A stretch of DNA of 64,000 bases from a virus: IMG/VR virus record IMGVR_UViG_3300030503_000573, positions 9,084 through 73,083 of that record. One strand, given 5' to 3'. This document shows positions 1-64,000 of the stretch, in pieces. How positions within the stretch are numbered: the stretch's first letter is position 1; each line of letters opens with the position of its first letter. The translations under genes and the position numbers were made by a program. A model generated the notes under the pieces. It saw only the letters and a program-made list of their open reading frames with translations, was not told where the DNA came from and searched no databases.

Positions 1-15
1 CCAGCTCTGTGAGCC

Positions 16-357
16 TCACGGTGCCAGCAGCTCGACCATGGTCACGACGTCTCCAGCCGTTCCCGACAGCCAAATCTCGCCCTGCCAGACAGGCGCGGCC
101 CCACCAGTGAACTGCCCGTACGAAAAGCCCATCTCAGTGATGGGAATGCCGGGCATACCGGAATTGTTGACCGTGCTGTCGTACCAGAACCAGTCCGACC
201 CCGAGCCGCTGACCACGAAGGCTGTCCAACCCACCCTGGCCGGGTTCGCTGGCAGGGCGCGCTGGGCTACTGTGTCCTGAGCGACCGTGACATTCGTGTT
301 CTTGGTCGATGAGGCCGTCGTATTCGATGGCCAGACTGGTATTGGCCCCTGCGGCAT
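16..357 (-). CDS. Hypothetical virion protein (neck/head region)
   Basis: 113-aa ORF downstream of the head-tail adaptor in the late operon; GGAG-like RBS upstream. Confidence 0.5.
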   Translation of the reverse strand: MPQGPIPVWPSNTTASSTKNTNVTVAQDTVAQRALPANPARVGWTAFVVSGSGSDWFWYDSTVNNSGMPGIPITEMGFSYGQFTGGAAPVWQGEIWLSGTAGDVVTMVELLAP

Positions 358-381
358 CGTCTACCCCCCTGGTGGAGGGGG

Positions 382-897
382 CTACGGCGTCAGCCCCCAC
401 AGCGTGCCGACCTTCTGCGCCTCGCCCAGGTAGAAGCGCCCGTAAGGCGTCTGCAGCAGCTGGAGGTCGTCGATGGTCAGGTTCTCAAACGCCTTCGACA
501 CCGTCATGCTCTGCGAGGTGCCATCGTCGCCAGTCGAGTTGATGACCCCGGCGACGAACCCGTTGAGGTTCCACAGCGCCCGCCAGTAGGCGAAGTACGG
601 CAGGGAATCTTCGCAGTTGGGCGGGTTCTTGTACGGCAGGGCGTTGGGCACGTCCGGACACCACTGGAACAGCCGGGCCGCCGCGAGGTTGTACACGCAC
701 AGCATGTACACCGGCCCAGGCACCTGCTGGAGCTGGGCGTTGACCTGGCCAAGGGCCCAGTTGTAGGTCCAGCCGATCCACTCCGACGTCGCCGGCAGCG
801 AGACCGGCGGGATGCCGATGGTGTCGTACAGGAAGGTGCTGTAGCCGGCCAGCGTGGGGCACGGCGTGAACACCATCTGCGGAGGGCAGGAGCCCAT
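382..897 (-). CDS. Head-tail adaptor/neck protein (DUF4054-like)
   Basis: C-terminal G-V-I-N-S...QTPYGRFYL pattern typical of DUF4054-like adaptors; position after capsid. Confidence 0.65.
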   Translation of the reverse strand: MGSCPPQMVFTPCPTLAGYSTFLYDTIGIPPVSLPATSEWIGWTYNWALGQVNAQLQQVPGPVYMLCVYNLAAARLFQWCPDVPNALPYKNPPNCEDSLPYFAYWRALWNLNGFVAGVINSTGDDGTSQSMTVSKAFENLTIDDLQLLQTPYGRFYLGEAQKVGTLWGLTP

Positions 898-921
898 GCG
901 CCGGCCCTCCTGGGCTTCGTG

Positions 922-1512
922 CTACGCCGCGCGCCTCGCCGGGGCCTTGCCGCCCCGCTTGGGGCCGCCCTTCGGCGGAGCCTCACGGCGAACGCGGATG
1001 CCCTCCTCCAGGCGGGGGCCGTCGTCGTTGTCGCTCGGGCCCTCGACCTGCTCAAACTCGACGTCGACCTTGTCGGGCACCGCGATGTCGGTGTTCATCG
1101 CGGCGTTCATCTCCTCGACCTGGTGCACGATGGCGTCAGACGAGACGATGGCCGCGTTGCGGCGGCGCACCTGGCCCTCGTGGGCCTTGAGGCCCTTGTT
1201 CATGCGGAAGATGTCGTTGATCTGGTTGGCCGTCATCTGGCGGCCCTCCTGGTAGATCAGCGTCACCACCGCGCGGCTCCGCTTGGCCTCCTCGGGCGTC
1301 TTGGCCCCGTAGGTCTTGAGCTGCTCGATGATCTCCGAGACCTGGGGCGGGGCGAGGTCGCCGTGGATGGGCTGCTGCTCGCCCGGGCGCAGGGGGGTGT
1401 GCTTGTTCCCCTGGAGGCGCGGGTTGAGCGGCATGCCGTCGGCGGCGAAGTCCAGGCGGTAGTAGAACCGCTGGTGCTGCCGGGTCGGGTTGGCGAGGAA
1501 AATCTTGGTCAT
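922..1512 (-). CDS. Conserved hypothetical protein following major capsid
   Basis: 196-aa ORF with RBS; syntenic position in DUF2213-type head modules. Confidence 0.55.
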   Translation of the reverse strand: MTKIFLANPTRQHQRFYYRLDFAADGMPLNPRLQGNKHTPLRPGEQQPIHGDLAPPQVSEIIEQLKTYGAKTPEEAKRSRAVVTLIYQEGRQMTANQINDIFRMNKGLKAHEGQVRRRNAAIVSSDAIVHQVEEMNAAMNTDIAVPDKVDVEFEQVEGPSDNDDGPRLEEGIRVRREAPPKGGPKRGGKAPARRAA

Positions 1513-1575
1513 GTCCGGGGCTCCCTCAAGCTGGACGGTGGGTGGGGGTCGGGCGCGGCGGCGAGCCGCGCCCGC

Positions 1576-2595
1576 CTAGCTGTACGGAACGGAGATGATG
1601 GTGGTCGCCTGGGGTCGCACCGGCCACCCCGAGGAGATGCGCCACTCGGTGAGGTAGTCGGTCGCCCCGCCGGCCAGGGGCGAGATGATCTCGCGCGGCG
1701 CGGCCATGTCCGAGTACTGTGCGTTGCACGTCTTGTTGCCGCTCAGCAACTTGGCAAACTCGTTGGTGCTGGGCTTGCGGGCCGCCGGCTTGGTGAGCTC
1801 CGGCATGGTCAGGATCAAGGCGTCGGTGCCGCCAGCCCCGGCCCCGATGAGGGTGTCATCGTAGGTCCAGGTCAGCTTGTCGCCGTTCTTGAGCAGCACC
1901 TCCTTGAAGACACCGGCGGTCGAGTCAGTGCCCGCGCCCTGGCGCTGGTACTGGGTCAGCTGGACCACGTTGTACTCGAACAGCCCGAGCACCCGCTGCG
2001 GGCCGATGAGGGTGAATTCCTTGCCGATGCCCAGCTGGAGGGTCCGGGTCTTGATGCCCGCGACCTCCTGCATGAGGAAGAAGGCGAACTCGCCGTTGTC
2101 GTAGCTCTGGGCCGTTGTGTGGCCCCACTGGTCGGGCGGCAGCGTGACGGCGAGCGCGCCGTTGGCGTTGATGATACCCTCGCCGTTCTGCGGGTTCATG
2201 CCGTGGATGCACGCATCGCGGGCAAGCTGGTAGTGGGCCTGGCGGGAGCCCAGCTGGTAGCCGTCGGGCACCGCGATGTTCCAACGGCCGCCGGCCGAGA
2301 CGTCGTGGTGGTCCCAGTTTGACCGCACGCGGGTCAGGTAGGTCGCGGTCGAGAAGTACGAGGCGACCAGGTCCACGCCCGGCAGCTCATTGTAGCTCGA
2401 CTGGCCGACCGCGATCTTCGTGCGGAGGTTGAGCTGGCGCATGTACACGGCCAGGTCGTCCTCGCCGAGGCGGGCCCTGATCTCCCCCTCAGAGAGGAGC
2501 TCGATGAAGCCCGAGGGCTGGGAGTACTGCAGCAGAATCTCGGGCTCGGAGAAGCTCGGGTCCACCGTGATGTATGCGGGGGCCTGCAGGGCCAT
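1576..2595 (-). CDS. Major capsid protein
   Basis: 339 aa, GAGGA RBS, strong codon bias, follows scaffold and cement genes; resembles capsids of DUF2213-type phages. Confidence 0.8.
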   Translation of the reverse strand: MALQAPAYITVDPSFSEPEILLQYSQPSGFIELLSEGEIRARLGEDDLAVYMRQLNLRTKIAVGQSSYNELPGVDLVASYFSTATYLTRVRSNWDHHDVSAGGRWNIAVPDGYQLGSRQAHYQLARDACIHGMNPQNGEGIINANGALAVTLPPDQWGHTTAQSYDNGEFAFFLMQEVAGIKTRTLQLGIGKEFTLIGPQRVLGLFEYNVVQLTQYQRQGAGTDSTAGVFKEVLLKNGDKLTWTYDDTLIGAGAGGTDALILTMPELTKPAARKPSTNEFAKLLSGNKTCNAQYSDMAAPREIISPLAGGATDYLTEWRISSGWPVRPQATTIISVPYS

Positions 2596-2661
2596 TGATG
2601 TCTTCCTCTGATGGAGGGGTGGGGACTAGGGCCTCGCGACCCCGGCGGAGGTGAGGCGGCT

Positions 2662-3525
2662 CTAGATTTGGATGACCGCGCAGGAGCCGTTGAAGTTGTA
2701 GTTCGCGGTGTTGGTCTCAGAGTCGTACTCGACGGTGAGGCACCCGGTCGGCTGGACGTCGAGCACCTGGACGTTGATGGCCACCCCGGTGGTCAGCGAG
2801 CCGCCGGTGATGGTCAGCGTCAGGCCGGTCGCGATGGTGTACGTCACGGTCGACCCGGTGGTGCCGGGGCCGGTGGTGAACGTGCCGTTGATGTCGGCGA
2901 ACGAGCCGGTGCCGGTGGCAGACGAGACCGTGACGCTGTCGCCCGGCGAGAGGTTCGCCGCGCTGGCCAGCGTGAGGGTGACCTCGCCGGTGGTGGAGTT
3001 GTAGGTGCCGGACGAGACGGTGATGGCGCCGGTCGCCGGGATCAACAGCTGGTTGACATAGTCCCAGGCCACTGCCGCCGCGAGCGGGCCGCCCCGCAGG
3101 TCGACGAGCGCCGGGTCACAGGCCACCGCGATGCGGGCGAACGACCCGAACGGGTAGTAGTTGACCTGCATGCCGGAGCCCGACATCGGCACGTTGCTGT
3201 CCGGCTGAATGATGGCCGAGTAGTTCTGGTCAGAGACCGAGAACCCGGCCAGCGGGTAGGAGCCGCCGGTGTAGCTGGTGGCGCGGCCGATGATCGGCCC
3301 CATGCCCACGAACGGGCCGCCGGAGCCGCCCGGCACCGAGGCGTAGACCCCGCACCCACCCCACATGGGAATCGTCTCGCTGTTGGCGAGGTAGCCGCCC
3401 CTCAGCCGGAACCGGCTCGACGGGTCGGGGTAGGCCGTGCCTTGGACCAGGCCTGCGGCGCTGGCGTCGGCGAAGAGGCCCTGGCCCACACCGGTGGACA
3501 GGGGGAACGGGACGTTGGCGGTCAT
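2662..3525 (-). CDS. Capsid cement/decoration protein with inserted Thr/Gly-rich beta domain
   Basis: Position between scaffold and capsid; WGG motif; internal Thr/Ser/Gly-rich insert. Confidence 0.65.
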   Translation of the reverse strand: MTANVPFPLSTGVGQGLFADASAAGLVQGTAYPDPSSRFRLRGGYLANSETIPMWGGCGVYASVPGGSGGPFVGMGPIIGRATSYTGGSYPLAGFSVSDQNYSAIIQPDSNVPMSGSGMQVNYYPFGSFARIAVACDPALVDLRGGPLAAAVAWDYVNQLLIPATGAITVSSGTYNSTTGEVTLTLASAANLSPGDSVTVSSATGTGSFADINGTFTTGPGTTGSTVTYTIATGLTLTITGGSLTTGVAINVQVLDVQPTGCLTVEYDSETNTANYNFNGSCAVIQI

Positions 3526-3591
3526 GGGAGAGCTGCCTCTGCTGAGAGTGGGTTGTGGTTGGGCGGGGCGGCCCCCCGGCCGCGCCCGGGC

Positions 3592-4482
3592 TTAGGCGCG
3601 GTCGGCGACCGAGACGACCGACTGGCGCGCCCCGTCCGCGAAGTCGTCCATCCAGGAGCGGGTGCGCCCGTAGTAGGTGCGCACCGTGTGGCCGCCGGGG
3701 GTGCGGTGCTCGTCGCACCTCAGCACGCCCTCGGGCACCGAGATGGGGGCCTTGGCCACCTTGGCGGCGTCGGCGAAGACCTCGCGCTCGATGTTGTCGA
3801 AGGCGACGCCGTCAGAGACGGCGTGGAGGTTGGCCTTCTCCCACGCCGGGGAGTGAACCTTGAGCTTGCCGACGATGCGGCGGCGGTAGGCCGGCAGGTC
3901 CTCGCCCAGAAGCGGACGCGGCGCGTGGTCGCCAAAGGCGGCGAAGGCGGCGTCGGCCCGGCCCTGGTACTCCAGCATGTCGTTGTGGTCGCCGTCCGAG
4001 ATGTTCTTGGGCACCAGACGCTCGACGTCGGAGATGCGGCGGCCGAGCTTGTCGAGCTTGCCGAGCACCGCAGAGAAGGCGTCGGCCATCTCCTTGGGCA
4101 TCTCGCCGTCCTTCATGGCGCCGTCCTTCTTCTTGTCGGCCACGACCTCCTTGGGCTCGTCTTCGCCCCGGTCTTCGCCCTCGTCCTTCTTGGCGTCCTT
4201 CTTGCCGTCTTCCTTGGCCTCCGGCTCTTCCTCGCCGTCGGCCTTCTTCTCGTCCGGCTCGTCCTCGCCGTCCTTCTTGTCTTCCTTGGCCTCGCCCTCC
4301 GGCTCGTGCTCACCGTCCTCGCGCTCCTCCAGGGCGTCGAGGCGCGAGCCGAAGTCGTCGAGCCGCGCGTCCAGCTTGGACAGGAACTTGTCCAGCATGG
4401 TGCCGCCGTCGGCATCCTTCTTGTCTTCTTCGCCTTCTTCGGCGTCGTGGCGGAACTCAGGCGCGAGGCGCTGGGTCATCAT
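3592..4482 (-). CDS. Capsid scaffolding protein
   Basis: Highly acidic/charged low-complexity N-half; AGGAG RBS; overlaps the DUF2213 gene stop by ATGA. Confidence 0.7.
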   Translation of the reverse strand: MMTQRLAPEFRHDAEEGEEDKKDADGGTMLDKFLSKLDARLDDFGSRLDALEEREDGEHEPEGEAKEDKKDGEDEPDEKKADGEEEPEAKEDGKKDAKKDEGEDRGEDEPKEVVADKKKDGAMKDGEMPKEMADAFSAVLGKLDKLGRRISDVERLVPKNISDGDHNDMLEYQGRADAAFAAFGDHAPRPLLGEDLPAYRRRIVGKLKVHSPAWEKANLHAVSDGVAFDNIEREVFADAAKVAKAPISVPEGVLRCDEHRTPGGHTVRTYYGRTRSWMDDFADGARQSVVSVADRA

Positions 4483-5732
4483 GATCTCCTGCTGTTCTGT
4501 CTGCGTCGCCGGGCGGCCATGGACCCCAGCTGAGCATCAATGAGGGCTGCCTTGGCCGTCAGCAGCCGAAGTGTTGAGCTGTAGTCGCGGCGCGGGGCCG
4601 GCTCGGCGTCGGCCCGCACAAGCTCGCGCTCGGCGGCGTCCGCAATCGAGATGCCCTCGCTCACGCCCTGCTTGTCCCAGACCCCAGCGGGCACCACCGC
4701 CAGGTGGTCCAGCAGCGAGGGGTGGCCCTCCAGCAGGAACGGCGTGCCGTCCTCCATCTGGAGGCGAGAGTTGACCCCGGGCTCGCGGAAGACGACCGCC
4801 GGGCTGGTGCTGAGGCCCTGCTCCACGATGGCGCGGGCTGCCGACTCGTCGTAGACCCGGGCGATGGCCCAGACCTCGCCGTCCTGCGGCCGCGCGCCGA
4901 AGCGCAGGTAGGCAAACATCAGCGCCCCGATGATGCGGTCGAGGAACTCCTTGGTGTCGAGCGTCGCCTTGTCCTTCGGGTGTGCCATGATCACCGGCAG
5001 GCCGGCACAGCGCGCGCAGAACTCGGCGTTCATGTAGAGCGCCGGGTCTCGCCACACGTACTCGGTGACCGCCGTGCGGTAGCTCAGCCCGGTGCCGGTG
5101 ACCCGCATGGCGAAGAGCCAGCAGTTCTCATAGCGCTGGGGGCTCGTGAGCCGCCCGGCCATGATGGCGCGGGCCACGCCCAGCTCGTCCATTCCTCCCC
5201 GGTCGAGGGCCACCCGCGCCCCGGGGTGAAGCGGCTCGGGCGGCGCGCTCACGTCGGCCCAGCACCACGCCGTGTGCTCGTCTGAGAGCACCGGCAGGAA
5301 CTCGCGCTCCACCTGGGCACGGAAGGTCGTGTAGTCAACGTCGTCAGACGGGGGCGGCGGAGCTGCCGTGGGGTCCGAAGCTGGTCGAGGGCCCAGAGGC
5401 GGCCCCACGGCGGCCCCCGCCTCGACGGCTTGCGCCGCCGCTGCAGCTACGGGGTCTTGTGTGCCGGCCGGGTCGGCGGTGTTGGCCTCGACCTCGGCCG
5501 GTGTCTCTCGCGGCGCGATGGTTCGCACCCAGTCAGCCAGCTGGTCGACCGGCACCTTGAGGCCGCACTCCTCTGCGGTCTCGCGCACGGCGGCCTCGGC
5601 CGGGCCCTCGCCTTCCTCCAGCTGGCCGCCGGGGAACGCCCACTGGCCGGGATGGTCAGACCCCGGGCCACGGCGCAGGAACAGCGCGCGGCCGGCCGGC
5701 GTGGTCAGAAGGATGCCGGCGCCCTTAAGCAT
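4479..5732 (-). CDS. NUDIX hydrolase-DUF2213 (putative prohead protease) fusion
   Basis: Intact NUDIX box GGQLEEGEGPAEAAVRETAEECG; C-half GLPVIMAHP...STSP...DHLAVVPAGVWD typical of DUF2213. Confidence 0.8.
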   Translation of the reverse strand: MLKGAGILLTTPAGRALFLRRGPGSDHPGQWAFPGGQLEEGEGPAEAAVRETAEECGLKVPVDQLADWVRTIAPRETPAEVEANTADPAGTQDPVAAAAAQAVEAGAAVGPPLGPRPASDPTAAPPPPSDDVDYTTFRAQVEREFLPVLSDEHTAWCWADVSAPPEPLHPGARVALDRGGMDELGVARAIMAGRLTSPQRYENCWLFAMRVTGTGLSYRTAVTEYVWRDPALYMNAEFCARCAGLPVIMAHPKDKATLDTKEFLDRIIGALMFAYLRFGARPQDGEVWAIARVYDESAARAIVEQGLSTSPAVVFREPGVNSRLQMEDGTPFLLEGHPSLLDHLAVVPAGVWDKQGVSEGISIADAAERELVRADAEPAPRRDYSSTLRLLTAKAALIDAQLGSMAARRRRQNSRRS

Positions 5733-5741
5733 GTGGTACTC

Positions 5742-6092
5742 CTAGCGGCCGGGGCCGCCGGAGCCCCTGATGGTGCCTGCCGCACGGCCGTTGGGCTGGG
5801 CGGCGGGGTCGGCAAGCGGTGCCTTGAGCGCGTGGGCGAACTGCTGGCGCTGGACCTCGCTCAGGTCTGCCAGCGCCAGCGTAAGCGTCATCATCGGCAG
5901 GGTCGAGGCCGTCGGGTCGGTGCCCAGCGAGGGCACGTCCCACCGAGAACCGGCCGCGATGTACGGCTTGCCCTCGACGACGACCATCTGGCCCAGGGGC
6001 GGGGTGTCAGGCCCGGCGCAGTACCCGAGCTGCTCCTCCTTCGCGCCCGGGCCGAGGCCAGACAGTGCGGTGATGCGGTACTTGATTGCCAT
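5742..6092 (-). CDS. Hypothetical protein
   Basis: 116-aa ORF with GGGAG RBS in the late operon. Confidence 0.5.
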   Translation of the reverse strand: MAIKYRITALSGLGPGAKEEQLGYCAGPDTPPLGQMVVVEGKPYIAAGSRWDVPSLGTDPTASTLPMMTLTLALADLSEVQRQQFAHALKAPLADPAAQPNGRAAGTIRGSGGPGR

Positions 6093-6128
6093 GTGGTGTG
6101 CGGCTCCCTCAAGCCGGTGGTGCGAAGT

Positions 6129-6296
6129 CTAGGTGCCTGTGTGGGCTCCGCCAAGCTGGGTGATCGCCCAGATGATCGAGGCTGCGAACCACAGGCCAAA
6201 GGCGATGAGCCGGGCCTTGGGCCAGGCCCCGGCCGCGTCGAGCAGCATGAACAGGAAGCCGACGACGACCAGAATGACGAACAGGATGGTGACCAT
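6129..6296 (-). CDS. Small two-TM membrane protein (55 aa, not in ORF track)
   Basis: MVTILFVILVVVGFLFMLL...LIAFGLWFAASIIWAI; AGGAGG RBS upstream. Confidence 0.6.
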   Translation of the reverse strand: MVTILFVILVVVGFLFMLLDAAGAWPKARLIAFGLWFAASIIWAITQLGGAHTGT

Positions 6297-6349
6297 GGGG
6301 TGGTCCTCCTTGCAGTGAGCCGCCCCCGGCTGTTGTGGTGTGAACGCGC

Positions 6350-6949
6350 CTAGCCGGCGTCGGCTCCCTCGGCGCGGCGGCGTTCCTGCTTGTTCTCGCG
6401 GCCCTCACGGTGGTGGCCGTGGGAGTCGTCCTTCCCGATGGGCCCGGCGCGCTTGTCGCCGAGGTTCTCCAGGCCGGCGTCCATCGCCGCACAGTCCCGC
6501 ACCCGGCGCTCGGCCCGCCGCGTCGCCACCGCGTCACACCGGCGGGCGAGGCCGTCCAGCTTGGCGCACGCAGCGTCGAGGCGCTCGGCGGCGTCGGCGA
6601 GGTACTCGGGCTTCATGAGCGAGGCGGCCTCCCTGATGGCAAGCGCGACGGTGGAGGGGTCCTTGTTGATGTCCAAGTCCGCGTCCTTGCGCATCGGTGC
6701 CCTCCCGGCCAGCAGTCGGTTGATGGCGCTCACCTCACGACCGGAGAGCTTCTTGCCACCCGTCACGCCCGGAGTGTGTCCAGCCTTGACAGGCGTGTAC
6801 TCGAAGCGGCCCTTGGGGGTGTCAGCGTCCATCTGCCCGTCCTTTCCCACAAACTCCTTGCCCACGGCCTGCGGCACCCCGCCGTAGCCACCCTTGGTGT
6901 GTGCGGCTGCCTCCATGAGGCGGTGCTGGGCCGGGCTCTTGGTGGGCAT
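6350..6949 (-). CDS. Putative internal head protein
   Basis: N-terminal MPTKSPAQHRLMEAAAH...GVPQAVGKEF motif seen in DUF2213-type head modules; R/K-x-D-A motifs. Confidence 0.55.
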   Translation of the reverse strand: MPTKSPAQHRLMEAAAHTKGGYGGVPQAVGKEFVGKDGQMDADTPKGRFEYTPVKAGHTPGVTGGKKLSGREVSAINRLLAGRAPMRKDADLDINKDPSTVALAIREAASLMKPEYLADAAERLDAACAKLDGLARRCDAVATRRAERRVRDCAAMDAGLENLGDKRAGPIGKDDSHGHHREGRENKQERRRAEGADAG

Positions 6950-6960
6950 CAGCAGACCCC

Positions 6961-7755
6961 TCAGTACTTCAAGGCTTTGGCCATATTGCGCTCGGCAGCC
7001 TCGGCGGCCTGCTTTGCCGCCTCCATCTTGCCCTCGCGCGCCAGCCCAGAGGCCATCTTAAAGCCCTCCTCTGCCATGCCGAAGTTTACGGATCGGCTCT
7101 GGAGGTTCTTCGCATACTCACTGCTGAGGTCGATGCCCCTCAGCCGGCGAGCTATGTCAGCCATGTTTGAGTAGGCCTGCTTTGACTTCTGCAGCCAAAC
7201 CTTGGCCTGCGGATCAACCGCATCCCGCTTCCCCCGCCGGTTCAGCACCCGCTCGATAGCCTCGCGCTCCTTGGGGCCGAGGTAGTCGGAGGGCTTCTCG
7301 CCGTCGAGCCGCACGCTGCCTTGCTTCACCACCTCGAGCCGGCGCTCGGCGATGTGGACCGCCTCGCGCTTGGCCTCCTCGGCAGAGAAGGCCCGCACCT
7401 CGACCTTGATGGTGTGCTCGGTGCCGCCCTTGTCCATGCCGGTGACGTGGACGGTGAAGGGGGTGGCGGTGGTCTTGTCGCGCCGCCCGCTCCCGGTCAC
7501 CTGGCTCTTCTGATACTCCACGAACACCTGGACCCGCTTGCCGTTGGGCATCTGGACCTGGCAGTGGCGGCCCTCGACCGGGTCCGAGAACAGCTCCCAG
7601 CGGCCCTCTCGCGCGCCGGCCTCCAGCTGGGCCTTGGTGCGACGCGTGTCGGCATCCCGCCGCGCCCGCCGCCGGGTGATCGCATCCGCTCGGGCGCTCA
7701 GCCCGTCGAGCTTGCCGATGACGCGGTCGAAGCGGTCTTCGGTGGCTGCGTCCAT
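6961..7755 (-). CDS. Putative internal head protein
   Basis: 264 aa with repeated R-x-D-A motifs; located between minor head and protease genes. Confidence 0.5.
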   Translation of the reverse strand: MDAATEDRFDRVIGKLDGLSARADAITRRRARRDADTRRTKAQLEAGAREGRWELFSDPVEGRHCQVQMPNGKRVQVFVEYQKSQVTGSGRRDKTTATPFTVHVTGMDKGGTEHTIKVEVRAFSAEEAKREAVHIAERRLEVVKQGSVRLDGEKPSDYLGPKEREAIERVLNRRGKRDAVDPQAKVWLQKSKQAYSNMADIARRLRGIDLSSEYAKNLQSRSVNFGMAEEGFKMASGLAREGKMEAAKQAAEAAERNMAKALKY

Positions 7756-8066
7756 CAGACTACCACCAGCTCAGGCAGCATGCGAACCGTCCAGATCAGC
7801 ACCCGCGCCCGGTTGTGCCAGCTGAGGGTCGGCAGCTCGGTGAGCAGCATGCGCGCGACGGCCCGGCGCGCAGCCGAAGCCCAGAGCCGGCGCTGATAGC
7901 GACCCCAGGCCCTCACATCGGCGTCGCTGAGGTCAAGTTCCTCTGCAGTCAGCATGCGGGGCGGCACGCCATAGGCGCGGCTCACCATGTCAATCAGGCG
8001 GTCAAAGACCTTGTCCCGGCTGCTGGGCGAGGCCGGGTCGTAGGCCACCGGGCCGTTCTCCACCAT
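7755..8066 (-). CDS. Hypothetical protein
   Basis: 103 aa with GAGGAGG RBS. Confidence 0.5.
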   Translation of the reverse strand: MVENGPVAYDPASPSSRDKVFDRLIDMVSRAYGVPPRMLTAEELDLSDADVRAWGRYQRRLWASAARRAVARMLLTELPTLSWHNRARVLIWTVRMLPELVVV

Positions 8067-8076
8067 CAGGCCCTCC

Positions 8077-8928
8077 TCACTGACCAGCCGCCACCATAGC
8101 CTGGGCGCGCTCCAGCGCAGCTGCGCCTTTCTTTGTAAGACACTCCTTCGGCAGGTGCCTCAGGTTGTAGATGTACCGGTACCGGCAGCGGCAGAAGGGC
8201 TCCTCGGCTGGCCGGGTGACCTCGTCTGTGTAAAGGTGGCCCGCCTTGGCCACGAACCCCTGCTTCTCAGCCCAGGAGCCGCGCACCAGGTAGACCACCC
8301 CGTCACGCCGCTTGTGGTCAGGCCGGTAGTCATACCCCACCTCCCGCCAGTTCGAGTGCCACTCGGCCGCGATGGCCCCGCCGTCGGTCGCCACCACCTC
8401 GTTGACGCTGCTGACGAGCTTGTGACCCTGGTCGATGAGCACCCGGCGGTGCTCGTACGGCAGCTGGCGCAGCGGCTTGGTGATCTCCGCCTTCTGCTTG
8501 CGCTTCTTGGTCGTGTCCTCGGCCCCGCCGCGCGGCAGGCTCGTCCCCCACCCCGAGAAGCGGCGCAGGGTCTCCTCGACCCTCTGGGCCTTGTTGAGGC
8601 GGATGAGGTCCGCCGCCGCCAGTATGCGCCGGTCCAGCTCACTGCGAAGGTGCGGCTTGATGCGCTCCAGCGTGAAGCGGTCGAGCCCAAAGTGAAACCG
8701 GGAGATCGCCCCCCGGTCGACGTAGCGGCGGTAGACGGCCCCGAGCCCGGCGCGAAGCCAGCCCAGCACGGTCTCGTCTGAGGCAGTGGACGCCTCGGCA
8801 GCCTCGCGCAGCCGACGCTGCCAGTACAGCAGCCGCTCGGGGGTGTCGAAGCCGTGCTCGACCATGTCGCCGACGGCGGCCGTGACCACCTCGAAGTAGC
8901 TCGCGCCCGGGGGTGGCGGGGCGGGCAC
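8077..8928 (-). CDS. Minor head/head morphogenesis protein (Mu gpF/SPP1 gp7-like)
   Basis: WHS...YRPDH...PAEEPFCRC motif; follows portal. Confidence 0.8.
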   Translation of the reverse strand: MPAPPPPGASYFEVVTAAVGDMVEHGFDTPERLLYWQRRLREAAEASTASDETVLGWLRAGLGAVYRRYVDRGAISRFHFGLDRFTLERIKPHLRSELDRRILAAADLIRLNKAQRVEETLRRFSGWGTSLPRGGAEDTTKKRKQKAEITKPLRQLPYEHRRVLIDQGHKLVSSVNEVVATDGGAIAAEWHSNWREVGYDYRPDHKRRDGVVYLVRGSWAEKQGFVAKAGHLYTDEVTRPAEEPFCRCRYRYIYNLRHLPKECLTKKGAAALERAQAMVAAGQ

Positions 8929-9165
8929 CTACCCACCCCTGTCGTTCAGCTGCCGGTACGCCCGGGCGAACGCGTCAAAGCTCGCCTCGACCATCATGAG
9001 CGCCTCTTCCCTCGCGTCGTCGGCCTCGGCGTAGCGGGCCTGCCCGCTCAGCTGGTGGAAGATGGCGCTCAGGTCGTTGAACTTCATGAAGGCGATGCGG
9101 CCCTCGGCGATGTGGCTCATCGGCTCGGGGCGCTCTTCCCTCACCCACGGCTTGTTCTTGCTCAC
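8929..9165 (-). CDS. Hypothetical protein
   Basis: 78 aa, fills the gap between portal and minor head genes. Confidence 0.5.
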   Translation of the reverse strand: MSKNKPWVREERPEPMSHIAEGRIAFMKFNDLSAIFHQLSGQARYAEADDAREEALMMVEASFDAFARAYRQLNDRGG

Positions 9166-10769
9166 CGCCCGACCATCTCAGCGTGCGCGGCGTCTCGGCC
9201 ACCCTTCAGCACCTTGAGCTTGCTCACCGAGTCTGTCAGCCCGCCGAGCGCCCGCTGGACGCGGGCCTCATGCGCAGCACGGTCGCTGTCTGCGGCAGCA
9301 AAGGGCTTGGGTACCGGCGGTGGCTTGGCGCCGGAACCGGGGCCGCCTTCCTCGCCGCCGGCCGCGCCAGCCTCGGCGAGCGCCTTGGCCTGGTCTGCCT
9401 GGTCACCGAGGTGCTCCTTGAGCGCGTCGATGTCCAGGTTGAGCGGGCTCGGGAACAGCAGCTCCAGCTCGTTGAAGTTGTCCTGCGCCCAGGCAATCAG
9501 GTCACCGGTGTTCTCCGGGTCGAGGGTGGGCGCCAGCACCTCGACTAAGGCGATGATCGCCTTGAGGCGGACGTCGTCAACCTTGACCTTCTCGCTGTCC
9601 GGTTCCTCCAGCAGGTTCGGCCAGGTGGCCGAGAAGGCGTTGCGCCACTCGTTGAAGGCCGCCTCGTACTTGACGCCCTTGAACTGGTCGGGGAAGCGCT
9701 TCTGCAGCGTCTTGTAGAACTCGGGGTTCCACGCCCGGCGCTGGACGATGCGGTCCATGAACTCGTACGCCGGGTCCATCCACACCCGGATGGTATTGAC
9801 GAACTGGGCAACGTGCTTGGCGTCCTCGGTGCCCTCGCCGAAGCCCTCGGCGAAGGTCTCTGAGTTGAGCAGCTTGGCCGGCATGTCGCAGGCCACCGCG
9901 ATGTTCTCCAGTATGTTGGACCTCGCGAGCTTGTACGCCCCGTCGAGGTTCTGCATGTTGAGGGTCTCGATGTTCTCATCTGTGGAGATCGAGAGCACCG
10001 AGGCGATCTGCGCCTCCTTGATCATCGACCGCTTCTGGCCGGCCACCGCTGCCATGATGTTGTCGATGATGGACCCGGGCTGGGCCATCTTGGCGATCAG
10101 CACCCCGGACTTCAGCGTGACCAGGTCGTCGGTCAGCAGCGTCTGGAGGAAGCTCTTGAGCGGGTACAGCGGACGCTGAAACACCGAGCGGCCCACGAAC
10201 CCGAAGGCCGAGGTGGTGTACTCGATGTAGAGCGGCTCCTCGTTGAGCAGCGTCACCGTCCTGCTGCGGGCGTAGGGTACGCCCCCGACCGCGATGTGCT
10301 GGACCTTCTGAAACTCAGGCTTGTTGGGGTCCTGGCTCAGCACAAGCGAGCCGGCCGTGTTGAGCGGGTCCAGCACGTTGAACGCGATGGCCTGATCCCA
10401 CAGACGGTCCCACTCGACCTCGTCGGCTGGGTCGATGTCCTTGCCGACCAGCGCAATCGACGAGATGCCGTACGTGCGGGCCTGGCGCCCGAGGTTGAAC
10501 AGGTGAGTGTCGGCCTTGACCGCGCGCCACTCGGCCTCGAAGGCCGTGATCAGCTCCTTCTCCAGGGCCACCGGGCAGGTGACGACGCGCCGCTGGCTCT
10601 GGGCCAGCGTGATCGGCGTGTCAGTCAGCTTCTTGCCGAGCGGGTGGTAGGCCTGGATGGTCTTGCACAGCTGGTAGCTCGGGGCTGACCCGGGCACGAT
10701 GTCGTCTGCGCTCAGCAGCGAGACGAGCACCGACCCCGAGGCTGACGAGCTGAGCATCAGCTGGCTCAT
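9162..10769 (-). CDS. Portal protein (DUF1073-like)
   Basis: 535 aa after terminase; ARTYG, GFVGRSV, IAVACDMPAKLL...GFGEGTED motifs. Confidence 0.85.
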   Translation of the reverse strand: MSQLMLSSSASGSVLVSLLSADDIVPGSAPSYQLCKTIQAYHPLGKKLTDTPITLAQSQRRVVTCPVALEKELITAFEAEWRAVKADTHLFNLGRQARTYGISSIALVGKDIDPADEVEWDRLWDQAIAFNVLDPLNTAGSLVLSQDPNKPEFQKVQHIAVGGVPYARSRTVTLLNEEPLYIEYTTSAFGFVGRSVFQRPLYPLKSFLQTLLTDDLVTLKSGVLIAKMAQPGSIIDNIMAAVAGQKRSMIKEAQIASVLSISTDENIETLNMQNLDGAYKLARSNILENIAVACDMPAKLLNSETFAEGFGEGTEDAKHVAQFVNTIRVWMDPAYEFMDRIVQRRAWNPEFYKTLQKRFPDQFKGVKYEAAFNEWRNAFSATWPNLLEEPDSEKVKVDDVRLKAIIALVEVLAPTLDPENTGDLIAWAQDNFNELELLFPSPLNLDIDALKEHLGDQADQAKALAEAGAAGGEEGGPGSGAKPPPVPKPFAAADSDRAAHEARVQRALGGLTDSVSKLKVLKGGRDAAHAEMVGR

Positions 10770-10900
10770 GAGGCGAACCCGTGGGCGGTGTCAACGAACA
10801 GGTAGGCGAGCACAGCCCCGATGAGCGCCAGATAGAAGATCGCCCACCCCATGATGATCACGTCTCGGCGGCGGCGCTCGGCGCGGTCGGGGTCGCTCAT
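10766..10900 (-). CDS. Small single-TM protein (44 aa, not in ORF track)
   Basis: MSDPDRAERRRRDVIIMGWAIFYLALIGAVLAYLFVDTAHGFAS; abuts the terminase stop and overlaps the portal start (ATGA). Confidence 0.55.
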   Translation of the reverse strand: MSDPDRAERRRRDVIIMGWAIFYLALIGAVLAYLFVDTAHGFAS

Positions 10901-12391
10901 CTAGAAGCCCCCCTTGTTGCCCAGGGCGAGTGCCACACCGTAGCAGAATGTGTCGAACACATCGTCAGCCCGCTTGGCCTCCTCGGGGTCGGCGATGGAG
11001 TAGTTCTCGACCTGGGAGATCAGGTGGTTCTTGGCCTCGCCCTTGAACACCACCACCCGGTCGTAGGCCCGGCGCGTCAGCTTGACCTTGCCGGTGCTCA
11101 CGTAGCCCGACACGCTCAGCGCCCGGCCGTCCTTGCCGAGCGAGGTCAGCTTGGAGTTGATGGCGTGGGCCTTGGAGCCCTTGATGTTCTTCTGCTGCTG
11201 GAGCAGTATGATGCCCGACGAGGCGTCCTCGATCCACACCCCCAGGTAGCCCTGGCGCGCGCCGAGGTCGCGGGCCATCTGCTCGCCGACCGTCTGCACG
11301 CTAGGCAGCCAAGCCTCCAGCGAGGCCCCCTCCAGCTGCCGGTAGTCGTAGTCGATGACCGCCAGCGGGTAGCCGCAGCCGCCGAACTTGGTGACCGCGA
11401 AGTACGTGGTGGCCACGCCGTCGTGGTTCTTGCCCGTCTTGGCCGCCGTGTCCATGACCGCGAAGACCGCGTCGCAGACCTTGGGCACCTCGATTGGCGC
11501 CCCGTTGACCAGCATGTTCTGCAGGTCAAAGAACTTCTGGCCGCTCCACCTGATCTTCCAGTTGCCCCTCAGCAGCCGCTCGCGCTCGACGAGGGGCAGG
11601 GCAAGCAGGTTGGCCATGTAGCGCGGGTCGGCCCGCAGCAGCGCCTTGTTGTCGCTGAGCAGCGACGGTATGAAGGTCAGGCTCTTGGGCGGGATCGGCC
11701 TGTTCTCAACCGGGTCGACGTAGTTGACGAGGTCGAGGGGGTCGTCTGCCCAGACCAGGTCGTCGCCAACACGAACGAACCACCGCACCGCGCCGGCCCG
11801 CTCTGGTATGGCGAGCCCCGTGTTCTGGTCAATCCACCACTCAATGAGCTTGGCGACCCAGCTGTCGCAGTCGGGGTTGCACGTCGCCCTGATGTAGGGC
11901 TCGACCCCGCACGTAGAGCGGTTGCGGCTCACCATGTACCAGAACTGGTAGGCCGAGAAGTGGGTCAGCTCGTCGAAGCAGATCAGCGGTATCTGCGAGC
12001 CCTGGTAGTCGAGCACATTCTTGTCGTGCTCCAGGTGGGCGAACGTGACGCTCGCCCCGCTCGGCCACCGCCACCACAGGTCGTACTCGCGCGGCTTCGG
12101 CGGGTTCGGCAGCTGGGTGTACAGCTTGAGGCTCTCGTCCCACAGCGCACCCTCGTTCCTAATCTGGACCGAGGTGCGCCGGAAGAAGACCGCGCCGAAG
12201 TCGCGCCGGTGGGTGTGGCGCAGTGGCTCCATGAGGAGGGCCCAGGTCTTGCCGCCGCCGGCCGCCCCGCCATAGATGGCGATGTCGGCCGGGGTGCTCA
12301 GAAAGGCCGTCTGCGGCCCCGGCTGCGGGCCGAGGGTGCCAGGCGGCTGAGCGTCGAGTACGTCGAGGCCGCCGGCCCGTGCCCTGCCCAA
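10901..12391 (-). CDS. terL: Terminase large subunit
   Basis: Q-motif PQPGPQ, Walker A GGAAGGGKT, Walker B CFDELTH, ATCNP coupling motif, nuclease DTA...D...DDVFD. Confidence 0.95.
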   Translation of the reverse strand: MGRARAGGLDVLDAQPPGTLGPQPGPQTAFLSTPADIAIYGGAAGGGKTWALLMEPLRHTHRRDFGAVFFRRTSVQIRNEGALWDESLKLYTQLPNPPKPREYDLWWRWPSGASVTFAHLEHDKNVLDYQGSQIPLICFDELTHFSAYQFWYMVSRNRSTCGVEPYIRATCNPDCDSWVAKLIEWWIDQNTGLAIPERAGAVRWFVRVGDDLVWADDPLDLVNYVDPVENRPIPPKSLTFIPSLLSDNKALLRADPRYMANLLALPLVERERLLRGNWKIRWSGQKFFDLQNMLVNGAPIEVPKVCDAVFAVMDTAAKTGKNHDGVATTYFAVTKFGGCGYPLAVIDYDYRQLEGASLEAWLPSVQTVGEQMARDLGARQGYLGVWIEDASSGIILLQQQKNIKGSKAHAINSKLTSLGKDGRALSVSGYVSTGKVKLTRRAYDRVVVFKGEAKNHLISQVENYSIADPEEAKRADDVFDTFCYGVALALGNKGGF

Positions 12392-12392
12392 G

Positions 12393-13166
12393 CTAGGCCC
12401 CGGCCGCGATGGCCTCTGGCGTCACCACCTCGCCCGTCAGCTGGGGCAGGCCGTTGATGACTTCCGAGTCGTTGCGCCCGTTGTCAGGCAGCGCGAAGAT
12501 CGCCACACCGTGGTTGACCTGGATGGGCGCGCCGTCGGGGCCCGAGACCTCGTGGCGCTGGACGTCCTTCTCGAACAGGCCCAGGTGCCGCATCAGCTTC
12601 TCCAGGGCCTCCAGCTTCGGGTGCATGCGCACCTCGACCTGGCCATCCTTGGTGATCTTGACCGAGGCCACGGCAGCGGCGGTCGCGGCCGGTATCTCGG
12701 CGCTAGACTTCGGCTTGGCCCAAGGCATCTCGACGTACCGCACCATCGCGGCCTCCGAGAGCTGGTCAAAGGGCAGCTTCTTCCCATCCGCGTCGTACGG
12801 GATGGCGACCTCCTGCATGCCCCACTCGATCACGTCGGTGATCTTGGCCCGGGCGACGTCGGCGAGGATGCTCAGAATCTCGGCCTGGCTCATGGCCAGG
12901 TAGTCGGCCACCAGCTTGCGGTGGGCCGCGATGGCTTCCTGGACCAGCGGGTTCTCCAAGAAGCCCGCCGCCGTCACCTGGGCCATGCTCGGCTTGGCGC
13001 CGCACCGCAGGGCCGCCTGGGTGGGGTTGAGGTCCTCGAAGTACTCGCGCACGAAGCGGTGCTGCTGGGGCGTGAGGTCACGCTTGGCGGGCACCGGGTC
13101 CTGCTTGCGGGTGTTGTGGCGTGTGGCCAAGGGCCTCGGCTCCTTGGGTTCGCGGGTGCTTCGCAC
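12393..13166 (-). CDS. terS: Terminase small subunit
   Basis: LTPQQHRFVREYFEDLNPTQAALRCG HTH; KLEALEKLMRHLGLF; immediately upstream of terL. Confidence 0.9.
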   Translation of the reverse strand: MRSTREPKEPRPLATRHNTRKQDPVPAKRDLTPQQHRFVREYFEDLNPTQAALRCGAKPSMAQVTAAGFLENPLVQEAIAAHRKLVADYLAMSQAEILSILADVARAKITDVIEWGMQEVAIPYDADGKKLPFDQLSEAAMVRYVEMPWAKPKSSAEIPAATAAAVASVKITKDGQVEVRMHPKLEALEKLMRHLGLFEKDVQRHEVSGPDGAPIQVNHGVAIFALPDNGRNDSEVINGLPQLTGEVVTPEAIAAGA

Positions 13167-13244
13167 ACCACATTCGGCCCGGGGCCGTGATGTGCTCGGG
13201 CGACCCCCTCAGGTCACCGCCTAGCTGGTCGCCTGGGGCCTGTC

Positions 13245-13850
13245 TTAGACCGTATGGCGGGCTAGGACGGGAGCAGCGCGGTCTGCCTGCTCCGGAGATG
13301 AAGTCTTGCCAACTACCTTGCCGAGCAGCTTGAAGTCAAGGGACACGTCCACCTTGCCCCCCAGCATTTCAAGCCAAACCTTCACTTGGCCACTGCGGTC
13401 CAGATCGGCGACCGAGCTGATCTGCGCCGTCAGCCCGGCAAAGGGGCCCGCCGACCCCGAGAGCTTGACCGCGTCGCCGACCCTGAGGCGCAGGGTGGTA
13501 GACAGCTTGGTGGAGTCCCACGACCGTATGCGCCCATCCTCACCCGCGACCGCGCGCAGGGCGTCTATGACGGGGTCAGGCACGGCGAGGGGTACACGGT
13601 CTACCCCGCTGCGCAGCACGTCCACGATGCCCCGTGCACAGAGTAACGGCGTGGGGTTGGGGGCGTCTGCGAACAGGTAGCGCGGGAAGATCGGCTCGTC
13701 ACGGTCGACGAGGCGGAACTGGTGGCGGCGGAACCGCTGCCGGCGCTTCACGCGCTCGTGTGGGAGAAAGACGGCCGCCCCGAGCCGCTCCAGCTCGTCA
13801 CGGGCCAGGAACTCACGGCGCGGCTCGCACCACATTGCCCACCAGGTCAT
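13245..13850 (-). CDS. NusG/RfaH-family transcription antiterminator
   Basis: NGN domain (WWAMWCEPRRE...PIFPRYLF) plus KOW (RVGDAVKL..GPFAGLTAQI...VKVWLEMLG). Confidence 0.85.
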   Translation of the reverse strand: MTWWAMWCEPRREFLARDELERLGAAVFLPHERVKRRQRFRRHQFRLVDRDEPIFPRYLFADAPNPTPLLCARGIVDVLRSGVDRVPLAVPDPVIDALRAVAGEDGRIRSWDSTKLSTTLRLRVGDAVKLSGSAGPFAGLTAQISSVADLDRSGQVKVWLEMLGGKVDVSLDFKLLGKVVGKTSSPEQADRAAPVLARHTV

Positions 13851-13886
13851 GGGAAAGAGATAGCGCGGGGCCGGGCTGAAAGTCTA
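13851..13886 (-). promoter_or_regulatory. Putative sigma70-type promoter giving a leaderless NusG-paralogue mRNA
   Basis: TAGACT (13886-13881), 18 nt, GC-TATCTC (13862-13857), 6 nt, ATG; no SD sequence. Confidence 0.45.
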
Positions 13887-13958
13887 GGCTAAGAGTCACG
13901 AATGATGCTGGATTACCAGCTCGGCCTTGTGTTGGCTACGCCAACAGGAGAATGTAGT

Positions 13959-14687
13959 ATGAAGTCAGCTCTTTGGAGAGAGGTCGTCGTCAAGAAGCGC
14001 CTGCCCGGGCACGGCAACAAGTACGCGCTCGCGCGCCCCTGCCTCCAGACCCTCGCGCAGCTCAGACAGGTGGGCCACGAGGTGATGTGGCGGGGAAAGG
14101 CGGTGCGCCTCTCGACCATCCAGGCCCACGTGCTGGACTACCTCATCTGCCGGTCGCCAGACTGGAGCGACTGGCGCTCGATCTACCGCAACTGCTGGCC
14201 TAACCCCACCTTCAAGCCCGGCCTCGCTGCCCTCGTCGCTGACGTCATGTCCAAGCTGAGGCAGCGATTGCCCGACCTGCTGGAGAGCGGACGCGAGGTG
14301 AACAAGACCAACGGCCAGGGCTGGCGCATCAAGTCTGAGCACCTCGCCGGCCGCCGCCTGCTGGACCCGGCCCCGGCCCAGGAGAACACCGCAGGACCCA
14401 TCTACTGGAGGCGTGGCACCCGGGTGCGGTGGAGGGGTCAGACCGCAGACCTCACCACGGCCGAGGCCGAGCTGCTGACCGACCTCTCTGCTCAGCGCAC
14501 CTGGACCCACTGGAGGCTCAGCTTCTGCCGCCTGTGGCCCGAGAGGGCCCAGGAGCTGACCGAGCGGGGCCGACACTCCGCCTACTGCGCAATCGAGCGC
14601 CGGCTGCAGGAGAAGCTGCCTGGGCTGGTCGAGCGCAATCCCGCCAACCCTGCCCAGAGGCGCATGAACCCTGCGGCCCTAGACTAG
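13959..14687 (+). CDS. Regulator with two OmpR/PhoB-like winged-helix repeats
   Basis: VMWRGKAVRLSTIQAHVLDYL and VRWRGQTADLTTAEAELLTDL repeats; AGGAG RBS before ATG 13959. Confidence 0.55.
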   Translation: MKSALWREVVVKKRLPGHGNKYALARPCLQTLAQLRQVGHEVMWRGKAVRLSTIQAHVLDYLICRSPDWSDWRSIYRNCWPNPTFKPGLAALVADVMSKLRQRLPDLLESGREVNKTNGQGWRIKSEHLAGRRLLDPAPAQENTAGPIYWRRGTRVRWRGQTADLTTAEAELLTDLSAQRTWTHWRLSFCRLWPERAQELTERGRHSAYCAIERRLQEKLPGLVERNPANPAQRRMNPAALD

Positions 14688-14699
14688 GGGCCCCGGCCG

Positions 14700-15140
14700 C
14701 CCTAAGCTGTTGCCTCCAGCCGACAACAGATGAGCACCGCTCCGAACCTATCTTAAGATACCGACTTAGGTCATTGATCTTACCACCAGCGGAAAACCTC
14801 TTCTAAATCAGAGGCCCGCTCGGTTTATTAGGTCATCTTAGGTAGTTTCAATCGGCTAGGACTTTCCAACGCACCCTGCGTCTCGCCGGCTCCTTGCCCA
14901 GGCTAGGAGTACGCACTAAGTCCGTTCTGCGGAGCGCCTCCTTATTTATCTTAAGTTAATATAATAAAGGGGGGTAAGTAATAATGGGCCTCAGTAAACC
15001 CAGGACTTTCGTCAACCACCACACGCTTACCTTCTCGCCCTCTAGGCTGCTCCGACTTAAGTTAGTCCTCAGAGGTCCCATCACCACCGCCCCCTTGCCC
15101 CAGCCCCACGCCCCGGGCTAGCCTACCTAAGTCCAGACCG
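14700..15140. other. AT-enriched non-coding region with repeated CTTAAG/CTTAGG motifs (candidate origin/control region)
   Basis: No credible ORF; palindrome TATCTTAAGATA 14749-14760; multiple GACTTA(A/G)G-like copies on both strands. Confidence 0.5.
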
Positions 15141-15318
15141 GGCGGCCCCACTGTCGCTCGGTTGCCGGCCTCAGGCCGGTGCCTGCCGGGGGGAGTGGTT
15201 GCCCGGCGGGATGGCCCATCATAAGGAGCCACACGACCCCATGCCCACAGACGAAGTCCTAGCCCGGGGGCTCGCCCACCTCACCCGCTACGCCTAGCTG
15301 GTAGACCGCGAAGACCTC

Positions 15319-15603
15319 ATGGTCATCAACGGTGCGCGCTACCGCGAAGACGCCCAGGCCATACGCCGCGTGATCGCCGCAGCCCGGCCCTGGGAACCTG
15401 TAGGGCCTGACACCCCGGTCAACACCTGGCTCTACACGGCCCGCGAGGGCGAGCGCGGGGTCAACCTGTGCATGCTGCTGAGGATTGACGGCTTAGACGA
15501 GTGGGTTGAGGCCGGCTCGGGCGCCACCACCGTCACCCACCACAGCTTCGCCGCCCCGACGCACTACATGGTGCCCCTGGCGCTGCCGTGGGAGGTGGGG
15601 TGA
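15319..15603 (+). CDS. Hypothetical protein (possibly starts at 15241 with an in-frame TAG)
   Basis: 94-aa ORF; ATAAGGAG RBS lies before in-frame ATG 15241. Confidence 0.55.
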   Translation: MVINGARYREDAQAIRRVIAAARPWEPVGPDTPVNTWLYTAREGERGVNLCMLLRIDGLDEWVEAGSGATTVTHHSFAAPTHYMVPLALPWEVG

Positions 15604-16229
15604 TGACCGATCACGCGGAAGCGCTGGCGGAGGCGTTGCAAGCCATCGTCGCTCCCCACGGCAATTGGAGGGCGACCGACCTGTCTGGCCCGCGCGGCAT
15701 GAATGCGGAGATCGCCAGAGACGTGCTCCGCGCCTACACCGCCGCCAAGGCCCAACCTGCGGACTCCGATGTTTGCCCGCACGACAGGAAGTCGTGCTTT
15801 GTAGGGCGCGATACAGACGACGCCCACTTCCGCTGCGGGACCGTCGCTTGTCCCAATCCGCTAAACCCGAACGCGCTTCCTGCCCAACCTGCGGGCGGGG
15901 AGGGGGAATGGGTGATGGTGCCGAGGGAGGCGACAGCGGACATGGTTAAGTCCGGACGGTCAGCCCGAGCAGAGGTCGGACGCGATACCGGCTCAAACTT
16001 GGTGAGGGCTTGTTATGCCGCCATGCTCGTGGCCGCTCCCGCCGCCCCTCCAGCCATAGAGGCACAGTGGAGGCCAATTACAGATGAAGCCGTCCAGGCC
16101 GCATGGAGCGCGTGGTGCGCGACTCCGGAGGTCAAGCACGCGCAAACCGGCGAACCCGTCTCTGACTCGTTGGTTGCTATGAGAGCGGCTCTCGAAGCTG
16201 CTCGCACCCACCGGAGCCAGCAGCAATGA
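15603..16229 (+). CDS. Hypothetical protein
   Basis: Mosaic phage-type ORF (WVMVPREAT motif); GGAGG RBS. Confidence 0.55.
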   Translation: MTDHAEALAEALQAIVAPHGNWRATDLSGPRGMNAEIARDVLRAYTAAKAQPADSDVCPHDRKSCFVGRDTDDAHFRCGTVACPNPLNPNALPAQPAGGEGEWVMVPREATADMVKSGRSARAEVGRDTGSNLVRACYAAMLVAAPAAPPAIEAQWRPITDEAVQAAWSAWCATPEVKHAQTGEPVSDSLVAMRAALEAARTHRSQQQ

Positions 16230-16447
16230 CCTCCAGGGCAAAGTGGGCCGGCACGGCACTCCAGATCGCGGGCGTGTTCGCGATGTCCTCCCGCCTCGCA
16301 CCCCCGTGGGCTGCCTTCATGATCATGTTCGCCGGCTCGCTGGTCTGGTCGAGCGCCGCCGTGCTCACCCGCGACTGGCCAGCAGCCACACTCAACCTCG
16401 CCTTCGTCGGCTCCAACCTGCTCGGCATCTGGAGGTGGACACAGTGA
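16226..16447 (+). CDS. Small multi-TM membrane protein
   Basis: 73 aa, three hydrophobic segments, ends GIWRW. Confidence 0.6.
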   Translation: MTSRAKWAGTALQIAGVFAMSSRLAPPWAAFMIMFAGSLVWSSAAVLTRDWPAATLNLAFVGSNLLGIWRWTQ

Positions 16448-18162
16448 CCGACGAGCCCCCCGTCAAGCTCTGCCTCGGTGGCTCGCTGCCCCCCTTCCTC
16501 GCCCGGGCGCTCGCCGAGGGGGCCGGCCGCCTGCTCACCCCGGCGCCAGAGCCCGAGCCAGAGGCAGCGCCGAAGACGCGCTCTGGGCAGGTGATGTCGT
16601 CGCTGCCGGAGGAGGCCTACCTCGTGCGGGTCGCCGCTCCCTACTGGAGCCAGCACGGGCACCCGGCTGGGTTCACCCCACCCCCCACCGCCACCCCCTA
16701 CCAGGCCGAGCACGCAGCCCTTCACGCCCTCGACAAGGCCTGGGGCCTGCTGTGGGAGCAGGGCACCGGCAAGACCTTCGCCATCATCCACGACGCCGCC
16801 GCGCTCTTCGCTGCCGGCCACATACGGGTGATGATCGTCGTCGCCCCGGCGGGCGTGCACCTCAACTGGACGCGCGAGGAGCTGCCGAAGCACTGGCCGC
16901 CCTCGGCCCCGCCGGTCGACGCCTTCGAGTGGGACCCCCAGCGGACGGAGCAGAAGGGCTACGTGGCCGTGTTCCGGTCCTGGCTCGACCGGCTGGCCTC
17001 CAAGCCCGGGCGTGCCTACGTGCTCGCCCTCGCCTACGACGGGGCTGCGACCGAGGCCGGCAACATCGCCATCCGCAGGGCGCTCAAGGCAGCAGGCGGC
17101 CTCGCGCTGTACGTGGCCGACGAGTCGCAGCGCATCAAGACGCCGGGTGCGACCCGCACCAAGCGCATCATTGCCCAGGGGCACCTGGCCTCGCACCGCC
17201 GCATCGCCAGCGGCACGCCGGCCGAGACGCCGTACGACTTCTACACCCAGCTTCGGTTCCTCGACCCGCTGTTCTGGATACGGGAACTCGATGTGGACAC
17301 GTTCACCGCCTTCCGCTCCTACTTCTCCGAGTACGAAGACGCCTACGGGGCGGGCGGCCGGCGCTACCCGAGCTTCAAGAACTACCGCCGGCTCGATGAG
17401 CTTCAGGCCCTTCTGGGCAAGGCCACGAGCCGGGTGCTGAAGCCCGAGGGGCTGCCGGCCCAGACCTACGGCCGGGTGGTCCACCCGATGACCAACTCGC
17501 AGCGGCGGGCGTACGAGGAGCTTCACACCGAGGCGATGACCCTGCTGGACTCCAACGAGCTGGTCACGGCGGAGCTCGCGCTCACCCTCGCGCTGCGGCT
17601 CAACCAGATATGCGCCGGCCACGTGAGGGCGGTGGCCGGGGGCGAGCCGTTCCTCTTCCCGGGCAACCCGCGCGGCGCGGCGCTTGGCGACTACCTGGAG
17701 GACCACGCAAGGCAGCCCCACCTGGTCTGGTACGCATTTCAGCCCGACGAGGCCCAGGTGGAGGAGGCCTGCGCGCGGGCCGCGCTGAGCATGGCCTTCT
17801 ACCGGGGCGACGACGATGGCCGCGCGATCAGGAGCTTCAAGGATGGCTCGGTCGACGTGCTGGCGGGCAACCTGAGCTCAGGCATGGCCGAGGGCCACAC
17901 GCTCGTGCGGGCCGCCTCGGGGCTGTACTTTAGCCGCACGTGGCGCACAATCCAGCGGCGGCAGAGCGAGGACCGCATCCACCGCATCGGCCAGACCGAG
18001 CCGGTCCACTACGTCGACTTCGTGGCCGACCGCTCGCCTGCCGACGAGCGGCAGCTGGACTGCCTCAGGGGCAAGCGGGCGACGGTCGACCTGGTCATGG
18101 GTGACCCGCCGGAGAAGGCGCGGGCCTGGCTGCGTAGTGCTATATCTGGAGAGGGTAGATGA
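16444..18162 (+). CDS. SNF2-family (SF2) helicase
   Basis: EQGTGKT, VADESQ, ASGTP, QSEDRIHRIGQ motifs; GTG start after GGAGG. Confidence 0.9.
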   Translation: MTDEPPVKLCLGGSLPPFLARALAEGAGRLLTPAPEPEPEAAPKTRSGQVMSSLPEEAYLVRVAAPYWSQHGHPAGFTPPPTATPYQAEHAALHALDKAWGLLWEQGTGKTFAIIHDAAALFAAGHIRVMIVVAPAGVHLNWTREELPKHWPPSAPPVDAFEWDPQRTEQKGYVAVFRSWLDRLASKPGRAYVLALAYDGAATEAGNIAIRRALKAAGGLALYVADESQRIKTPGATRTKRIIAQGHLASHRRIASGTPAETPYDFYTQLRFLDPLFWIRELDVDTFTAFRSYFSEYEDAYGAGGRRYPSFKNYRRLDELQALLGKATSRVLKPEGLPAQTYGRVVHPMTNSQRRAYEELHTEAMTLLDSNELVTAELALTLALRLNQICAGHVRAVAGGEPFLFPGNPRGAALGDYLEDHARQPHLVWYAFQPDEAQVEEACARAALSMAFYRGDDDGRAIRSFKDGSVDVLAGNLSSGMAEGHTLVRAASGLYFSRTWRTIQRRQSEDRIHRIGQTEPVHYVDFVADRSPADERQLDCLRGKRATVDLVMGDPPEKARAWLRSAISGEGR

Positions 18163-18278
18163 GGACTGTCATCATCGCCCTCACCGCCATGCTGCTGTCC
18201 GGGTGCGCCCTGCTGGAGCCGATGCACTGCGGGCCGAAGGGCAACGACGGTGGCGAGTGTGAACTAGGGAGACTCTGA
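18159..18278 (+). CDS. Small lipoprotein (39 aa, not in ORF track)
   Basis: MRTVIIALTAMLLSG|C lipobox; ATGA overlap with the helicase stop. Confidence 0.55.
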   Translation: MRTVIIALTAMLLSGCALLEPMHCGPKGNDGGECELGRL

Positions 18279-18281
18279 CAG

Positions 18282-18533
18282 ATGATCAGCCGATACAAGC
18301 GCTACCGCAAGGGCAGCCTCGCCGACCAGGTGTACCTCCACGGGCCACCGCACGTGTGGCAGCCGTCCAGGGTCATCAAGGCTGCCCCGCTGATTGTGCC
18401 GTCGCGCCAGGTCAGCCGGGCCCGGGAGCGCGCTAGCCTCAAGCGAGGGACGCACGCTATGTCCTCTCAAATCCAGCTCCGGGCGCTGCGCGAGGCCCGG
18501 GCTATCAGGGACGGAAGGAGCGAGTTCGAATGA
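18282..18533 (+). CDS. Hypothetical protein
   Basis: 83 aa, basic, tightly packed with neighbours. Confidence 0.45.
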   Translation: MISRYKRYRKGSLADQVYLHGPPHVWQPSRVIKAAPLIVPSRQVSRARERASLKRGTHAMSSQIQLRALREARAIRDGRSEFE

Positions 18534-18847
18534 CCATGCCCGCGCGCCTCAGCGCCAAGCGGTTCCACCGCCGCACCCTGCCCGACGGCTTCGTGCCGGC
18601 GTACAGGTACCCCGTCACGCGCCGGCACCGCCGGGCCGCCCTCGCCTGGGCGATCAAGGACGCGAAGCGCGACCCCGACGCGGTGCTCAAGTTCCAGCTC
18701 GCGCTTGAGGAGCTGCGGGCCACCTTTCACGCCTCGGTTGAGGCCGGGCTCGACCCCAAGTACCTCAACTCGCAGGCCCGTCAGATGCGCCAGCTCAAGC
18801 GCGCGGCGGCGGTGGCCAAGCGGTTCGCGAGGAAGCCAGCGCAATGA
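18530..18847 (+). CDS. Hypothetical protein
   Basis: 105 aa, ATGA overlap, GGAG RBS. Confidence 0.5.
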   Translation: MTMPARLSAKRFHRRTLPDGFVPAYRYPVTRRHRRAALAWAIKDAKRDPDAVLKFQLALEELRATFHASVEAGLDPKYLNSQARQMRQLKRAAAVAKRFARKPAQ

Positions 18848-19059
18848 TGAGCCGCTTTGAGTTCCTCGTCTTTCTGGCCATGGCCCTGGACCTGACTGTG
18901 TTCGCGGTCGACGGAGTTGTAGAAGGCTACTTCATGCACAGGCCACCAGGCGTCATAGCCATAGGCGCGGTGGCCTTCATGGGCCTGCTAGCATTCATCA
19001 TACTGTGGGTCTTTATTGTCGAAGCCATCCGGTGCACGAGGTGGCATCGTGACTACTGA
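18844..19059 (+). CDS. Small two-TM membrane protein
   Basis: 71 aa, hydrophobic. Confidence 0.5.
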   Translation: MMSRFEFLVFLAMALDLTVFAVDGVVEGYFMHRPPGVIAIGAVAFMGLLAFIILWVFIVEAIRCTRWHRDY

Positions 19060-19624
19060 ACGCGACGGCGACCGAGCCACGGAGCAGGAAGAGGCTCCGC
19101 TTGACCCGAAGGAAGCACCGGCGGTCGCCGCCGACAGGGAGGGGGCGGCGGGGGCCCGTAAGCCCCGGGTGACGACCAGCGCCGCCCCCTCCCGACCCCT
19201 CATCTTCGCCCCGCACCTGCCGATGCGCCGCGACCCCGAGACCCGGGCCTTCGTGCCCTCCATGGACCTGCGGCCGGTCTCGGCCCACGGCCAGCTGCGG
19301 TTCCTCATCCCAGGCGACCACTGGGAGGTCGAGCGCATCCAGTCTTGCCCCGACGAGGCCCTAGCTACGATGACCCTGGGCCTCGCGCCGTACGACCACG
19401 CCCGGGGCGACGCCCTGCTGCTGGTAGGCTCGCCCCTGCTGATGGCCCTCATGGGGGCTGCGGCCGCCCCCCTGGGCCGCCCCCTCCGCTTCTTGCTGTG
19501 GCAGCGGCAGGAGCGGGTCTACGAGGCCTTCGAGGCCCACCCGGCCAGCTGCGCCGAAGCGTTGATAGCTCAAGCGAATGAGATAGCGCGCGGCCCCGGC
19601 CGGGCCGATAGTCACGCCTCATAA
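19016..19624 (+). CDS. Hypothetical replication-module protein
   Basis: GDALLLVGSP...LLWQRQERVY pattern; exact start uncertain. Confidence 0.55.
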   Translation: MSKPSGARGGIVTTERDGDRATEQEEAPLDPKEAPAVAADREGAAGARKPRVTTSAAPSRPLIFAPHLPMRRDPETRAFVPSMDLRPVSAHGQLRFLIPGDHWEVERIQSCPDEALATMTLGLAPYDHARGDALLLVGSPLLMALMGAAAAPLGRPLRFLLWQRQERVYEAFEAHPASCAEALIAQANEIARGPGRADSHAS

Positions 19625-19646
19625 GGCAAGAGGGGAACTCACCGAA

Positions 19647-20450
19647 ATGTCGCTCAAGGCTCGCCAGGGCGGATGCGAGGAAGCATCGCCATTCTCGCGG
19701 GAAGGCTACATCCCGTGCAACGCTCCCGCCGTGCGCATGATCAGCTGGCCTGATCGTGGTGAGGGCCCCTACCGCATGTGTGGGGCGTGCGCCGACCACA
19801 GCGTGAGGAACCGGGGCGCCACTGACATTGGCCCGTACGAGGGGCCGCCACTCACGGCTGTTCCACTGAGGGCCGACACGCTCACGGCCGACGCCGCCGC
19901 ATACGAGGCCGACGCCGCAGACCCCACCGCGCAGGACGAGAACCTGCTGAGCCGCATCACCCGCCTCGCCCGCGAGGCCCGCGAGGCGGAGGCCGACGTG
20001 GAGCGCGCGAACGCCGCACTCAAGGCTGCGCAGGACCGGGTGCGCGGGCTGGTCGAGAACATGCTGCCCAACGCCATGGACGAGGCCCAGCAGAAGAAGC
20101 TCACCACCACCGACGGGTGGGAGCTGTCGCGCGGCGAGATACTGCGGGCGTCGATACCGCCCGCGCTGCTCGACCGGGCGATCATGTGGCTCAACGCCAA
20201 CGGGGCCGGCTCCATCGTCAAGCGCGAATTCAAGCTGGAGTTCGGCAAGGGCGAGGACCAGAAGGCCGCCGAGGCGCACGACCTGCTGCTGTCCAGGGGC
20301 TTCGCCCACGGCGACAAGCAGAGCGTCCACCCCCAGACCCTCCAGGCCACGCTCAAGGAGAAGATGGCCGCCGGGCAGGAGGTGCCCATGGACCTGTTCG
20401 GGGTGTACATACAGCCCATCGTGCGCATGAAAGGTCCAAAGGGCGCGTGA
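19647..20450 (+). CDS. Conserved phage replication-module protein (coiled coil)
   Basis: LPNAMDEA...WLNANGAGSIVKR...VHPQTLQA...VPMDLFGVY, typical of genes preceding SSB in PolA phages. Confidence 0.65.
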   Translation: MSLKARQGGCEEASPFSREGYIPCNAPAVRMISWPDRGEGPYRMCGACADHSVRNRGATDIGPYEGPPLTAVPLRADTLTADAAAYEADAADPTAQDENLLSRITRLAREAREAEADVERANAALKAAQDRVRGLVENMLPNAMDEAQQKKLTTTDGWELSRGEILRASIPPALLDRAIMWLNANGAGSIVKREFKLEFGKGEDQKAAEAHDLLLSRGFAHGDKQSVHPQTLQATLKEKMAAGQEVPMDLFGVYIQPIVRMKGPKGA

Positions 20451-20566
20451 TGGGCTTCCTCGTCAACCTCGGCCTCGCCGTGCTGTTCACCCTTGCCACA
20501 GGTGCGCTGGGTGCTGGCCTGTTCGAGCTTGGCTGGGCGATGATGCACACGCCGGTGTGTCGCTAG
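20450..20566 (+). CDS. Small membrane peptide
   Basis: MGFLVNLGLAVLFTLATGALGAGLFELGW; fills gap. Confidence 0.4.
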   Translation: MGFLVNLGLAVLFTLATGALGAGLFELGWAMMHTPVCR

Positions 20567-20747
20567 ATGGGCAGCGCCATTCAGAAGGCCACTGCTGTCG
20601 CTGGGCTGATCGCCTCGATGACTGCCGCCTACTGGATAGGTTTCCAGACGAGCAACGACCAGTTTGAACACCCCGCGTCATGCGGGGCGCAGGTGCCTGC
20701 GCCGGGGCACCCTAAAGAGCCCGCCGCATCTAGCACAGGAGGCCCGA

Positions 20748-21659
20748 GTGGCCACAGCAACGAAGGAGAAGCCGCCCGTCGGCGGTGAGCAGGACCACGT
20801 CGACCCCAAGACGGGCGAGCTGGTCTCAGCAGAAGACCAGGCCCGGGCGCTCGCCCTGGCCGACGCAGAGGCCTACGACGAGGACGCCGGGGCCGGCTTT
20901 GAGAACCAGACGGCGGCCGACGTCGCGGTCCCGTTCCTCGCCGTGCTGCAGCCGACCTCGCCCCAGGTCCAGAGCGACCACCCCGACGCCCCCCGCCCCG
21001 GCGGCATCATCAACACCACCACCGGTGCTGTGGTGCTGGGCTCGGTAGGCATGCTGTTCGTGCCGGCCCTCACGCGCCACGTCTTCGTGGAGTGGGTGGA
21101 CCGCGACAAGGGCGGTGGCTACATCGGGGAGCACGAGGTCGACTCAGACCTCATCAAGCGGGTGCGCACCACCCAGCCGCTCGGCGACTACAAGCACCCC
21201 GAGACCGGCAACGACCTGGTCGAGACCTTCTACGTCTACGGCCTCCAGGTTGGCGACGACGGCATCGGGTGGCCGGCGATCTTCCCGTTCTCCTCGACGT
21301 TCATCCGCCCCTACCGCGACTGGATGTTCAAGGCGAAGTCCATCTCCATCAAGCTGCCCGACAGGGTGCTGACGAACCTGCCGCTCTTCGCCCACACCTG
21401 GCGCATCAAGACCGTGCGCAACGAGAAGAACGGCAACACCTGGTTCACCCCGGTGGTCGGCTTCGCGGGCAACGACGCCGAGGACAGCCGGAACCCGCCG
21501 ACTTCGCAGCTGTACGAGGGCGCCAAGCAGGTGCGGGCGGCGATCTCCTCCGGGGCCCTGCGCGCCGCGACCGAGACTCTGGCCGGCGGTGGCAAGCCGG
21601 AGGACGGAGCCGGCCGCGAGGGTCGCGAGACCAAGAAGGCGGCGAACGCGCCGTTCTAG
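20748..21659 (+). CDS. Putative ssDNA-binding/annealing protein
   Basis: GAGFEN...VPFLAVLQPTSPQV...VEW...KNGNTWF, C-terminal APF; AGGAGG RBS. Confidence 0.65.
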   Translation: MATATKEKPPVGGEQDHVDPKTGELVSAEDQARALALADAEAYDEDAGAGFENQTAADVAVPFLAVLQPTSPQVQSDHPDAPRPGGIINTTTGAVVLGSVGMLFVPALTRHVFVEWVDRDKGGGYIGEHEVDSDLIKRVRTTQPLGDYKHPETGNDLVETFYVYGLQVGDDGIGWPAIFPFSSTFIRPYRDWMFKAKSISIKLPDRVLTNLPLFAHTWRIKTVRNEKNGNTWFTPVVGFAGNDAEDSRNPPTSQLYEGAKQVRAAISSGALRAATETLAGGGKPEDGAGREGRETKKAANAPF

Positions 21660-21749
21660 CCGAACGGCCGGGGGAAGCGAAGACCCCGGCCCAGGCCCCG
21701 CCGAGAAGTTCCCCTCCCGGCGGGGCCGCCCCCTTGATGGAGCACACCC

Positions 21750-22997
21750 GTGGACGGCTCTGGACTCTCATGGAACCCCCAGCAGCAGGGGGCCCTCGAC
21801 CGGGCCCGGCGCTGGCTGGACGCGCCCGTGCGGGCCGAGAGCCAGGTCTTCCGCATGTTCGGGTACGCAGGCGTCGGCAAGACGACACTGGCCCGCACGC
21901 TGGCGCAGCACGCCGGCCCGGGGGTGCTGGCCGCCGCCTACACCGGCAAGGCGGCCCACGTGCTGACGCAGAAGGGGCTGCCGGCCCAGACCATCCACAG
22001 CCTCATCTACGACCCCGCCGGCATGGACAACCGGAAGGAAGCCGCGCTCCGGTTGGAGCTGTCACAGCTGGAGCAGGTGCAGGAGGCCGAGCCGAACCCG
22101 CTGACCGAGCAGCGCATCGAAGCGCTCCAGCACGCCATCGAGAAGGCCCGCGCGAGCGCCCAGATGCGGTGGACGCTCAAGGAGTACTCGGACCTCGCCG
22201 ACGCCTCGCTGCTGATACTCGACGAGGTCTCCATGGTCGACGAGGAGGTGGCCCGCGACCTGCTGAGCTTCGGGGTGCGGGTGCTGTGTCTGGGCGACCC
22301 GGCCCAGCTGCCACCGGTGCGGGGCGCGGGGTTCTTCATGGACGCCGAGCCGGACGTGCTGCTCACCGAGGTGGTGCGGCAGGCGGCTGACAACCCCATC
22401 CTCGCGCTGGCCACGGCCGCCCGCGAAGGCCGGAGCATACCGTACGGTGAGTGGGAGACCGCCGCCGGCTCGGCGCGCGTGGTGCGCCGCGTAGGAGCCG
22501 AGAGCGCCCAGACAGCTGACCAGATCATCTGCGGCACCAACCGCAAGCGCCAGTCCATCAACGCCCGCATGCGGCAGCTGAAGGGCATGCTGGGCTACGA
22601 CATGCCGCAGCCCGGCGAGCGCCTCATCTGCCTGCGCAACGACCGCGAGCGCGGGCTGCTCAACGGGCAGATGTGGGGTGTGCTGGACCGCGACGGGCCG
22701 GTTTGGAGCCCGGGGGACGAGGCGGTTGACCTGTGGCTCCAGGAGGAAGGCTCCGACCGTGTGGAGCACCTGCTGGTCGAGGCCCCTGGGTTGCTCGACG
22801 AGGCCCAGCTGTCCAAGTGGCCGCTCGCGGCCCAGATGACGTGGGGCTACGCAGTGACCGTGCACAAGGCTCAGGGAAGCGAGTGGGGCCGGGTGCTGAT
22901 GTTCGACGACTGGCCTGGCTCGGGCGAGGAGCGGCAGCGCTGGCTGTACACGGGGCTGACCCGGGCAGCGCGCGAGCTGGTGCTGGTGAGGGAGTGA
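21750..22997 (+). CDS. RecD/Dda-like SF1B helicase
   Basis: GYAGVGKTT, TGKAA, DEVSMV, GDPAQLPPV, YAVTVHKAQGSEW, YTGLTRA. Confidence 0.92.
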   Translation: MDGSGLSWNPQQQGALDRARRWLDAPVRAESQVFRMFGYAGVGKTTLARTLAQHAGPGVLAAAYTGKAAHVLTQKGLPAQTIHSLIYDPAGMDNRKEAALRLELSQLEQVQEAEPNPLTEQRIEALQHAIEKARASAQMRWTLKEYSDLADASLLILDEVSMVDEEVARDLLSFGVRVLCLGDPAQLPPVRGAGFFMDAEPDVLLTEVVRQAADNPILALATAAREGRSIPYGEWETAAGSARVVRRVGAESAQTADQIICGTNRKRQSINARMRQLKGMLGYDMPQPGERLICLRNDRERGLLNGQMWGVLDRDGPVWSPGDEAVDLWLQEEGSDRVEHLLVEAPGLLDEAQLSKWPLAAQMTWGYAVTVHKAQGSEWGRVLMFDDWPGSGEERQRWLYTGLTRAARELVLVRE

Positions 22998-23233
22998 TGA
23001 GGAAAGAACGCAGCACCGAGCTGGGGCTGACCTTCATCATGGTCAGGCAGGTCAGGGACCAGCATGGGGTCACCGTCGTGCTGCGGGCAGTCGACTCTGC
23101 GGTGGATGAGGCCACAATGCTGCCCGGGGGCACCCGCGTGACTGGTGAGCTCAGCTTTACCTTCACAGACATGGTATCCTTTGATCAGATGAGCTGGGAC
23201 TTCCGCCGGCCAGTCAAGGGGAGTGTGGGGTGA
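22997..23233 (+). CDS. Hypothetical protein
   Basis: 78 aa, coupled to neighbours. Confidence 0.45.
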   Translation: MRKERSTELGLTFIMVRQVRDQHGVTVVLRAVDSAVDEATMLPGGTRVTGELSFTFTDMVSFDQMSWDFRRPVKGSVG

Positions 23234-23736
23234 GGCCAGTCCTGGTGGGCATAGCGCCGAGCCGTCCAGGGTCGGAAGGGCAGCCACTCTCGGCGCTCGG
23301 CGGCCGCAGTACGGGGGCAACGCTGGCCGAGCTGGCTGGGCTCTCGGCGTCCCAGTACATGATGCGCTTCGACCGGGTGAACCTCTGCGCCACTACCCAG
23401 GCCAGCACGATCAGGACGTCAGTCGGGCGGCCCTACGCCGAGATGCTGGCAGGTTCGCTGCTGCGGGGCCGGCGCGTCGTCCTTCTGGGCATGAACGTGG
23501 TCGAGTGCTTTGGGCTGGAGGAGTTCCGGTGTGACCTGGCCGAGTGGTTCGATACCAGGGAGATCAGGCCACAGGCGGGCTGGGCCGGCTACCGTGCTGG
23601 CATGGTCCCGCCATTCAACTACGCCATCCTGCCGCACCCCAGCGGGCGCAACCGCTGGTACAACGAACCCGCCAACCGCGAGCGCGCCCGGGCCTTCATG
23701 ACCGAGCTGGCCGAGGGCTGGGAAGGAGCCGACTGA
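23230..23736 (+). CDS. Uracil-DNA glycosylase superfamily protein
   Basis: VLVGIAPS (motif A-like), VNL, VVLLG, LPHPSGRNRW (motif B). Confidence 0.7.
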   Translation: MRPVLVGIAPSRPGSEGQPLSALGGRSTGATLAELAGLSASQYMMRFDRVNLCATTQASTIRTSVGRPYAEMLAGSLLRGRRVVLLGMNVVECFGLEEFRCDLAEWFDTREIRPQAGWAGYRAGMVPPFNYAILPHPSGRNRWYNEPANRERARAFMTELAEGWEGAD

Positions 23737-24017
23737 TGCCACACCTCACCCGCGCCCTGCGCGTCATCTCCAACACCGGCGTCGTTGCCTTCATCGGCCT
23801 GTCGGTCTACTACTCGTACACCGGCGACCACCACGCCTCGACCTACTCGATGCTGTGGGCGATCTTCTTCCGCCTGCTGATCACCGAGCAGAACTTCCAG
23901 CGCCGGGCCGAGGAGCGCTCGGCCGAGCGAACCCGAATAGACACCGTCAGAGACGGCGCGGCGGCCCTTGCGAGGGCTGGGACCGCCGCGCCAACCCAGC
24001 CCCAGGAGGACAGATGA
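23736..24017 (+). CDS. Membrane protein
   Basis: Two hydrophobic segments; GGAG RBS. Confidence 0.5.
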   Translation: MPHLTRALRVISNTGVVAFIGLSVYYSYTGDHHASTYSMLWAIFFRLLITEQNFQRRAEERSAERTRIDTVRDGAAALARAGTAAPTQPQEDR

Positions 24018-24598
24018 ACTACGGGCGTGTGTACCGCGAGTTCATCGCCGACCGACTGGGGAAGCAGGCCCAGCTGGAGGTGTATGAGACGCATCACATC
24101 AGACCGCGCTGCCTCAAGGGAGGCGACGAGCCCAGCAACCTGATTAGGTTGAGCGCTCCAGATCACCTCTTCGCTCATCTGCTGCTCGCCCGCATACACG
24201 GAGGCGCGCTCGCGTTCTCATTCATCTGGATGCTGGGCATGCAGAAGTATGCTGGGAGGCGTTCGCGCAGGACCTATGAGCAGCTGAGGGCGCAGCACCG
24301 AGCCCATGTGAGCAGCCTCAGAAGCGGGGCCTCAGCATCTGAGGTCACCCGCCAGAGGCAGAGCGAGGCTGCCGTCAGACGCTTCAAGGACTCTGAGCAA
24401 CTAAGACGCCACATCGAGGCGCGGCGCGGGAGGCCACAGCCGCCGCGCTCAGATGCCCACAGGGAGAGCCTGAGGCGCTCAGCGGCGCTCTGGCAGTCGA
24501 AGCCGGAGGCGAAGGCCGCAGCGAGTGAGCGCGCCCGCAAGCAGTGGCAGCCTGGAGGCTGTCTGTACGAGAAGTTCAAGGGGAATAGCAACGCATGA
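24014..24598 (+). CDS. HNH homing endonuclease with NUMOD3-like tail
   Basis: HHIRPRCLKGGDEPSNLIRLSAPDHLFAHLLL; basic C-terminal repeats; overlaps the RNR start. Confidence 0.85.
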   Translation: MNYGRVYREFIADRLGKQAQLEVYETHHIRPRCLKGGDEPSNLIRLSAPDHLFAHLLLARIHGGALAFSFIWMLGMQKYAGRRSRRTYEQLRAQHRAHVSSLRSGASASEVTRQRQSEAAVRRFKDSEQLRRHIEARRGRPQPPRSDAHRESLRRSAALWQSKPEAKAAASERARKQWQPGGCLYEKFKGNSNA

Positions 24599-26580
24599 CC
24601 GAGATGTCCGCCAGGGCGAAGGCGATATTCATACGCACCTACAGCCGGCCGAAGGAGGGCGGCGGGTACGAGACCTATGAAGAAGTCATGGAGCGCGTCA
24701 CCGGCCACCAGCGCTGGCTCTGGGAGCGCTCTCTGGGCCGGGCGCTCGACCCCCGAGAGGAGGCTGAGCTGGGTGCCCTAAAGGCCCTCTTCCTGGCGCG
24801 CAAATGCATGCCAGCCGGACGCACCCTGTGGCTCGGCGGCACTGAGATAGCCCGCAGCCGGGAGATCAGCCAGTTCAACTGCTCCGGGCTCGTCGTCAAG
24901 ACTATCCATGATGTCGTGGACGTCGCGTGGCTCTTGTTAAATGGCGCGGGGGTGGGGGCCAAGCCCACGCAGGGCGTGCTGAACGGCTTCGCCAGACCCA
25001 TCGACGACGTGAGGGTGATACGGTCCGAGCGCACCGAGAAGGGCGGCGAGGAGCACAACACCGAGACCTTCGACCGCGAGACCGGGGTGTGGACCATCCG
25101 GGTCGGCGACAGCGGTGAGGCCTGGGCCAAGGCTGTGGGCAAGCTGCTGGGAGGCAAGTGGGCGGCGAGGTCTCTGGTGCTGGACTTCTCCCAGATCAGG
25201 CCAGAGGGCTCGCTGCTGGCGAGGTATGGGTGGCGCTCCTCGGGCGACTCGGTCATCTCGGTTGAGATGGTCAAGATGGCTTCCCTGCTTAGCCGCCGGG
25301 CCGGCCAGCTGCTCTCCAAGCTGGACATCGCTGACATCGTCAACCACCTCGGGGTCATCCAGACGGGCCGTCGTGGGGCCGAGATACTGCTGATGGACAG
25401 CGATGACCCCGAGGCCGACGCCTTCGCTGCCTTCAAGGCCCGCTACTGGGAGCGGCCGGAGACGCACCACAGGGCTCAGAGCAACAACTCCCTGGTGTTC
25501 TCAGACCGGCCGAGCAGGACACGGCTGCGGGAGATATTCGACGAGATGATGTCTAACGGCGGCAATGAGCCGGGCTTCATCAACGGCGAGGCCGCCCGAG
25601 CACGCGCCCCCTGGTTCTACACCGTCAATCCTTGTGCTGAGATACTGCTGGCCGACCGGGGCCTGTGCAACCTAACCGAGACCTCGGTGGCCGCCTTCGA
25701 CCGCATGGACGACCTGCTTGAGGCTCTGAGGCTGATCGCCCGGGCGAACTACAGGCAGACGCTGGTGGAACTCGACGACGGTATTCTGCAGCGCTCCTGG
25801 CACGAGAACCAGGCATTCCTGAGGCTGTGCGGGGTCTCCCTCACCGGGGTGGCCCAGCGGCCGGACCTCACGGCCCACGACCTGCGCATGATGAGAAACG
25901 CGGCTGTGAGCGGGGCCTGGGCGATGGCCGATGAGCTGGGTACCCCGCGCCCCAAGAATGTCACCTGCGTGAAGCCGTCCGGCACGCTGGGCAAGGTGAT
26001 GGACGCCGCCGAGGGGGCCCACGTGCCGCCCGGCCGCCACATCATCAACTCTGTGGTCTACGCCCGCACCGACCCGCTGGTGGGCCGGCTACGCGAGGCT
26101 GGGTATCGGGTCAGGCCACATCCGACGGCCGAGACGCAGGTGCTGGTTGCCTTCCCGGTTGAGTTCAGCGGTGGTCACTTTACGCCGGAGCCGGGACCGA
26201 CCGGCGGCACCATGTGGGTGAATCGAGAGACGGCGCTCGCCCAGCTCAGGCGGTATCGGCTGCTGCAGGAGAACTTCTCGGACCAGAATGTATCGCTCAC
26301 GGTCAGCTACACGCCCGACGAGGTCGACGGCGTGTGCGACTGGCTGTACGCAAACTGGGGCGGCTACGTGGGTGTAGCCTGGATGCTGCGGATGGACCCA
26401 GCCACGACGCCCGAGAGCGTAGGGGCCCCATACCTGCCCCAGCAGGTGGTGACGCAGGAGGCCTACGCCGAGTACATCGCCGAGCTGCGCGAAGTCGACT
26501 GGGAAGACGCGGGCGGTGCGGTCGAGGAGAATGACGCCCTCGACCCGGATTGCGAGGGCGGGGTATGCCCGGTGAGGTGA
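24595..26580 (+). CDS. nrdJ: Class II (B12-dependent) ribonucleotide reductase
   Basis: PAGRTLW, FNC, NPCAEI...CNL, VKPSGT, C-terminal CEGGVCPVR. Confidence 0.92.
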   Translation: MTEMSARAKAIFIRTYSRPKEGGGYETYEEVMERVTGHQRWLWERSLGRALDPREEAELGALKALFLARKCMPAGRTLWLGGTEIARSREISQFNCSGLVVKTIHDVVDVAWLLLNGAGVGAKPTQGVLNGFARPIDDVRVIRSERTEKGGEEHNTETFDRETGVWTIRVGDSGEAWAKAVGKLLGGKWAARSLVLDFSQIRPEGSLLARYGWRSSGDSVISVEMVKMASLLSRRAGQLLSKLDIADIVNHLGVIQTGRRGAEILLMDSDDPEADAFAAFKARYWERPETHHRAQSNNSLVFSDRPSRTRLREIFDEMMSNGGNEPGFINGEAARARAPWFYTVNPCAEILLADRGLCNLTETSVAAFDRMDDLLEALRLIARANYRQTLVELDDGILQRSWHENQAFLRLCGVSLTGVAQRPDLTAHDLRMMRNAAVSGAWAMADELGTPRPKNVTCVKPSGTLGKVMDAAEGAHVPPGRHIINSVVYARTDPLVGRLREAGYRVRPHPTAETQVLVAFPVEFSGGHFTPEPGPTGGTMWVNRETALAQLRRYRLLQENFSDQNVSLTVSYTPDEVDGVCDWLYANWGGYVGVAWMLRMDPATTPESVGAPYLPQQVVTQEAYAEYIAELREVDWEDAGGAVEENDALDPDCEGGVCPVR

Positions 26581-26590
26581 GGAGAACAAG

Positions 26591-27151
26591 ATGACGCGCC
26601 ATGCAATGATAGACTTAGAGACCCTCGGGGTAGGCCCCCGCGCGGTCATCGTCCAGGTAGGGATATGCTTCTTTGACCCGTGGGCTCCCAAGCACGTGGC
26701 CGACCTGGAGGGCCACTCCTGGAATGTGGACCCGGAGTCGTGCGCCTCCCTGGGCGGCCAGTATGATGGCAGCACCATCATGTGGTGGCTAGCTCAAAGC
26801 GCAGTGACGCGCGAAGGGATTGCGCCGGGAGCATCTCGCTGGGTCATGCGGTCGGTGCTGAACGTTCTCACAGCCGTCATGCAGAGGGGCGCGGCGGTCG
26901 AGGGTGTCTGGGCGCAGGGCGCGGCCTTCGACATCCCCATCCTGGAGCACTACTTCTCGACGGCCGGGTTAGAAGTTCCCTGGGGCTATGGCCGGGTTCG
27001 CGACACCCGCACGGTGTACTGGGCTGCCGAGTCCCTTGGCTGGCAGCGCGACAGGAGCACCACGGCCCACTCGGCGCTCGCCGACTGCCGGGCCCAGGTC
27101 GCCCAGCTGCAGTCGGCGCTCGCCGTCATCGGCAGCAGCAGGCAGCCATGA
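26591..27151 (+). CDS. DEDDh 3'-5' exonuclease (DUF5051-like)
   Basis: MIDLETLG, FDIPIL, RDTRT, HSALADC. Confidence 0.85.
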   Translation: MTRHAMIDLETLGVGPRAVIVQVGICFFDPWAPKHVADLEGHSWNVDPESCASLGGQYDGSTIMWWLAQSAVTREGIAPGASRWVMRSVLNVLTAVMQRGAAVEGVWAQGAAFDIPILEHYFSTAGLEVPWGYGRVRDTRTVYWAAESLGWQRDRSTTAHSALADCRAQVAQLQSALAVIGSSRQP

Positions 27152-27357
27152 GCAAGTTCGGCGACGAGAGCGATACCTACGACCTGGAGTACCTCGGCCT
27201 CACCCGTGCAGGCAACGCCTACATGGTTGACGACGGCGACGGCAACACCGTCTTCCTGCCGACGAGCCGGGTTGAGCCGGTGGGCGCGCTCGTCGTCAAC
27301 AAGACGTGCAAGTTCGACATCCCCAACTGGCTCGCCGAGCGCGAGGGCCTATGTTAG
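27148..27357 (+). CDS. Hypothetical protein
   Basis: 69 aa, FLPTSRV...IPNWLAEREGL pattern common in phages. Confidence 0.55.
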   Translation: MSKFGDESDTYDLEYLGLTRAGNAYMVDDGDGNTVFLPTSRVEPVGALVVNKTCKFDIPNWLAEREGLC

Positions 27358-27369
27358 CCAAAATACCAC

Positions 27370-27435
27370 TTGACTTACCCACCGGTGGTCACTAAGGGAG
27401 GGGGTGGGCGCGAGGCGTGCCCGCATCATAAGGAG
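27370..27435 (+). promoter_or_regulatory. Promoter-hairpin-RBS cassette, copy 1
   Basis: TTGACT-17-TAAGGG, GTGGGCGCGAGGCGTGCCCGC hairpin, ATCATAAGGAG. Confidence 0.75.
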
Positions 27436-27445
27436 GCCAGACCAG

Positions 27446-27775
27446 ATGACGAAGAGCCAGCCCCAGTTCGCCTTCACGGTGCGCCGGACCACCTATGAGT
27501 TCGAGGGTCGCTACGTCTCGACCAGCACTCAGGTCGTCTCCCGCGAATACTTCTGCTCGGCGGCTGGGGCCGCGTTCGCCTGCCGCCGCGCCGGTGACCC
27601 CGGCGACACGACCGACGGTGGCGTCTGTGGCGCGATTGAGAAGCTCCAGCCCGGCATGGTCTATGACTTCCAGCTCAATCAATGGGTTCCCGGCATGGAG
27701 TGGAAGCCCTGGTACGGAGAGGCGTGGGCGGCTCGCGAGCCGGTCGCCGATCCCTTTGACGACATGCCGTTCTGA
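27446..27775 (+). CDS. Hypothetical early protein
   Basis: ATG 10 nt after ATAAGGAG. Confidence 0.6.
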   Translation: MTKSQPQFAFTVRRTTYEFEGRYVSTSTQVVSREYFCSAAGAAFACRRAGDPGDTTDGGVCGAIEKLQPGMVYDFQLNQWVPGMEWKPWYGEAWAAREPVADPFDDMPF

Positions 27776-27803
27776 AGCATCAATCAGCATAAGGAGACAT
27801 CAG

Positions 27804-28367
27804 ATGACCCGCACCCGCCGCCCCGCTGGCTCCCGTGCCCACCCTGTCACCACCACCCTCGGCTCGGCCTTTGAAGATGGCCGCTCCGATGTCGAGGGCC
27901 TCTACGAGGAGATGAACGACTGGGCCTCCAACATGGAGGGCAACAGCATGGAGCACCTGCCCAAGTACGACGAGGTCACCGAGGCCCGCGACGCGCTGGA
28001 GACAGCCAACGACACCCTCGGCGGCATCGAGCCGCCAGACGCCATCGCTGACCTGGAGGTCCACTTCACGACTGACACGCGCCAGAACGCCCAGAGCCGC
28101 TCGGGCCGTATGGGGAATGTCCTGCAGGCCCTGGGCGCGGCCAAGGACGCCGCCGAGGCCTGGATGGAGGAAAACCCTGAGCTGGAGGTCAGCGAACCAG
28201 ACGAGGAATTCATCGACGGCAACGAACCCCTGGAGGAAGAAGAGAAGGTCACCCAGGAGCAGGTCGAAGAGCGCGAGGCTGCCCGCACCGAGGTCGAAGA
28301 ATTCCTCAACGAGCTGGACAGCGCCATCAGCGAGGCCGAGGGGGTCAGCTTCCCCGGCATGTACTAG
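27804..28367 (+). CDS. Acidic hypothetical early protein
   Basis: CATAAGGAG RBS; very Glu/Asp-rich helical sequence. Confidence 0.65.
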   Translation: MTRTRRPAGSRAHPVTTTLGSAFEDGRSDVEGLYEEMNDWASNMEGNSMEHLPKYDEVTEARDALETANDTLGGIEPPDAIADLEVHFTTDTRQNAQSRSGRMGNVLQALGAAKDAAEAWMEENPELEVSEPDEEFIDGNEPLEEEEKVTQEQVEEREAARTEVEEFLNELDSAISEAEGVSFPGMY

Positions 28368-28401
28368 CCTATCCCACCCACCAGCATAAGGAGACCACCT
28401 C

Positions 28402-29091
28402 ATGACCAACACCACCTACACCACCAAGCGGGCGGCCATAGCCGGCGCGCGCCGCGCCCTCGCCAAGGCGGGCGTCGAGAACGCCCTGAGCCAGGTCCAC
28501 TTCAACGTCCACCTGCGGGAGGACAGCGACGAGTGGTACTGGGCGGCGGTGGACCTGACGCCGGCTGAGCGGAAGGCCCAGGTGACCAAGCCCTCAGGCA
28601 AGTCCTTTCCCGACGCTGACCCTGGTTCGACCAGGGAGCTGGCCGATCAGAAGGCCGCCCGCCAGTCTCGCGCGGCCAAGCAGGCCATCGCCGAGACCAC
28701 GGCCAGGACGCCGCCCACCCCGCCGCCCACCCCGCCGGTCGCTCCGGCCGAGCGCTGGCGCAAGCCCAAGCGCGCCGAGCCGTCGAAGATCGCCTACCGG
28801 CCGCGCTCGGGCTCGCAGCAGCGGGCGGCCTACGAGCTGCTCACCAGCCCGGACTACCCCGAGGGCATCGAGGCCCAGACCTTCTGCGACCTCATGAACC
28901 CGTGGGTCAAGCCTGGCGCGACGCCGTGGACCCCCGCCAACACCTGGGGCTTTCTCAACTACCTGCTCGTCAGCCAGAAGGGCTACGGCCTGAGCTTCGA
29001 CGGCACCCGGTTCCGCCTGCTGGTGCCGAAGGACGAGCGCGACCCGGTCGCGCGCAAGGCCGACCCGCTGCCGCCGATGAAGGCGAAGTGA
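28402..29091 (+). CDS. Hypothetical early protein (basic, possible C-terminal winged helix)
   Basis: CATAAGGAG RBS; Pro-rich linker. Confidence 0.65.
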   Translation: MTNTTYTTKRAAIAGARRALAKAGVENALSQVHFNVHLREDSDEWYWAAVDLTPAERKAQVTKPSGKSFPDADPGSTRELADQKAARQSRAAKQAIAETTARTPPTPPPTPPVAPAERWRKPKRAEPSKIAYRPRSGSQQRAAYELLTSPDYPEGIEAQTFCDLMNPWVKPGATPWTPANTWGFLNYLLVSQKGYGLSFDGTRFRLLVPKDERDPVARKADPLPPMKAK

Positions 29092-29300
29092 TGCGCAAGC
29101 CCACCACCCACCAGAGCTCCGTCATCGAGCTGCTCCGGCTCGGGCATGTCACGCCCGAGCCGCACGCCCCCCGCGCGGCGGTGGCCCACTACGAGGCCAA
29201 CCCGGCGGCGGCCGTGTGGGTGGTCGCCCGTACCCTCAGCGGTGCCAACCTCACCGAGATGTGGCGCGTCCACCCCGACGGCCGCGCGGAGCAGTTCTGA
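29091..29300 (+). CDS. Hypothetical protein
   Basis: 69 aa, coupled by TGATG overlaps. Confidence 0.5.
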   Translation: MRKPTTHQSSVIELLRLGHVTPEPHAPRAAVAHYEANPAAAVWVVARTLSGANLTEMWRVHPDGRAEQF

Positions 29301-30265
29301 TGAGCATCAGCATGAGAGGCTGGACCTACGGGGCCGAGCACGAGTTCGTGGACTGGCCACGGTCGAGGCCGCTCCCTGCGGGGTGCACCGCCCTGACGAA
29401 TGAGTACACCATCGTCAACTCGACCGGGGTGGCGACCGACCCGCACCACGACCCGGCCCGGCGCACCTACGCCTGGGGCCACGAGGTCAACACCCCGCCG
29501 ACCGACGACATCGGGGGCCAGGTCGGCATCATGATGGAGCTGCTGGAGGCGCTGCCCGAGGCCCGCGTCAACTACCGCTCTGAGCTCAACATCCACATCC
29601 GGGTGCCAGGCCTGCGAGACGACCTCGCGGCGCTGAAGCGCCTCGCCGACTACAACGGCCGCCACCTGAGGACCGCCGTCGAGCTGGTCGACCCCATGAG
29701 CCCCCCGGTGCGCTCCCTGGGCATGACCGACGACGAGTGGGAGGGCGCCAAGCGCAACTACGTGGTGCGCCGCAACTTCCAGCACCGGGTGCTGCCGCCC
29801 GACCGCACGGCCCGCCAGCTGGCGGCTGCCACCACCACTGAGTTCTTCGAGGCCGAGGTGCCGAAGGCGAGGGGCAACGGCCGCCCGATGTGGCACGCCC
29901 AGCCCCGGTGCGCGGTAAACCTGCGGCAGCTGCTGCAGACCGACACGGTGGAGTTCCGCCACTGGGCGGGGACGCTGAACGCCGGCTTGTTCCAGAACGC
30001 TGGGCTCTGGTGCATGTTGTACCTGCGAGGAGCCCTCTTCGATCCTGATACTGCGCCAACAGCTCTGTGGAATGGAATGGCGAGCAGCTTGTTAGAATTC
30101 CCACCCCAGCACCCCTACGAGCACTGGAAGGAGCGTCGTTTCCGCGCCACCACCCACGACGGCTCCAACCGCCGTGACGAGATTCTACGCAACATCGCGG
30201 CCATCGAGAGCGGCGAGTTCGACGACCTGCCCGAGTCGGTCGCACCTAGGAGGCTGCCGCTGTGA
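29300..30265 (+). CDS. Putative amidoligase (COOH-NH2 ligase, glutamate-cysteine ligase/GS fold)
   Basis: TYGAEHEF, GHEVNTPP, LNIHIRVP, AVNL, TVEFRHWAGTL motifs. Confidence 0.8.
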   Translation: MSISMRGWTYGAEHEFVDWPRSRPLPAGCTALTNEYTIVNSTGVATDPHHDPARRTYAWGHEVNTPPTDDIGGQVGIMMELLEALPEARVNYRSELNIHIRVPGLRDDLAALKRLADYNGRHLRTAVELVDPMSPPVRSLGMTDDEWEGAKRNYVVRRNFQHRVLPPDRTARQLAAATTTEFFEAEVPKARGNGRPMWHAQPRCAVNLRQLLQTDTVEFRHWAGTLNAGLFQNAGLWCMLYLRGALFDPDTAPTALWNGMASSLLEFPPQHPYEHWKERRFRATTHDGSNRRDEILRNIAAIESGEFDDLPESVAPRRLPL

Positions 30266-31110
30266 CGCGCATCGACGTAGCCGTCATCGGCGGGGGCCTG
30301 TTCGGGCGCACCATCGCGGCCGAGATGTGGGCCCAGGGACGGGAGTGTCAGGTACTCGACGACGCGCGGCCCTGGAGGGGCTCGGCCCCGGCCGCCTGCC
30401 TGATGCGGCCAAGCTGGTTCTCCAAGATGGAGAGGGGCGAGTACGTCGCCTCGATGGACCGGCTGGACCGGCTGTTCGGGGTCAAGAAGGTCAGGTTCGA
30501 GACGCCCGCAGGGCCGGCCGACCTGGACTGGGTGGACCCAGCCGTGGTGATGCGGCCGGACGCCTGTGTCATACCGGCGACGGTCACCGACATCTGGCGC
30601 GGCGAGGGCTACTGGGCGCTCAGCGTCAACACAGGACAGCCGGTCCACGCCCGCTCGGTCGTCGTGGCCACCGGCGTTTGGGTGCCGGAGCTTGTCAGGA
30701 CGCCCCACAACATCACCGCCCTCGGCGGGTGGGCCGTGACCTGGGCATGGCCCTACGAGCGCCAGCAGGGCCCGAGCCGCCTGGAGCCGTGGGCTCCCTA
30801 CAAGCAGCTCATCGGCTTCCAGCGGGGGGCTTGGGAGTGGTGGGCCGGCGACGGCACGGCGCTCCTCCCGGGATCGCTCACGCCAGAACGGCGCGACGCC
30901 TCCGAGAACCGCCTCCTGGCCTTCGGCAAGCGCCTTGGCCTAGCGGGTGTCGCCAGCATCACGGGCGGCCTCCGGCCGAAGGTTCCCGGGCTGCGCGCGC
31001 CGGCCCTCGTCGAGGAGGTCGCGCCCGGCCTGTGGATCGCGACCGGCGGCGCAAAGAACGGAACCCTTGGCGCGGCCTGGGCCTCGCTCCAGCTGAAGGA
31101 CAGGCTCTAG
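30262..31110 (+). CDS. FAD-dependent oxidoreductase/lyase (DAO/glycine oxidase-like)
   Basis: VAVIGGGLFG Rossmann motif, GSAPAAC, VVVATG, GGLRP, ATGGAKNG. Confidence 0.85.
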   Translation: MTRIDVAVIGGGLFGRTIAAEMWAQGRECQVLDDARPWRGSAPAACLMRPSWFSKMERGEYVASMDRLDRLFGVKKVRFETPAGPADLDWVDPAVVMRPDACVIPATVTDIWRGEGYWALSVNTGQPVHARSVVVATGVWVPELVRTPHNITALGGWAVTWAWPYERQQGPSRLEPWAPYKQLIGFQRGAWEWWAGDGTALLPGSLTPERRDASENRLLAFGKRLGLAGVASITGGLRPKVPGLRAPALVEEVAPGLWIATGGAKNGTLGAAWASLQLKDRL

Positions 31111-31476
31111 ATGCGCTTCGTGCTCCGCTCCAAGCTCCACAACGCCACGGTCACCGAGGCGAACCTGCTGTACGTGGGCTCGATCACCATCGACGAGCAC
31201 CTCATGGAGGTCGTCGGCCTGTGGCCCGGCGAGCGCGTGCTGGTGGTCTCCAACACGAGCGGGGCCCGCCTGGAGACCTACGTCATCACCGGCGACCGCT
31301 ACTCCGGGGCGATCTGCATGAACGGGGCCGCCGCCCACCTCATCTCGGCCGGCGAGCAGGTCATCATCATGGGCTTCGAGCTGGCCGAGCGGCCCATCAC
31401 ACCGGCCGTGGCCCTGTGCACGCCTAATAACCAGGTAGCACGCATGCTAAGCGAAATCTCAGGAGAGTTCCTATGA
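31111..31476 (+). CDS. panD: Aspartate 1-decarboxylase (pyruvoyl-dependent)
   Basis: SKLHNATVTEANLLYVG|SITID autocleavage site, GARLETYVI, NGAAAH. Confidence 0.95.
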   Translation: MRFVLRSKLHNATVTEANLLYVGSITIDEHLMEVVGLWPGERVLVVSNTSGARLETYVITGDRYSGAICMNGAAAHLISAGEQVIIMGFELAERPITPAVALCTPNNQVARMLSEISGEFL

Positions 31477-31646
31477 TCCAAGCCCTCGTCATGGCAGTGA
31501 TGCTGTGCGCGCTAGTGGTGGTCACCGCCAAGGTGCTGACCCTGCTGCTGCGCCTCGTGCTGGTGCTCGCCGGCATGGCGGTGCTGGCCGTGCTCGGGGC
31601 AGCCACATTCCTCATCACGCTCGCCGCGTCTGTTGCGAGCGCCTAG
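31473..31646 (+). CDS. Small very hydrophobic membrane protein (57 aa, not in ORF track)
   Basis: MIQALVMAVMLCALVVV...; AGGAG RBS and ATGA overlap with panD. Confidence 0.5.
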   Translation: MIQALVMAVMLCALVVVTAKVLTLLLRLVLVLAGMAVLAVLGAATFLITLAASVASA

Positions 31647-31696
31647 AGACCCGCGCGCGGCGGCTTCCGCGCACAGCAAGAAGGAGGACTACGACT

Positions 31697-31855
31697 ATGG
31701 ACAAGATCATGAGCTACCTGGGCGACGAAGGCGGTGCCAGCGCCGCTGAGTACGCCTTGATCCTGGCGCTGATCGCCCTGGTGATCATCGTCAGCGTCAC
31801 GACCCTCGGCACCAACATCAACGGTGTCTTCTCGCACGCTGCCAAGTCTATCTGA
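31697..31855 (+). CDS. flp: Flp/Tad type IVc prepilin
   Basis: MDKIMSYLGDEGG|ASAAEYALILALIALVIIVSVTTLGTN; prepilin cleavage G and EY Flp motif; AAGGAGG RBS. Confidence 0.9.
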   Translation: MDKIMSYLGDEGGASAAEYALILALIALVIIVSVTTLGTNINGVFSHAAKSI

Positions 31856-31899
31856 CGCGGCGCGGCGGCCCGGGGTGGTGAGCCCCGGGCGACTACCTT

Positions 31900-32460
31900 G
31901 TGAATCATATGGAGTTCTCAGACGTGGCCAGGGCGATGTTCTACGACAGCTATCAGGACGAAGTGAGGGACTGGATGCTCCAGACCTTCCCGCCCGAGGT
32001 CTGCCAGGACCGGGTCGAACGCGCCGACCGCCTGCTGGAGGAGGTCTTCGAGCTGCTCCAGAGCGGAGGCTACGACCCGGCGCGGGTCGCAATGATCCGC
32101 GACTACGTCTGGGGCCGACCGGTCGGCGAGCCGGCGCAGGAGGTGGGTGGTGTCGCTGTGACCCTCGCGGCCTACTGCTGGGTGCACGGCCTTGACTACG
32201 AGGCTGCTGCCAGGGCCGAGGTGGCCCGGGTGTGGACCATGATTGATGTCATCCGCAGGAAGCAGGCGGCCAAGCCCAAGGGGAGCCCGCTGCCGGTCGC
32301 GGTGGACCACCCGGCGGAGGCTCCTGTATCCAGAACAGCTGTCATGATATTTGGACAGCCTAAGCTGTACTATGAGGTCTACGAATGCGATCCTCGTGAT
32401 GGCGCGATGTGGACTGATGAGCGCGTCACGTCATGGTTTAGAGGCGAGCCGCTGCCGTGA
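31900..32460 (+). CDS. MazG-like nucleotide pyrophosphohydrolase
   Basis: YQDEVRDW...RLLEEVFEL...QEVGGVAVTL all-alpha NTP-PPase pattern. Confidence 0.75.
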   Translation: MNHMEFSDVARAMFYDSYQDEVRDWMLQTFPPEVCQDRVERADRLLEEVFELLQSGGYDPARVAMIRDYVWGRPVGEPAQEVGGVAVTLAAYCWVHGLDYEAAARAEVARVWTMIDVIRRKQAAKPKGSPLPVAVDHPAEAPVSRTAVMIFGQPKLYYEVYECDPRDGAMWTDERVTSWFRGEPLP

Positions 32461-32852
32461 CCAGAACCGTCCCCCGCACCTCGCCCCCGCTCGACCTGGA
32501 GCTGGTCGCGCGCACCCTGCGCACCGCCACCTACCGGGCCTGGATGCTGAGCCTGACCAACAACCGCATGGCCGTGCGCTCCTACGAGGAGATGAAGGCC
32601 CCGGAGGTCGGGCAGATGGTCGTCGAGCTGACGACCATCTGGGCGCGTGCGTTCGACCTCAAGGGCGTCGGGGAGCTGGTGCTCGTAGCCCAGGAGAGGA
32701 TCGACCTCGGCGGTGAGCCCTGGGACGAGGTCTTCCAAGGCACCCCGTGCCCGACCGAGCCAGTCTACTACGTCAAGAACCTAGACGGCACCGTGACCCG
32801 CTGGACGAACTGCCAGCTGCTAGCCTGCCCAGCAGACCTGGGGCTAGTCTAG
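32457..32852 (+). CDS. Hypothetical protein
   Basis: 131 aa, GTGA overlap. Confidence 0.5.
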   Translation: MTRTVPRTSPPLDLELVARTLRTATYRAWMLSLTNNRMAVRSYEEMKAPEVGQMVVELTTIWARAFDLKGVGELVLVAQERIDLGGEPWDEVFQGTPCPTEPVYYVKNLDGTVTRWTNCQLLACPADLGLV

Positions 32853-32857
32853 CACCC

Positions 32858-33178
32858 ATGACCCGCCCCATCCACTTCACCCCGGCCGACGTCGAGCGCT
32901 TCCTGAGCTTCGTCGTGCCCGCGCTTGACGGCTGCCACCACTGGGCAGGTGGCACGAGCTGCGGTGGCCACAACACGAGCGAATACGGCTCGTTCTGGGT
33001 GGACGGGCGCGGGGTGCGTGCCCACATCTTCGCCGCCGTCGCGCTGGGCGACGGGCACGCGCCGGGCAACCACGTCGACCACCTGTGCGTGACGTCGCTG
33101 TGCGTCAACCCAGCCCACCTGGAGGACGTGCCCCCGCCGGTGAACCAGGCGCGGAAGCTGGAGCGGCGGAGGCGTTGA
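32858..33178 (+). CDS. HNH endonuclease (Zn-binding loop type)
   Basis: CHHWAG...YGSF...RAH...VDHLCVTSLCVNPAHLE. Confidence 0.85.
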   Translation: MTRPIHFTPADVERFLSFVVPALDGCHHWAGGTSCGGHNTSEYGSFWVDGRGVRAHIFAAVALGDGHAPGNHVDHLCVTSLCVNPAHLEDVPPPVNQARKLERRRR

Positions 33179-33495
33179 TGGCCCACCCCTCCACCCTCAT
33201 GGCCATCGCGGCTGGCGACTACCGCCTGTTCTGGGTGCGGGTTGGCCCGACCTCGGCGCACACCGCGTGCTGCTGCCCGGCCCACGCCCTCGACAAGCTG
33301 GTGATGATCGGCGTGCTGCGCAGCGACGGCCGCCACCCGGCCGAGGGCGGCGAGATTGACGGCCGGTTCGTGCACTGGTTCTTGGCCCACCCAGAAGACC
33401 TCGACCGGCCGATGGGGCAGGGCGAGGTCGACTTCATCCAGGCCGCGTGCGAGAGCGCGGGGCTGAGCAGCATCGTGAGCGAGGCGAGGAACTAG
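33178..33495 (+). CDS. Hypothetical protein
   Basis: 105 aa, GGAGG RBS, directly before the amino acid:DNA transferase. Confidence 0.5.
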   Translation: MAHPSTLMAIAAGDYRLFWVRVGPTSAHTACCCPAHALDKLVMIGVLRSDGRHPAEGGEIDGRFVHWFLAHPEDLDRPMGQGEVDFIQAACESAGLSSIVSEARN

Positions 33496-33497
33496 CA

Positions 33498-34394
33498 ATG
33501 ATGGAAGTCGAAGACTTTGGCCGCCTGCTGATCGAGACCGGCGACCTCGACCCGGTGTACGTGGCGCTGAACCGCATGCGTTGGCCGGGCGGGTTCGCCC
33601 AGAGGGACCGCTGGCTGCAGGCGTACTGGTGCTGCTACCACGTGGGGGCCAGCTGCTGGCTCGCCGAGGTTCCGGACTTCTGGGGCTTCATGCGGCTGGC
33701 CGCCGTCAACGAGCGGCCGTCTCCCCTGGGCGGCCGGTGGCCCAGGGCGGCCGAGCGCCGCCACTGGCGGGGTCAGGCAGCCATAGACAGCGTCAACGAC
33801 CTGGAGCGCCGCTACGGCAACCCGAACGCCCCTGACAAGAGCTGGTCCATGGTGCGGTACTGCGGCTTCGACGTCGAGCGGGAGGACATCCACCAGCCCA
33901 AGGTCCCCCTCGCGCTGATTGAGGCCCGCGTCAAGGAGCACACCGGCTTCGGGCCCTGGATCGCCTTCAAGGTCGCCGACATGCTGGAGCGGTGCTGCGG
34001 GGTGCCGGTCGAGTTCGGCAACGCGCCGATGTTCTACGACAGCCCGAAGAAGGCCGCGCTGGCGCTGTTCAAGATGAGGGCCGGCCTGCCAGCCGCTGCC
34101 AAGGTCAAGGACGAGCTGGGGGCCATCTCCCAGGTCTCAGCCCACCTGCTGCGCACCATAGGCGACCTGGAGGCCCCCGGCGGGGGCCGGGCGTGCGGGC
34201 TGCCCGAGGTCGAGACCGTGCTGTGCAAGTGGGGCTCCCACCTCAGCGGCCACTATCCGCCGGGGAAGGACATCGCCGAGATTTATGAGGGGCTGTCCGA
34301 GTGGGAGACAGTCAGCCCGCTGGCCAGGAAGTTCCTCGCGGCGATGCCTGTTGACCAAGCAAAGCTGCTAGGTGCGGCCCCGGCTGCGGCCTAG
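33498..34394 (+). CDS. Amino acid:DNA transferase, aGPT-Pplase2 clade
   Basis: GDLDPVY, ERRHWRG, GFGPWIAFKVADMLER, EVETVLCKW...HYPPGKD (HhH-glycosylase-like fold). Confidence 0.85.
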   Translation: MMEVEDFGRLLIETGDLDPVYVALNRMRWPGGFAQRDRWLQAYWCCYHVGASCWLAEVPDFWGFMRLAAVNERPSPLGGRWPRAAERRHWRGQAAIDSVNDLERRYGNPNAPDKSWSMVRYCGFDVEREDIHQPKVPLALIEARVKEHTGFGPWIAFKVADMLERCCGVPVEFGNAPMFYDSPKKAALALFKMRAGLPAAAKVKDELGAISQVSAHLLRTIGDLEAPGGGRACGLPEVETVLCKWGSHLSGHYPPGKDIAEIYEGLSEWETVSPLARKFLAAMPVDQAKLLGAAPAAA

Positions 34395-34420
34395 GTTAAC
34401 CACTGACATAAGGAGCTCAC

Positions 34421-35059
34421 ATGGGCTGGGTACTCAACATACGCGGGACCAACGGGTCAGGGAAGAGCCACCTCGTGCGCTCGATGCTGCCGACGCCTGA
34501 GTATAGGCCAAATGTTAACCTAGCCCGCTACGACTCACCGACGAAGCGCTACCCTGACCGCAAGAATGTAGTACCAGGGTATGTACTCAGTGAGCGAGAC
34601 CTCGGACTGTTTGGTGTTGTTGGCTCCTACGAGACCCCGACAGGCGGCCTCGACGGAGTGCCAACATTTGCGGCTCAGATCGCGAGCTGTGCTCAGCTGC
34701 TCAACGACAACGAGTGCTGTACAGTCCTCGCCGAGGGCGTGCTGGCCTCCACGGTCTTCGGAGCCTGGGGCGCGTTCGCCGATGACCTCTCGCGGTTATC
34801 TCGACACCGTATGGCGTTCCTCTACATGAGCACGCCGGTTGACGTATGCCTGATGCGCATCACCGAGCGCCAGATTAAGGCCGGTCGCATCAGGGATATC
34901 AACGAGCAGCTGGTGCGCGACAAGGTGCGGGCCGTCGCCGCGACCCGCGAGCGGGCGCTGGCCGCCGGCCACGCGGTGTTCGACCTGCCGTTCGGGCTGG
35001 AGCGCGTGGCGCTGACTGGCATCATGCGCGGCGACATGGAGAGCTACCGTGGGAACTAG
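34421..35059 (+). CDS. P-loop 5-hmdU DNA kinase paralogue 1
   Basis: NIRGTNGSGKS, VGSY...GGLD, AEG, CLMRITER; CATAAGGAG RBS. Confidence 0.8.
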   Translation: MGWVLNIRGTNGSGKSHLVRSMLPTPEYRPNVNLARYDSPTKRYPDRKNVVPGYVLSERDLGLFGVVGSYETPTGGLDGVPTFAAQIASCAQLLNDNECCTVLAEGVLASTVFGAWGAFADDLSRLSRHRMAFLYMSTPVDVCLMRITERQIKAGRIRDINEQLVRDKVRAVAATRERALAAGHAVFDLPFGLERVALTGIMRGDMESYRGN

Positions 35060-35678
35060 GCTGATAATCAACCTGCGTGGGCCCAACGGGGCCGGCAAGA
35101 CGACGGTGGCCCGGGGGTTCCTGGAGCACAAGACTATCGACCTGGAGCCATACAGATACATCAACTCTGAGGGTCGAAGCAGAAGCTGGCCTATAGCCCA
35201 ATGCAAGGCGCCAGGCCTCCAGCTGCCTATCTACGTGCTTGGACGCTATGATGTCCAGCAGGGCGGCTGTGACACGGAGAAGGACATGGACGCCATAGAG
35301 CGCTGCGTCCAGTGGGCCGTGGACAACCTCACCGATGGTCACATCTTCTTCGAGGGCTTCGTGGTCTCCAAGAGCGGCGGCCGGTGGCTGGAGTTCGCCG
35401 GGCGCAACGAGCGGGCTGGGAAGGGTCGCTACGTCTGGGCCTTCCTGAGGCCCAACCTCAACGAGCTGGAGGCACGCATCAAGGGCCGCAATGGCGGCAA
35501 GGAGGTCAAGCTTCCACTCCTTGACAACACGATGCGCACAGTTGACCTCATTCGCAACAAGGCAAAGGCCCTCGTCACCGACCGCCGGTTCCTGGTGGAC
35601 CTGGACTGGCAGCTCAGCGCGCCCATGGTTACCGAGCAGCTGATCCTACGCTTACAGCAGCTGGAGGCCGTCCGATGA
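35049..35678 (+). CDS. P-loop 5-hmdU DNA kinase paralogue 2
   Basis: INLRGPNGAGKTT, LGRY...GGCD, FFEG, RIKGRNG. Confidence 0.8.
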   Translation: MGTRLIINLRGPNGAGKTTVARGFLEHKTIDLEPYRYINSEGRSRSWPIAQCKAPGLQLPIYVLGRYDVQQGGCDTEKDMDAIERCVQWAVDNLTDGHIFFEGFVVSKSGGRWLEFAGRNERAGKGRYVWAFLRPNLNELEARIKGRNGGKEVKLPLLDNTMRTVDLIRNKAKALVTDRRFLVDLDWQLSAPMVTEQLILRLQQLEAVR

Positions 35679-36301
35679 CTACCCGAGTCATCGTCAACAT
35701 CAGGGGTGCCAACGCCAGCGGCAAGACGACGCTGATGCGCCGCGTGATTGGGTCTGCGCCATACGTAGACCTAGGCCAGTTTCCAGACGCCCAGGGGAAG
35801 ATGGGCTTCGTCCAAGGCCACCAGTTCTCGCTGGAGGGGTTCGAGCTGCCCTTCCTGGTCATCGGCCGGTACGATGCGTCCAAGTACTCGGGGTGCGACA
35901 AGATCAAGAGCGCTGACCAGATCGAGGGGGTGTTGCGCTGGGCCATAGACGGCGGCTTCGCCGGCCACGTCCTCTTCGAGGGCTTCCGGGTCTCCAAGAG
36001 CTGGGCCCGCTTCGCCGCCGTGCGCAACTGGTGCGTGAGCAACCATCATGCCAGCTGGGTGTGGGCCTTCCTGCGCGCCGAGCCCGAGCTGATCTTTGAG
36101 CGCTCGGCCGCCCGGCGCGAGGCCGACGCGAGGCCCATTGACAAGGAGGAGCTCGCGGCAGTGTGCCGGGTGATGGCCTCCACCTGGCGCAAGGCCAAGG
36201 TGGCGATGCCACGAGACTGCCTGGACCTGGACGCCTCGCAGCCGACCGAGGTGCTGTACGCGCAGCTGCTCGGGCGCATCAAGATGCTGGAGTCGGCGTG
36301 A
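35675..36301 (+). CDS. P-loop 5-hmdU DNA kinase paralogue 3
   Basis: NIRGANASGKTT, IGRY...SGCD, LFEG, RSAARR. Confidence 0.8.
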   Translation: MTTRVIVNIRGANASGKTTLMRRVIGSAPYVDLGQFPDAQGKMGFVQGHQFSLEGFELPFLVIGRYDASKYSGCDKIKSADQIEGVLRWAIDGGFAGHVLFEGFRVSKSWARFAAVRNWCVSNHHASWVWAFLRAEPELIFERSAARREADARPIDKEELAAVCRVMASTWRKAKVAMPRDCLDLDASQPTEVLYAQLLGRIKMLESA

Positions 36302-37290
36302 TGGACGTCGGCCCGCTGGTCGCCTGGGTGAATGAGCGCGAGGCGGTGCGGCTTAGGAAGGCTATCATTGCTGCTGGCGTTGACAGCTGGGGCCTAGAAG
36401 CCGGCTCCCTCACTCGTGATGTCTGGGGCGAGCATCCCAGAGACTACTGGCAGCTGGGTCACCTCACCGACGACCCCATCCTTCAGCAGTTCAAGTTCTG
36501 CAACGTCCGCCGCGAAGACGACCGGGTGACTGTCTGGGTTCGCGAGCACATCAGGGAGCCGTATGCCGACCAGCAGCACCTGTGGCTCATGCTGGCCATC
36601 GCGAGGACGATCAACTGGCCCCCGGCGCTGCTGGAGCTGATCAGGGGCGGAGCCGAGGGCGTGTCCTCGTTCCCCAACATGCAGGACTTCGATCCGCGCT
36701 GCATGGCCCAGGTGCTGGAGGCGCGGCGGGCGCGTGGCGAGAAGGTCGAGACCGGCGCGTACATGATCAGGGCGGAGAGCCGGAAGGACAAGCCCTGGTA
36801 CAGCTGGTCGAAGCAGCGGTATATCGCAGAGATCGTGATTGGCCATCTCTGGTACATGCGGGCCAGCTGGAAGCATGACTTTGAAAAGAAGAAGCTGACT
36901 ACGCTGGAGCGCACCTGGGAAATTTTCCAGGAATATGACGGCTGGGGCCCATTCATGGCCTTCCAGGTCATCGTCGACCTCGCACACACCCGCTACCTGC
37001 GAGACGCGCCCGACCGCTCTAGCTGGGCCGCGCTCGGGCCCGGCTCGCGCCGGGGGCTGAACCGGCTGTACGGCCGGCCGGTGACAACTGGGCTGACGCA
37101 GGCCCAGGGTCTGGAGGAGATGCGAGAGGTCCAGGCGGCGGTGAACGCGCCGGGCGTGCTGGCGCCGTGGGTCGAGAAGATCGCGCTGAGCGACATACAG
37201 AACTGCTTGTGCGAGACGGATAAATACCTCAGGGTAAGGAACGGCGAGGGTCGGCCGAGGGCCCTCTACAAGCCATGGAGTGGGTGGTGA
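36301..37290 (+). CDS. Amino acid/amine:DNA transferase, aGPT-Pplase1 clade
   Basis: TDDPILQQFKFCNVRREDDRVT, GAYMI, GPFMAFQVIVDL, GPGSRRGLNRL, DIQNCLCETDKY. Confidence 0.9.
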   Translation: MDVGPLVAWVNEREAVRLRKAIIAAGVDSWGLEAGSLTRDVWGEHPRDYWQLGHLTDDPILQQFKFCNVRREDDRVTVWVREHIREPYADQQHLWLMLAIARTINWPPALLELIRGGAEGVSSFPNMQDFDPRCMAQVLEARRARGEKVETGAYMIRAESRKDKPWYSWSKQRYIAEIVIGHLWYMRASWKHDFEKKKLTTLERTWEIFQEYDGWGPFMAFQVIVDLAHTRYLRDAPDRSSWAALGPGSRRGLNRLYGRPVTTGLTQAQGLEEMREVQAAVNAPGVLAPWVEKIALSDIQNCLCETDKYLRVRNGEGRPRALYKPWSGW

Positions 37291-37514
37291 GCATGATCAA
37301 TCGGATCAACCAGCTTATGGTGCGAACCCGATGCTTTGCTGGCCTCCACCCTCGGGTAATCTCTGGTCGAGGGATGTGGGGCGACGCTGGCACCTGCCTG
37401 GTATGCGGAGCCGACGGCTATGGCCTCAAGGGCCTTCACAACACAGACCTCGCCGATGCAAGCGAAGATGACCGAGAGCGCCTGAGGGTGCTGGACGAGC
37501 AGAGGACGGCCTGA
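37287..37514 (+). CDS. Small Cys/His-containing protein
   Basis: C..GLH...CLVC; coupled between transferase and TS. Confidence 0.45.
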   Translation: MSMINRINQLMVRTRCFAGLHPRVISGRGMWGDAGTCLVCGADGYGLKGLHNTDLADASEDDRERLRVLDEQRTA

Positions 37515-38602
37515 TGCACACCATCCACGCCCGCAACGTCAACGACGCCCTACACGCCGGCCTGATGCTGGTCCACAGCCACGGCATCCCGGAGACGAGC
37601 CGCAATGGTCCGGTCCTCCGCGTGCCCGAGCCGGTGGCCACCGTGTACGCCCGGCCGTGCGAGCGCGTGCTGATCCAGCCGTGGCGCGACGCCAACCCGT
37701 TCTTCCACCTCGTCGAGGCCTTCTGGATGCTCGCCGGGCGCGACGACCTGCGGCAGCTGACGCCCTACGTGTCCCGCATGAGGGAGTTCTCCGACGACGG
37801 CGGGGTGACGCAGCCCGGGGCGTACGGGAAGCGGTGGCGCGATCACGTCAAGAGCCCTTTCCTGGGCGGCATCGACCAGCTCAGCTGGGTAGCCGGGAGG
37901 CTTAGAGAGGACCCCAGCGACCGGCGCTGCGTCATTCAGATGTGGGACGCCAGCGTGGACATCCACAAAGCGTCCATCGGTGGCAACGACGCCCCGTGCA
38001 ACCTCACGGCCACGCCCTACGTCGCGGCCGGCGCGCTCCACCTCGCGGTGTTCTGCCGCTCCAATGACATCATCTGGGGCGCATACGGCGCCAACGCGGT
38101 GCACTTCTCGGTGCTGCTGGAGTACCTGGCGGCGCGGGTTGGGGTGCCGGTCGGGACATACACGCAGGTGAGCATCAACTACCATGCCTACCTCAGCACC
38201 TTCCCCAAGGTCATGCCGGTCGAGGCGGCGCAGCCGTACAGCGTGAGCGGATTTGACGCCCTTCAACCCATACCTATGTTTTCAGAATGGTTGGTCGGCG
38301 GCGAAGATCGGGAATGCGAGCGCATCTTCCAGGAGGACCTCAGGGTCTTCTTCGAGGAGGGCCCCTTCGCCTACGCCACCGCCGGGCGCATTCCCTTCAT
38401 GCGCCGGGTGCTGGTGCCTATGTGCCTGGCCCACCAGCACTGGCGCACGAAGAAGGGCGAGGACCGCTACCTCGGCGCGCTGGAGATTCTGCGCAGCTGC
38501 GCCGCGCCGGACTGGCGCCGGGCCGCCGAGGAGTGGGTTGGCCGCCGGTACGACAGGTGGAAGCTCGCCGCAGACGACGGAGCCCACGATGCTGAGGGAT
38601 AG
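37514..38602 (+). CDS. Thymidylate synthase homologue, probable dUMP hydroxymethylase
   Basis: SRNG, NPFFHLVEAFWMLAGR, GAYGKRWR, DAPCN, RSNDIIWGAYGANAVHF (Asn = dUMP-type). Confidence 0.88.
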   Translation: MHTIHARNVNDALHAGLMLVHSHGIPETSRNGPVLRVPEPVATVYARPCERVLIQPWRDANPFFHLVEAFWMLAGRDDLRQLTPYVSRMREFSDDGGVTQPGAYGKRWRDHVKSPFLGGIDQLSWVAGRLREDPSDRRCVIQMWDASVDIHKASIGGNDAPCNLTATPYVAAGALHLAVFCRSNDIIWGAYGANAVHFSVLLEYLAARVGVPVGTYTQVSINYHAYLSTFPKVMPVEAAQPYSVSGFDALQPIPMFSEWLVGGEDRECERIFQEDLRVFFEEGPFAYATAGRIPFMRRVLVPMCLAHQHWRTKKGEDRYLGALEILRSCAAPDWRRAAEEWVGRRYDRWKLAADDGAHDAEG

Positions 38603-38759
38603 CGAAGCCCACCAGGAGTTCGTGCGTCGCCACGCCATCTTCATGGAGCAGATCAAGCGCGCCGAGCGCCGGCGCTACCTGAGCCGGATGTTCTTTGGCG
38701 GGCTGATCTGGGGCCTGGGCTTCGCCCTCGGCCTCGCTGCGGCCCGCATTCTTCACTAG
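38589..38759 (+). CDS. Small membrane protein
   Basis: 56 aa, C-terminal TM; GGAG RBS. Confidence 0.45.
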   Translation: MLRDSEAHQEFVRRHAIFMEQIKRAERRRYLSRMFFGGLIWGLGFALGLAAARILH

Positions 38760-38771
38760 GGACCATAGGAA

Positions 38772-39371
38772 ATGCCCAAGCTCTTTGACCGCGTCAGGCT
38801 CGCCCGCGAGGGGGCGGCCGTCGAGCGCGCCCACCAGCACCCCCACCTGCAGCGCTACTCGGTCGGGCACCACTCGCTCGATGTGGTCACGCTGGTGGTG
38901 CTGTGCTGGAAGCACGACCACGGCGGCGAGCTCCCCCGGGCCGAGCTGCTCGTGGCAGCGGCCTTTCACGACGTTGCCGAGCGCGTCACCGGCGACCTGC
39001 CAAGTCCCATCAAGGACCGCTGCCGCGATGCCCTGGGCGAGATCGAGAAGGAGGTGGACCGCTACCTCGGGGTGGACGTCGGGCTGCGGGAGGACGAGCA
39101 GTGGTACCTCAAGAGCTGCGACAAGCTGGAGCTGTACCTGTGGGCCCACGAGGAGGCCAGCCGGGGCAATTGCCGCTTCCTGGGCTGGTGCCGGGTGTAC
39201 GAGCAGAACTGGCAGTATGAGCCGCCGCCTGAGTCCGTCAAGCGCATCGTCGAGGCTGTCGACCACGCGGGCCACATACCTGTTCTGCCGGGCGACCCGA
39301 CCGACATGATCAGGCTCGGGCTCGCCAACATGGCCGCCGAGCAGCGCTCGGGAGTGCGCACCGATGGATGA
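38772..39371 (+). CDS. HD-domain 5'-deoxynucleotidase (YfbR-like)
   Basis: SVGHHS, FHDVAERVTGDLPSPIK, LKSCDKLE. Confidence 0.85.
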   Translation: MPKLFDRVRLAREGAAVERAHQHPHLQRYSVGHHSLDVVTLVVLCWKHDHGGELPRAELLVAAAFHDVAERVTGDLPSPIKDRCRDALGEIEKEVDRYLGVDVGLREDEQWYLKSCDKLELYLWAHEEASRGNCRFLGWCRVYEQNWQYEPPPESVKRIVEAVDHAGHIPVLPGDPTDMIRLGLANMAAEQRSGVRTDG

Positions 39372-39759
39372 GCGCATCGAGGCGCGGCAGTACGGGGGCG
39401 ACCACTACCGAGGCACGATCAAGCACTGGGACATCTGCGAGAGGTGGGACGTGCCCTACCTGGAGGGCAACGCCACCAAGTACATCGAACGCTACGACCG
39501 CAAGGGCTCGCCCGTTGCCGACCTCACGAAGGCCGGCTCCTACCTGGCCAAGGCCATCGAGACGCGCGGCCGGCCCAGGCGCATAGTGCCGGAGGCCGAG
39601 GTGCTGCGCTGGGCGATAGGCGCACAGCTGGATGGCTGGAAGCTCCACATGATGCGCCTGATCCTGTGTGAGGGCCGAGACGAGAGCCTGAGTGTGGCGC
39701 TCGACTTTCTCCACGGTCGGCTGGCCATGCTGGAGCGAGAGCGGCCAGCCGAAGCATGA
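39364..39759 (+). CDS. DUF3310/SaV-like nucleotide-associated protein
   Basis: QYGGDHY...HWD...YLEGNATKYIERYDRKG...DLTKA. Confidence 0.85.
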   Translation: MDERIEARQYGGDHYRGTIKHWDICERWDVPYLEGNATKYIERYDRKGSPVADLTKAGSYLAKAIETRGRPRRIVPEAEVLRWAIGAQLDGWKLHMMRLILCEGRDESLSVALDFLHGRLAMLERERPAEA

Positions 39760-40091
39760 GCCCCCACTCCCCCCAGCAGTGCGCCCTTGACGTCATCGCG
39801 GCCTTCGGCGGCGCGACGCTGGCCCAGGTCATGGGCCGCACCCGGGGGCCCGCCCCGGTGTGCCTGCGGCGGTGGCTCGCGCAGTGGGTGTGGTGGCGCA
39901 TCAGGGGCGGCGACGGCGTGAACCTGCTGAGCGGCCCGAGCTACGCCGCGACCGGCCGGGCCTGGGGCCGGCACCACGTCACCATCATGGGGGCGAGGGC
40001 GAAGACCCGCGACTACCTCGCGGGGCACCCCGAGGTGGCCGCTGAGGTCGAGCGCATAATCAGCTGGAAGACGGGGCAGCGCCCTGCATGA
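39756..40091 (+). CDS. DnaA C-terminal-like HTH protein
   Basis: SYAATGRAWGRHHVTIM resembles the DnaA domain IV S..IG..FGRDHTTV motif. Confidence 0.6.
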   Translation: MSPHSPQQCALDVIAAFGGATLAQVMGRTRGPAPVCLRRWLAQWVWWRIRGGDGVNLLSGPSYAATGRAWGRHHVTIMGARAKTRDYLAGHPEVAAEVERIISWKTGQRPA

Positions 40092-42037
40092 GCCAGCTCC
40101 AGGCCACGCTGTTCCCCCCGGAGAGCGCCTGGAGGCCGCCCCGCCTGGGCCACCTGCCCCAGGACTGGTCGATGTTCCCCCGCATCGGCCTCGACACCGA
40201 GACCGAGGACCGCTACCTCAAGACCCTCGGGCCCGGGGTGAGGCGCGGCGGCCGCATCGTCGGGGTCTCACTGTGCTTCCCGGGACTCCGCAGCTGGTAC
40301 CTACCCATCGGCCACGCGGGCGGCGACAACATGGAGGACGCGGACCGGGTGCTGGAGTACCTCCGCGCCTGCGCGAAGGGCTACACCGGCGAGGTCGTCG
40401 GGGCGAACCTCAGCTACGATGTCGACTACCTCGCCGAGGCCGGCGTGGACCTGACCCACGCCCAGCTGCTGGACATCCAGGTGGCCGAACCCCTCATCGA
40501 CGAGCTGCAGTGGAGCTACTCGCTGGAGAGCATCGCGCAGCGACACGGGCTGGGTGGCAAGGAAGAGGGGCTGCTGAGGGAGGCTGCCGAAGCATACCGC
40601 GTCGACCCCAAGGCTGGCCTCCACCTGCTGCCGGCCCGCTACGTCGGTCCCTACGCTGAGGAGGATGCGGCCCTCCCGCTCCGCATACTTGAGCGGCAGG
40701 AGGCCATCATCGAGGAGCGCGGCCTGGGCCCCATCTGGGCCCTGGAGAAGCGGGTCACCCCGGCCCTCATCGCCATGCGCCGCCGGGGCGTCGCCATCGA
40801 CCACGACGCGCTGTCCAAGGTCGAGCGGTACTCACTGGCCGAGGAGAGCAAGGCCTGGGCCACGCTGCAGCGCGAGACCGGCGTAGCCGTGAAGGTCGGT
40901 GACGCCATGAAGGCCGACGTGGTAGCAGCGGCCATAAGGCCGGCCGGGCTGATCCCGCCGAAGACCGCGACCGGCAAGCCGTCCATCACCAAGCAGTGGC
41001 TCGACGCCCTCAAGCACCCGGTCGCCGAGGCCGTGCGCCGGGCCCGCAAGATGAGCCAGCTGCGCACCACCTTCGTCGCCTCGGTGCGCGAGCACGAGGT
41101 GCGGGGCCGCGTTCACTGCACGTTCAACCAGGTCGTCACCTCAGACGAGGAGGACAAGACCGTCGGTGGGCGCTATGGCCGCCTGAGCTGCTGCGACCCA
41201 AACCTCCAGCAGCAGCCGGCGCGAGACCCGGAGATCGGCCCGATGTGGCGCTCCGTGTACGTGCCGGACCACGGGTGCGAGTGGGGCTCGCTCGACTACT
41301 CCCAGCAGGAGCCGGGCCTCGCCATCCACTTCGCGGTCGCGGCCGGCCCGGACCTCATAGGCGAGCGGGGCTACGAGAGCGCCGTGGCGGCCATGGAGGC
41401 CAAGTGGCGCGACCCGAGCCTGGACTACCACACCAACTTCACCGCCATGGTGCACGGCGAGTACGTCTTCGGCCTGGACAAGAAGGCCCTCAAGCTGCTG
41501 CGCGATCCGTGCAAGAACATCTTCCTCGGCATCTGCTACGGCGAGGGCGGCCCCAAGCTGTGCCGCGACCTGGGCTACCCCACGCAGATCATCGAGGACC
41601 ACCACGGCCGCAAGCGCGAGGTCGCGGGCCCAGAGGGGCAGGCGCTGCTCGACCTCGTGGATGCCCGCGTGCCGTACGTGCGGAAGATTTCAGCGGCGGT
41701 CGAGCGGGTGGCCAAGGAGCGCGGCTTCATCGTCACCGGCGGGGGCCGCCAACTCCACTTCCCGACCGACCAGTGGGGCAACTACGACTGGACCTGGAAG
41801 GCGTTCAACCGCCTCATCCAGGGCACAGCTGCCGACCAGATGAAGACAGCGACCGCCGTGCTGCACGAGGCCGGCGTGCCCCTGCAGCTCCAGGTCCACG
41901 ACGAGCTGGACCTGAGCCTGGCCGGGGGCCGGCCCGAGGGCGAGCGCTACGCCCGGGAGATGGTTGAGTGCTTCCCGCTCCGGGTGCCGGTGCGGGTCGA
42001 CGTCGAGGTGGGCCCGAGCTGGGGGAAGATCGCTTGA
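40088..42037 (+). CDS. polA: Family A DNA polymerase with 3'-5' exonuclease
   Basis: GLDTET, NLSYD, YAEEDA; GRLSCCDPNLQQQP, LDYSQQEP, KNIFLGICYG, NRLIQGTAAD, QVHDEL. Confidence 0.95.
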   Translation: MSQLQATLFPPESAWRPPRLGHLPQDWSMFPRIGLDTETEDRYLKTLGPGVRRGGRIVGVSLCFPGLRSWYLPIGHAGGDNMEDADRVLEYLRACAKGYTGEVVGANLSYDVDYLAEAGVDLTHAQLLDIQVAEPLIDELQWSYSLESIAQRHGLGGKEEGLLREAAEAYRVDPKAGLHLLPARYVGPYAEEDAALPLRILERQEAIIEERGLGPIWALEKRVTPALIAMRRRGVAIDHDALSKVERYSLAEESKAWATLQRETGVAVKVGDAMKADVVAAAIRPAGLIPPKTATGKPSITKQWLDALKHPVAEAVRRARKMSQLRTTFVASVREHEVRGRVHCTFNQVVTSDEEDKTVGGRYGRLSCCDPNLQQQPARDPEIGPMWRSVYVPDHGCEWGSLDYSQQEPGLAIHFAVAAGPDLIGERGYESAVAAMEAKWRDPSLDYHTNFTAMVHGEYVFGLDKKALKLLRDPCKNIFLGICYGEGGPKLCRDLGYPTQIIEDHHGRKREVAGPEGQALLDLVDARVPYVRKISAAVERVAKERGFIVTGGGRQLHFPTDQWGNYDWTWKAFNRLIQGTAADQMKTATAVLHEAGVPLQLQVHDELDLSLAGGRPEGERYAREMVECFPLRVPVRVDVEVGPSWGKIA

Positions 42038-42092
42038 TGCATCAGAAGCACCCACTAGCGCTGCGCCGCGCGGGCCCGCTAAGGTGGCACTC

Positions 42093-42371
42093 ATGACCTC
42101 CGTCAAGAGCTGGGCCAACGGGGCTGAACCGGGCGAACGCATCGTCTACCGCCAGAGCTGGATTGGCGAAGAACACAACCCCATCACGATGGAGGAGCGC
42201 CAGGCCATGGCTGATGCGATGGCGGCCCACACAGCCGCCCTCGTCTTCCTCGCGCAGCGCCGGCTGCCGAACAAGACGCTGTACGAGGCCACCCGAATCT
42301 CGCTGCGCACCGCGCAGGCGCTCGGCCTCGCGCCGAAGCCGGAGCGCCGCCACGCGGCGATGCGCGCATGA
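42093..42371 (+). CDS. Hypothetical protein
   Basis: 92 aa, W..AEPGERIVY...LVFLAQRR pattern. Confidence 0.55.
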   Translation: MTSVKSWANGAEPGERIVYRQSWIGEEHNPITMEERQAMADAMAAHTAALVFLAQRRLPNKTLYEATRISLRTAQALGLAPKPERRHAAMRA

Positions 42372-42856
42372 TACTCGGGGCCTGGGAGATCAGCAGCCGG
42401 GCCCTCCTGTGGCCCTGCCAGCCCCGCTGCGAGGTCGAGCACACCGAGGGCCGCCGGGTGAGCCACGGCCTCGGGCCGGCCGGGTACGACCTCCAGCTGG
42501 ACCTGACGTCGCACCCTGACGCTCAGGACGGCGGCACACGCCACCTGTTCATCTCGCCGGGCTCATTCCTGCTCGCGTCGACCGTCGAGTGCTTCAACAT
42601 GCCGGCCGATGTCATAGGCATCGTCCACGACAAGTCGAGCTGGGCGCGCCAGGGCCTGTGCGTCCAGAACACAGTCATCGAGCCGGGCTGGCGCGGCTAC
42701 CTGACCCTGGAGCTGACGAACCACTCGCGCCACGTCATCCGCCTGGAGCACGGCCTCGGCATCGCCCAGGTGGTGTTCCACGAGGTGCTCAACCCTGGCG
42801 AGGCATACAGCGGCAAGTACCAGGACCAGGAACCCGGCCCACAGGCGGCGCGGTGA
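42368..42856 (+). CDS. dcd: dCTP deaminase
   Basis: GYDL, DKSSWARQGL, VIEPGWRGYLTLE, GIAQVVF, YSGKYQDQ. Confidence 0.9.
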   Translation: MILGAWEISSRALLWPCQPRCEVEHTEGRRVSHGLGPAGYDLQLDLTSHPDAQDGGTRHLFISPGSFLLASTVECFNMPADVIGIVHDKSSWARQGLCVQNTVIEPGWRGYLTLELTNHSRHVIRLEHGLGIAQVVFHEVLNPGEAYSGKYQDQEPGPQAAR

Positions 42857-43452
42857 TGGAGCGGCGCGAGGCGGCCTTCTGGGAGCGCGTCAGGCCGAGG
42901 CTGCTGAGCCTGGACCCCATCAGGGTGGAGAACGTGCTGGGCAACAGCTTCCCTGACGTCGACTACTCCCACGGCCTCATTGAGCTGAAGTACGTCGAGG
43001 ACTGGGGCAAGCGCCGGCAGGCGGCCCACGTCGACTACGAGTTTGGCCAGGCGGCCGTGCTGGTGCGCCGGTGGCGGGCCGGGGGCCTGAGCTGGGTGCT
43101 GGTGGGCATCGGAGAGGAGGTCTTCCTCGTCTCGGGGTTCGACGCCGCAACCGTCGGAGCCCCGCTCCTGCGGGAGGAGTGGCTCGACCTGGCCTGCTGG
43201 CACACCGTGTGGCCGCCGACCGCCGCCGACCACGAGCGGCTGCTCGCGTGGCTGCGAGGGCGCTTCGGGCGGCTCTCGCTCGCCGACCAGGCCCTGCTGA
43301 CGCGGCTGCGGTGCCTGACGCGCCGTGAGGCGGCGGCCTGCTCCATAGCAAATGCGAGCGGCGAGCGCTGGAGCGTAGAGCGCGTCACAGCGGCAGAGAA
43401 GGGCCGCAGCGACACCGACGCGGCCAAGCTGCTGGACTACTTCAACACCTGA
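42856..43452 (+). CDS. PD-(D/E)XK nuclease (resolvase/VRR-NUC-like)
   Basis: RVEN...FPDV...IELK...Q...W..GG. Confidence 0.7.
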   Translation: MERREAAFWERVRPRLLSLDPIRVENVLGNSFPDVDYSHGLIELKYVEDWGKRRQAAHVDYEFGQAAVLVRRWRAGGLSWVLVGIGEEVFLVSGFDAATVGAPLLREEWLDLACWHTVWPPTAADHERLLAWLRGRFGRLSLADQALLTRLRCLTRREAAACSIANASGERWSVERVTAAEKGRSDTDAAKLLDYFNT

Positions 43453-43467
43453 GGGGGACCGCCGGGG

Positions 43468-45843
43468 GTGCCCCAGACCGACACCGCAGCCTCTGTTGCC
43501 TTCCTGCTCTGGGCGGCCCCCGAGGGGCCGTGGAACCTCACGGCCATCAGCCCAGAGACGCGGGACACCGAGACCCGCACATTCACGTCCACGGAGGACG
43601 CTGCGGCCTGGGTGTCGCAGGTCCAGTCGCGCGAGACGAAGTGTGGCAAGGGTTGGAACGTGTACTTCATGGTCAACCCGGCGCGGGCCCCGCTGCGCAA
43701 GAAGGCCTCCAAGGAGGATGTCGAGGCGCTGGCGTTCCTCCATGTCGACGTGGACCCGCCCAAGGGACAGCCCCTCGGGCCGGCGCGGGCGGCGATACTG
43801 GAGCGTCTGGAGGCGTTCGAGCCGCGCCCGAGCGCGGTCATAGACTCAGGCGGGGGCTACCAGGCCTTCTGGAGGCTGGATGACGCCCTCTACATAGGCG
43901 GGTCAGAGGTGCGCTGGGCCGAGGCCGAGGCGTACAACCAGCAGCTGGAGCTGGTGCTAGGCGGTGACCACTGCTGGAACATCGACCGCATCATGCGGCT
44001 GCCCGGCACCGTCAACGTGCCCGACGCCAAGAAGGCGGCGGCCGGTCGCGAGCCGGCCCTTGCCGCGGTCATCTGGGCCGAGGACACCGTCTACCCGCTC
44101 CACACGTTCATGCCGGCCCCGCGCGTCGCCGCCCAGGAGGGCGGCTCGGCCCCGGTCGGCACCGTCAAGCTGAGTGGCAACCTCAAGCCCGTTACCTTGG
44201 AGGAGCTGCCCGAGGGGGTCACCCCCCGCATGCGGGCGCTGATCCAGCACGGGTACGATCCCGACGACATAACCAAGTACGCCTCACGGTCGGAGGCCAC
44301 CTGGGCCATCTCGTGCTCGCTCGTGCGGGCCGGGTGCACAGACGACACCATCGCCTCGGTGCTGCTCGACCGCGAGTTCGGCATCTCGGCCCACTGCTTA
44401 GCCCAGAGGCGCTCGGTCGAGTACGCGGCCCGCCAGATCGCCCGGGCGCGGGAAGAGGTCGAGGAGCCCTGGCTGCGCAAGCTCAACGAGCGCCACGCGG
44501 TCATCGCCGACCTCGGCGGCAAGTGCCGCATCATTTCTGAGGTGAGCGACCCGGTGATGAGGCGGTCGCGGCTGTCCAAGCAGAGCTTCGAGGACTTCCG
44601 CAACCGCTACCTGAACCACTTCGTCCAGGTTGGGTCTGACGCCAAGGGCAAGCCCATCTTCAAGAGCGCCGGCACCTGGTGGCTAGCCCACCCGCTGAGG
44701 CGGCAGTTCGAGAGCCTCGTGTTCGCCCCCGGCACCGAGGTGGACGGCGCGTACAACCTGTGGCGCGGGTTCGCGTGCGAGGCCGTGCCCGGCCAGCACC
44801 ACGAGCCCTACCTGGAGCACCTGCACTCCAACATCTGCGGCGGCCGGGACGACCACTACGAGTACCTGCTGAGCTGGATGGCGCGGGTGGTGCAGAACCC
44901 GGCCGAGGCCGGCGAGATTTCGATTGTGCTGCGGGGCGGTATGGGGGCCGGCAAGGGCACGGCGGTTCAGGGCTTCGGCCGGCTCTTCGGCCGCCACTTC
45001 CTCCACATCAACTCGGCCCGCCACCTCGTCGGGCAGTTCAACGCCCACCTGAGGGACTGCGTGCTGCTGTTCGCTGACGAGGCCTTCTTCGCCGGCGACA
45101 AGCAGCACGAGAGCGTGCTCAAGACGATGATCACCGAGGACACCCTCGTGGTCGAGGGCAAGGGGGTGGACGCCGAGGTGGGCCCCAACTACATCCACCT
45201 GATGATGGCCTCCAACAAGGAGTGGGTGGTGCCGGCCGGGGCCGACGAGCGCCGCTTCTTCGTGGTCGACGTCGGCGAGGCCCAGAAGCAGAACGCCACC
45301 TACTTCGGGAAGATCGCCCGGGCGATGTCCAACGGCGGGGCCGAGAGCCTGCTCCACTTCCTGATGACCCGAGACCTATCGGGGTACGAGGTGCGGGCCG
45401 TGCCACAGACTGAGGCGCTGCGCGACCAGAAGCTGTACTCCCTCGGGCCGGAGGAGAGCTGGTGGCTTGAGCGTCTGATGGACGGCCGCATCACGGCCGC
45501 CTCGCGTGAGTGGCTGACGAGCGTCACCAAGGAGCGCCTACAGGGCGACTACGTGCGCCACTGCGAGCAGCTGAGGTCATTCCGCCGGGCGGCACCGACC
45601 GCCCTGGGCCGCTTCCTGAGCCGGGTGATGGGCGAGGGGTGGCCCAGGTCAGTGCAGCGGCTCACCGACGTCGAGAAGACGGGGCCTGACGGCCGCATCG
45701 AGGTGGTGCGGGAGCGCGTGTACTTTTACGACCTGCCGGACCTCGCCGCGTGCCGGGCGAGCTGGGAACGGCTGTACGGGCGGTTCGACTGGCCGGGGGA
45801 GGACGACCGGCCGGCGAGGGCCAATGAAGGAGCACCATTCTGA
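43468..45843 (+). CDS. Primase-helicase (RepB-like primase plus SF3/DUF5906 ATPase)
   Basis: HVDVD, DSGGGYQAFW, RIMRLPGTVN, RSEA; GGMGAGKG, FADEA, ASN, ERRFFV. Confidence 0.9.
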   Translation: MPQTDTAASVAFLLWAAPEGPWNLTAISPETRDTETRTFTSTEDAAAWVSQVQSRETKCGKGWNVYFMVNPARAPLRKKASKEDVEALAFLHVDVDPPKGQPLGPARAAILERLEAFEPRPSAVIDSGGGYQAFWRLDDALYIGGSEVRWAEAEAYNQQLELVLGGDHCWNIDRIMRLPGTVNVPDAKKAAAGREPALAAVIWAEDTVYPLHTFMPAPRVAAQEGGSAPVGTVKLSGNLKPVTLEELPEGVTPRMRALIQHGYDPDDITKYASRSEATWAISCSLVRAGCTDDTIASVLLDREFGISAHCLAQRRSVEYAARQIARAREEVEEPWLRKLNERHAVIADLGGKCRIISEVSDPVMRRSRLSKQSFEDFRNRYLNHFVQVGSDAKGKPIFKSAGTWWLAHPLRRQFESLVFAPGTEVDGAYNLWRGFACEAVPGQHHEPYLEHLHSNICGGRDDHYEYLLSWMARVVQNPAEAGEISIVLRGGMGAGKGTAVQGFGRLFGRHFLHINSARHLVGQFNAHLRDCVLLFADEAFFAGDKQHESVLKTMITEDTLVVEGKGVDAEVGPNYIHLMMASNKEWVVPAGADERRFFVVDVGEAQKQNATYFGKIARAMSNGGAESLLHFLMTRDLSGYEVRAVPQTEALRDQKLYSLGPEESWWLERLMDGRITAASREWLTSVTKERLQGDYVRHCEQLRSFRRAAPTALGRFLSRVMGEGWPRSVQRLTDVEKTGPDGRIEVVRERVYFYDLPDLAACRASWERLYGRFDWPGEDDRPARANEGAPF

Positions 45844-46094
45844 TGCGCGCAAAAGATGTCTACTTGAAGATGTACGAGCCCACAAGCTCGTACATAAAGC
45901 CCCGGCTCCCGCGCCTGTTTGTGAAGGTTGAGGGACCCCCTTACTGTGAGGACATCGAGATGGAGTACGCAGCTCCTGACGGCACGACCGAAGACGACCT
46001 CGTCAAGCTCGCCCAGATGCTTGCCCAGGGTCTCAGCGTTGGGCCACCAGAGCTGTGGCACGCGACGCACCCGCCGATCCGGCACGCAAGATGA
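45843..46094 (+). CDS. Hypothetical protein
   Basis: 83 aa, TGATG overlap. Confidence 0.45.
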   Translation: MRAKDVYLKMYEPTSSYIKPRLPRLFVKVEGPPYCEDIEMEYAAPDGTTEDDLVKLAQMLAQGLSVGPPELWHATHPPIRHAR

Positions 46095-46106
46095 ACAAAA
46101 GAACGC

Positions 46107-46171
46107 TTGACTTACCAACCGGCCACCACTAAGAGTGGAGTTGGGCGCGAGCTGTGCCTGATCATAAGGAG
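46107..46171 (+). promoter_or_regulatory. Promoter-hairpin-RBS cassette, copy 2
   Basis: TTGACT-17-TAAGAG, TTGGGCGCGAGCTGTGCCTGA hairpin, TCATAAGGAG. Confidence 0.75.
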
Positions 46172-46181
46172 ACCCGAGCAG

Positions 46182-46799
46182 ATGACCTTCACCCACGGCT
46201 TTGTTCGCCATCGTCGCCCGGCCCCGGTCCGGCGCGACCCCGCCGTGATCGCAGCTGAGAAGGCCGCCGCCGACGCCAAGGCGATGACCTGCCAAATCTG
46301 CGGCCGCCGCATCTTCGCCGAGGCCGGCGTGATCGCCCACCACGGCTACCAGCGCCCCTACGAGGGCGTCCAGACGGCGAGCTGCTACGGGGCCCGCAAG
46401 CTGCCGTTTGAGGTCACCTGCGACGACCTCCAGAAGGACTACGACCAGGCCCACGCTCAGCGCGACAAGGTCGCCGAGCACCGGGCCAAGGTCGCCGCGA
46501 GCAAGGCCCAGGTGGTTGTCCAGTGGGAAGACTACTGGTTGCCACGGCGCGACCGCCGGACTCACAGCGCCTTCATCACCCCTGAAACCTTCGAGGCGGT
46601 TCGCGACGCGAACGCCCAGGCCTTCCGCCGCAACAGCTGGAACACCTACGAGCGCGCCCAGCAGACGCACCTGGGCAAGCTCGATGCCAGCCTGAACCGC
46701 CTCGACGACTACCTCAGGTGGCAGCGGGGCCGGCTGCTGGCCTGGAAGGCCACGCACCGCGCCGGGACCGCTGGTGAAGCAACCTGGGTGGCGCTCTAG
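46182..46799 (+). CDS. Hypothetical early protein with CxxC/HHG Zn motif
   Basis: TCQICGR...IAHHGY...SCYG; ATG after ATAAGGAG. Confidence 0.65.
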   Translation: MTFTHGFVRHRRPAPVRRDPAVIAAEKAAADAKAMTCQICGRRIFAEAGVIAHHGYQRPYEGVQTASCYGARKLPFEVTCDDLQKDYDQAHAQRDKVAEHRAKVAASKAQVVVQWEDYWLPRRDRRTHSAFITPETFEAVRDANAQAFRRNSWNTYERAQQTHLGKLDASLNRLDDYLRWQRGRLLAWKATHRAGTAGEATWVAL

Positions 46800-46833
46800 C
46801 GCCACCCACCACAGCATAAGGAGACCACGCCAG

Positions 46834-47082
46834 ATGACCCCCGAAGCCGCAGCCCTCTACGAGCCGAAGCTCACCGCCTGGAACACCACCTTCGCCTGCC
46901 GCACCGTCTCGGCCCTCACCCACGGGGTGGAGGTCGCACGGCGCGCGAAGTGCTGGCTCCGCCGGGCTAACATCCTCGCCCAGGTGAGCCGCGACGGCGT
47001 CACCCGGCTGACGATGCTGGTGCCCGCCGCGATGAGCGACGACCAGGCCATCGAAGCATTCAAGAAGGCACTCGCCCAATGA
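46834..47082 (+). CDS. Hypothetical early protein
   Basis: CATAAGGAG RBS. Confidence 0.6.
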   Translation: MTPEAAALYEPKLTAWNTTFACRTVSALTHGVEVARRAKCWLRRANILAQVSRDGVTRLTMLVPAAMSDDQAIEAFKKALAQ

Positions 47083-47249
47083 CCCCCCGCCACTGGGCCT
47101 GGGCGCGACTCGCTGCCGTGGTGGCAGGTGTCGCCACCGGGTGCTGGCTAGGGGGCTCGCCCCTCGCGGCCAGCGCCGTCGTGCTGCTGGGCGTGCTCGC
47201 CCTCGTCGCCCTGGCCTGCGCGGCCTCAATCAGAAGGAACATGTACTGA
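47079..47249 (+). CDS. Small two-TM protein (56 aa, not in ORF track)
   Basis: MTPRHWAWARLAAVVAGVATG...VVLLGVLALVALAC; overlaps both neighbours. Confidence 0.5.
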   Translation: MTPRHWAWARLAAVVAGVATGCWLGGSPLAASAVVLLGVLALVALACAASIRRNMY

Positions 47250-48409
47250 TGACCCTCACCGCCACCACCCTCACCGAGGAGCAGCGCTCCATCATCGCCA
47301 AGGTAGAGAAGCTCATGCGGCTCGCCGGCAACAACCCCAACGAGGCCGAGAGCGCCTCGGCGACCGCCCGGGCCATGGAGCTGCTGGCGGCGTACAACCT
47401 GGACCTCGGCGTGGTCGAGCGCGAGGGCGGCGACGGGGGCCGGCGCGGCGAGGAGAAGCTGCTCGGCGGCTTCTACGACTACGAGCGCGACCTGTGGCAC
47501 CGGGTGGCAGACCTCAACTTCTGCCTCTACTGGAACCAGCACACCCGCGTGTGGAAGACGGCTAAGGCCGAGCGCGAGTACGAGCTGGGCATTGCCAACT
47601 GGCTGGCCGGCCTGAAGGCTGAGGACCCCGCGCGGCACGACCGCTACGTCAAGGAGGACGGCTCACTAACCAGCCTGGGCCAGAGAGCCGTGCCCTGGCG
47701 CCTCGACGCCCTCCGCCGCAACGGCAAGAAGCGCGTTCGCCAGCACCGGCTCGTCGGCCGCCAGGTCAACGTGGCCGCGACCCGGGCGATGATGATGTAC
47801 CTGTCGGGGGCCATCGAGCGCCTCACCCGCGAGCGGCTGGAGGCCCGCATCACCGGCAACATCGGCTACTGCGACAAGCAGCAGCTCAGCTACCAGCTGT
47901 TCTCCCGCTGGGCCACCTCGTACCGCGAGGGCATCGCAGCCCGCATCGGCGAGAAGCTCTGGGACCGCCGGCAGGCCCAGATCAAGGAGGAGGCGAAGGC
48001 GGCTGAGGAGGCCCGCCGCCGGGCCCAGGAAGCCGGCATGAAGGGGGCGTCCACCGAGACCGGGGTGACGCTGTTCACGCTGCGCCAGAGCGAGCGGGAC
48101 GCCAACTTCGACGCGCTGTACGGCGAGGGGTGGAGCGCGAAGCGAGCCGCCGAGGCCGCCGCCCGCGCAGCCGCAGACGCGGCGGCCGAGGCCGAGTACA
48201 CCGCGTGGGCCGCCGCCCACCCCGAGGAGGCCCGCAAGAAGGAGGCCGAGCGCGAGAAGGAGGCCCGCAAGCGGTCGGCCCGCTCTTTCCGGGGCGGCAG
48301 CTCGGAGAAGGAGCGCGACTGGGGTGCCTACCGCGCCGGGTATGCGCGCGGCGAGGAGATCGGCCTCGACCAGCAGGCCGGGTCGACCAAGGTGGCGGGG
48401 GTGCTGTGA
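47249..48409 (+). CDS. DUF2786-domain protein
   Basis: IIAKVEKLMRLA..NPNEAESASATARAMELLAAYNL; C-terminal AYRAGYARG. Confidence 0.8.
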   Translation: MTLTATTLTEEQRSIIAKVEKLMRLAGNNPNEAESASATARAMELLAAYNLDLGVVEREGGDGGRRGEEKLLGGFYDYERDLWHRVADLNFCLYWNQHTRVWKTAKAEREYELGIANWLAGLKAEDPARHDRYVKEDGSLTSLGQRAVPWRLDALRRNGKKRVRQHRLVGRQVNVAATRAMMMYLSGAIERLTRERLEARITGNIGYCDKQQLSYQLFSRWATSYREGIAARIGEKLWDRRQAQIKEEAKAAEEARRRAQEAGMKGASTETGVTLFTLRQSERDANFDALYGEGWSAKRAAEAAARAAADAAAEAEYTAWAAAHPEEARKKEAEREKEARKRSARSFRGGSSEKERDWGAYRAGYARGEEIGLDQQAGSTKVAGVL

Positions 48410-49335
48410 TGGCCGACCACGGCACATACCGCGCCTACGTCGAGCGCCGGTTCCGGCAGTCCACGCTCGACCTCATCGGCAAGATCAACGAGGTGATCGC
48501 CGAGTACGAGCCCCAGGGCTTCTCGCTAACGGTGCGCCAGATGCACTACCAGTTCGTGAGCCGGGGCTGGCTGCCCAACAGCGACAAGACGTACAAGAGC
48601 ATCCAGGGGGCCATCTCTGATGGCCGGCTCGCGGGCCTCATCAGCTGGACGGCCATCGAGGACCGGGGCCGCAACCTGATGGGCCTCAACCACGTCTCGG
48701 GCCCAGGCGAGGCGGTCGCCCAGGCGGCCCGCAACTTCCGCCTGGACCTGTGGAGCGACCAGGAGTGGCGGCCCGAGGTGTGGGTGGAGAAGCAGGCGCT
48801 GGAGGGCGTCATCGGCTCGATCTGCAACGAGCTGCGCGTGGACTTCTACGCGTGCAAGGGCTACAACTCACAAAGCATGCAGTGGGAGGCCGGCCAGCGC
48901 TTCGCGACCCGGGTGCACCGGGGGCAGCGCCCCATCGTGTTCCACCTGGGCGACCACGACCCGTCCGGCCTCGACATGACGCGCGACAACCGCGAGCGGC
49001 TGGCGCTGTTCGCCGGGGTGCCGGTGTACGTCCAGAGGCTGGCGCTGAACCTAGACCAGATTGACCGCTACGACCCGCCGCCGAACTACGCCAAGACGAC
49101 CGACAGCCGAATCGAGGACTACAAGGCGATGATGGACGCGGCCGGCCGGGACCACACCGAGAGCTGGGAACTCGACGCCCTCGACCCCCGCACCATCCGC
49201 AACCTGATCAAGGACGCCGTCGGCCGCCTGCGCGACGAGGCGAAGTGGGAGGCCCGGCTGGCGCAGGAGGTTGCCGACCGCGAGGCGCTGGAGGACGTGA
49301 TTGACATGATGGGCGGCGGAGGTGGTGATGGCTGA
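48409..49335 (+). CDS. TopoVI-A/Spo11-like (Mini-A-like) winged-helix plus TOPRIM protein
   Basis: LTVRQMHYQFV (candidate catalytic Tyr), EVWVEK, HLGDHDPSG, WELDAL. Confidence 0.75.
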   Translation: MADHGTYRAYVERRFRQSTLDLIGKINEVIAEYEPQGFSLTVRQMHYQFVSRGWLPNSDKTYKSIQGAISDGRLAGLISWTAIEDRGRNLMGLNHVSGPGEAVAQAARNFRLDLWSDQEWRPEVWVEKQALEGVIGSICNELRVDFYACKGYNSQSMQWEAGQRFATRVHRGQRPIVFHLGDHDPSGLDMTRDNRERLALFAGVPVYVQRLALNLDQIDRYDPPPNYAKTTDSRIEDYKAMMDAAGRDHTESWELDALDPRTIRNLIKDAVGRLRDEAKWEARLAQEVADREALEDVIDMMGGGGGDG

Positions 49336-49570
49336 CCGCATCCCGGTCCGCCGCGTCGGCCTCAAGTACGACCCGGCCGGGGCTCCGCACGTCCACGCCG
49401 AGGCCGAGGGCCCAGACGGCGAGACCTACCTGTGGGAGCTGCGCGAGCCGCCCGGGGCGCATCCGGAGCTGATCAGGCGGGCGTTCCACGCCGCGTGCCA
49501 GGCCGGCTCGATAGACCCAGAGCGGTGGGTTCGGCGCGAGCGGGTGGCTTCAGGCCAAAACAGCGCTTGA
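49328..49570 (+). CDS. Hypothetical protein
   Basis: About 80 aa, GGAGG RBS. Confidence 0.5.
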   Translation: MADRIPVRRVGLKYDPAGAPHVHAEAEGPDGETYLWELREPPGAHPELIRRAFHAACQAGSIDPERWVRRERVASGQNSA

Positions 49571-49631
49571 CTTACCCACTGAGAGCCACTAGCTAGGGGG
49601 TGGGCGCGAGCTGTGCTCACATCATAAGGAG
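49567..49631 (+). promoter_or_regulatory. Promoter-hairpin-RBS cassette, copy 3
   Basis: TTGACT-17-TAGCTA, GTGGGCGCGAGCTGTGCTCAC hairpin, ATCATAAGGAG. Confidence 0.75.
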
Positions 49632-49640
49632 AACCCGAGA

Positions 49641-51152
49641 ATGACCCCGACAGCCCAGCAGGCCACCTACGTCGAGGCGCTCCTGACGACCTCGAACCAC
49701 ACCGCCCTCATCGCCCGCGCCGGCTGCGGCAAGACCTCGACAATCCTGCTGGGCGTCCAGGCCATTCTGAAGGCCACGCCCCGCGCGGAGATCGTCGTCG
49801 CCGCCTACAACAAGGCCATCGCCGACGAGGTCGGTGAGAAGCTCAAGGTGATGGGCCTGACCGACTGGCGCCAGGTCCAGGCGTCCACGATGCACTCGCT
49901 GGGCTTCGGCCTGCTGCGGTTCGCCTTCAAGCCTACCATCGACGACAAGAAGGTGCGCAAGCTGGTGGACCAGCGCAACGATGACATCTCGGCCCAGTAC
50001 TCCACGCAGATCATCTCGCTGGTGGGCTACGCCAAGCAGGCCGGCGTCGGCTTCTTCCCGGACAGCCCCATCGGCAACGTCCAGGTCTGGCACGACCTCG
50101 CCGATCACTTCGACGTCAACGGGCTCGACGACACGAGCGAGGCCGACGCGGTGGTGGAGGCGGCCCAGGCGGTCTACCGCGCCTCGCTGGCCCAGACCGA
50201 CATCATCGACTTCGACGACATGATCCTGTTCCCGCTGATCAAGAACATGCGCGTCCGCTTCGGCAAGGACCACATCTTCCTCGACGAGGCGCAGGACGCC
50301 TCCCGCGTGCGCCAGGCGCTCGCCCGCAAGTTCCTCAAGCCCGGCGGCCGGCTCCACGTCGTCGGCGACGACCGCCAGGCGATCTACGGCTTCTCAGGAG
50401 CCGACGCCGCCGCGCTCGACAACCTGGTGCGCGAGATGGGCTGCGCGGTCTACCCGCTGAACGTCACGTGGCGCTGCCCCAAGGCCGTGGTGGCCCTGGC
50501 CCAGACCATCGTGCCGGACATCGAGGCAGCCCCGAGCGCGCCGGAGGGAGAGGTGTCCAGCGTGAGCGGGAAGGAGGCAATTGACGCCCTCGTCGCCGGC
50601 CTCGGCCCGACCGACGCCGTGCTGTGCCGCAACACCGCGCCCCTCATCGAGCTGGCCTTCCGCCTGATCCGCCAGGGGAAGCCTTGCAAGGTCGAAGGTC
50701 GGGCCATAGGCGACGGCCTCATCAACCTGGCCCAGCGGTGGAAGGTCAAGACCATCGACGCCTTCCTGGGCCGCCTGGAGGCATACCAGGACCGCGAGAT
50801 GCAGAAGGCGCTAGCGAAGGGGAGCGAGGCCAAGGCTCAGGAGGTCGAGGACCGCTGTGAGACCCTGCGCACCATTGCCCAGGCCTGTGTTTCAGCCAAC
50901 AAGACTCAGGTGAGCGACATCGTCGCCTACATCAACGAACTCTTTGCCGACGGCGCGACGGGCGTGACGGTGCTGGCCACGGCGCACCGCTCAAAGGGTC
51001 GCGAGTGGCCCCGGGTGGTGCTGTGGGGCAACAACAGGTACGCCCCGAGCCGGGCTGCCAAGCAGGCCTGGCAGCAGTCTCAGGAGCAGAATCTCATCTA
51101 CGTGATGTTCACGAGGGCGCAGAGGGAGCTGGTCTTTGTTGACCTTCCCTAG
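49641..51152 (+). CDS. UvrD/Rep-like SF1A helicase
   Basis: ARAGCGKT, DEAQD, VGDDRQAIYGF, TWRCP, TAHRSKGREW, YVMFTRA. Confidence 0.92.
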   Translation: MTPTAQQATYVEALLTTSNHTALIARAGCGKTSTILLGVQAILKATPRAEIVVAAYNKAIADEVGEKLKVMGLTDWRQVQASTMHSLGFGLLRFAFKPTIDDKKVRKLVDQRNDDISAQYSTQIISLVGYAKQAGVGFFPDSPIGNVQVWHDLADHFDVNGLDDTSEADAVVEAAQAVYRASLAQTDIIDFDDMILFPLIKNMRVRFGKDHIFLDEAQDASRVRQALARKFLKPGGRLHVVGDDRQAIYGFSGADAAALDNLVREMGCAVYPLNVTWRCPKAVVALAQTIVPDIEAAPSAPEGEVSSVSGKEAIDALVAGLGPTDAVLCRNTAPLIELAFRLIRQGKPCKVEGRAIGDGLINLAQRWKVKTIDAFLGRLEAYQDREMQKALAKGSEAKAQEVEDRCETLRTIAQACVSANKTQVSDIVAYINELFADGATGVTVLATAHRSKGREWPRVVLWGNNRYAPSRAAKQAWQQSQEQNLIYVMFTRAQRELVFVDLP

Positions 51153-51711
51153 GCCCTTTGAGGCCCTCCCTTCTGGCTGCGTCGCCTGCTTCAAGATGCT
51201 GCCGCGAGGGGAGCGCGTTGCCGAGCCGCCGGCGCTCAACTTCGAGAAGTTCGACCTCACCTACGAAGGCGAGCGCTGGCGCGCGAGTCGGCTGTCGTTC
51301 TACCTCAACAAACACCCCATTCCGCGCGCCCCGCCCCGGGGCGGGGACCAGTTCGTGCTCCACACCTGCGACAACGACTGGTGCATCAACCACGACCACC
51401 TGTACCTCGGAACGATACAGCAGAACACCAAGGACAAGTTCGAGCGCCACCCGACCATCAGGCAGATTCTCTCCAAGAGCGCCAGCTGGAAGGGTCGCTC
51501 AGAAGAGTCCAAGGCGGCGTCTCTGAGCGGCCTGTACGGCCAGCCCGGGAAGCCTTCCTACGAGAGGTCTCAGGAGAGCCGGGCGCGCTCGGCCAACTCC
51601 AAGCGAAGAGACTGGAACAGCCTCACCCCTGAGAAGCGAGCCGAGCGCGGCCGGAAGATCGCTGAGGGTATACGAAGGGCCCGCGCCAGATACGTCGACG
51701 AACCCACTTAA
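51136..51711 (+). CDS. HNH endonuclease
   Basis: VLHTCDNDWCINHDHLYLGTIQQNTKD; basic C-terminal tail. Confidence 0.8.
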   Translation: MLTFPRPFEALPSGCVACFKMLPRGERVAEPPALNFEKFDLTYEGERWRASRLSFYLNKHPIPRAPPRGGDQFVLHTCDNDWCINHDHLYLGTIQQNTKDKFERHPTIRQILSKSASWKGRSEESKAASLSGLYGQPGKPSYERSQESRARSANSKRRDWNSLTPEKRAERGRKIAEGIRRARARYVDEPT

Positions 51712-51728
51712 CAGAAGGAACCAACGCA

Positions 51729-52976
51729 ATGCCCGACGTCGTCAGCTTCGTGAACCGTGGCCTCGTACCCTGGGAGGCCATCACCACCATGGGCATCTCG
51801 GTCAAGGAGGTCGAGAACCCCATCGGGTTCTTCGGCACCGGGCTCAAGTACGCCATCGCCTCGCTGCTGCGCACCGGCCAACAGGTGACCATCTGGCGTG
51901 GCCTAGAGCGCGCCGACTTCTCCGTCCAGGTCGACCTGGTGCGGGGGAAGGAGTTCTCCTTTGTGTGCATGGCGGTCGACGGTGGCGACCCGTGGCGGCT
52001 CGGCTTCACGACCCTTCTGGGCCAGACCTGGGAGCCGTGGATGGTCTTCCGGGAGCTCTACTCCAACATGCTCGACGAGGGCGGTTCGATGCACTGGGGG
52101 CGGCCGGAGCCGGCCGAGGGCCACACAGTCATCACCGTCAGGGGCACCGAGTTCGCTGACGCCGCTACGCGCCGTGACGAGATTTTCCTCCAGAGCACCC
52201 CGCTGTTCGCGACCTCCATGACGGAGATACACCCGCCCGGGAGGAGCCCCACCGCAGTGTTCTACCGGGGCGTTAAGATTCACAACCTGCAGAACCCAGG
52301 GGTGTTCACCTACAACATCTTGACCAAGATGGAGCTGACCGAGGACCGCACCTTGAAGTGGGTCTACTATGCTGACAGCTGGATAATGAACACCCTGTCC
52401 CAGTGCGAAGACGCTGGGATACTAGAGGCCGCACTGGTCGGTCGCAACGAGAACCTGGAGGCCAAGAACAACTACACCCCCGCCTCTGTGACCGATGCCT
52501 GGGCAGACATCATCATGGACCTGACCGAGCGCCGGGGCCGGGCCAACGTCGCGGTCTGGGCCGTCGTCGCGGCCGAGTCACACCTCCACCGGGCGGCCCG
52601 CGTCAAGGCGGCGCAGCTGACCGCCCAGGAGAAGGCCATGCTCGCCGACACCCTGGGCTTCCTGCGGTCGGTGGGGGTCGACGTCACGGCCCCGGTCGTC
52701 GTCACCGAGAGCCTCGGGCGCGGGGTCACCGGGCTCGCCGTCAGGGGCACCATCTACCTGAGCCGCATCGCCCTCGTCAACGGACCCGACTACCTGGCGG
52801 GCACCATACTGGAGGAGCACCTCCACCTGACCCACGACTTCGAGGACGAGACACGCCCATTCCAAGACTTCCTGATCAACTTCGTGATCCAGCTGCTGCG
52901 CGGGCGGGCGGCCGAGGTTGCCCTGGCCCAGAAGAAGGAGGTCACGGCCCCAGCCGTCGAGCAGTTCCCCTTCTGA
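51729..52976 (+). CDS. GHKL-like ATPase with C-terminal zincin-like motif
   Basis: IGFFGTGLKYAIASLLR, FRELYSNMLDE, ILEEHLHL. Confidence 0.65.
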   Translation: MPDVVSFVNRGLVPWEAITTMGISVKEVENPIGFFGTGLKYAIASLLRTGQQVTIWRGLERADFSVQVDLVRGKEFSFVCMAVDGGDPWRLGFTTLLGQTWEPWMVFRELYSNMLDEGGSMHWGRPEPAEGHTVITVRGTEFADAATRRDEIFLQSTPLFATSMTEIHPPGRSPTAVFYRGVKIHNLQNPGVFTYNILTKMELTEDRTLKWVYYADSWIMNTLSQCEDAGILEAALVGRNENLEAKNNYTPASVTDAWADIIMDLTERRGRANVAVWAVVAAESHLHRAARVKAAQLTAQEKAMLADTLGFLRSVGVDVTAPVVVTESLGRGVTGLAVRGTIYLSRIALVNGPDYLAGTILEEHLHLTHDFEDETRPFQDFLINFVIQLLRGRAAEVALAQKKEVTAPAVEQFPF

Positions 52977-53053
52977 GCCCCACCGCGCAGGAGGAGGCAC
53001 CGTAGGGCTGGCCCGCTGCCACGCAGCTGTAGGTCTGTATGGCGCCGGGGACG

Positions 53054-53089
53054 AAAAAGGCCCGGAGGGCTTCCCCTCCGGGCCTTCTT
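53054..53089. terminator. Intrinsic terminator between convergent early and late blocks
   Basis: 13-bp stem AAGGCCCGGAGGG / CCCTCCGGGCCTT, loop CTTC; T5 tail on minus strand and TTCTT on plus. Confidence 0.85.
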
Positions 53090-53114
53090 GCCGAGCGGCG
53101 ATGTAGGCGTCAGG

Positions 53115-53339
53115 CTAGGCGGGCTCGCCTCCCGCTCCAGCGCCAGCGGCCTGGAGCGCCGCGAGGGCCCCCGCCATCTGGGTGTTGAGCGCGGCCCACT
53201 GGGCGGCGGTCGGGTCGGTTCCGCCCGAGATGACGGCCTGGACCTCGGCGATGAGGGCCTTGACGGAGGCCACGTCACCGAGGATCGAGGGGATCAGCTG
53301 GAGCGCCGCGAGGACGAACTGGAGGGCTGAGGGGCTCAA
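53115..53339 (-). CDS. Small lysis-region protein
   Basis: 74 aa, amphipathic, last late gene before the terminator. Confidence 0.55.
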   Translation of the reverse strand: MSPSALQFVLAALQLIPSILGDVASVKALIAEVQAVISGGTDPTAAQWAALNTQMAGALAALQAAGAGAGGEPA

Positions 53340-53340
53340 G

Positions 53341-53700
53341 TCACTTCACCTTCACGGTTGACGTGTCGGCCTGGAGGGCTGACACGGCGGCCTTGGCCGC
53401 TGCTACGGCCGCCGCGATCTGCGCGGCGGTCCCCTTGGCCGTGACGACGCCCTGCGCGGTGAGCACCGCAGAGGATGCCGCCTGGGCGTCGGTGATCATC
53501 TTGGAGACGACCGCCGGGTTCGAACACAGCGAAGCCCCGGTGGAGCACGCCGGCAGGCCGGCGTAGGTCGTCGCCACCTGGATGGCGCCCGTCAACGCCG
53601 CCTCTGTGGCGTAGAGGGTCTGGGCGGGGTCCGAGCCAGTCATGCTCGCGCACCCCGCCAGCGCCAGGGCGCATGCCCCGGCGGCGAGCGCCGCCCTCAA
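53341..53700 (-). CDS. Lipoprotein (spanin-like candidate)
   Basis: TTG start, ALALAG|C lipobox, Ala-rich helices, located in lysis cassette. Confidence 0.65.
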   Translation of the reverse strand: MRAALAAGACALALAGCASMTGSDPAQTLYATEAALTGAIQVATTYAGLPACSTGASLCSNPAVVSKMITDAQAASSAVLTAQGVVTAKGTAAQIAAAVAAAKAAVSALQADTSTVKVK

Positions 53701-53996
53701 GCGGGCACGCTGATCTTGGCGGCGGTGTACTTGGAGATGGTGGCGTAGGCCGCCGCCTGCACCTCGGCCGCCTTGGCGTCGAGGAAGGCGTTCCACTCTG
53801 GCACCAGCTCGGGCGCGATGGTCGGCGCAGCCGTGTCAACGACGGCGTCAGTGGCCTTCTGGACCAGCTTCTCGCCGTCGGTGATGGCCTCGTTGGCGAT
53901 GCCCGTCTCGGTGCCCGGGGGCAGCGAGTCCAGGAAGCCGGCGAGCTTGGCCTTGATGGCGGCCCAGTCGTCAGCGAGTTCTTGTTGGAGCGGCAC
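53697..53996 (-). CDS. Hypothetical lysis-region protein
   Basis: GTG start after AGGAGG; helical, 99 aa. Confidence 0.55.
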   Translation of the reverse strand: MPLQQELADDWAAIKAKLAGFLDSLPPGTETGIANEAITDGEKLVQKATDAVVDTAAPTIAPELVPEWNAFLDAKAAEVQAAAYATISKYTAAKISVPA

Positions 53997-54040
53997 GGTG
54001 TCCTCCTGTGGGACGGGGCTGGGCTTGGTAGCAGCCGGGC

Positions 54041-54367
54041 TCAGCCCAGGGGCCGGCTGCTGGGCTGGGGGATTATAGGCCTGGAGGCGGCCTGGGCAAG
54101 GGGCCCGGTGGGGTTGTCGGCGATCTCGGCCATCTTTCCCTTGACGGCGACCGGGTCCAGGTTCTGGAGCAGCCACGCGATCACCAGCAGCCCGGCCGAG
54201 GTCGCCCAGGCGGCCTGGCTCGGGGGCACCACCTTGAGGTGGATGAGGATCGGCACGATTGTGGCCACGATGATGCGGGCGTTGGCGGCCACCCAGCTTC
54301 GGAAGAAGCCCGAGGTGACGATGTTGAGGAACGTGGCCCAGAGCCACGCGAAGAACTTCTTGATCAC
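54041..54367 (-). CDS. Holin-like membrane protein
   Basis: Two to three hydrophobic segments; directly after the endolysin. Confidence 0.55.
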   Translation of the reverse strand: MIKKFFAWLWATFLNIVTSGFFRSWVAANARIIVATIVPILIHLKVVPPSQAAWATSAGLLVIAWLLQNLDPVAVKGKMAEIADNPTGPLAQAASRPIIPQPSSRPLG

Positions 54368-54399
54368 AGCGGCACCCTCGTGACGCGGGCCGGTTGGCC

Positions 54400-55113
54400 C
54401 TACTGGTTGTAGAAGACGTGGGCCCACAGCGTGCAGGCCAGCTTGGCGCGGACGGCCCACACCGGAGCGGCAGGCACCCCGCTCGGGGCATAGTACAGCA
54501 CGGTGGTGGGGCCGAACCCGGTGCCGACCCCGGCGTCGCCGCGCCACGCCGGCCCGGGCTCGAAGCTCATCGGCCGCCCGGCGGCCCAGGCGCTCGCGTC
54601 GAGCGTGGCCTGGACGGCGCGCTCCCACACCCCGTCCTCGGCCTGGAACTGAGCCTGCAGCGCGACGGCGCGCGCCATCGCCGCGTCGGCGTCGAAGGCG
54701 ACCTCGACGTACCGGCCGGACACCCAGTCGTCCCAGAAGCCGGAGAAGGCCCACTTGTGGAGCACGGTGCCCGCCATGGAACCGTCACTCTGGTAGTGGA
54801 GCCTCATGCGGTTGAGTATCACGGCCGCGACGGCGGCCTGCCCCTCGGGCGGCTGGTTGGCCCCCTCGTCGGCGACCGCCGTGGCCCACAGCTCGGCGTC
54901 TGTGAGGGTCACCGGGGCGACGGAGACCGGCGGTACAGCCGGGGCGGCCGGCACCACGGCGGCCTGCCCCTCGGGCGGCTGGTTGGCCCCCTCGTCGGCG
55001 ACCGCCGTGGCCCACAGCTCGGCGTCTGTGAGGGTCACCGGGGCGACGGAGACCGGCGGTACAGCCGGGGCGGCCGGCACCACGGGGGCCTCTGGGGCGC
55101 TCTCGTCACTCAT
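54400..55113 (-). CDS. Endolysin, SleB/Hydrolase_2 lytic transglycosylase
   Basis: AVADEGANQPPEGQAAVAAVILNR, AFS, VLYYAP...PVWA...HVFY. Confidence 0.85.
   Translation of the reverse strand: MSDESAPEAPVVPAAPAVPPVSVAPVTLTDAELWATAVADEGANQPPEGQAAVVPAAPAVPPVSVAPVTLTDAELWATAVADEGANQPPEGQAAVAAVILNRMRLHYQSDGSMAGTVLHKWAFSGFWDDWVSGRYVEVAFDADAAMARAVALQAQFQAEDGVWERAVQATLDASAWAAGRPMSFEPGPAWRGDAGVGTGFGPTTVLYYAPSGVPAAPVWAVRAKLACTLWAHVFYNQ
54830..55085. repeat. Perfect 126-bp tandem duplication within the endolysin
   Basis: Identical sequence at period 126 (54830 = 54956); 42-aa repeat in the protein. Confidence 0.95.
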
Positions 55114-55501
55114 GGTCAGTTTCCTGCTTCAGTAGGGTGTCCAGGTCGACGTCTATGCCGTTCCTCAAAAGGAGCCGCACGTAGGAGTGGTTGATCTGCT
55201 GCATCTGGCGGGCCTCGCCGCGCAGCCTCACCACCTCAGCCTCGCGGTCCTTGACCGTCCGCTCTAGCTCTGAGGCGTGGGCAGAAGCGCGCGCAAGCTG
55301 GCTCTGCATCTCCTCCATCAGCAGTCGCAAGGCATCGTTGACCGCCTGCTGAAGCGGCGCACGCGCGGTATGCCGCGCGGCGAACCATCCCGACAGCCCG
55401 GTGATCGAGGCCACGAGGAGGATGACGGAGTACGGCTGGGCATCCAGCTTGAGCGAACCAGACTCCGGCAGCAAGTTGAACAGCAAGTGCAAGAACAACA
55501 T
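55106..55501 (-). CDS. TM plus coiled-coil protein (holin/antiholin-like)
   Basis: N-terminal TM, C-terminal coiled coil ending LLRNGI; upstream of the endolysin. Confidence 0.55.
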   Translation of the reverse strand: MLFLHLLFNLLPESGSLKLDAQPYSVILLVASITGLSGWFAARHTARAPLQQAVNDALRLLMEEMQSQLARASAHASELERTVKDREAEVVRLRGEARQMQQINHSYVRLLLRNGIDVDLDTLLKQETDHE

Positions 55502-55581
55502 TCACGGGACCGCCTCGTTGTGTTGTTGACGGGATAGTGCCCCGCGCTGGATCCGGGAAGCGCACTAGCACCGGCTCTTCT

Positions 55582-56763
55582 CTAGAAGCCCACCGCGACC
55601 ATCATGAATATCTCCATGGTGTCGGTGGCGTCTGAGTTCTGGGCAGCCAGGTCGACGTAGGTGGTCGGCAGCGCCCCGGTCGGGGCCGCGACGAGGGCCG
55701 TGGCCCGGCCAGGGAAACCGCCGGTCTGGCCGGCCGCGACCGCCGCGTTGAAGCCGAGCACGAAGCCACCGTGGACGAAGGGTATCTCGAAGCCCCAGTG
55801 GGCGTTGGGCGAGTAGACGCCGTTGCCCTGGTCCTGGAGCTGGATGGTGCACATGTTGACGATGAGGCCCACCGGCATCTGGACGCCGATGGAGCACCCG
55901 ATGGTGCCCAGGGCCGAGCCAGAGCCAGGGTAGGCGAAGCTCTCAGAGCCCGTGATTACCCACCCGAACATGTCGGGGTTGTAGAAGCCGGGCTGGGCGC
56001 TCGACCCGGTCGGGTTGCCGAAGACGGTGCCCGCCGGGGCGTTGGCGAACATGTTGGCGACGATGACGCCCAGGGCAATCAGCGGGTTGGGGTACGTGCC
56101 GGTCAGGTCGCCGCCGGCCGGGCCACTCGCGCCGCCGGCCCCGCCGCTCTGAATCTCGAAGCTGGTGCCGTCGTAGACGCCTGAGAAGACTGAGCTGCCC
56201 GGCAGCTGGCCAGAGATGGGCGCAGAGCCACCGGGGTTGACGATGGGCACCGTGCCGCTGAGGCCGGCGATGGCCAGCGTCATGCCGCCACCGGCATTCG
56301 CTACTGAGGCCTTCGCGATGCGCAGCGGAGCCCCAACGAGGTTGCTCCAGGCCGCCGGAGCGGGGGTGAGCGAGATGGAGACCGCGTTTGCGGTGCCGGT
56401 GTCCACCGCGTAGTTGCCCGGCTGCTGCTGGACGTAGGGCTCCTGAACCATGTAGGCGGCCTGCCCCGAGGTCCACAGGTTCGCCACGATGGTGCCGACC
56501 GGCCACGGCACGGCGGCCGAGCCCTCCTGTCCCCTCACGACCGTGAGGGTGTCGCCCGAGCGGCCGGTGCAGTAGCAAATCTCATTGACGATGATGCCTG
56601 CCGTCGGCGAGTACAGCGTGATGGCGAACTGCTGGCCAGCCCCGGGGTCAGGGAAGAGGTCACCCGTGCCGGTGGCCACCTGGACGGTGTTGGCTGAGCC
56701 CGAGAGCGCCGAGCCCAGCGTGGTAGTCGCATTGTCGGCGAAGAGGAACTCGTTGGCGGCCAT
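55582..56763 (-). CDS. Tail fibre protein
   Basis: FADNATTTL...EICYCTGRSGDTLTVVRGQEG, YAVDTGTANA, AGGDLTGTYPNP fibre motifs. Confidence 0.8.
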   Translation of the reverse strand: MAANEFLFADNATTTLGSALSGSANTVQVATGTGDLFPDPGAGQQFAITLYSPTAGIIVNEICYCTGRSGDTLTVVRGQEGSAAVPWPVGTIVANLWTSGQAAYMVQEPYVQQQPGNYAVDTGTANAVSISLTPAPAAWSNLVGAPLRIAKASVANAGGGMTLAIAGLSGTVPIVNPGGSAPISGQLPGSSVFSGVYDGTSFEIQSGGAGGASGPAGGDLTGTYPNPLIALGVIVANMFANAPAGTVFGNPTGSSAQPGFYNPDMFGWVITGSESFAYPGSGSALGTIGCSIGVQMPVGLIVNMCTIQLQDQGNGVYSPNAHWGFEIPFVHGGFVLGFNAAVAAGQTGGFPGRATALVAAPTGALPTTYVDLAAQNSDATDTMEIFMMVAVGF

Positions 56764-56778
56764 AAGACCCTTCCTGGG

Positions 56779-57765
56779 CTAGGAGACGGTGACGCCCCAG
56801 TCGATGGAGAACGGCAGGTTCAGTATGCCCGCGTCCACGCCGATCTCCAGTATGATCGAGACCGGGTTGGAGGCTGGAACCGTGATCGTGGCCTCACGCG
56901 GGGCGGTGAAGGTGACCGAGACGTCGGGGGTGCTCTCGATCAGCAGCGGGGCCCCGTTGACCCCCAGCAGGAAGCGCTCGACCCGGCGCTTGAGCCACGG
57001 CACCGAGAACTGGAAGCCATCCCCCTTGAAGAACTGCCAGGTGAGGCACCGCTTGTAGATGTCGTCGGTCGTCGGGCGCAGCCCAGAGGCGGTGCCGATG
57101 GTCGCGCCGTTGAACGGTAGTGTGTTGAACGGCGCGGTGTTGAACGGCCCGGTCGAGGCGGTGCCCACGAACGGCAGCGCCGGCCGGGGGAACCCATACA
57201 GGTTGGAGCCCACCCAGTCCAGCAGCAGCCCCGAGATGTTGGGCTGCGTGTACACCGGCAGGTTCAGGTCGTTGAGGTAGTCGACGTAGGCCTGCGTGTA
57301 GGCGTTGTACGCCGAGACCATGGCCAGCAGGGCCTCGTCCCAGGCGTACTCCTCGTACAGGTAGCTCGGTATGGTCTTGGTGATCGTCGTCGGGCCGGGA
57401 GGCGGGAAGACGACCTCGTAGGCCAGCGTGGCCAGGCTCGCCCCGGCGACGGCGGCGGTGCCCTGGATGGTGCCCACCGAGAGCCCAGACGGGGCCTCGG
57501 AGACACCCGAGACGGTGGCGGTGCCCTGGATGGCCCCCTGCCCGACGAAGGTGGGCGCGAGCACGACGACCGAACGGAACAGGCCAGAGACGTCGAGTGT
57601 GCCGGGGGCCCCAGCAACGGAGGCACGAGACAGGCCAGAGACGTCGAGGGTTCCCTCACCCCCGATGACGGCTGCCCTGGACAGCCCTGCTACGTCGAGG
57701 TCGCCCGTCTCGCCAACAACGGCGGCGCGGCTCAGGCCTCCAACGTCAAGGTTGGGCCCTGCCAC
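56779..57765 (-). CDS. Baseplate wedge/tail-fibre attachment protein with N-terminal 17-aa repeats
   Basis: C-half LPVYT...LLDWVG..LYG..RP...DDIYKR..TW; N-terminal LDVxGLxR repeats. Confidence 0.7.
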   Translation of the reverse strand: MAGPNLDVGGLSRAAVVGETGDLDVAGLSRAAVIGGEGTLDVSGLSRASVAGAPGTLDVSGLFRSVVVLAPTFVGQGAIQGTATVSGVSEAPSGLSVGTIQGTAAVAGASLATLAYEVVFPPPGPTTITKTIPSYLYEEYAWDEALLAMVSAYNAYTQAYVDYLNDLNLPVYTQPNISGLLLDWVGSNLYGFPRPALPFVGTASTGPFNTAPFNTLPFNGATIGTASGLRPTTDDIYKRCLTWQFFKGDGFQFSVPWLKRRVERFLLGVNGAPLLIESTPDVSVTFTAPREATITVPASNPVSIILEIGVDAGILNLPFSIDWGVTVS

Positions 57766-57768
57766 GGG

Positions 57769-59289
57769 CTAGCTCGCGATGTCGTAGCCGTGGTCGGCTG
57801 CATTGAGGCCGCTGGTGGTCCAGGCGGCGCTCGTGTTGGGGTCAACCAGGAAGGTCGAGTAGTAGGTGGTGTTGACGTTGCCGCCGGCCGCGAAGCCGTC
57901 GTCAGAGCCGGTCGACGTCGTCTCACCCGAGGTCGTGGTGATGTTGAAGGTGCGGACGCCGGAGGTGTCGATGCCTGCCGAGCAGCCCAACACCACGGCG
58001 TCAACTTCCGTCGCCCAGCTCGGCAGCGGCGGGAAGGAAAGGCTGTCTGCGTGGCCTACCGTGGCGCTCTGGTTGAAGGCATAGGTGCCGTCGGCCGGGT
58101 TGCTGTCCAGCTGCTGGTAGTTGTCCCCAGAGCTGACGATGGGGGCCCAGAAGGCGAAGTCAGGCGACCCGAAGGTCATCGTCGGGGCAGAGGACGGCGG
58201 GGTCGACGAGTAGCTGACCGACGCCTCACCAGAGGTGCCCACGGTCGTATCGATGTTGGTGGCTGGCTGCCAGGAGGCGGAGGCCAGGAAGCCGATCCAG
58301 TACTTCGTGCCGGCCGTCACCATCAGGCCCGAGGTCAGCGGCACCGCGTTGATGGCCGGGTTGAGGGTGCTGAAGGCCGGTCCGTACTCCAGCAGAGTGG
58401 CCGGCGCATTGCTGCCGTTGTCGGAGTAGATGCACGGCACGACGTCGGCACCCGAGGCCGTGGTCATGTCCACATAGACATCCGAGATGGTGCCCGGGCA
58501 CGGAGCGACGACCTGCCGCAGGTACAGTATGTTGCCACCCTGCGCGGCCAGGGAGTTGTTGATGGGCGCGGGGAAGCCAGCGATCTGCATGGGAACGAAC
58601 TGCTTGGAGACGTCGCCAGACGGGAACTGGTCGATGACGACGCGGCCGGGCAGCGGGGTGTCGGTCGTAGTTGTGCTTGGCAGGTAGCAGGCCTGGACCA
58701 TGTGGTCGAAGACGGGCGCGGTCGTCGAGCCAGCAATCTGGCCGACAGAGAATTCCCCGCACAGGTTTCCTGCCTGGGGCGACGTGTTGACCCCAGTCTG
58801 GGTCAGCGCAGCGTCCTCGACGCCGTTGAACGAGAACGAGAAGGCCCCGGTGCTTGAGTTGAAGACAATCTTGTAGCCAATTGCGTTGGTGGTCCCGAAG
58901 GAGTAGACGTCGTCGCTGGCCCACACCGTCGAGCCGTTGTCGACATAGAAGTGGCCGCCAGAGAAGCCGAGGTAGAGCTGGAGGTCACCGCCATAGAGGA
59001 AGCCCATCAGGCCGCCCGAGCCGCTCGGCAGGTTCAGGTAGAGCGTCCCCATGATGGTGGAGTAGCTCCCGGGGAGCACCTTGCTCAGCGTCGTGCCATA
59101 GATGGAGAGCGCACCAGAGCCGGCCCCGGCGAGGGGAGCCACAATTGCGTTGCTGCCACCCCCGAAGCCAGCCGCCGTCCAGTTGCCGTTGAGCAGGTTG
59201 TCAAACAGGCCTGAGCCCGAGGCACCAATGGCACCCGAGGTGCCGAAGCCCTCGGTCCAGAAGTAGTCTGGGTTGGTGTAGCCAGCCAA
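57769..59289 (-). CDS. Virion fibre/receptor-binding-like protein
   Basis: TTG start after AGGAGG; beta-rich; C-terminal DPNTSAAWT motif. Confidence 0.6.
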   Translation of the reverse strand: MAGYTNPDYFWTEGFGTSGAIGASGSGLFDNLLNGNWTAAGFGGGSNAIVAPLAGAGSGALSIYGTTLSKVLPGSYSTIMGTLYLNLPSGSGGLMGFLYGGDLQLYLGFSGGHFYVDNGSTVWASDDVYSFGTTNAIGYKIVFNSSTGAFSFSFNGVEDAALTQTGVNTSPQAGNLCGEFSVGQIAGSTTAPVFDHMVQACYLPSTTTTDTPLPGRVVIDQFPSGDVSKQFVPMQIAGFPAPINNSLAAQGGNILYLRQVVAPCPGTISDVYVDMTTASGADVVPCIYSDNGSNAPATLLEYGPAFSTLNPAINAVPLTSGLMVTAGTKYWIGFLASASWQPATNIDTTVGTSGEASVSYSSTPPSSAPTMTFGSPDFAFWAPIVSSGDNYQQLDSNPADGTYAFNQSATVGHADSLSFPPLPSWATEVDAVVLGCSAGIDTSGVRTFNITTTSGETTSTGSDDGFAAGGNVNTTYYSTFLVDPNTSAAWTTSGLNAADHGYDIAS

Positions 59290-59299
59290 GCGCGGCCTC

Positions 59300-60787
59300 C
59301 TAAAGCTCGGTGACGGTGACGCCGTTGGCGGCGCAGAACAGCAGGCTCTCGGGGTCGCCGTAGACCAGCTGAGTGCCGCCCTCGGGCGCGACCTCGACAC
59401 CGTCGATGGTGATTGTGAACTCCACCTGGCTCAGGTACTGCGTCGGCAGCGCCGAGGCGACGGCAGCAGAGAAGGCCTGCTGGGCCTGGATGAGGTTGAT
59501 CGGCTGGCCGACCACGATGGCGTTGATGTAGGCGGCGACAGCCGGGCCGCCGAGGTTCTGCACAGCCGTGGAGGAGACCACATTGGGGCTGTCGGTTGCC
59601 CAGCCCACCTGGACCTGGACCGTCGAGGTCGGCGGCACCACGAACAGCACCTCGTAGGTGTCTGGAGGGTCGATGACCGTGATGGACTGGTTGCGAGGGT
59701 TGGGGGTGACTGAGCCACCGCCGGTGTACGCCCCGCTCGACGTCGTGTTGACCCCGAACGAGAACTGGGTGGGGCTGATCACGGTGACCGTGTACGGGCC
59801 GCCGTTGACCCCCGTCATGCCGGTGACGCCGGTGATGTTGATGCCAGTCTGCCCGGTCGTGAACCCATGATACAGGTCGGTGGTCACCACGCCGGGGTTG
59901 GCGTTAGTGACGCCCGAGATACCTATGACCGAGGGCTGAAGTATCGAGATGTCAGAGCAGCCCTGATAGATCGCCCCAGCTACCTGGTAGGGGTCGCCCC
60001 CGCCGACGATCACCTCCCAACCGGCCGAGACCTGGCGCACCGAGACGGCGCGCTGGGTGACCCCGGGGACCGCCCAGAGTTGGGCCTTGAGGAAGGCCTG
60101 CGCGCCCTGGGCCGTCGCGAGGCCGGCGTTGATCACCTGGGCCTGGTAGGCCTCCGTCGTCTGGGGCCCCGGGCTCGGCGTGCCGCTCAGCGGGTTGTTG
60201 ACCGTGATCTCGTTGGTGTACGGGGCCGGTATCGAGGTCACGATGCGGGTGACCTGGTTCGGCTGCGGCGTCCAGATGCCCTGGACCGTTGCCACCGCGT
60301 ACAGGGGGGCTGTCGAACCGCCCGAGCCGATGTCACCACCGTCCTGGACCACGTACTGGTAGGTGCCGTCGGTCACCGTCATGCCCGGGGGGATGAAGTA
60401 CCCGACCGGGCCCGAGAAGATGACGAAGACGCTGGTGTTGCTCTGGGTGCCGACCGGCACACCATACAGCTGCCCGAGCTGGTACAGCAGCCACGGGTTG
60501 GCGCTCATCGGCGAGAGCGAGTTGATCAGCTCGACGACGGCGCTGTCACACAGCGTGACCGCCCCGATGTCGGTGGACAGGATGTCCTCGATCAGCAGCC
60601 CAGGCAGCACCGTGTAGCCCGGGGCGGTGGCGACGCTCAGCAGGGTGTACACCGGCGGGGAGAGCGTGAACTGAGGGAACCCGGAGCTCAGGTAGGTGAC
60701 GAGGCTCTGCCAGATGACGGCCGGCGGCGTCGGCACCGCACCTGTGGTGCCGATGGTGACGTTGAGCGAGATGGTGGGAGTGGTCAA
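59300..60787 (-). CDS. Baseplate J-like protein
   Basis: LPGLLIEDI...PMSAN..LL.QLG, Y.AQV, VPGV...GGGDPYQVAGAIY. Confidence 0.85.
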   Translation of the reverse strand: MTTPTISLNVTIGTTGAVPTPPAVIWQSLVTYLSSGFPQFTLSPPVYTLLSVATAPGYTVLPGLLIEDILSTDIGAVTLCDSAVVELINSLSPMSANPWLLYQLGQLYGVPVGTQSNTSVFVIFSGPVGYFIPPGMTVTDGTYQYVVQDGGDIGSGGSTAPLYAVATVQGIWTPQPNQVTRIVTSIPAPYTNEITVNNPLSGTPSPGPQTTEAYQAQVINAGLATAQGAQAFLKAQLWAVPGVTQRAVSVRQVSAGWEVIVGGGDPYQVAGAIYQGCSDISILQPSVIGISGVTNANPGVVTTDLYHGFTTGQTGINITGVTGMTGVNGGPYTVTVISPTQFSFGVNTTSSGAYTGGGSVTPNPRNQSITVIDPPDTYEVLFVVPPTSTVQVQVGWATDSPNVVSSTAVQNLGGPAVAAYINAIVVGQPINLIQAQQAFSAAVASALPTQYLSQVEFTITIDGVEVAPEGGTQLVYGDPESLLFCAANGVTVTEL

Positions 60788-60796
60788 GCGCTGCCC

Positions 60797-61189
60797 CTAC
60801 GTCGGCACGACGGGGGCGTTGGCCTCAAGGTAGAGGCTGCGGCCCGAGTACAGGGTGACGTTGATCGCATATGTCGGCTCGGGCGCTCCGGCTAGGCGGG
60901 CCACCCTGAGGGCGGCGAAGTAGGGGGCGAACCTCTGGGCGGTTAGCTGGACGAAGGCGTCTGGGGCGACCTGGCTCACGACGCTCTGGTGCGCCGGGAT
61001 GCCCCAGTTGCCGTAGAAGGGGCTCTCGCCGTAGTTGAGCCTCAGCACCTGGACCAGGTTTGTGAGCCACACAGCCGAGTTGTCGCCGGTGTCATCAGTC
61101 ACCGCCGGGACCCACAAGAAGCGGGGGTTCTCGGGCGAGTAGGGCTGCGTGGGGTCGGGGCCTGGTATGCGGCCCCAGGCGCGCATCAT
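60797..61189 (-). CDS. Baseplate wedge/sheath initiator protein
   Basis: WLTNLVQVLRLNYGESPFYGNWGIPA; adjacent to baseplate J. Confidence 0.7.
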   Translation of the reverse strand: MMRAWGRIPGPDPTQPYSPENPRFLWVPAVTDDTGDNSAVWLTNLVQVLRLNYGESPFYGNWGIPAHQSVVSQVAPDAFVQLTAQRFAPYFAALRVARLAGAPEPTYAINVTLYSGRSLYLEANAPVVPT

Positions 61190-61275
61190 GTGCTACCCGG
61201 CTCCGTAGGTGGCACAGACGAGAGCCATGAGGAAGATGGCCGTGCCGAGGGCTTCTAGGGCGTTCATGGGTGCAC

Positions 61276-62064
61276 CTACGACATGTAGAGCTGGATGACG
61301 CCACCCTCTTGGTACATCAGAGGGTTGCCGCTGTTGTCGGCGACCGACAGGGTCACCGAGGAGACGACCTCAAGCGAGGGCGGCGAGTAGTTTATCCACG
61401 CCTCCCATATCCTTGAGTTGAAGTTGGTCGACATCCAAGACTTCCCATGGACATTCACGCCAAACGATGACTGTCCATAGTTGTCGATGAAGATTCGCCC
61501 TGCCGTAGGGATGACGTTCCCACCATCTGCGCTCGCGATGCTGATGAGCATGTAGCCAAGGCCCGCAGTCCATGGGGGCGCACCAGATTGAAAGCCCGAG
61601 CCATCGGCCGAGCCGGTGTACCAGTAGTACGGGAAGGATGCGTAGTCGCTCTGTGTAACGTCTCCGTTCACAGAGATGTACACCCTGTCCTCGTGGGAAT
61701 CTGTTCCGTTCGAGGCGAGCGATACGACGAGCTCAGCATTCTTGAAACCTGACGGAATGTCAATCGTTACTGAGGCCGTTGTCGTGTTAGAAATCGTCGT
61801 GGTCGAATATGGCCCGCTGCTGCCGCTCGCCGTCAGCGCATCATCCACGATGCTCAGCCCAGAGCCGAGGGCAAGCGGCGTCAGCACACCCGAGCCGTTG
61901 ACGTAGAAGAGGTTGGTGTCGCCCACGTTGGCGGTGACGAGGTCGGCCAGCAGGCTCACCGGCCCCTGGAAAGACCCGGTGTCGTCCTGCCCCTCCCACG
62001 ACTCTGTGCCGGCGAGCGCCCCGCTGAAGGTGCGGGTGATCTGGCGGACGGTCTCAGTGGTCAT
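61276..62064 (-). CDS. Fibre/adhesin-like protein with lower-GC C-terminal half
   Basis: LGSGLSIVDDALTAS fibre motif; beta-rich C-terminus; atypical codon usage. Confidence 0.6.
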   Translation of the reverse strand: MTTETVRQITRTFSGALAGTESWEGQDDTGSFQGPVSLLADLVTANVGDTNLFYVNGSGVLTPLALGSGLSIVDDALTASGSSGPYSTTTISNTTTASVTIDIPSGFKNAELVVSLASNGTDSHEDRVYISVNGDVTQSDYASFPYYWYTGSADGSGFQSGAPPWTAGLGYMLISIASADGGNVIPTAGRIFIDNYGQSSFGVNVHGKSWMSTNFNSRIWEAWINYSPPSLEVVSSVTLSVADNSGNPLMYQEGGVIQLYMS

Positions 62065-62216
62065 GTCTCATCCGTGGTGACGCGGGTTGCGCCGTCTGTG
62101 GTGACGCGGGTTGCGCCGTCTGTGGTGACGCGCTCGTCTGGCTCGCTCGGCGGGGGCGGCGCGAGTATCTTGCCGCCCGAGAGGCCGAGGCCGAACCCCA
62201 GGCCGAGGCCGGGCAT
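62061..62216 (-). CDS. 51-aa head-fibre anchor-like peptide
   Basis: MPGLGLGFGLGL N-terminus plus three RVTTD repeats; follows the spike-base gene. Confidence 0.55.
   Translation of the reverse strand: MPGLGLGFGLGLSGGKILAPPPPSEPDERVTTDGATRVTTDGATRVTTDET
62074..62132. repeat. 24-bp tandem repeat (about 2.5 copies)
   Basis: GTGGTGACGCGGGTTGCGCCGTCT x2 plus a partial copy. Confidence 0.9.
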
Positions 62217-62503
62217 CAGGCGGGCACCATGCTCATGGTCTGGCCGTGGAGGCCAGTCGCCGTCGAGGCCGCAGCCACCCGGGTGATCTGCAGCGTGACG
62301 GTCTCGCCGGCCGCGACGTTGTAGGTTTGCGTCGGTGGCAGCACGCCAGCCACCCCCGTCTCCTGGGCCGCCGTCACGAAGATCAGCGTCCCCTCGCCCT
62401 CGCAGCGGATGGCCACGGCGATGGGGCTGAAGATGGTATCGTCGGCCGGGGTGATCGGGAAGCTGTCGACCGGGATCGCGGCCCCGATGGGGTAGGCTGT
62501 CAT
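62216..62503 (-). CDS. Head spike base protein (RcGTA Rcc01079-like)
   Basis: FPITPADD...AIRC.G.G.L...YNVAAG..V.LQITRV..STATGL pattern; GGAGAGG RBS. Confidence 0.7.
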   Translation of the reverse strand: MTAYPIGAAIPVDSFPITPADDTIFSPIAVAIRCEGEGTLIFVTAAQETGVAGVLPPTQTYNVAAGETVTLQITRVAAASTATGLHGQTMSMVPA

Positions 62504-62511
62504 GTCCTCTC

Positions 62512-63171
62512 CTACGACTCTGGCGGACCCGTGTCGTCACTGCCCGACGCGACGTCGGGGTGGTAGTGGTCCAGGAAGCTGATGCCGTTGATGATGACGT
62601 CGCCACCGCCGCTGACGTACAGGTCGTTGCCGTTGGTGTTGATCGTCATGTCGGTGCCGAGGTCGAGGGTCACCGTCGTCTCGCTGATCGTCAGCACGTT
62701 GGTGCTCGCCGCCGAGCGCGCTATGACCCCGCCCTGGTTGACCCCGTACAGCTCGGTGCTGTCGGGGTCTATCGGGTCCACCCAGTTGGTGTTGCCCAGG
62801 GCGAGGAAGACGCAGGCCCCGAGGTTGGGGGGTGGCTGGCTTATCGAGGCCGTGCCCGAGCCCTGGCCGGTGACCCCGCCCAGCAGGGCGTCGGCGCTGA
62901 TGACCATGCCGAGGTTACCGACCTGGACGGGGTAGCGCACGTATTCCCAGTAGCCGATGGGGATGGTGATCTGCTGGGGGGTGAAGGGGGTGGTGTCCAG
63001 CTCAAACTTGACCGTGACGATTCCGGACGAGACCACCTCGACGACCGAGGCCGGGTAGCTCTTGCCGCCCATCCAGGCGGTGTCAGACGCCCGGCTGTCC
63101 GCGAGGTTGCTCAGGCTCTCGGTGAGCTGGAGCTTGAGGGCCCCCGAGCCGCCCTGTCCCGCCTGCCTCAT
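62512..63171 (-). CDS. Baseplate central spike protein
   Basis: N-terminal OB fold (PASVVEV...YPVQVG..G), C-terminal HxH (DHYH) and TGPP. Confidence 0.8.
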   Translation of the reverse strand: MRQAGQGGSGALKLQLTESLSNLADSRASDTAWMGGKSYPASVVEVVSSGIVTVKFELDTTPFTPQQITIPIGYWEYVRYPVQVGNLGMVISADALLGGVTGQGSGTASISQPPPNLGACVFLALGNTNWVDPIDPDSTELYGVNQGGVIARSAASTNVLTISETTVTLDLGTDMTINTNGNDLYVSGGGDVIINGISFLDHYHPDVASGSDDTGPPES

Positions 63172-63175
63172 GGGG

Positions 63176-64000
63176 CTACCCCTGGACGTCGAGGCCCAGC
63201 AGGCCCGGGAGCGGGGCTGCAGACCCGTAGGCGTCTATGACCGTGACCCACCCGGTGGCGTCGGCCGCCCGGCTGTCGCCCACGAACCTCACCTTCTGTA
63301 TCTGGAAGGTGCCTTGGAACGCCGAGCTGTCCTGGGCCTGCTGGGCGTTCTCCGCCCGCGTGTGGGTGGTGAGAGCCTGTGGAAACTGGATGTAGTCGCC
63401 GACCGAGACGTCGGCCCTCATAACACACTGGACCTGCACCGTGTCGTAGTCCACCCAGGTCGGCTGCCCGATCATGTCGGAGAACCGTATCGCCTTCGGG
63501 CTCGACTGTGTCGTCTGACCCGGGGCCGGCGCGCTCGTCTGGGTGCCGTCGGTGACGTAGAAGGTGTCGCCGTTCAGCACCACCTGCACCCCGTTGTAGG
63601 GCGCAGGCAGTATCGACTTGGAGAAGTCTAGGCACCACTTGGAGAACTGCTGGACCTTCTGGTACACGCCGGTCAGGGGCGCGGTCGCGGTCGGCGGCAG
63701 CGCCAGGTTGGGGCTCACCGAGGTCTGGACCGTGAGGTCCGGGTAGGCCGTGGACAGCGCCAGGGTGACCGCGTCGCCCATGTTCTGGCCCTTCTGCCAG
63801 TTGAGCGAGATGTTGACCGGGTCGTCGGCCGTACCCCCGGCGGCGGCGGCCGTGCCCCCGCCGTCCGTCCTGATGATCAGGTCGAGGGTCATCTCCAGGC
63901 CAACCCAGTTGCCGAAGGCCTGCCAGATGGTGCCCTGGACCGCCAGGCCCTGCTGCGAGGGGTCGCTCAGCGGCAGCCCCTTGCCCATGCCCAGGTAGAG
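63176..64000 (-). CDS. Baseplate hub protein (5' end outside window)
   Basis: G.IWQAFGNW, DMIGQPTW, F.I.KVRFVGDSR; upstream of the spike gene. Confidence 0.7.
   Translation of the reverse strand, partial: LYLGMGKGLPLSDPSQQGLAVQGTIWQAFGNWVGLEMTLDLIIRTDGGGTAAAAGGTADDPVNISLNWQKGQNMGDAVTLALSTAYPDLTVQTSVSPNLALPPTATAPLTGVYQKVQQFSKWCLDFSKSILPAPYNGVQVVLNGDTFYVTDGTQTSAPAPGQTTQSSPKAIRFSDMIGQPTWVDYDTVQVQCVMRADVSVGDYIQFPQALTTHTRAENAQQAQDSSAFQGTFQIQKVRFVGDSRAADATGWVTVIDAYGSAAPLPGLLGLDVQG

Follow-up and report, generated by a model that had tools for sequence, protein, structure and literature searches.

A phage gene cluster with an amidoligase, a flavin lyase and aspartate 1-decarboxylase: a candidate route to a beta-alanylated thymidine hypermodification

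We analysed a window of 64,000 nucleotides from an uncultured phage, positions 9,084 to 73,083 of the 73,083-bp IMG/VR record IMGVR_UViG_3300030503_000573, and propose, with a probability that we put at roughly 45%, that it encodes a post-replicative thymidine-hypermodification pathway in which a PaMx11-type core is followed by a new last step adding beta-alanine. The most likely product would be 5-(beta-alanyl-aminomethyl)-2'-deoxyuridine, an undescribed base with a free cationic amine at its end. Hypermodified thymidine shields phage DNA from restriction and CRISPR nucleases.

The region is centered on three translationally coupled genes (29300-31476), which, like all the genes named here, lie on the plus strand at positions supported by ORF calls and Pfam profile searches. 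They encode an Amidoligase_2-like protein of 321 aa with a GS/GCL fold (29300-30265), a FAD enzyme (30262-31110) and a 121-aa aspartate 1-decarboxylase, PanD (31111-31476). The first two are joined by a GTGA overlap and the ATG of panD comes immediately after the TAG stop of the FAD gene, with no intergenic bases, both as the original prediction had described; AGGAGG is located 8 nt upstream of the FAD gene start. The coupling proposed there is real, but the unit is longer than the trio: the amidoligase ATG overlaps the stop of an upstream 69-aa ORF (29091-29300), which is bounded by TGATG at both ends, and the PanD stop forms an ATGA overlap with a hydrophobic 57-aa ORF (31473-31646). A family search with the longer ORF upstream of the amidoligase (28902-29300) returned no match. 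About 2 kb downstream of the trio are the predicted transferase, three P-loop kinases, a kinase helical domain (the aGPT-Pplase1 of the original prediction) and a thymidylate synthase (TS) homologue, all of them present as first listed.

The TS-fold enzyme (37514-38602; PF00303, 66.2 bits) retains the catalytic Cys and, in alignments, an Asn matching the Asn of TS, at which position the CMP hydroxymethylase MilA has Asp; it is of the uracil type and presumed to be a dUMP hydroxymethylase, with the 5-hmdU kinases and synteny pointing to hydroxymethylation. Two paralogous P-loop 5-hmdU DNA kinases (34421-35059 and 35049-35678) score 31.9 and 32.5 bits against PF18748 (cut-off 27), while the third (35675-36301) lies below every family cut-off and joins them by blastp clustering and a weak AAA_33 match (21.5 bits). 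The 5-hmdU DNA kinase helical domain, HMUDK_hel (36301-37290), has an ATG at 36301 overlapping the kinase stop (TGATG) and matches PF18723, which we take to be the family formerly named aGPT-Pplase1, with 139.3 bits (cut-off 25) scored on the ORF 36163-37290. A YfbR-like HD-domain 5'-deoxynucleotidase (38772-39371; PF12917, 49.2 bits) is a conserved neighbour of such clusters and is syntenic in related loci.

The amino acid:DNA transferase (ADDT; ORF 33447-34394, likely start 33498) matches PF18724, formerly aGPT-Pplase2, with 58.8 bits against a cut-off of 26.2, and recovers the structures PDB 25qc (E 7.6e-75) and 8z2m, the PaMx11 gp46 glycinyltransferase (E 5.2e-60). It keeps all 12 active-site and glycine-site residues named for gp46 (D24, Y47, Y51, E92, W146, K150, E243, T244, C247, K261, D262 and E265), among which D24, W146 and K150 contact glycine and C247 is the nucleophile (PMC11472151). 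It is 45-47% identical to transferases of M6/YuA-type phages (45% to M6 ORF051) and groups with two experimentally glycine-specific transferases, PaMx11 gp46 and M6 gp51, so that glycine specificity is predicted. The FAD enzyme (Pfam DAO, 48.3 bits; phrog_16743), which had been taken for a flavin lyase from the outset, proves orthologous over its full length to PaMx11 gp47, whose structure is solved (PDB 8z2o, E 1.4e-57 over residues 3-281 of 282). Seven of the nine named gp47 pocket residues are retained, W51, F52, Y180, Q182, R210, R242 and K268, the proposed carboxylate binder being R242, and two differ, K202 being replaced by L and Y244 by K (PMC11472151).

PaMx11 makes 5-acetylaminomethyl-dU by the successive use of a kinase (gp49), a glycine:DNA transferase (gp46), a flavin lyase (gp47) and an acetyltransferase (gp48), according to Lee et al. 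2021 (PMC8989533), and structures for the enzymes of this pathway are given in PMC11472151. Clear homologues of its kinase, transferase and lyase are present in the window, and the predicted intermediate 5-aminomethyl-dU is common to both systems. By homology to characterised enzymes, the TS homologue would supply 5-hmdUMP for incorporation of 5-hmdU into DNA, the P-loop kinases and the helical-domain protein would phosphorylate 5-hmdU on the DNA, the transferase would exchange the phosphate for glycine to give N-alpha-glycinyl-T, and the lyase would cleave this to 5-aminomethyl-dU and glyoxylate. Unlike PaMx11, the kinase is represented by three P-loop paralogues and a separate helical domain, and the acetyltransferase is missing, a GS/GCL-fold ligase and PanD standing in its place; this locus comparison lends support to the earlier proposal that the amidoligase has replaced the acetyltransferase. 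The system shares with Pseudomonas phage M6, which makes 5-(2-aminoethyl)-dU, the glycine:DNA transferase clade and the kinase and hydroxymethylase logic, but neither the radical-SAM isomerase nor the PLP decarboxylase used by M6 was found in the record. None of the profiles PF00583, PF00291, PF04055, PF13522 and PF02569 found anything at E <= 0.1 across the 73,083 bp, with positive controls detected (that for PF00583 in 14/14 genomes), and the whole 73-kb record is without recognisable GNAT, PLP, radical-SAM, GATase and PanC genes, which extends to its full length what had been reported for GNAT, PLP and radical SAM in the window.

The amidoligase alone falls below the Pfam threshold (PF12224, 12.8 bits, E 0.11, cut-off 22), but its first assignment agrees with its homologues and predicted fold. 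We recovered 378 homologues, and we regard the protein as Amidoligase_2-like because 28 of the 36 that were aligned match PF12224 at E <= 0.01 (best 5.4e-07; a relative in the locus L089 scores 29.6 bits) and because of the fold. The AF2 model (pLDDT 91.6) has among its listed matches, 25 from Foldseek and 50 from VIA-align, exclusively GS, GCL, YbdK, PafA or GmaS ligases; the best listed by VIA-align are 1tt4 (Z 10.8, rmsd 5.1, 220 aligned residues) and 1r8g (Z 9.8), a moderate margin over the tool's background of 7-8. We therefore classify it as a carboxylate-amine ligase of the GS/GCL fold on the strength of the model, with a predicted ATP-dependent activity. E13, E15, E62, H99, R203, E218 and R220 are invariant in the 36 aligned sequences and kept in the PanD-linked clade. 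In a quick tree search the branch of the protein is long (1.19, the median being 0.35) and lies within the clade associated with FAD enzymes, with the outgroup clade of PanD-associated members also on long branches, and 19 of the 80 columns conserved in phosphatase-linked amidoligases are altered in it.

Of 2.9 million viral contigs surveyed, only about 140 carried this amidoligase; its unique viral sequences number 98, beside 141 metagenome matches; we inspected 80 of the metagenome loci, whose amidoligases are 33-47% identical to that of the window, the range for family members in other clusters being 33-52%. An ADDT gene occurs in the same locus in 70 of the 98 unique viral members, with the amidoligase usually between the transferase and the kinase, and the family is a recurrent tailoring enzyme of thymidine-hypermodification clusters. 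The uncharacterised metavirome clusters contain the same amidoligase family and, as in phage Simon (PQ683277), share the synteny ADDT-FAD-AMID-kinase-helical domain-TS-HD-DUF3310-PolA. It is conceivable that the amidoligase modifies a small molecule or protein and merely travels with the cluster, a reading to which two loci with the phosphatase discussed below and no transferase within 10 kb (L009 and L020) and some 17 distant members devoid of nearby cluster genes lend something; given the 70 shared loci and the conserved position within them, we consider it quite improbable.

What accompanies the amidoligase suggests the nature of its acceptor. In 69 of the 70 loci with a transferase the companion enzymes produce, or might produce, a primary amine tethered to the base, the sole exception being a locus cut by the contig end, and this supports acylation of an amine by the amidoligase. 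The companions are the flavin lyase in 25 loci, the M6-type radical-SAM/PLP pair in seven and an Ntn glutaminase starting with MCG or MCA in 38 (70 in sum, one locus having both the glutaminase and the radical-SAM/PLP pair). An amine-capping role is further supported by the absence of a GNAT from the record and by the end points of two of these routes, which are primary amines: 5-NmdU for the lyase route and 5-NedU for the radical-SAM/PLP route (Lee et al., PMC8989533). Judging from gene context, the amidoligase would activate a free carboxylic acid at the expense of ATP and link it to the tethered primary amine. A gene for an LMW-phosphatase (PF01451, LMWPc) adjoins or is fused to the amidoligase in 65 of the 98 unique viral members; by contrast, the window record has PanD, with no such phosphatase in its entire length, and the phosphatase is likewise absent from all four phages that combine PanD with the amidoligase. 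The beta-alanyl model leaves the role of this usual partner unexplained.

In the preferred reading the acid would be beta-alanine that the phage PanD produces from aspartate of the host; PanD is coupled to the tailoring genes and catalytically intact in its residues. PanD matches PF02261 with 128.5 bits (cut-off 25; E 1.5e-37) and the TIGR00223 equivalog with 117.7 bits (cut-off 106). The Gly23-Ser24 self-processing site and K8, H10, Y21, R53, T56, Y57 and N71 are invariant in 17 PanD sequences and likewise in all four phage PanDs; we take these residues to correspond to the catalytic and substrate residues K9, H11, Y22, R54, T57, Y58 and N72 of E. coli PanD. The protein thus resembles the bacterial PanD of pantothenate and CoA synthesis and appears canonical, with self-cleavage and release of beta-alanine predicted. 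It differs from it in being phage-encoded and coupled to DNA-base tailoring genes in a record that encodes no PanC, so that pantothenate synthesis is not the encoded use of PanD. The same base would result if the amidoligase coupled the beta-carboxyl of aspartate to the aminomethyl group and the DNA-bound aspartyl residue were then decarboxylated by PanD. This we hold to be very improbable: the PanD active site is nearly identical to that of the cellular enzymes, and it keeps R53, presumably equivalent to the E. coli R54 that binds the free beta-carboxylate of aspartate, a partner that aspartyl-DNA would lack. As an analogy in its favor, M6 and ViI have PLP decarboxylases whose substrates are amino acids tethered to DNA (PMC8989533).

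The distribution of PanD qualifies the proposal. It accompanies the amidoligase in four of the 98 unique viral loci and none of the 80 metagenome loci, leaving 174 amidoligase loci without it, from which we conclude that PanD is an accessory to the amidoligase pathway and does not belong to its core. The original interpretation is partly supported, namely with respect to the lyase, the glycine-clade transferase, the position of the amidoligase and the recurrence of PanD. The nearest relatives of the amidoligase evidently work without a phage PanD, which counts against the beta-alanyl model, and those 174 loci are also in keeping with a reading in which PanD, a recent acquisition from an alphaproteobacterial host, is an ordinary auxiliary metabolic gene that boosts beta-alanine for CoA and plays no part in the base, with the amidoligase using some acid of the host. 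PanD is indeed 67-74% identical over the whole alignment (69-78% in the best BLASTP segment) to the enzymes of Bradyrhizobium, Sphingomonas and Caulobacterales, and both amidoligase and transferase are missing from nine of the 13 viral PanD records, indicating that it can be a plain metabolic gene in phages. We nevertheless think this unlikely for the window, where PanD is translationally coupled inside the tailoring unit and PanC is missing from the record. The other four of the 13 records carry this amidoligase and represent three lineages that differ in their replication modules, and such adjacency in three unrelated phage lineages is to be set against the rarity of the amidoligase itself. 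The survey that had been called for thus placed PanD beside the amidoligase in three further viral contigs: L089 and L088 have the order AMID-PanD-TS with gaps of 1-18 nt, the L088 genome also having the FAD lyase, ADDT and kinases, and L092 has PanD within the ADDT operon, in the order PanD-GATase-ADDT-kinase-AMID with overlapping genes. This recurrence, the zero-gap coupling to the FAD gene, the equivalog score and the retained aspartate-binding residues support the link of PanD to the pathway.

The arrangement in L092, where panD is directly followed by the glutaminase and transferase genes with the amidoligase two genes on, would also fit a transferase that uses beta-alanine, followed by glutamine-dependent amidation. 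The original prediction had allowed that beta-alanine or aspartate may be the direct nucleophile of a transferase, which for beta-alanine would give 5-(2-carboxyethyl-aminomethyl)-dU; alternatively, the amidoligase might activate the carboxylate of the tethered glycine and join it to the amine of beta-alanine, for which its fold relative PafA (Z 8.9), which activates a carboxylate carried on a macromolecule, offers a precedent. We regard entry of beta-alanine by either of these routes as rather unlikely, since the window transferase keeps every glycine-contact residue and is closest to the two glycine-specific enzymes, and since the lyase would cut either adduct back to 5-aminomethyl-dU, rendering the extra step futile. 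Moreover, decarboxylation removes the tethered carboxylate in loci of the radical-SAM/PLP class (PMC8989533), so that a carboxylate-activating role of the amidoligase cannot be general.

With regard to the beta-alanyl model itself, all GS, GCL and PafA ligases characterised to our knowledge activate the gamma-carboxylate of glutamate, and the amidoligase could take glutamate or some other acid as its donor. For loci of the glutaminase class, amidation of a tethered carboxylate by the amidoligase is an alternative that would reverse the polarity assumed here. The demand of the proposed step for beta-alanine would be large: a genome of 73,083 bp with about 32% A+T has roughly 23,000 thymines, a number to be multiplied by the burst size.

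The presence of amidoligases in thymidine-hypermodification clusters of metaviromes is already stated in Lee et al. 2021 (PMC8989533), and that part of the novelty first claimed falls away; we found no printed link between amidoligase clusters and PanD in the literature. By the above counts, no other uncharacterised tailoring enzyme of these clusters is as widespread as the amidoligase, and since its acyl donor is drawn from the host pool, there has so far been no way of guessing its substrate. Phages that carry PanD point to beta-alanine as a candidate donor. Somewhat more tentatively than for the window pathway itself, we suggest that phages have recruited the pyruvoyl enzyme PanD at least twice independently to feed beta-alanine into DNA, and that the amidoligase, with well over a hundred uncultured phage lineages encoding it, serves in general to cap amines at the expense of ATP, acylating aminomethyl- or aminoethyl-uracil in DNA with small acids, the PanD lineages making beta-alanyl-aminomethyl-uracil and the phosphatase-linked ones adding a different acyl group. 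Each new hypermodification supplies enzymes for site-specific derivatisation of DNA; if the present proposal is true, beta-alanine would for the first time be a building block of a DNA base, and a terminal primary amine borne on a flexible amide arm would lend itself to the labelling of DNA.

On the plus strand, an unbroken run of genes, each overlapping or abutting the next, extends from 29091 to 31646 in a window with a G+C content of ~0.68, itself bases 9084-73083 of a 73,083-bp IMG/VR virus record that CheckV rates as complete. The run opens with a 69-aa ORF (29091-29300), which is followed by the gene for an amidoligase-like protein of 321 aa (29300-30265) and by that for an FAD enzyme (30262-31110), which is preceded by AGGAGG and joined to the amidoligase gene through a GTGA overlap. 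The ATG of panD (31111-31476) abuts the TAG of the FAD enzyme gene with no gap, and the panD stop overlaps, via ATGA, a hydrophobic 57-aa ORF (31473-31646) that closes the run. Small genes fill the ~2 kb up to a second coupled block, which encodes on the plus strand, in order, an amino acid:DNA transferase (PF18724, 58.8 bits), three paralogous P-loop kinases (two of which exceed the PF18748 cut-off), a kinase helical domain (PF18723, 139.3 bits; ATG at 36301, overlapping the kinase stop), a 79-aa ORF, a thymidylate-synthase-fold enzyme, an HD 5'-deoxynucleotidase, a DUF3310 protein and a family-A DNA polymerase. As both the gene chain and this block are present as stated, the observation from which the original prediction set out is correct: all its genes were located and their coupling is confirmed. 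It had further reported no GNAT acetyltransferase, PLP or radical-SAM gene in the window; none is found even in the entire record, nor is a GATase_6 glutaminase or the pantothenate-synthesis enzyme PanC.

The region has no megablast match among 50,697 phage records, and the ORFs at 27495-28367, 28402-29091 and 31900-33495 have no matches in the Protein Atlas, Pfam, PHROGs and NCBIfam beyond two PHROGs with no assigned function and a weak His-Me endonuclease hit. The latter falls on the plus-strand ORF 32747-33178, between PanD and the transferase, and is to PF05551 (E 4.3e-4), the zinc-binding loop found in homing endonucleases of the His-Me finger type; this ORF may account for the 2-kb gap, and GIY-YIG endonucleases (cluster c33) occupy comparable spots in related loci, such as locus L026 (9391-10005). 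Another of the small genes (31697-31855, plus strand, 52 aa) matches the Flp/Fap pilin family (PF04964, E 3.4e-12 for the ORF that encloses it), an unusual cargo for a phage, with a strong AAGGAGG ribosome-binding site in front and a G+C-rich hairpin behind. This pilin and the alphaproteobacterial affinities of PanD are together a hint that the host resembles Caulobacter or is of a similar kind. Further upstream, the 661-aa product of 24595-26580 (plus strand) shows weak matches only, to the ribonucleotide reductase alpha subunit (E 3e-4) and to the class II insertion domain (E 6e-3), and is probably a divergent B12-type ribonucleotide reductase.

The FAD enzyme aligns end to end with the solved flavin-dependent lyase gp47 of PaMx11 (8z2o, E 1.4e-57). 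Nine gp47 residues have been assigned by Wen et al. to the base pocket and to DNA binding, with R242 proposed as the holder of the glycine carboxylate (PMC11472151); seven of the nine named residues are retained (W51, F52, Y180, Q182, R210, K268 and R242), K202 and Y244 being altered. The transferase is likewise close to solved homologs (25qc, E 7.6e-75; the PaMx11 glycinyltransferase gp46, 8z2m, E 5.2e-60) and keeps 12 of 12 named residues, which make up the metal site and the leaving-group pocket, include the Cys247 nucleophile and contact the bound glycine. Identity to M6/YuA-type transferases is 45-47%, and M6 gp51 is by experiment a glycine:DNA transferase (PMC8989533, Table 1). A use of beta-alanine as the nucleophile of the transferase, or as the amine partner of the tethered glycine, we regard as unlikely. 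The thymidylate synthase homolog has the catalytic Cys, and the alignment column that reads uracil in thymidylate synthases is Asn, as in those enzymes, and Asp in the CMP hydroxymethylase MilA, which points to a uracil nucleotide as its substrate.

The amidoligase is the least certain sequence assignment of the cluster (PF12224, E 0.11). Its family comprises 378 proteins at E <= 1e-3; 28 of 36 aligned members match PF12224, and the window protein is 51-52% identical to its nearest relatives (P0005-P0007). The family sequence profile gave chance-level matches only against PDB chains. An AlphaFold model computed from the family alignment (pLDDT 91.6) has as its listed structural neighbors exclusively glutamine synthetase, glutamate-cysteine ligase, YbdK-type ligases, PafA and GmaS, the best being 1tt4 (Z 10.8) and 1r8g (Z 9.8). 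The full-text literature searched yielded no biochemical study of the amidoligase.

To place the family in context, loci were taken from viral contigs with two profiles, scored with HMMs of recurrent neighbors, and the neighbor families named via Pfam. Among the 98 unique amidoligases in the resulting 144 loci, 70 share their locus with a transferase, and 69 of these 70 have as a further companion a flavin lyase, a radical-SAM and PLP pair or a glutaminase, the sole exception beginning at a contig end. The companion is a gp47-type flavin lyase in 25 loci (three of which add a SPASM radical-SAM enzyme), the M6-type radical-SAM and PLP pair in seven, and in 38 a class-II glutaminase starting with MCG or MCA, mostly alongside a TET/JBP oxygenase and a glycosyltransferase; these counts total 70 since one locus has both the glutaminase and the pair. 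The product of the lyase route is 5-aminomethyl-dU, a tethered primary amine, and that of the radical-SAM/PLP route is 5-aminoethyl-dU (PMC8989533); it can be speculated that the glutaminase supplies ammonia to the transferase with the same primary-amine outcome. Where the companion is a flavin lyase, the genes run in the order transferase, FAD enzyme, amidoligase and kinase, and the amidoligase thus occupies the place of the PaMx11 acetyltransferase. On the simplest reading of this context, the amidoligase spends ATP to cap the tethered amine with a carboxylic acid. Given the recurrent transferase linkage, an amidoligase that does not act on DNA appears distinctly improbable. The association with thymidine-hypermodification clusters is itself already in print: Lee et al. 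2021 noted amidoligases and glutaminotransferases of unknown function in such metavirome clusters (PMC8989533). In one locus (L046, 12498-16384) amidoligase and kinase are separated by five tandem paralogs of ~260 aa that match nothing in Pfam (cluster c182), and a single copy is present in L025.

PanD exceeds the NCBIfam equivalog cut-off and is 67-74% identical over the whole alignment (69-78% in the best BLASTP segment) to proteins of Bradyrhizobium, Afipia, Sphingomonas, Caulobacterales and similar bacteria. It retains the Gly-Ser cleavage site and the catalytic and substrate-binding residues of E. coli PanD. This identity and these residues argue for an ordinary enzyme that acts on free aspartate and was acquired recently, and a decarboxylation of aspartate already ligated to the DNA is hardly credible. 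Five contigs carry an identical PanD, and the catalytic residues persist in all four amidoligase-linked phage PanDs. In cultured phages, tblastn with PanD matched mainly unannotated records or host-like fragments, the exceptions being Gordonia phage Jace and Achromobacter phage 2-1. The latter (OQ974181.1, locus L001) has an annotated panD (11989-12384) immediately upstream of its DNA polymerase, with a 473-aa thymidylate synthase homolog and MazG nearby; transferase and amidoligase are both absent from its entire record, so its PanD may serve another purpose.

That PanD is an unrelated metabolic gene in the window too draws on several counts against a link: the first 80 viral amidoligase loci all lack PanD within 10 kb, as do 80 metagenome loci whose amidoligases are 33-47% identical, and nine of 13 viral PanD records, three of them proviruses, lack both amidoligase and transferase. 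Single-protein scans with the amidoligases of L089 and L092 recovered only their own contigs. A PanD profile scan of viral contigs added three in which PanD stands beside a distant amidoligase-family member (25-39% identity to that of the window). Two of these loci, L089 and L088, have the order amidoligase, PanD, thymidylate synthase homolog with gaps of 1-18 nt, in phages whose replication relies on a PolIII alpha subunit. About 40 kb away in the 70-kb L088 genome lie a kinase, a flavin lyase (E 4.6e-43 to the lyase profile), a transferase, a second kinase, an FkbM methyltransferase and the helical domain. The third, L092 (a 140-kb contig), has PanD, glutaminase, transferase, kinase and amidoligase genes abutting or overlapping, then an intein-bearing thymidylate synthase homolog. 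The joint occurrence of panD, amidoligase and FAD enzyme with transferase genes, for which the original prediction proposed a survey, therefore recurs: the window and the L088 genome have in common the four-part set of lyase, transferase, amidoligase and PanD, and in L092 PanD sits inside the transferase operon. Of 2.9 million viral contigs, some 140 contain the amidoligase, as do four of the 13 viral PanD records, from three lineages; by a rough estimate, both scans being bounded by their search patterns, this co-occurrence is far beyond chance, and we hold the unrelated-gene explanation to be rather improbable. A quick IQ-TREE run groups the three other PanD-linked amidoligases on long branches in a deep clade of their own (support 98), and that of the window falls inside the flavin-lyase class, its branch 3.4 times as long as the median; the pairing therefore has at least two origins. 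As to the neighbors, the FkbM gene (7414-8130 of locus L157, from the L088 genome), between kinase and helical-domain genes, suggests an extra methylation step in that phage, and the L092 thymidylate synthase homolog (14811-16883) is split by an intein that carries an HNH endonuclease (PF14890, PF13392).

A low-molecular-weight phosphatase or ArsC-like domain (PF01451) directly follows the amidoligase, or is fused to it, in 65 of the 98 unique viral members; separate examples are L014 (4701-5183) and L027 (5987-6409), and fused ones L017 (9659-11338) and L024 (9946-11349). It is found in none of the four PanD loci (without versus with phosphatase, 4 versus 0 there and 29 versus 65 elsewhere; Fisher p 0.011, with lineages that are not independent). 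Amidoligases without the phosphatase differ at many columns invariant in the phosphatase-linked ones, that of the window at 19 of 80, including R159, R162, S166 and H167. One idea is that PanD and phosphatase are alternative means of supplying or handling the acyl donor. PanD as a homologous stand-in for the phosphatase was dropped, as the two are unrelated and the phosphatase profile has no match in the window (E > 1) or in the whole record. Convergence of the changed residues with the PanD-linked clade is weakly borne out: D41E is common to them, yet occurs in six of ten other phosphatase-less members.

By homology, the hydroxymethylase, the kinase, glycine transfer by the transferase and the flavin lyase would act in turn to yield 5-aminomethyl-dU. 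From context, the amidoligase would then acylate its amine, and the acid would be beta-alanine, as suggested by the coupled PanD, its recurrence, and the lack of PanC and of an acetyltransferase. To this exact model, with 5-(beta-alanyl-aminomethyl)-dU as the predicted base, we give a probability of roughly 45%. The full texts searched connect neither PanD nor beta-alanine with any DNA base; in its main text, Lee et al. 2021 does not use the words aspartate, pyruvoyl, PanD or LMWPc (PMC8989533). The pathway belongs, as a variant, among the known thymidine hypermodification systems that start from 5-hmdU. For diaminopropyl-thymine, a 2026 paper shows that infection rewires the supply of the precursor (PMC13458397). 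With ~23,000 thymines per genome (73,083 bp, ~32% A+T), the demand for beta-alanine would be such as to make a phage-encoded supply enzyme plausible.

Follow-up and report, generated by a model that had tools for sequence, protein, structure and literature searches.

A canonical aspartate decarboxylase gene in a phage thymidine-hypermodification cluster, and its possible role in supplying beta-alanine for DNA modification

Why should a phage that encodes no other step of pantothenate biosynthesis carry an intact gene for PanD, the pyruvoyl-dependent L-aspartate 1-decarboxylase, and carry it among genes that appear to build a modified thymidine? The locus in question lies in a window of 64,000 nucleotides, the whole stretch of DNA analysed here, which comprises bases 9084-73083 of a 73,083-b IMG/VR virus record with a CheckV completeness of 100%. 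The window has a GC content of 67.9%, and genes for a portal protein and a large terminase, together with those for helicases and a family-A DNA polymerase, mark it as part of a tailed phage. The habitat of this phage is peat soil, and a search with the window recovered no near-identical DNA among a collection of isolate phages. The genes relevant to the question are as follows:

29297..30265, + strand: amidoligase-like protein, 322 aa, a predicted carboxylate-amine ligase of the GS/gamma-glutamylcysteine-synthetase fold (homologues, AF2, Foldseek)
30262..31110, + strand: flavin-dependent lyase (N-alpha-GlyT oxidase, PaMx11 gp47 type), 282 aa (8z2o/8z79, 198 bits; Pfam DAO)
31111-31476 (stop included), + strand: PanD, pyruvoyl-dependent L-aspartate 1-decarboxylase, 121 aa (PF02261 match, residues, tree)
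33495..34394, + strand: amino acid:DNA transferase (aGPT-Pplase2), probably a glycinyltransferase (Pfam ADDT; 25qc, 8z2m)
34421-35059, 35049-35678 and 35675-36301, + strand: three tandem P-loop 5-hmdU DNA kinase paralogues (Pfam, tblastn)
36301..37290, + strand: 5-hmdU DNA kinase helical-domain protein, PaMx11 gp50 type (HMUDK_hel, 140 bits; 32% identity to gp50)
37514..38602, + strand: thymidylate-synthase-like dUMP hydroxymethylase (Pfam Thymidylat_synt; 44% identity to PaMx11 gp51)
38772..39371, + strand: HD-domain phosphohydrolase, PaMx11 gp52 type (Pfam YfbR-like/HD; 40% identity to gp52)

The amidoligase, lyase and PanD genes follow one another without gaps: the stop of the first overlaps the start of the second by 4 bases, the PanD ATG stands directly after the lyase TAG with zero spacing, and the PanD stop in turn overlaps the ATG of the next ORF by 4 bases. 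This arrangement is not an assembly chimera or artefact, because the junction of lyase and PanD is spanned, with 0 mismatches, by contigs from three of four metagenome runs on peat. An identical PanD sequence was present in all four runs, which may not be independent, as they possibly stem from a single campaign of sampling or have the source sample among them; in their contigs the phage copy lacked informative variants. A consensus-match scan, weak in kind, found the + strand free of terminator-like sites from 27000 to 40500. The 2.4 kb that separate PanD from the transferase contain a gene for a 57-aa membrane protein, a Flp pilin gene, uncharacterised ORFs and a His-Me endonuclease-like ORF, and the ORF at 31900-32460 matches solely PHROGs of unknown function. 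This interval may be a spot that is perhaps tolerant of insertions, in which PanD could have landed.

A preliminary description of this DNA, made from its letters alone, had taken the gene for an intact PanD on the strength of G23-S24, K8/H10, R53, T56-Y57 and an NGAAA motif, and profile searches and alignments bear this out. The PF02261 Asp_decarbox profile matches with 128.5 bits (cut-off 25) over its positions 3-114 of 115, and up to residue 91 the protein aligns without gaps with E. coli PanD (PDB 1ppy), the offset being +1. In this alignment K8, H10, Y21 and G23-S24 of the window protein correspond to E. coli K9, H11, Y22 and G24-S25, and R53, T56-Y57 and N71-G-A-A-A to R54, T57-Y58 and N72-GAAA. 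We take K9, H11, Y22, R54, T57, Y58 and N72 of the E. coli enzyme to be its catalytic or substrate residues and G24-S25 its self-processing site, with R54, the counterpart of window R53, presumably binding the beta-carboxylate. Across a 26-row PanD alignment K8, H10, Y21, T56, Y57, G72, A75 and the Gly-Ser self-processing site, G23 and S24, are invariant, R53 and N71 are conserved in at least 90%, and the phage protein displays no change at any conserved site compared with its clade. In family, length and single-domain architecture it resembles the cellular PanDs (E. coli 1ppy/1aw8, M. tuberculosis 2c45 and the alphaproteobacterial versions), of which 2c45 matches it with 89 bits, and it shares with them the self-processing site and all catalytic residues; Pfam detects a single domain in its 121 aa and no DNA-binding extension. 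Hence, as judged from its sequence, the window gene codes for an intact, canonical PanD that retains every catalytic and processing residue. The protein is so close to housekeeping PanDs that its predicted substrate is most likely still free L-aspartate, not DNA. Unlike the cellular genes, however, this one is phage-borne, lacks panB and panC as companions and sits inside a DNA-modification cluster. The absence of panB and panC, first remarked on for the window, holds across the whole 73,083-b record, in which profile searches found no match to PanC (PF02569) or PanB (PF02548), the same profiles matching 9 and 11 of 14 control genomes. Co-occurrence of panD with panB and panC is typical but not defining.

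The closest proteins in a collection of 5.8 billion are cellular PanDs at 70-78% identity, with named sources in Bradyrhizobium, Afipia, Rhodoblastus, Caulobacterales, Sphingomonas, Hyphomonadaceae and Collimonas. A phylogeny against host PanDs, which had been proposed as a check, comprised 111 rows (the window PanD, 30 other viral and 80 genome PanDs) over 122 alignment columns; it places the phage protein inside a 15-row clade with an SH-aLRT support of 95, the identified members of which are mostly Alphaproteobacteria. Given this nesting and the 70-78% identity, the gene appears to be a recent capture from an alphaproteobacterium-like host. Among viral contigs its relatives amount to only three distant loci, two of them proviruses in which panC lies beside panD, probably as host flank. 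No sister phage was found among metagenome relatives, the best 80 of 583 not exceeding 74% identity and lacking hypermodification genes. Co-capture of PanD with the Flp pilin or other neighbours was considered and rejected, such genes being absent beside 160 cellular PanD loci.

A gene acquired so recently could be a mere passenger, with no adaptive role or even inactive in its host, for example for failure of self-processing. The failure of the searches to turn up any PanD-bearing related phage, the somewhat long terminal branch (0.4 versus a median of 0.19) and the position beside a heterogeneous stretch would all suit a passenger. On the other hand, the frame is intact with every conserved residue in place, the GC3 of 0.92 is the same as that of the adjacent phage genes (PanD cannot be told apart from them by base composition), the packing with its neighbours is tight, and the sequence recurs unchanged in all four peat runs; we accordingly regard a passenger as quite improbable.

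The preliminary description had also placed PanD in a context of DNA modification, and this part of it stands: by sequence comparison the gene lies inside a thymidine-hypermodification cluster of the PaMx11 type, and a second phage, discussed below, displays the same association. Homologues of gp46, gp47, gp49, gp50, gp51, gp52 and gp53 of the 5-AcNmdU pathway of Pseudomonas phage PaMx11 are present in the window at 29-44% identity, and they follow a similar order between the transferase and the DNA polymerase. The dUMP hydroxymethylase, the 5-hmdU DNA kinase and the helical-domain protein of a PaMx11-type pathway are all accounted for by Pfam and by tblastn with gp51, gp49 and gp50. Two of the kinase paralogues match HMUDK_HMUD1 and the third shows only a weak AAA_33 match, and all three match gp49 in tblastn. 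The transferase aligns with PDB 8z2m, entitled 'Glycinyltransferase', at 206 bits and with 25qc at 254 bits, and in a BLASTP alignment it retains D24, W146, K150, E243, T244 and C247 of gp46, differing from it at two sites (F173 to Y and D175 to S); PMC11472151 gives D24, W146 and K150 as glycine contacts and E243, T244 and C247 as catalytic. The lyase matches 8z2o over its full length with 198 bits and is 41% identical to gp47. Of the pocket residues listed for this enzyme (NGTO) in PMC11472151, W51, F52, Y180, Q182, R210, R242 and K268 are kept, as counted on alignments, and R181, K202, N205 and Y244 are replaced by K, L, S and K. The PaMx11-type lyase converts N-alpha-glycinyl-T to 5-NmdU, the amine of which is then acetylated in PaMx11 by gp48 (PMC11472151). 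The window differs from PaMx11 in precisely this last step: gp48 has no counterpart in it (best tblastn E-value 0.67 over 13 aa, and no match to PF00583, the one GNAT family searched), and an ATP-dependent amidoligase and PanD are found in its place. It further differs in that the lyase is shifted upstream, beside the amidoligase and PanD, and in that the kinase is triplicated. By analogy, we propose that the cluster might be a variant of the PaMx11 pathway in which the acetyl-CoA-dependent cap is replaced by an ATP-dependent ligase and an enzyme that makes its precursor.

A more direct role had been suggested earlier, namely that PanD removes a carboxyl group from aspartate already tethered to DNA and, with its pyruvoyl cofactor, is the counterpart of the PLP decarboxylases of ViI and M6. 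Pyruvoyl enzymes act through a Schiff base with the free amine of the substrate, and an amino acid linked through its alpha-amine, as in N-alpha-GlyT, would leave no such amine to react. The location within a modification cluster speaks for this role, as does the statement in PMC8989533 and PMC11472151 that the M6 and ViI decarboxylases act on DNA-tethered amino acids. Against it weigh the 70-78% identity to housekeeping PanDs with R53 and the other active-site residues unchanged, the single domain of 121 aa devoid of a DNA-binding extension, and the pairing of a transferase that keeps the glycine contacts with an N-alpha-GlyT lyase, which implies no Asp-DNA intermediate and predicts no Asp-thymidine. 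The suggestion is thus unsupported, and we deem it extremely unlikely.

The remaining partner of PanD in the gapless gene string is the amidoligase. Its match to Pfam Amidoligase_2 (PF12224) reaches 12.8 bits (E 0.11), under the cut-off of 22, and PF12224 is carried by 20 of its 120 listed homologues. An AF2 model with a pLDDT of 91.9 retrieved only GshF, GCS, glutamine synthetase, YbdK and PafA/Dop as top Foldseek matches in the PDB (E 1e-4 to 1e-2), with a probability of 0.9-1.0 and a low TM of 0.28-0.38, and a PDB profile search with the amidoligase alignment returned chance-level matches only. From the model the protein is predicted to adopt the glutamine-synthetase/GCS-like carboxylate-amine ligase fold. 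Seeding a viral set with this protein yielded 47 other records (46 IMG/VR loci and the isolate record 'phage Simon', several being near-duplicates or short fragments), of which 34 contain other hypermodification genes and 24 the lyase. The usual cassette runs in the order transferase, lyase, amidoligase, small phosphatase and kinase. In these clusters the amidoligase comes after an amine-generating step, be it the lyase (24/47) or a radical-SAM and PLP pair of the M6 type, which fits the acylation of a side-chain amine. The viral ADDT-lyase-amidoligase cassettes are uncharacterised; their amidoligases belong to the same family as that of the window (34-46% identity), and often a low-molecular-weight phosphatase, absent from the window, follows the amidoligase (15 of 89 neighbouring ORFs). 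Amidoligases and amidotransferases are noted as uncharacterised co-associated genes of such clusters in PMC8989533. PanD was found nowhere in the 47 other amidoligase-bearing records.

In light of these contexts, we posit that PanD supplies beta-alanine and that the amidoligase joins it to the modified thymidine, a reading to which we accord about an even chance. During infection PanD would cleave itself to generate the pyruvoyl cofactor and decarboxylate free L-aspartate to beta-alanine, enlarging a host pool that is normally small. The remainder of the cluster would, by homology, form 5-hmdU, phosphorylate it to 5-PmdU, convert this with glycine to N-alpha-GlyT and the latter to 5-NmdU. The amidoligase would then use ATP to couple beta-alanine, as an amide, to the side chain of the thymidine, which is the most speculative of these steps. 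The favoured target would be the amine of 5-NmdU, since the amidoligase follows amine-generating steps elsewhere and the same amine is acyl-capped in PaMx11; the product, 5-(beta-alanyl-aminomethyl)-dU, would bear the beta-alanyl group where PaMx11 adds acetyl. The opposite polarity, with the amine of beta-alanine joined to the carboxylate of N-alpha-GlyT, may apply where the lyase is lacking. A phage-encoded PanD would be useful if a host beta-alanine pool sized for CoA were too small for thousands of modified bases per genome. PanD would in this scheme be a dedicated precursor-supply enzyme and not one that acts on DNA.

If such a supply were the general task of phage PanDs, they should be expected beside modification genes; the PanD-seeded viral set, a pattern-limited scan that gave 30 other records (28 IMG/VR loci and two isolates), argues otherwise. 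HMUDK_hel together with Amidoligase_2 was found in one of these records, a contig which we call L062, and the other 29 lack them. Homologues thus occur mainly in phages without modification genes, the very finding that the preliminary description had named as speaking against its proposal. PanD in the other phage records adjoins genes for RNR, DNA polymerase, ThyX and the like, and phage PanD in general is not a modification gene, only the two embedded cases pointing that way. Achromobacter phage 2-1 panD and Rhodococcus phage Jace gp87 are annotated as aspartate decarboxylases in phage genomes without panB and panC; their products are 32-36% identical to the window PanD and fall in separate viral clades, and their records, unlike the window, contain no hypermodification genes. 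A panC match above the family cut-off was present in three of the 30 records and was strong in only two, both proviruses that likely carry host flank.

These data bring up the alternative that PanD is an ordinary auxiliary gene which raises beta-alanine for pantothenate and CoA or some other host need, its position in the cluster being incidental. The fully canonical and host-like nature of the enzyme would accord with this, as would the stand-alone PanDs of the 29 records, inclusive of the two isolates, the rarity of strong panC matches in the viral set, and the unrelated host-like genes, such as the Flp pilin, downstream of PanD. But without panB and panC, beta-alanine would aid CoA synthesis only if PanD were the bottleneck of the host. 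Moreover, the combination of PanD with a hypermodification cluster and an amidoligase recurs in two unrelated phages, and no hypermodification-cluster gene was found within 4-8 kb of PanD at any of 160 cellular or metagenome loci. According to PMC8989533, about 1 in 2000 phages carries such a cluster; set against this figure, the one in 30 of the other PanD records corresponds, by rough arithmetic on a pattern-limited scan, to an enrichment P of about 0.01-0.02. The window was left out of this estimate, having been chosen for the feature, and the position of PanD inside the cluster was not counted in P. By this rough arithmetic, the joint occurrence in both phages is unlikely to be due to chance, and we consider the auxiliary-gene alternative the main rival, though a rather unlikely one.

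L062 is a 140.6-kb phage contig with a GC content of 33%. It displays, without gaps and in this order, PanD (160.7 bits), a glutamine amidotransferase (GATase), an ADDT transferase, an HMUD2 kinase and an Amidoligase_2 protein (39 bits), with HMUDK_hel, a dUTPase and an NT5C nucleotidase upstream and an intein-bearing TS-like gene downstream. Its PanD retains all key residues, is 39% identical to that of the window and groups with Bacillota PanDs in the 111-row tree, albeit on a long branch without significant support. On account of this low identity and the Bacillota grouping, it was probably captured separately from the window PanD. The GATase overlaps the start of the transferase gene, which suggests, as a speculation, a delivery of ammonia that could give 5-NmdU directly. 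The amidoligases of the two phages are 29% identical; residues of shared specificity were sought in them and rejected, as they have six rare columns in common where the other rows average 4.7 and reach up to 13, which is nothing beyond background. The only relative of the L062 PanD and amidoligase in viral contigs is L062 itself, and both it and the window phage are singletons.

The canonical nature of the enzyme, its tight packing with the amidoligase and lyase, the PaMx11-like pathway devoid of gp48, the recurrence in L062 and the 0/160 cellular controls together lend support to the precursor-supply reading. Our confidence in it is limited because all 47 other amidoligase cassettes lack PanD, so that the module has no need of PanD as such, and because 29 of the 30 other phage PanDs lack hypermodification genes. 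It is limited likewise by the mixed 2.4-kb interval, the want of shared amidoligase residues and of PanD fusions, and the singleton status of both phages. The link of PanD to DNA modification is, on comparative grounds, plausible and has one independent recurrence, but is unproven. The fuller proposal, that two unrelated phage lineages recruited a host PanD and that the amidoligase attaches its beta-alanine to 5-NmdU to yield the undescribed base 5-(beta-alanyl-aminomethyl)-deoxyuridine, we advance tentatively, with rather less than even confidence.

A conceptual parallel is available in Acinetobacter phage SH-Ab 15599, which, according to PMC13458397, rewires host metabolism to secure the small-molecule precursor of its thymine modification, alpha-dapT. 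By the same account, this phage up-regulates host genes, whereas the window phage encodes a precursor enzyme of its own, and the precursor in SH-Ab 15599 is 1,3-diaminopropane, which the transferase installs directly. Phage PanDs as such are already known, being annotated in isolates. Full-text searches retrieved no literature in which these pathways are linked with PanD, aspartate decarboxylase or beta-alanine, and term look-ups detected no such link in the main texts of PMC8989533, PMC5889632 and PMC13458397 as far as these are accessible; the supplementary contig tables of PMC8989533 may list such co-associations.

Thymidine hypermodifications shield the DNA of phages against restriction enzymes, and novel enzymes and DNA chemistry can be drawn from them. 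In this setting, a PanD that separates the lyase from the other genes of the cluster, in an association seen twice independently, permits a concrete guess at the substrate of the amidoligase, and the beta-alanyl reading predicts a new modified base. If it were correct, it would assign the first substrate to a widespread but uncharacterised viral amidoligase cassette and provide a case of a phage encoding the enzyme that makes the small molecule from which its DNA modification is built. It would also caution against calling every phage-borne biosynthetic gene a generic auxiliary metabolic gene.

Beyond the stand-alone forms, we surveyed 34 long PanD proteins, and in none of them is PanD joined to a kinase, to ADDT or to Amidoligase_2. 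Their fusion partners are RNase H, panB/panC, NadB/NadC-like and other domains, and one of them, on an 8-kb contig, combines a partial PanD match with a glutamine-synthetase domain.

We observed a recurrent cassette across 47 other amidoligase-bearing viral loci (L007-L053), in which genes for the transferase, the flavin lyase, the amidoligase, a low-molecular-weight phosphatase, a kinase, a helical-domain protein and a TS-like protein are found together. In a scan of the neighbors at these loci, covering 89 of the 119 unlabelled ORFs, the top additional family was LMWPc (15 of the 89 ORFs scanned), and in one case the amidoligase homologue (P0230) is itself fused to a phosphatase. At some of these loci radical-SAM and PLP enzymes stand in for the lyase.

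The cluster of the 140.6-kb phage contig L062, the second case in which PanD lies inside a hypermodification cluster, includes the following features:
L062 10352-11976, glutamine amidotransferase (GATase) ORF and ADDT transferase
L062 14811-16883, TS-like gene bearing an intein

Here, the start of the ADDT transferase gene is overlapped by the glutamine amidotransferase ORF, and this overlap suggests that the amidotransferase delivers ammonia to the transferase. The intein within the TS-like gene carries an HNH endonuclease.

Elsewhere, PanD shows a link with replication genes. Among 34 long PanD proteins, six display a fusion of PanD to an RNase H domain (fusions among P0243-P0250), and one of the six bears the name of a Methanomassiliicoccales archaeon. 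The panD of Achromobacter phage 2-1 (L001 7552-9384) is located two genes downstream of an RNaseH gene and is directly followed by the DNA polymerase gene. The stand-alone viral PanDs (L054-L078, L001 and L002) form at least three virus-only clades in our tree, and their neighbors, of which 66 of 184 ORFs were scanned, are mostly nucleotide-metabolism and replication genes, coding for RNR, DNA polymerase A, 5'-3' exonuclease, ThyX, a PP-loop ATPase and radical SAM enzymes.

Three further features of the window itself deserve comment:
24595-26580, plus strand, 661-aa ORF whose only matches, to domains of class II ribonucleotide reductase, score below threshold (21.7 and 17.3 bits)
31697-31855, plus strand, Flp/Fap pilin ORF of 52 aa (Pfam PF04964, 49 bits)
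34421-36301, plus strand, 5-hmdU DNA kinase paralogues matching gp49, three in tandem with overlapping ends

The first of these opens the DNA-metabolism block of the window and may be a divergent B12-dependent RNR. In place of the single 5-hmdU DNA kinase of PaMx11 (gp49), the window codes for three paralogues, all of which match gp49 with 29-32% identity.

The region spanning 29297-32460 is matched, in whole or in part, by 24 listed peat metagenome runs, with at least half of its sampled words being present in 10 of them; contigs from four peat runs are identical to the window wherever they cover this region. The phage seems to be widespread in the peat habitat, though the runs possibly belong to one campaign.

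The pilin, the second gene past PanD, is phage-encoded. A Tad-pilus pilin on a phage is unusual, and it may offer a clue to the host or to interference with the host pilus.

Follow-up and report, generated by a model that had tools for sequence, protein, structure and literature searches.

Three tandem paralogues of the 5-hmdU DNA kinase family in a predicted thymidine-hypermodification operon of a complete virus genome

In phages M6 and PaMx11, a hypermodification block runs from Pplase2 through the tailoring genes, the kinase and Pplase1 to the hydroxymethylase, HD and PolA. As described in the relevant parts of PMC8989533, the M6 kinase gp54, given fully 5-hmdU-substituted SP8 DNA, converted about 23% of this base and yielded only the monophosphate, even with 5 mM ATP; Pplase2 acts on this monophosphate; and the Pplase1 of M6 (gp55) is dispensable for group transfer in lysates. 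Table 1 of the same paper lists PaMx11 gp47 as a flavin-dependent lyase that converts N-alpha-GlyT into 5-aminomethyl-dU (PMC8989533). Single 5-HMUDKs are sequence-selective, with a conversion of about 20% and protected sites with TG/TC (according to portions of PMC7653180 and PMC6449724), and a TS preference is reported for M6, ViI and PhiW-14 DNA (same portion of PMC6449724). Two predicted 5-HMUDKs are encoded by Salmonella phage ViI (gp67 and gp243) and by Bacillus phage SP10 (gp186N and gp218) (PMC5889632, Table 3), and both ViI kinases have been demonstrated to be active (PMC5889632, Table 3; relevant part of PMC8989533). The statement in the initial annotation of the present DNA that characterised systems generally need one kinase is therefore correct in that one suffices in vitro, and too broad in that ViI and SP10 encode two.

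The window, that is the whole stretch of 64,000 nucleotides analysed here, belongs to a complete virus genome of 73 kb and contains what is, judged by sequence, a phage thymidine-hypermodification operon (Table 1). On the + strand, aGPT-Pplase2/AADT, K1, K2, K3 and aGPT-Pplase1 follow one another in this order, with a dUMP-hydroxymethylase-like gene downstream of aGPT-Pplase1. The interval 33498-37290 given in the initial annotation proved exact, running from the start of Pplase2 to the stop of Pplase1, and the three divergent kinase paralogues that it placed between the two transferases were recovered by ORF calling, Pfam, BLASTP and hhalign; its three shared motifs are found in K1, K2 and K3 alike. 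In the complete virus record, the kinase profile matches at three places and no more. Start and stop codons overlap by 11 nt between K1 and K2, as ATGA between K2 and K3 and as GTGATG between K3 and Pplase1, and K1, K2, K3 and Pplase1 are, from this layout, four translationally coupled genes.

Table 1. Predicted genes of the modification locus and its surroundings
Feature	Coordinates	Strand	Evidence and remarks
Amidoligase_2-like, putative tailoring enzyme	29297..30265	+	start uncertain; ORF open from 29216
FAD-dependent oxidoreductase, homologue of the PaMx11 gp47 flavin-dependent lyase	30262..31110	+	PF01266, 48.3 bits
PanD-type aspartate 1-decarboxylase, within modification cluster	31111..31476	+	PF02261, 128.5 bits, E 1.5e-37
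Probable nucleotide pyrophosphohydrolase (pool remodelling)	31900..32460	+	tblastn to Pam3; phrog_14118
aGPT-Pplase2 / amino acid:DNA transferase, probably glycine transferase	33498..34394	+	PF18724 ADDT, 58.9 bits
K1, core-type 5-hmdU DNA kinase (predicted)	34421..35059	+	PF18748, 31.9 bits; 212 aa, ATG start
K2, accessory-clade kinase (predicted)	35049..35678	+	PF18748, 32.5 bits; 209 aa, GTG start
K3, accessory-clade kinase (predicted), sister of K2	35675..36301	+	BLASTP to K2; hhalign to K1 type; 208 aa, ATG start
aGPT-Pplase1 (HMUDK_hel)	36298..37290	+	PF18723, 139.9 bits
Thymidylate-synthase-like dUMP hydroxymethylase	37514..38602	+	PF00303, 66.2 bits; phrog_5131, E 4.6e-102
HD-domain 5'-deoxynucleotidase (YfbR-like)	38772..39371	+	PF12917, 49.2 bits
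Family A DNA polymerase, end of conserved synteny block	40088..42037	+	tblastn, 46-59% identity to PolA of related loci
dCTP deaminase/dUTPase-like (dU nucleotide supply)	42368..42856	+	phrog_1663, E 2.6e-50

Both K1 and K2 score above the gathering cut-off of PF18748 (HMUDK_HMUD1), which is 27 bits, and they are the only two places to do so in a scan of the whole genome. K3 has no PF18748 match at E<=0.01, its best Pfam match being AAA_33 (21.5 bits, below cut-off); despite this, it is clearly homologous to the 5-hmdU DNA kinases by sequence comparison. BLASTP aligns K2 with K3 at 32.6% identity over 215 aa (E 1.1e-29), K1 with K2 at 25.5% (E 1.9e-10) and K1 with K3 at 30.1% over 123 aa (E 1.2e-6); the alignments of the K3 and K1 types match in hhalign with a probability of 99.8% (E 3e-28), and 6 of 28 K3-type clusters have a precomputed PF18748 match. 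Kinase regions of characterised phages are matched by all three (K1 to M6, E 5e-9; K2 to M6, E 8e-8; K3 to PaMx11 gp49, E 1e-7). HMUD2 (PF18747) has no match in the source genome, in a search that finds ViI gp243 with E 3.1e-170. The genomic neighbours of the kinases are dUMP hydroxymethylase and aGPT-Pplase genes, a synteny that recurs in related loci.

The P-loop GxxxxGK[ST] together with N-x-R-G, G-x-Y, GG-x-D, EG and R-x-x-x-R, a motif set read off the present alignments with no curated definition behind it, is intact in K1, K2 and K3 and common to M6 gp54, PaMx11 gp49, ViI gp67 and PhiW-14 gp37; invariant columns include N6, R8, G9, N11, G14, K15, G68, Y70, G76, D78, E105, G106, R146 and R150 (K1 numbering). 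Across 52 sequences, 16 positions are kept in at least 85% of the rows in each of three clades (N8, R10, G11, G16, K17, R22, G64, Y66, G73, D75, H98, E102, G103, S107, R143 and R147, K3 numbering), and the three kinases retain all of them, with the one exception of a T in K1 at the position of H98. Because these positions are kept, none of the three looks dead, and all look catalytically intact. The PDB sequence search found no solved 5-HMUDK structure. AF2 models of K1 (pLDDT 91.4) and K3 (pLDDT 95.2) share the same order of secondary-structure elements; K3 adopts an NMP/dN-kinase fold in its model, with UMP/CMP, adenylate, deoxynucleoside and thymidylate kinases as top Foldseek matches (29 at E<=1e-3), and both proteins are confidently predicted to have P-loop kinase folds. 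Shared motifs and homology thus confirm the first annotation of the three as genuine, divergent 5-hmdU DNA kinase paralogues.

K1, K2 and K3 are only 21-33% identical to one another and fall into separate, well-supported clades (K1, 22 rows, SH-aLRT 95; K2, 12 rows, 97; K3, 28 rows, 100), with a joint K2+K3 clade (SH-aLRT 96) apart from M6 gp54 and PaMx11 gp49. By this phylogeny they are old paralogues without recent duplication, K1 being the core type and K2 and K3 add-ons from an old sister pair of clades. K1 is 41-44% identical to the sole kinase of Rhizobium phage RHph_I65 and to that of Pam3. Besides its own cluster, K2 has 12 homologues (31-59% identity), and K3 has 30, 27 of them at 39-51%; because the K2 and K3 types have such homologues (up to 59% and 39-51%, respectively), each kinase type appears to be maintained by selection. 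Among 80 related IMG/VR loci, one kinase is present in 51, two in 7 and three in 1. In the readable loci (four and the window), K2 and K3 types always stand beside a core-type kinase and are never the sole kinase: K1 occurs alone in L003, L004 and many more, with K3 in L018 and with both in the window, and a core type occurs with K2 in L007, L008 and L037. Such combinations are seen with rSAM/PLP tailoring (L008, L037, L048 and L049) and with FAD/amidoligase tailoring (L007 and the window); therefore, the extra kinases would contribute to the first step, which both chemistries have in common, and their effects would add up.

Natural fusions of two kinases also occur (P0045; P0049 on 3 contigs; P0055 on 5), the halves of P0045 being K1-like (41%, E 3e-41) and K3-like (43%, E 5e-46). 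Position 108 is an invariant Lys in the K2 and K3 types and Thr in the K1 type, its equivalents being T in M6 gp54 and ViI gp67 and A in PaMx11 gp49, and a DTP motif was lost on the K2+K3 stem. This stem signature could mark a changed substrate. Positions conserved within but differing between clades are found next to the Asp with a putative catalytic role and downstream of the Walker-B-like EG motif, and a β-hairpin insert after the P-loop helix, present in the K1 and K3 models, differs in sequence between types; these are plausible substrate-recognition elements.

The pathway can be sketched by homology. The dUMP hydroxymethylase, whose gene is syntenic with those of M6 and PaMx11, and the pool enzymes would place 5-hmdU in DNA; the pool enzymes probably include the product of 31900..32460, which has no match in the Pfam search, belongs to a phrog without assigned function (phrog_14118, E 3.2e-51) and is 44.6% identical (tblastn) to a Pam3 region annotated as nucleotide pyrophosphohydrolase. 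The kinases would then phosphorylate the hydroxymethyl group in the polymer, giving 5-PmdU, and Pplase2 would replace the phosphate by glycine. Pplase2 scores above the PF18724 cut-off of 26.2 bits, matches the PDB entries 25qc (E 1.3e-74) and 8z2m (‘Glycinyltransferase’, E 9.2e-60) and is 42% identical to PaMx11 gp46 (E 1e-70). The glycine product would be trimmed to 5-aminomethyl-dU by the flavin lyase, 41% identical to PaMx11 gp47 over its full length (E 2e-63), and further decoration would probably be added by the amidoligase and PanD. For the amidoligase-like protein, the Pfam match to PF12224 is no better than E 0.11; the best three ESM Atlas feature matches listed (score 0.95-0.96) are viral clusters with Amidoligase_2 in 30-51% of their members, structure matches reach TM 0.62-0.73, and homologues adjoin the kinase cluster in five related loci (L007, L012, L016, L047 and L065). 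PanD has no homologue in the related loci and has matches in 15 of 50,697 phage records. With its amidoligase, flavin lyase and PanD genes upstream, the locus may lead to an end product that has not yet been described.

Two transferases of different clades do not by themselves point to two hypermodified thymidines, as had been proposed: this inference is unsupported because phages with a single modification normally have both Pplase2 and Pplase1, the standard set of single-kinase relatives including M6 and PaMx11, and because M6 gp55 is dispensable in lysates. The window Pplase1 is 50-52% identical to its Rhizobium phage and Pam3 homologues. It had further been suggested that the paralogues differ in sequence context or have dedicated transferase partners. 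One-to-one partners are impossible because there are three kinases for two transferases, and a single ADDT match is found in each of the four multi-kinase records checked. Different site ranges are the most economical reading, because published single 5-HMUDKs are sequence-selective. The alternatives raised in the same annotation, that mono- and pyrophosphorylation are divided among the paralogues or that nucleotides are phosphorylated, are less likely.

The preferred explanation, put forward tentatively and by analogy with M6-type kinases, is thus that K1, K2 and K3 all monophosphorylate 5-hmdU in DNA in an ATP-dependent manner, each at different sites, and enlarge the modified fraction. The sites would differ in neighbouring bases or DNA form, and the union of the ranges would render more thymines hypermodifiable; the activity of each kinase and the difference in range are predictions, set beside observed homology, intact motifs, clades and distribution. 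That the transferases stay at one Pplase2 and one Pplase1 counts for a partition of sites. Against it counts that equal, independent kinases need not show the dependence of K2 and K3 on core-type company, and that single-kinase phages are already 30-50% modified (portions of PMC9599517 and PMC6449724). The two-kinase fusions hint at a physical coupling that pure site partition does not require.

That same company in the readable loci, and fusions such as K1-like::K3-like, would suit consecutive steps on one base: K1 would make 5-PmdU, and K2 and/or K3 would phosphorylate it once more. The resulting 5-pyrophosphoryl-methyl-dU would have a better leaving group and might be what Pplase1 really acts on. 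Lys 108, absent there in the monophosphorylating M6 gp54, PaMx11 gp49 and ViI gp67, is cationic and could bind the acceptor phosphate. ThiD, whose fold differs in being ribokinase-like, also adds a second phosphate and is a precedent for such a sequence. Its phosphorylation of a pyrimidine hydroxymethyl group is a chemical precedent as well (relevant part of PMC8989533); compared by description alone, its substrate is the free base, whereas that of the 5-hmdU kinases is DNA. Older work reported pyrophosphorylated 5-hmdU from PhiW-14 and SP10 in vivo, and it is reproduced by no single kinase discussed in the summary given by PMC8989533. Sequential phosphorylation is nevertheless somewhat unlikely: the invariant Asp of GG(C/L)D, which would act as general base for a hydroxyl acceptor, is retained in both accessory kinases, K2 would be redundant alongside K3, Pplase1 is present in single-kinase relatives too, Pplase2 uses the monophosphate (as described in PMC8989533), and PhiW-14, a source of the pyrophosphate report, has only one match to the kinase profile. 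Rather unlikely is the wider proposal that the K2 and K3 clades represent a new partner-dependent activity on the product of K1-type kinases, most attractively a second phosphate on 5-PmdU in DNA; if true, K2 and K3 would reproduce the never-reconstituted pyrophosphoryl-hmU intermediate reported from PhiW-14 and SP10 and provide Pplase1 with its true substrate.

Channelling, with K1 serving Pplase1 and K2 and/or K3 feeding Pplase2, so that the enzyme reaching a site decides whether it is hypermodified, draws on natural kinase::Pplase1 fusions (576 and 578 aa; PF18748+PF18723) whose kinase part is nearest K1 (E 2e-13, versus 4e-10 for K2 and 6e-4 for K3), on the usual position of the K1-type gene immediately upstream of Pplase1 in single-kinase loci, on the order K2-type, Pplase2, K1-type, Pplase1 in L037, on the predicted translational coupling of the kinases with Pplase1 and on a reported 5-HMUDK/PLP/Pplase2 triple fusion (described in PMC8989533). 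It is doubtful all the same, as the arrangement of the genes is not constant (the neighbour of Pplase1 is K3 or K2 in L018, L007 and the window; K2 precedes K1 in L008), one kinase of three is left unexplained with two transferases, and M6 and PaMx11 have one kinase beside both. Copy numbers of one to three among otherwise syntenic clusters, and the sufficiency of one kinase in vitro in all reconstituted systems (those covered in PMC8989533), would fit back-up copies with identical function and target sites, kept in case of host inhibitors or of a change of host or conditions; the age of the paralogues at their low identity makes this very unlikely, and the conserved signatures peculiar to each clade favour distinct selected roles over spare copies. 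Least probable by far is that one paralogue is a nucleotide kinase converting 5-hmdUMP into 5-hmdUDP for replication. The complete record has no thymidylate-kinase (PF02223) match, the control being positive in 14 of 14 genomes, and the fold of K3, the only one searched with Foldseek, is nearest to UMP/CMP, adenylate and thymidylate kinases. Such matches are expected for any kinase of this fold class. Moreover, all three proteins share N-x-R-G, G-x-Y and GG-x-D with demonstrated DNA kinases, and in the pathway proposed for SH-Ab 15599 the 5-hmdUMP and 5-hmdUDP steps are given to host dNMP/dNDP kinases (PMC13458397).

Compared with known systems, the window has the same genes in the same order as the M6 and PaMx11 block, and its kinases belong to the same family, with the same motifs, as gp54 and gp49; it differs in carrying three kinases instead of one and, relative to PaMx11, in having an amidoligase-like gene and PanD in place of the acetyltransferase. 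The Rhizobium phages RHph_I65, RHph_I72 and RHph_TM26 and Pseudanabaena phage Pam3 are closest by Pplase1 and share the synteny from Pplase2 to PolA but, unlike the window, have a single K1-type kinase between the Pplase genes. ViI and SP10 resemble the window in encoding more than one paralogous predicted 5-HMUDK per phage. In ViI, however, the HMUD1 kinase (PF18748) maps to 38 kb and the HMUD2 kinase (PF18747) to 150 kb, far apart in the genome, whereas the window has three HMUD1-like kinases in tandem and lacks HMUD2. The three-kinase set, where relatives carry one or two, is what is new in a known system.

The choice of thymines for hypermodification appears to rest with the kinase step, and that choice in turn fixes the share of the phage genome protected from restriction enzymes. 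[quoted passage not shown] This feature, reported in the initial annotation, is real and correctly described: all three proteins are homologous to the family, and a kinase profile search of the complete genome detects exactly three such kinases. The flanking transferases are also those that had been named, aGPT-Pplase2 (Pplase2, an amino acid:DNA transferase; PF18724) and aGPT-Pplase1 (Pplase1; PF18723). No HMUD2 (PF18747, the second kinase of phage ViI) was found in this genome by a search validated on ViI, nor was any thymidylate kinase.

The window covers bases 9084-73083 of a 73,083-bp virus record with a completeness rating of 100%, and its G+C content is ~68%. All named genes from 29.3 to 42.9 kb lie on one strand, and the start of each of K2, K3 and Pplase1 overlaps the stop of the gene before it, which makes K1 to Pplase1 one translationally coupled unit; a promoter and terminator scan over 28000-40200 gave signal no better than chance. 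The pilin-like ORF in the middle of this nucleotide-modification block could be a genuine phage-borne gene or a chance ORF, and the HNH ORF, located between the tailoring genes and Pplase2, has similarly placed counterparts in phage Pam3 and several IMG/VR loci. Further upstream, the segment 24595-27151 contains an Rv2179c-like 3'-5' exoribonuclease (PF16473, 114 bits) and an ORF of 661 aa whose ribonucleotide reductase matches are weak and fall under the threshold.

Genes of the modification block, with window positions
Gene	Position	Strand	Evidence
Amidoligase-like (amidoligase_2-like)	29297-30265	+	
FAD oxidoreductase, homologue of PaMx11 gp47 flavin lyase	30262-31110	+	
PanD aspartate decarboxylase	31111-31476	+	
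Small Flp/Fap pilin-like ORF, 52 aa	31697-31855	+	PF04964, 49.2 bits, E 4.5e-13
Nucleotide pyrophosphohydrolase (probable)	between pilin-like ORF and HNH gene	+	
HNH/His-Me endonuclease ORF	32855-33178	+	
aGPT-Pplase2/AADT	33498-34394	+	PF18724
K1 kinase	34421-35059	+	PF18748
K2 kinase	35049-35678	+	PF18748
K3 kinase	35675-36301	+	homology to K1/K2 types
aGPT-Pplase1	36298-37290	+	PF18723
Hydroxymethylase, thymidylate-synthase-like	37514-38602	+	
HD 5'-deoxynucleotidase, DUF3310, PolA, dCTP-deaminase-like gene	downstream of hydroxymethylase	+	

K1 and K2 score above the 27-bit cut-off of the 5-hmdU DNA kinase model PF18748 (31.9 and 32.5 bits), and K3 does not. Judged from sequence comparison, K3 is a family homologue despite failing this model: it matches K2 by BLASTP (E 1.1e-29) and the region of PaMx11 gp49, a reference single kinase, by tblastn (E 1e-7), the profile-profile probability of its type against the K1 type is 99.8%, and 6 of 28 K3-type clusters have a precomputed PF18748 match. 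The AlphaFold model of K3 (pLDDT 95.2) adopts an NMP/deoxynucleoside-kinase fold, with the same order of elements in the K1 model (pLDDT 91.4). Sixteen positions are conserved across the three clades, including the Lys of the P-loop, the GG(C/L)D Asp, the EG motif and two arginines of the lid, and all are retained in the window's proteins except that K1 has T for H98. Each type has its own signature, PTKxxPxR (in a hairpin insert), EGVLASTV and YLDTPL for K1, YDVQQGGCDTEKDMD for K2 and SKYSGCDKIKS for K3, with VSKS and WxWAF common to K2 and K3. Intact motifs and 27 conserved homologues rule out K3 as a decayed copy. Searching the PDB sequences with the K2-type profile returned P-loop-level matches only (RecA, guanylate kinase) and no 5-HMUDK structure. 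The predicted K1+K3 complex scored 0.14 against a mark of 0.32, in runs without controls, and bears neither for nor against binding. Public phage annotation widely labels 5-hmdU DNA kinases 'terminase small subunit' (phrog_800 and many RefSeq records), and also 'baseplate hub' or 'thymidylate kinase'; M6 gp54 and PaMx11 gp49, both reference single kinases, are among the mislabelled proteins.

The paralogues are only distantly related (25.5% identity for K1/K2, 30% over 123 aa for K1/K3 and 32.6% for K2/K3), and a recent tandem duplication is ruled out by identities of 21-33% and by placement in three separate clades. The tree was a quick IQ-TREE run on 94 sequences with SH-aLRT as the sole support measure, obtained from 125 kinases after merging 31 rows at >=90% identity; locus ORFs <150 aa, the protein fragments P0029 and P0039 (121-145 aa) and the window's own clusters had been left out beforehand. 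The K1 clade (22 rows, support 95) includes the kinases of Rhizobium phage RHph_I65 and Pam3, and the K2 (12 rows, support 97) and K3 (28 rows, support 100) clades are sisters (support 96), apart from M6 gp54 and PaMx11 gp49. There is also a third accessory clade (L009_2562, L010_10540 and L048_3418, from IMG/VR loci; support 95). The branches leading to PhiW-14 gp37 and to both kinases of ViI are very long, and the placement of these proteins is unsure.

The nearest Pplase1 relatives (50-52% identity) have one K1-type kinase between both Pplase genes, and kinase HMMs applied to 80 IMG/VR loci anchored on Pplase1 gave one kinase in 51, two in 7 and three in 1, the last being L009, a whole contig of 4,324 nt arranged differently from the window, with one of its three kinase ORFs downstream of Pplase1. 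In the remaining 21 loci (e.g. L052, L055, L058 and L060-L063), no kinase was detected within the retrieved flanking sequence, and most lack a hydroxymethylase as well; some viruses may have a Pplase1 that operates independently of any 5-HMUDK. Where the context is readable, K2-type kinases (L007, L008 and L037) always neighbour a kinase from the tree's K1/M6 half, as does the K3-type kinase of L018, and members of the third accessory clade (L009, L010:9989-11088 and L048:3418-4544) occur only beside a core-type kinase. Extra kinases accompany rSAM/PLP tailoring genes in L008, L037, L048 and L049, and FAD/amidoligase genes in L007 and the window. The four multi-kinase records examined contain one ADDT (Pplase2) match apiece. 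The phage collection contains 267, 92 and 26 records matched by K1, K2 and K3, respectively, at one place per record in each case. K2-K3 adjacency probably recurs on two further contigs, judged only from equal contig sizes (P0033 and P0019 each on one 4,926-nt contig, P0039 and P0025 each on one 1,486-nt contig). In megablast, the region matched none of 50,697 phage records, the IMG/VR close-relative scan gave nothing for K2 alone and one contig for K3 alone, the same one being returned by the K3-type profile, and no relative came from metagenome scans (joint K2+K3 profile; K3 profile) or from the K2+K3 profile search of genome contigs.

Kinases of this family are also found fused. When 1.84 billion representatives were searched with a profile, 2,036 family members passed E<=1e-3 and 29 passed E<=1e-30, and four of the best 150 carry two kinase domains (P0045, P0049, P0055 and P0182). 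P0045, known from one contig only, joins a K1-like (41%, E 3e-41) to a K3-like domain (43%, E 5e-46); P0049 occurs on 3 contigs, with none in the IMG/VR scan, and P0055 on 5. In Kinase::Pplase1 fusions, the kinase part is nearest K1. A non-exhaustive literature search by family names turned up neither a trio of tandem kinases nor any account of the K2/K3 clades or of fusions between kinases.

According to published work, one kinase with Pplase2 is enough for amino acid transfer, the kinase product is a monophosphate, M6 gp54 converts ~23% of sites and M6 gp55, a Pplase1, is dispensable (PMC8989533). Other papers report that ViI and SP10 each encode both Kinase and Kinase2 (PMC5889632), that ~20% of SP8 DNA is phosphorylated after the kinase reaction, with TG/TC in the protected sites (PMC7653180), and that TS is favoured at the modified sites of M6, ViI and PhiW-14 (PMC6449724). 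T makes up 16% of the window's bases, with 77% of T in TC or TG contexts. The best-supported reading, held tentatively, is that all three proteins phosphorylate nucleobases in DNA, each over its own range of sites, with K1 as the core kinase and K2 and K3 as stackable add-ons. The alternatives in which the additional kinases carry out a second phosphorylation step, which is rather unlikely, or channel product to particular partners, slightly less likely again, stay alive because K2 and K3 types are never alone in readable loci, natural kinase fusions exist and a Lys is specific to K2 and K3. Less likely than either is that the three kinases are redundant, which is improbable, or that one paralogue acts at the nucleotide level, which is very doubtful. 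The initial annotation had further suggested that the genome may carry two hypermodified bases, and the step to this from the two transferase clades fails since the Pplase2 and Pplase1 pair is universal in this gene block.

Three divergent kinases in one operon offer a natural test of whether the kinase encodes the site range and whether ranges stack, with relatives having one or two kinases as controls, and the mechanism is directly testable with standard assays. The trio could also inform the role of Pplase1 and an old report of a pyrophosphorylated intermediate, and kinases whose site preferences are defined and differ from one another would make useful tools to label 5-hmU in DNA.

As to the end product, the window's Pplase2 shares 42% identity with the glycine transferase of PaMx11 (gp46) and its FAD enzyme 41% with the PaMx11 lyase, which makes 5-aminomethyl-dU a likely intermediate of the pathway. 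Where PaMx11 has an acetyltransferase, the window has an amidoligase-like protein and PanD; no related locus contains PanD, which is rare in phages, matching only 15 of 50,697 records. Just upstream of the transferases and kinases (29297-31476), the association of these two with the flavin lyase homologue suggests an undescribed acylated 5-aminomethyl-dU, and one may guess at a putative amide-linked decoration derived from aspartate or beta-alanine. The cluster is a variant of an already known thymidine-hypermodification system.
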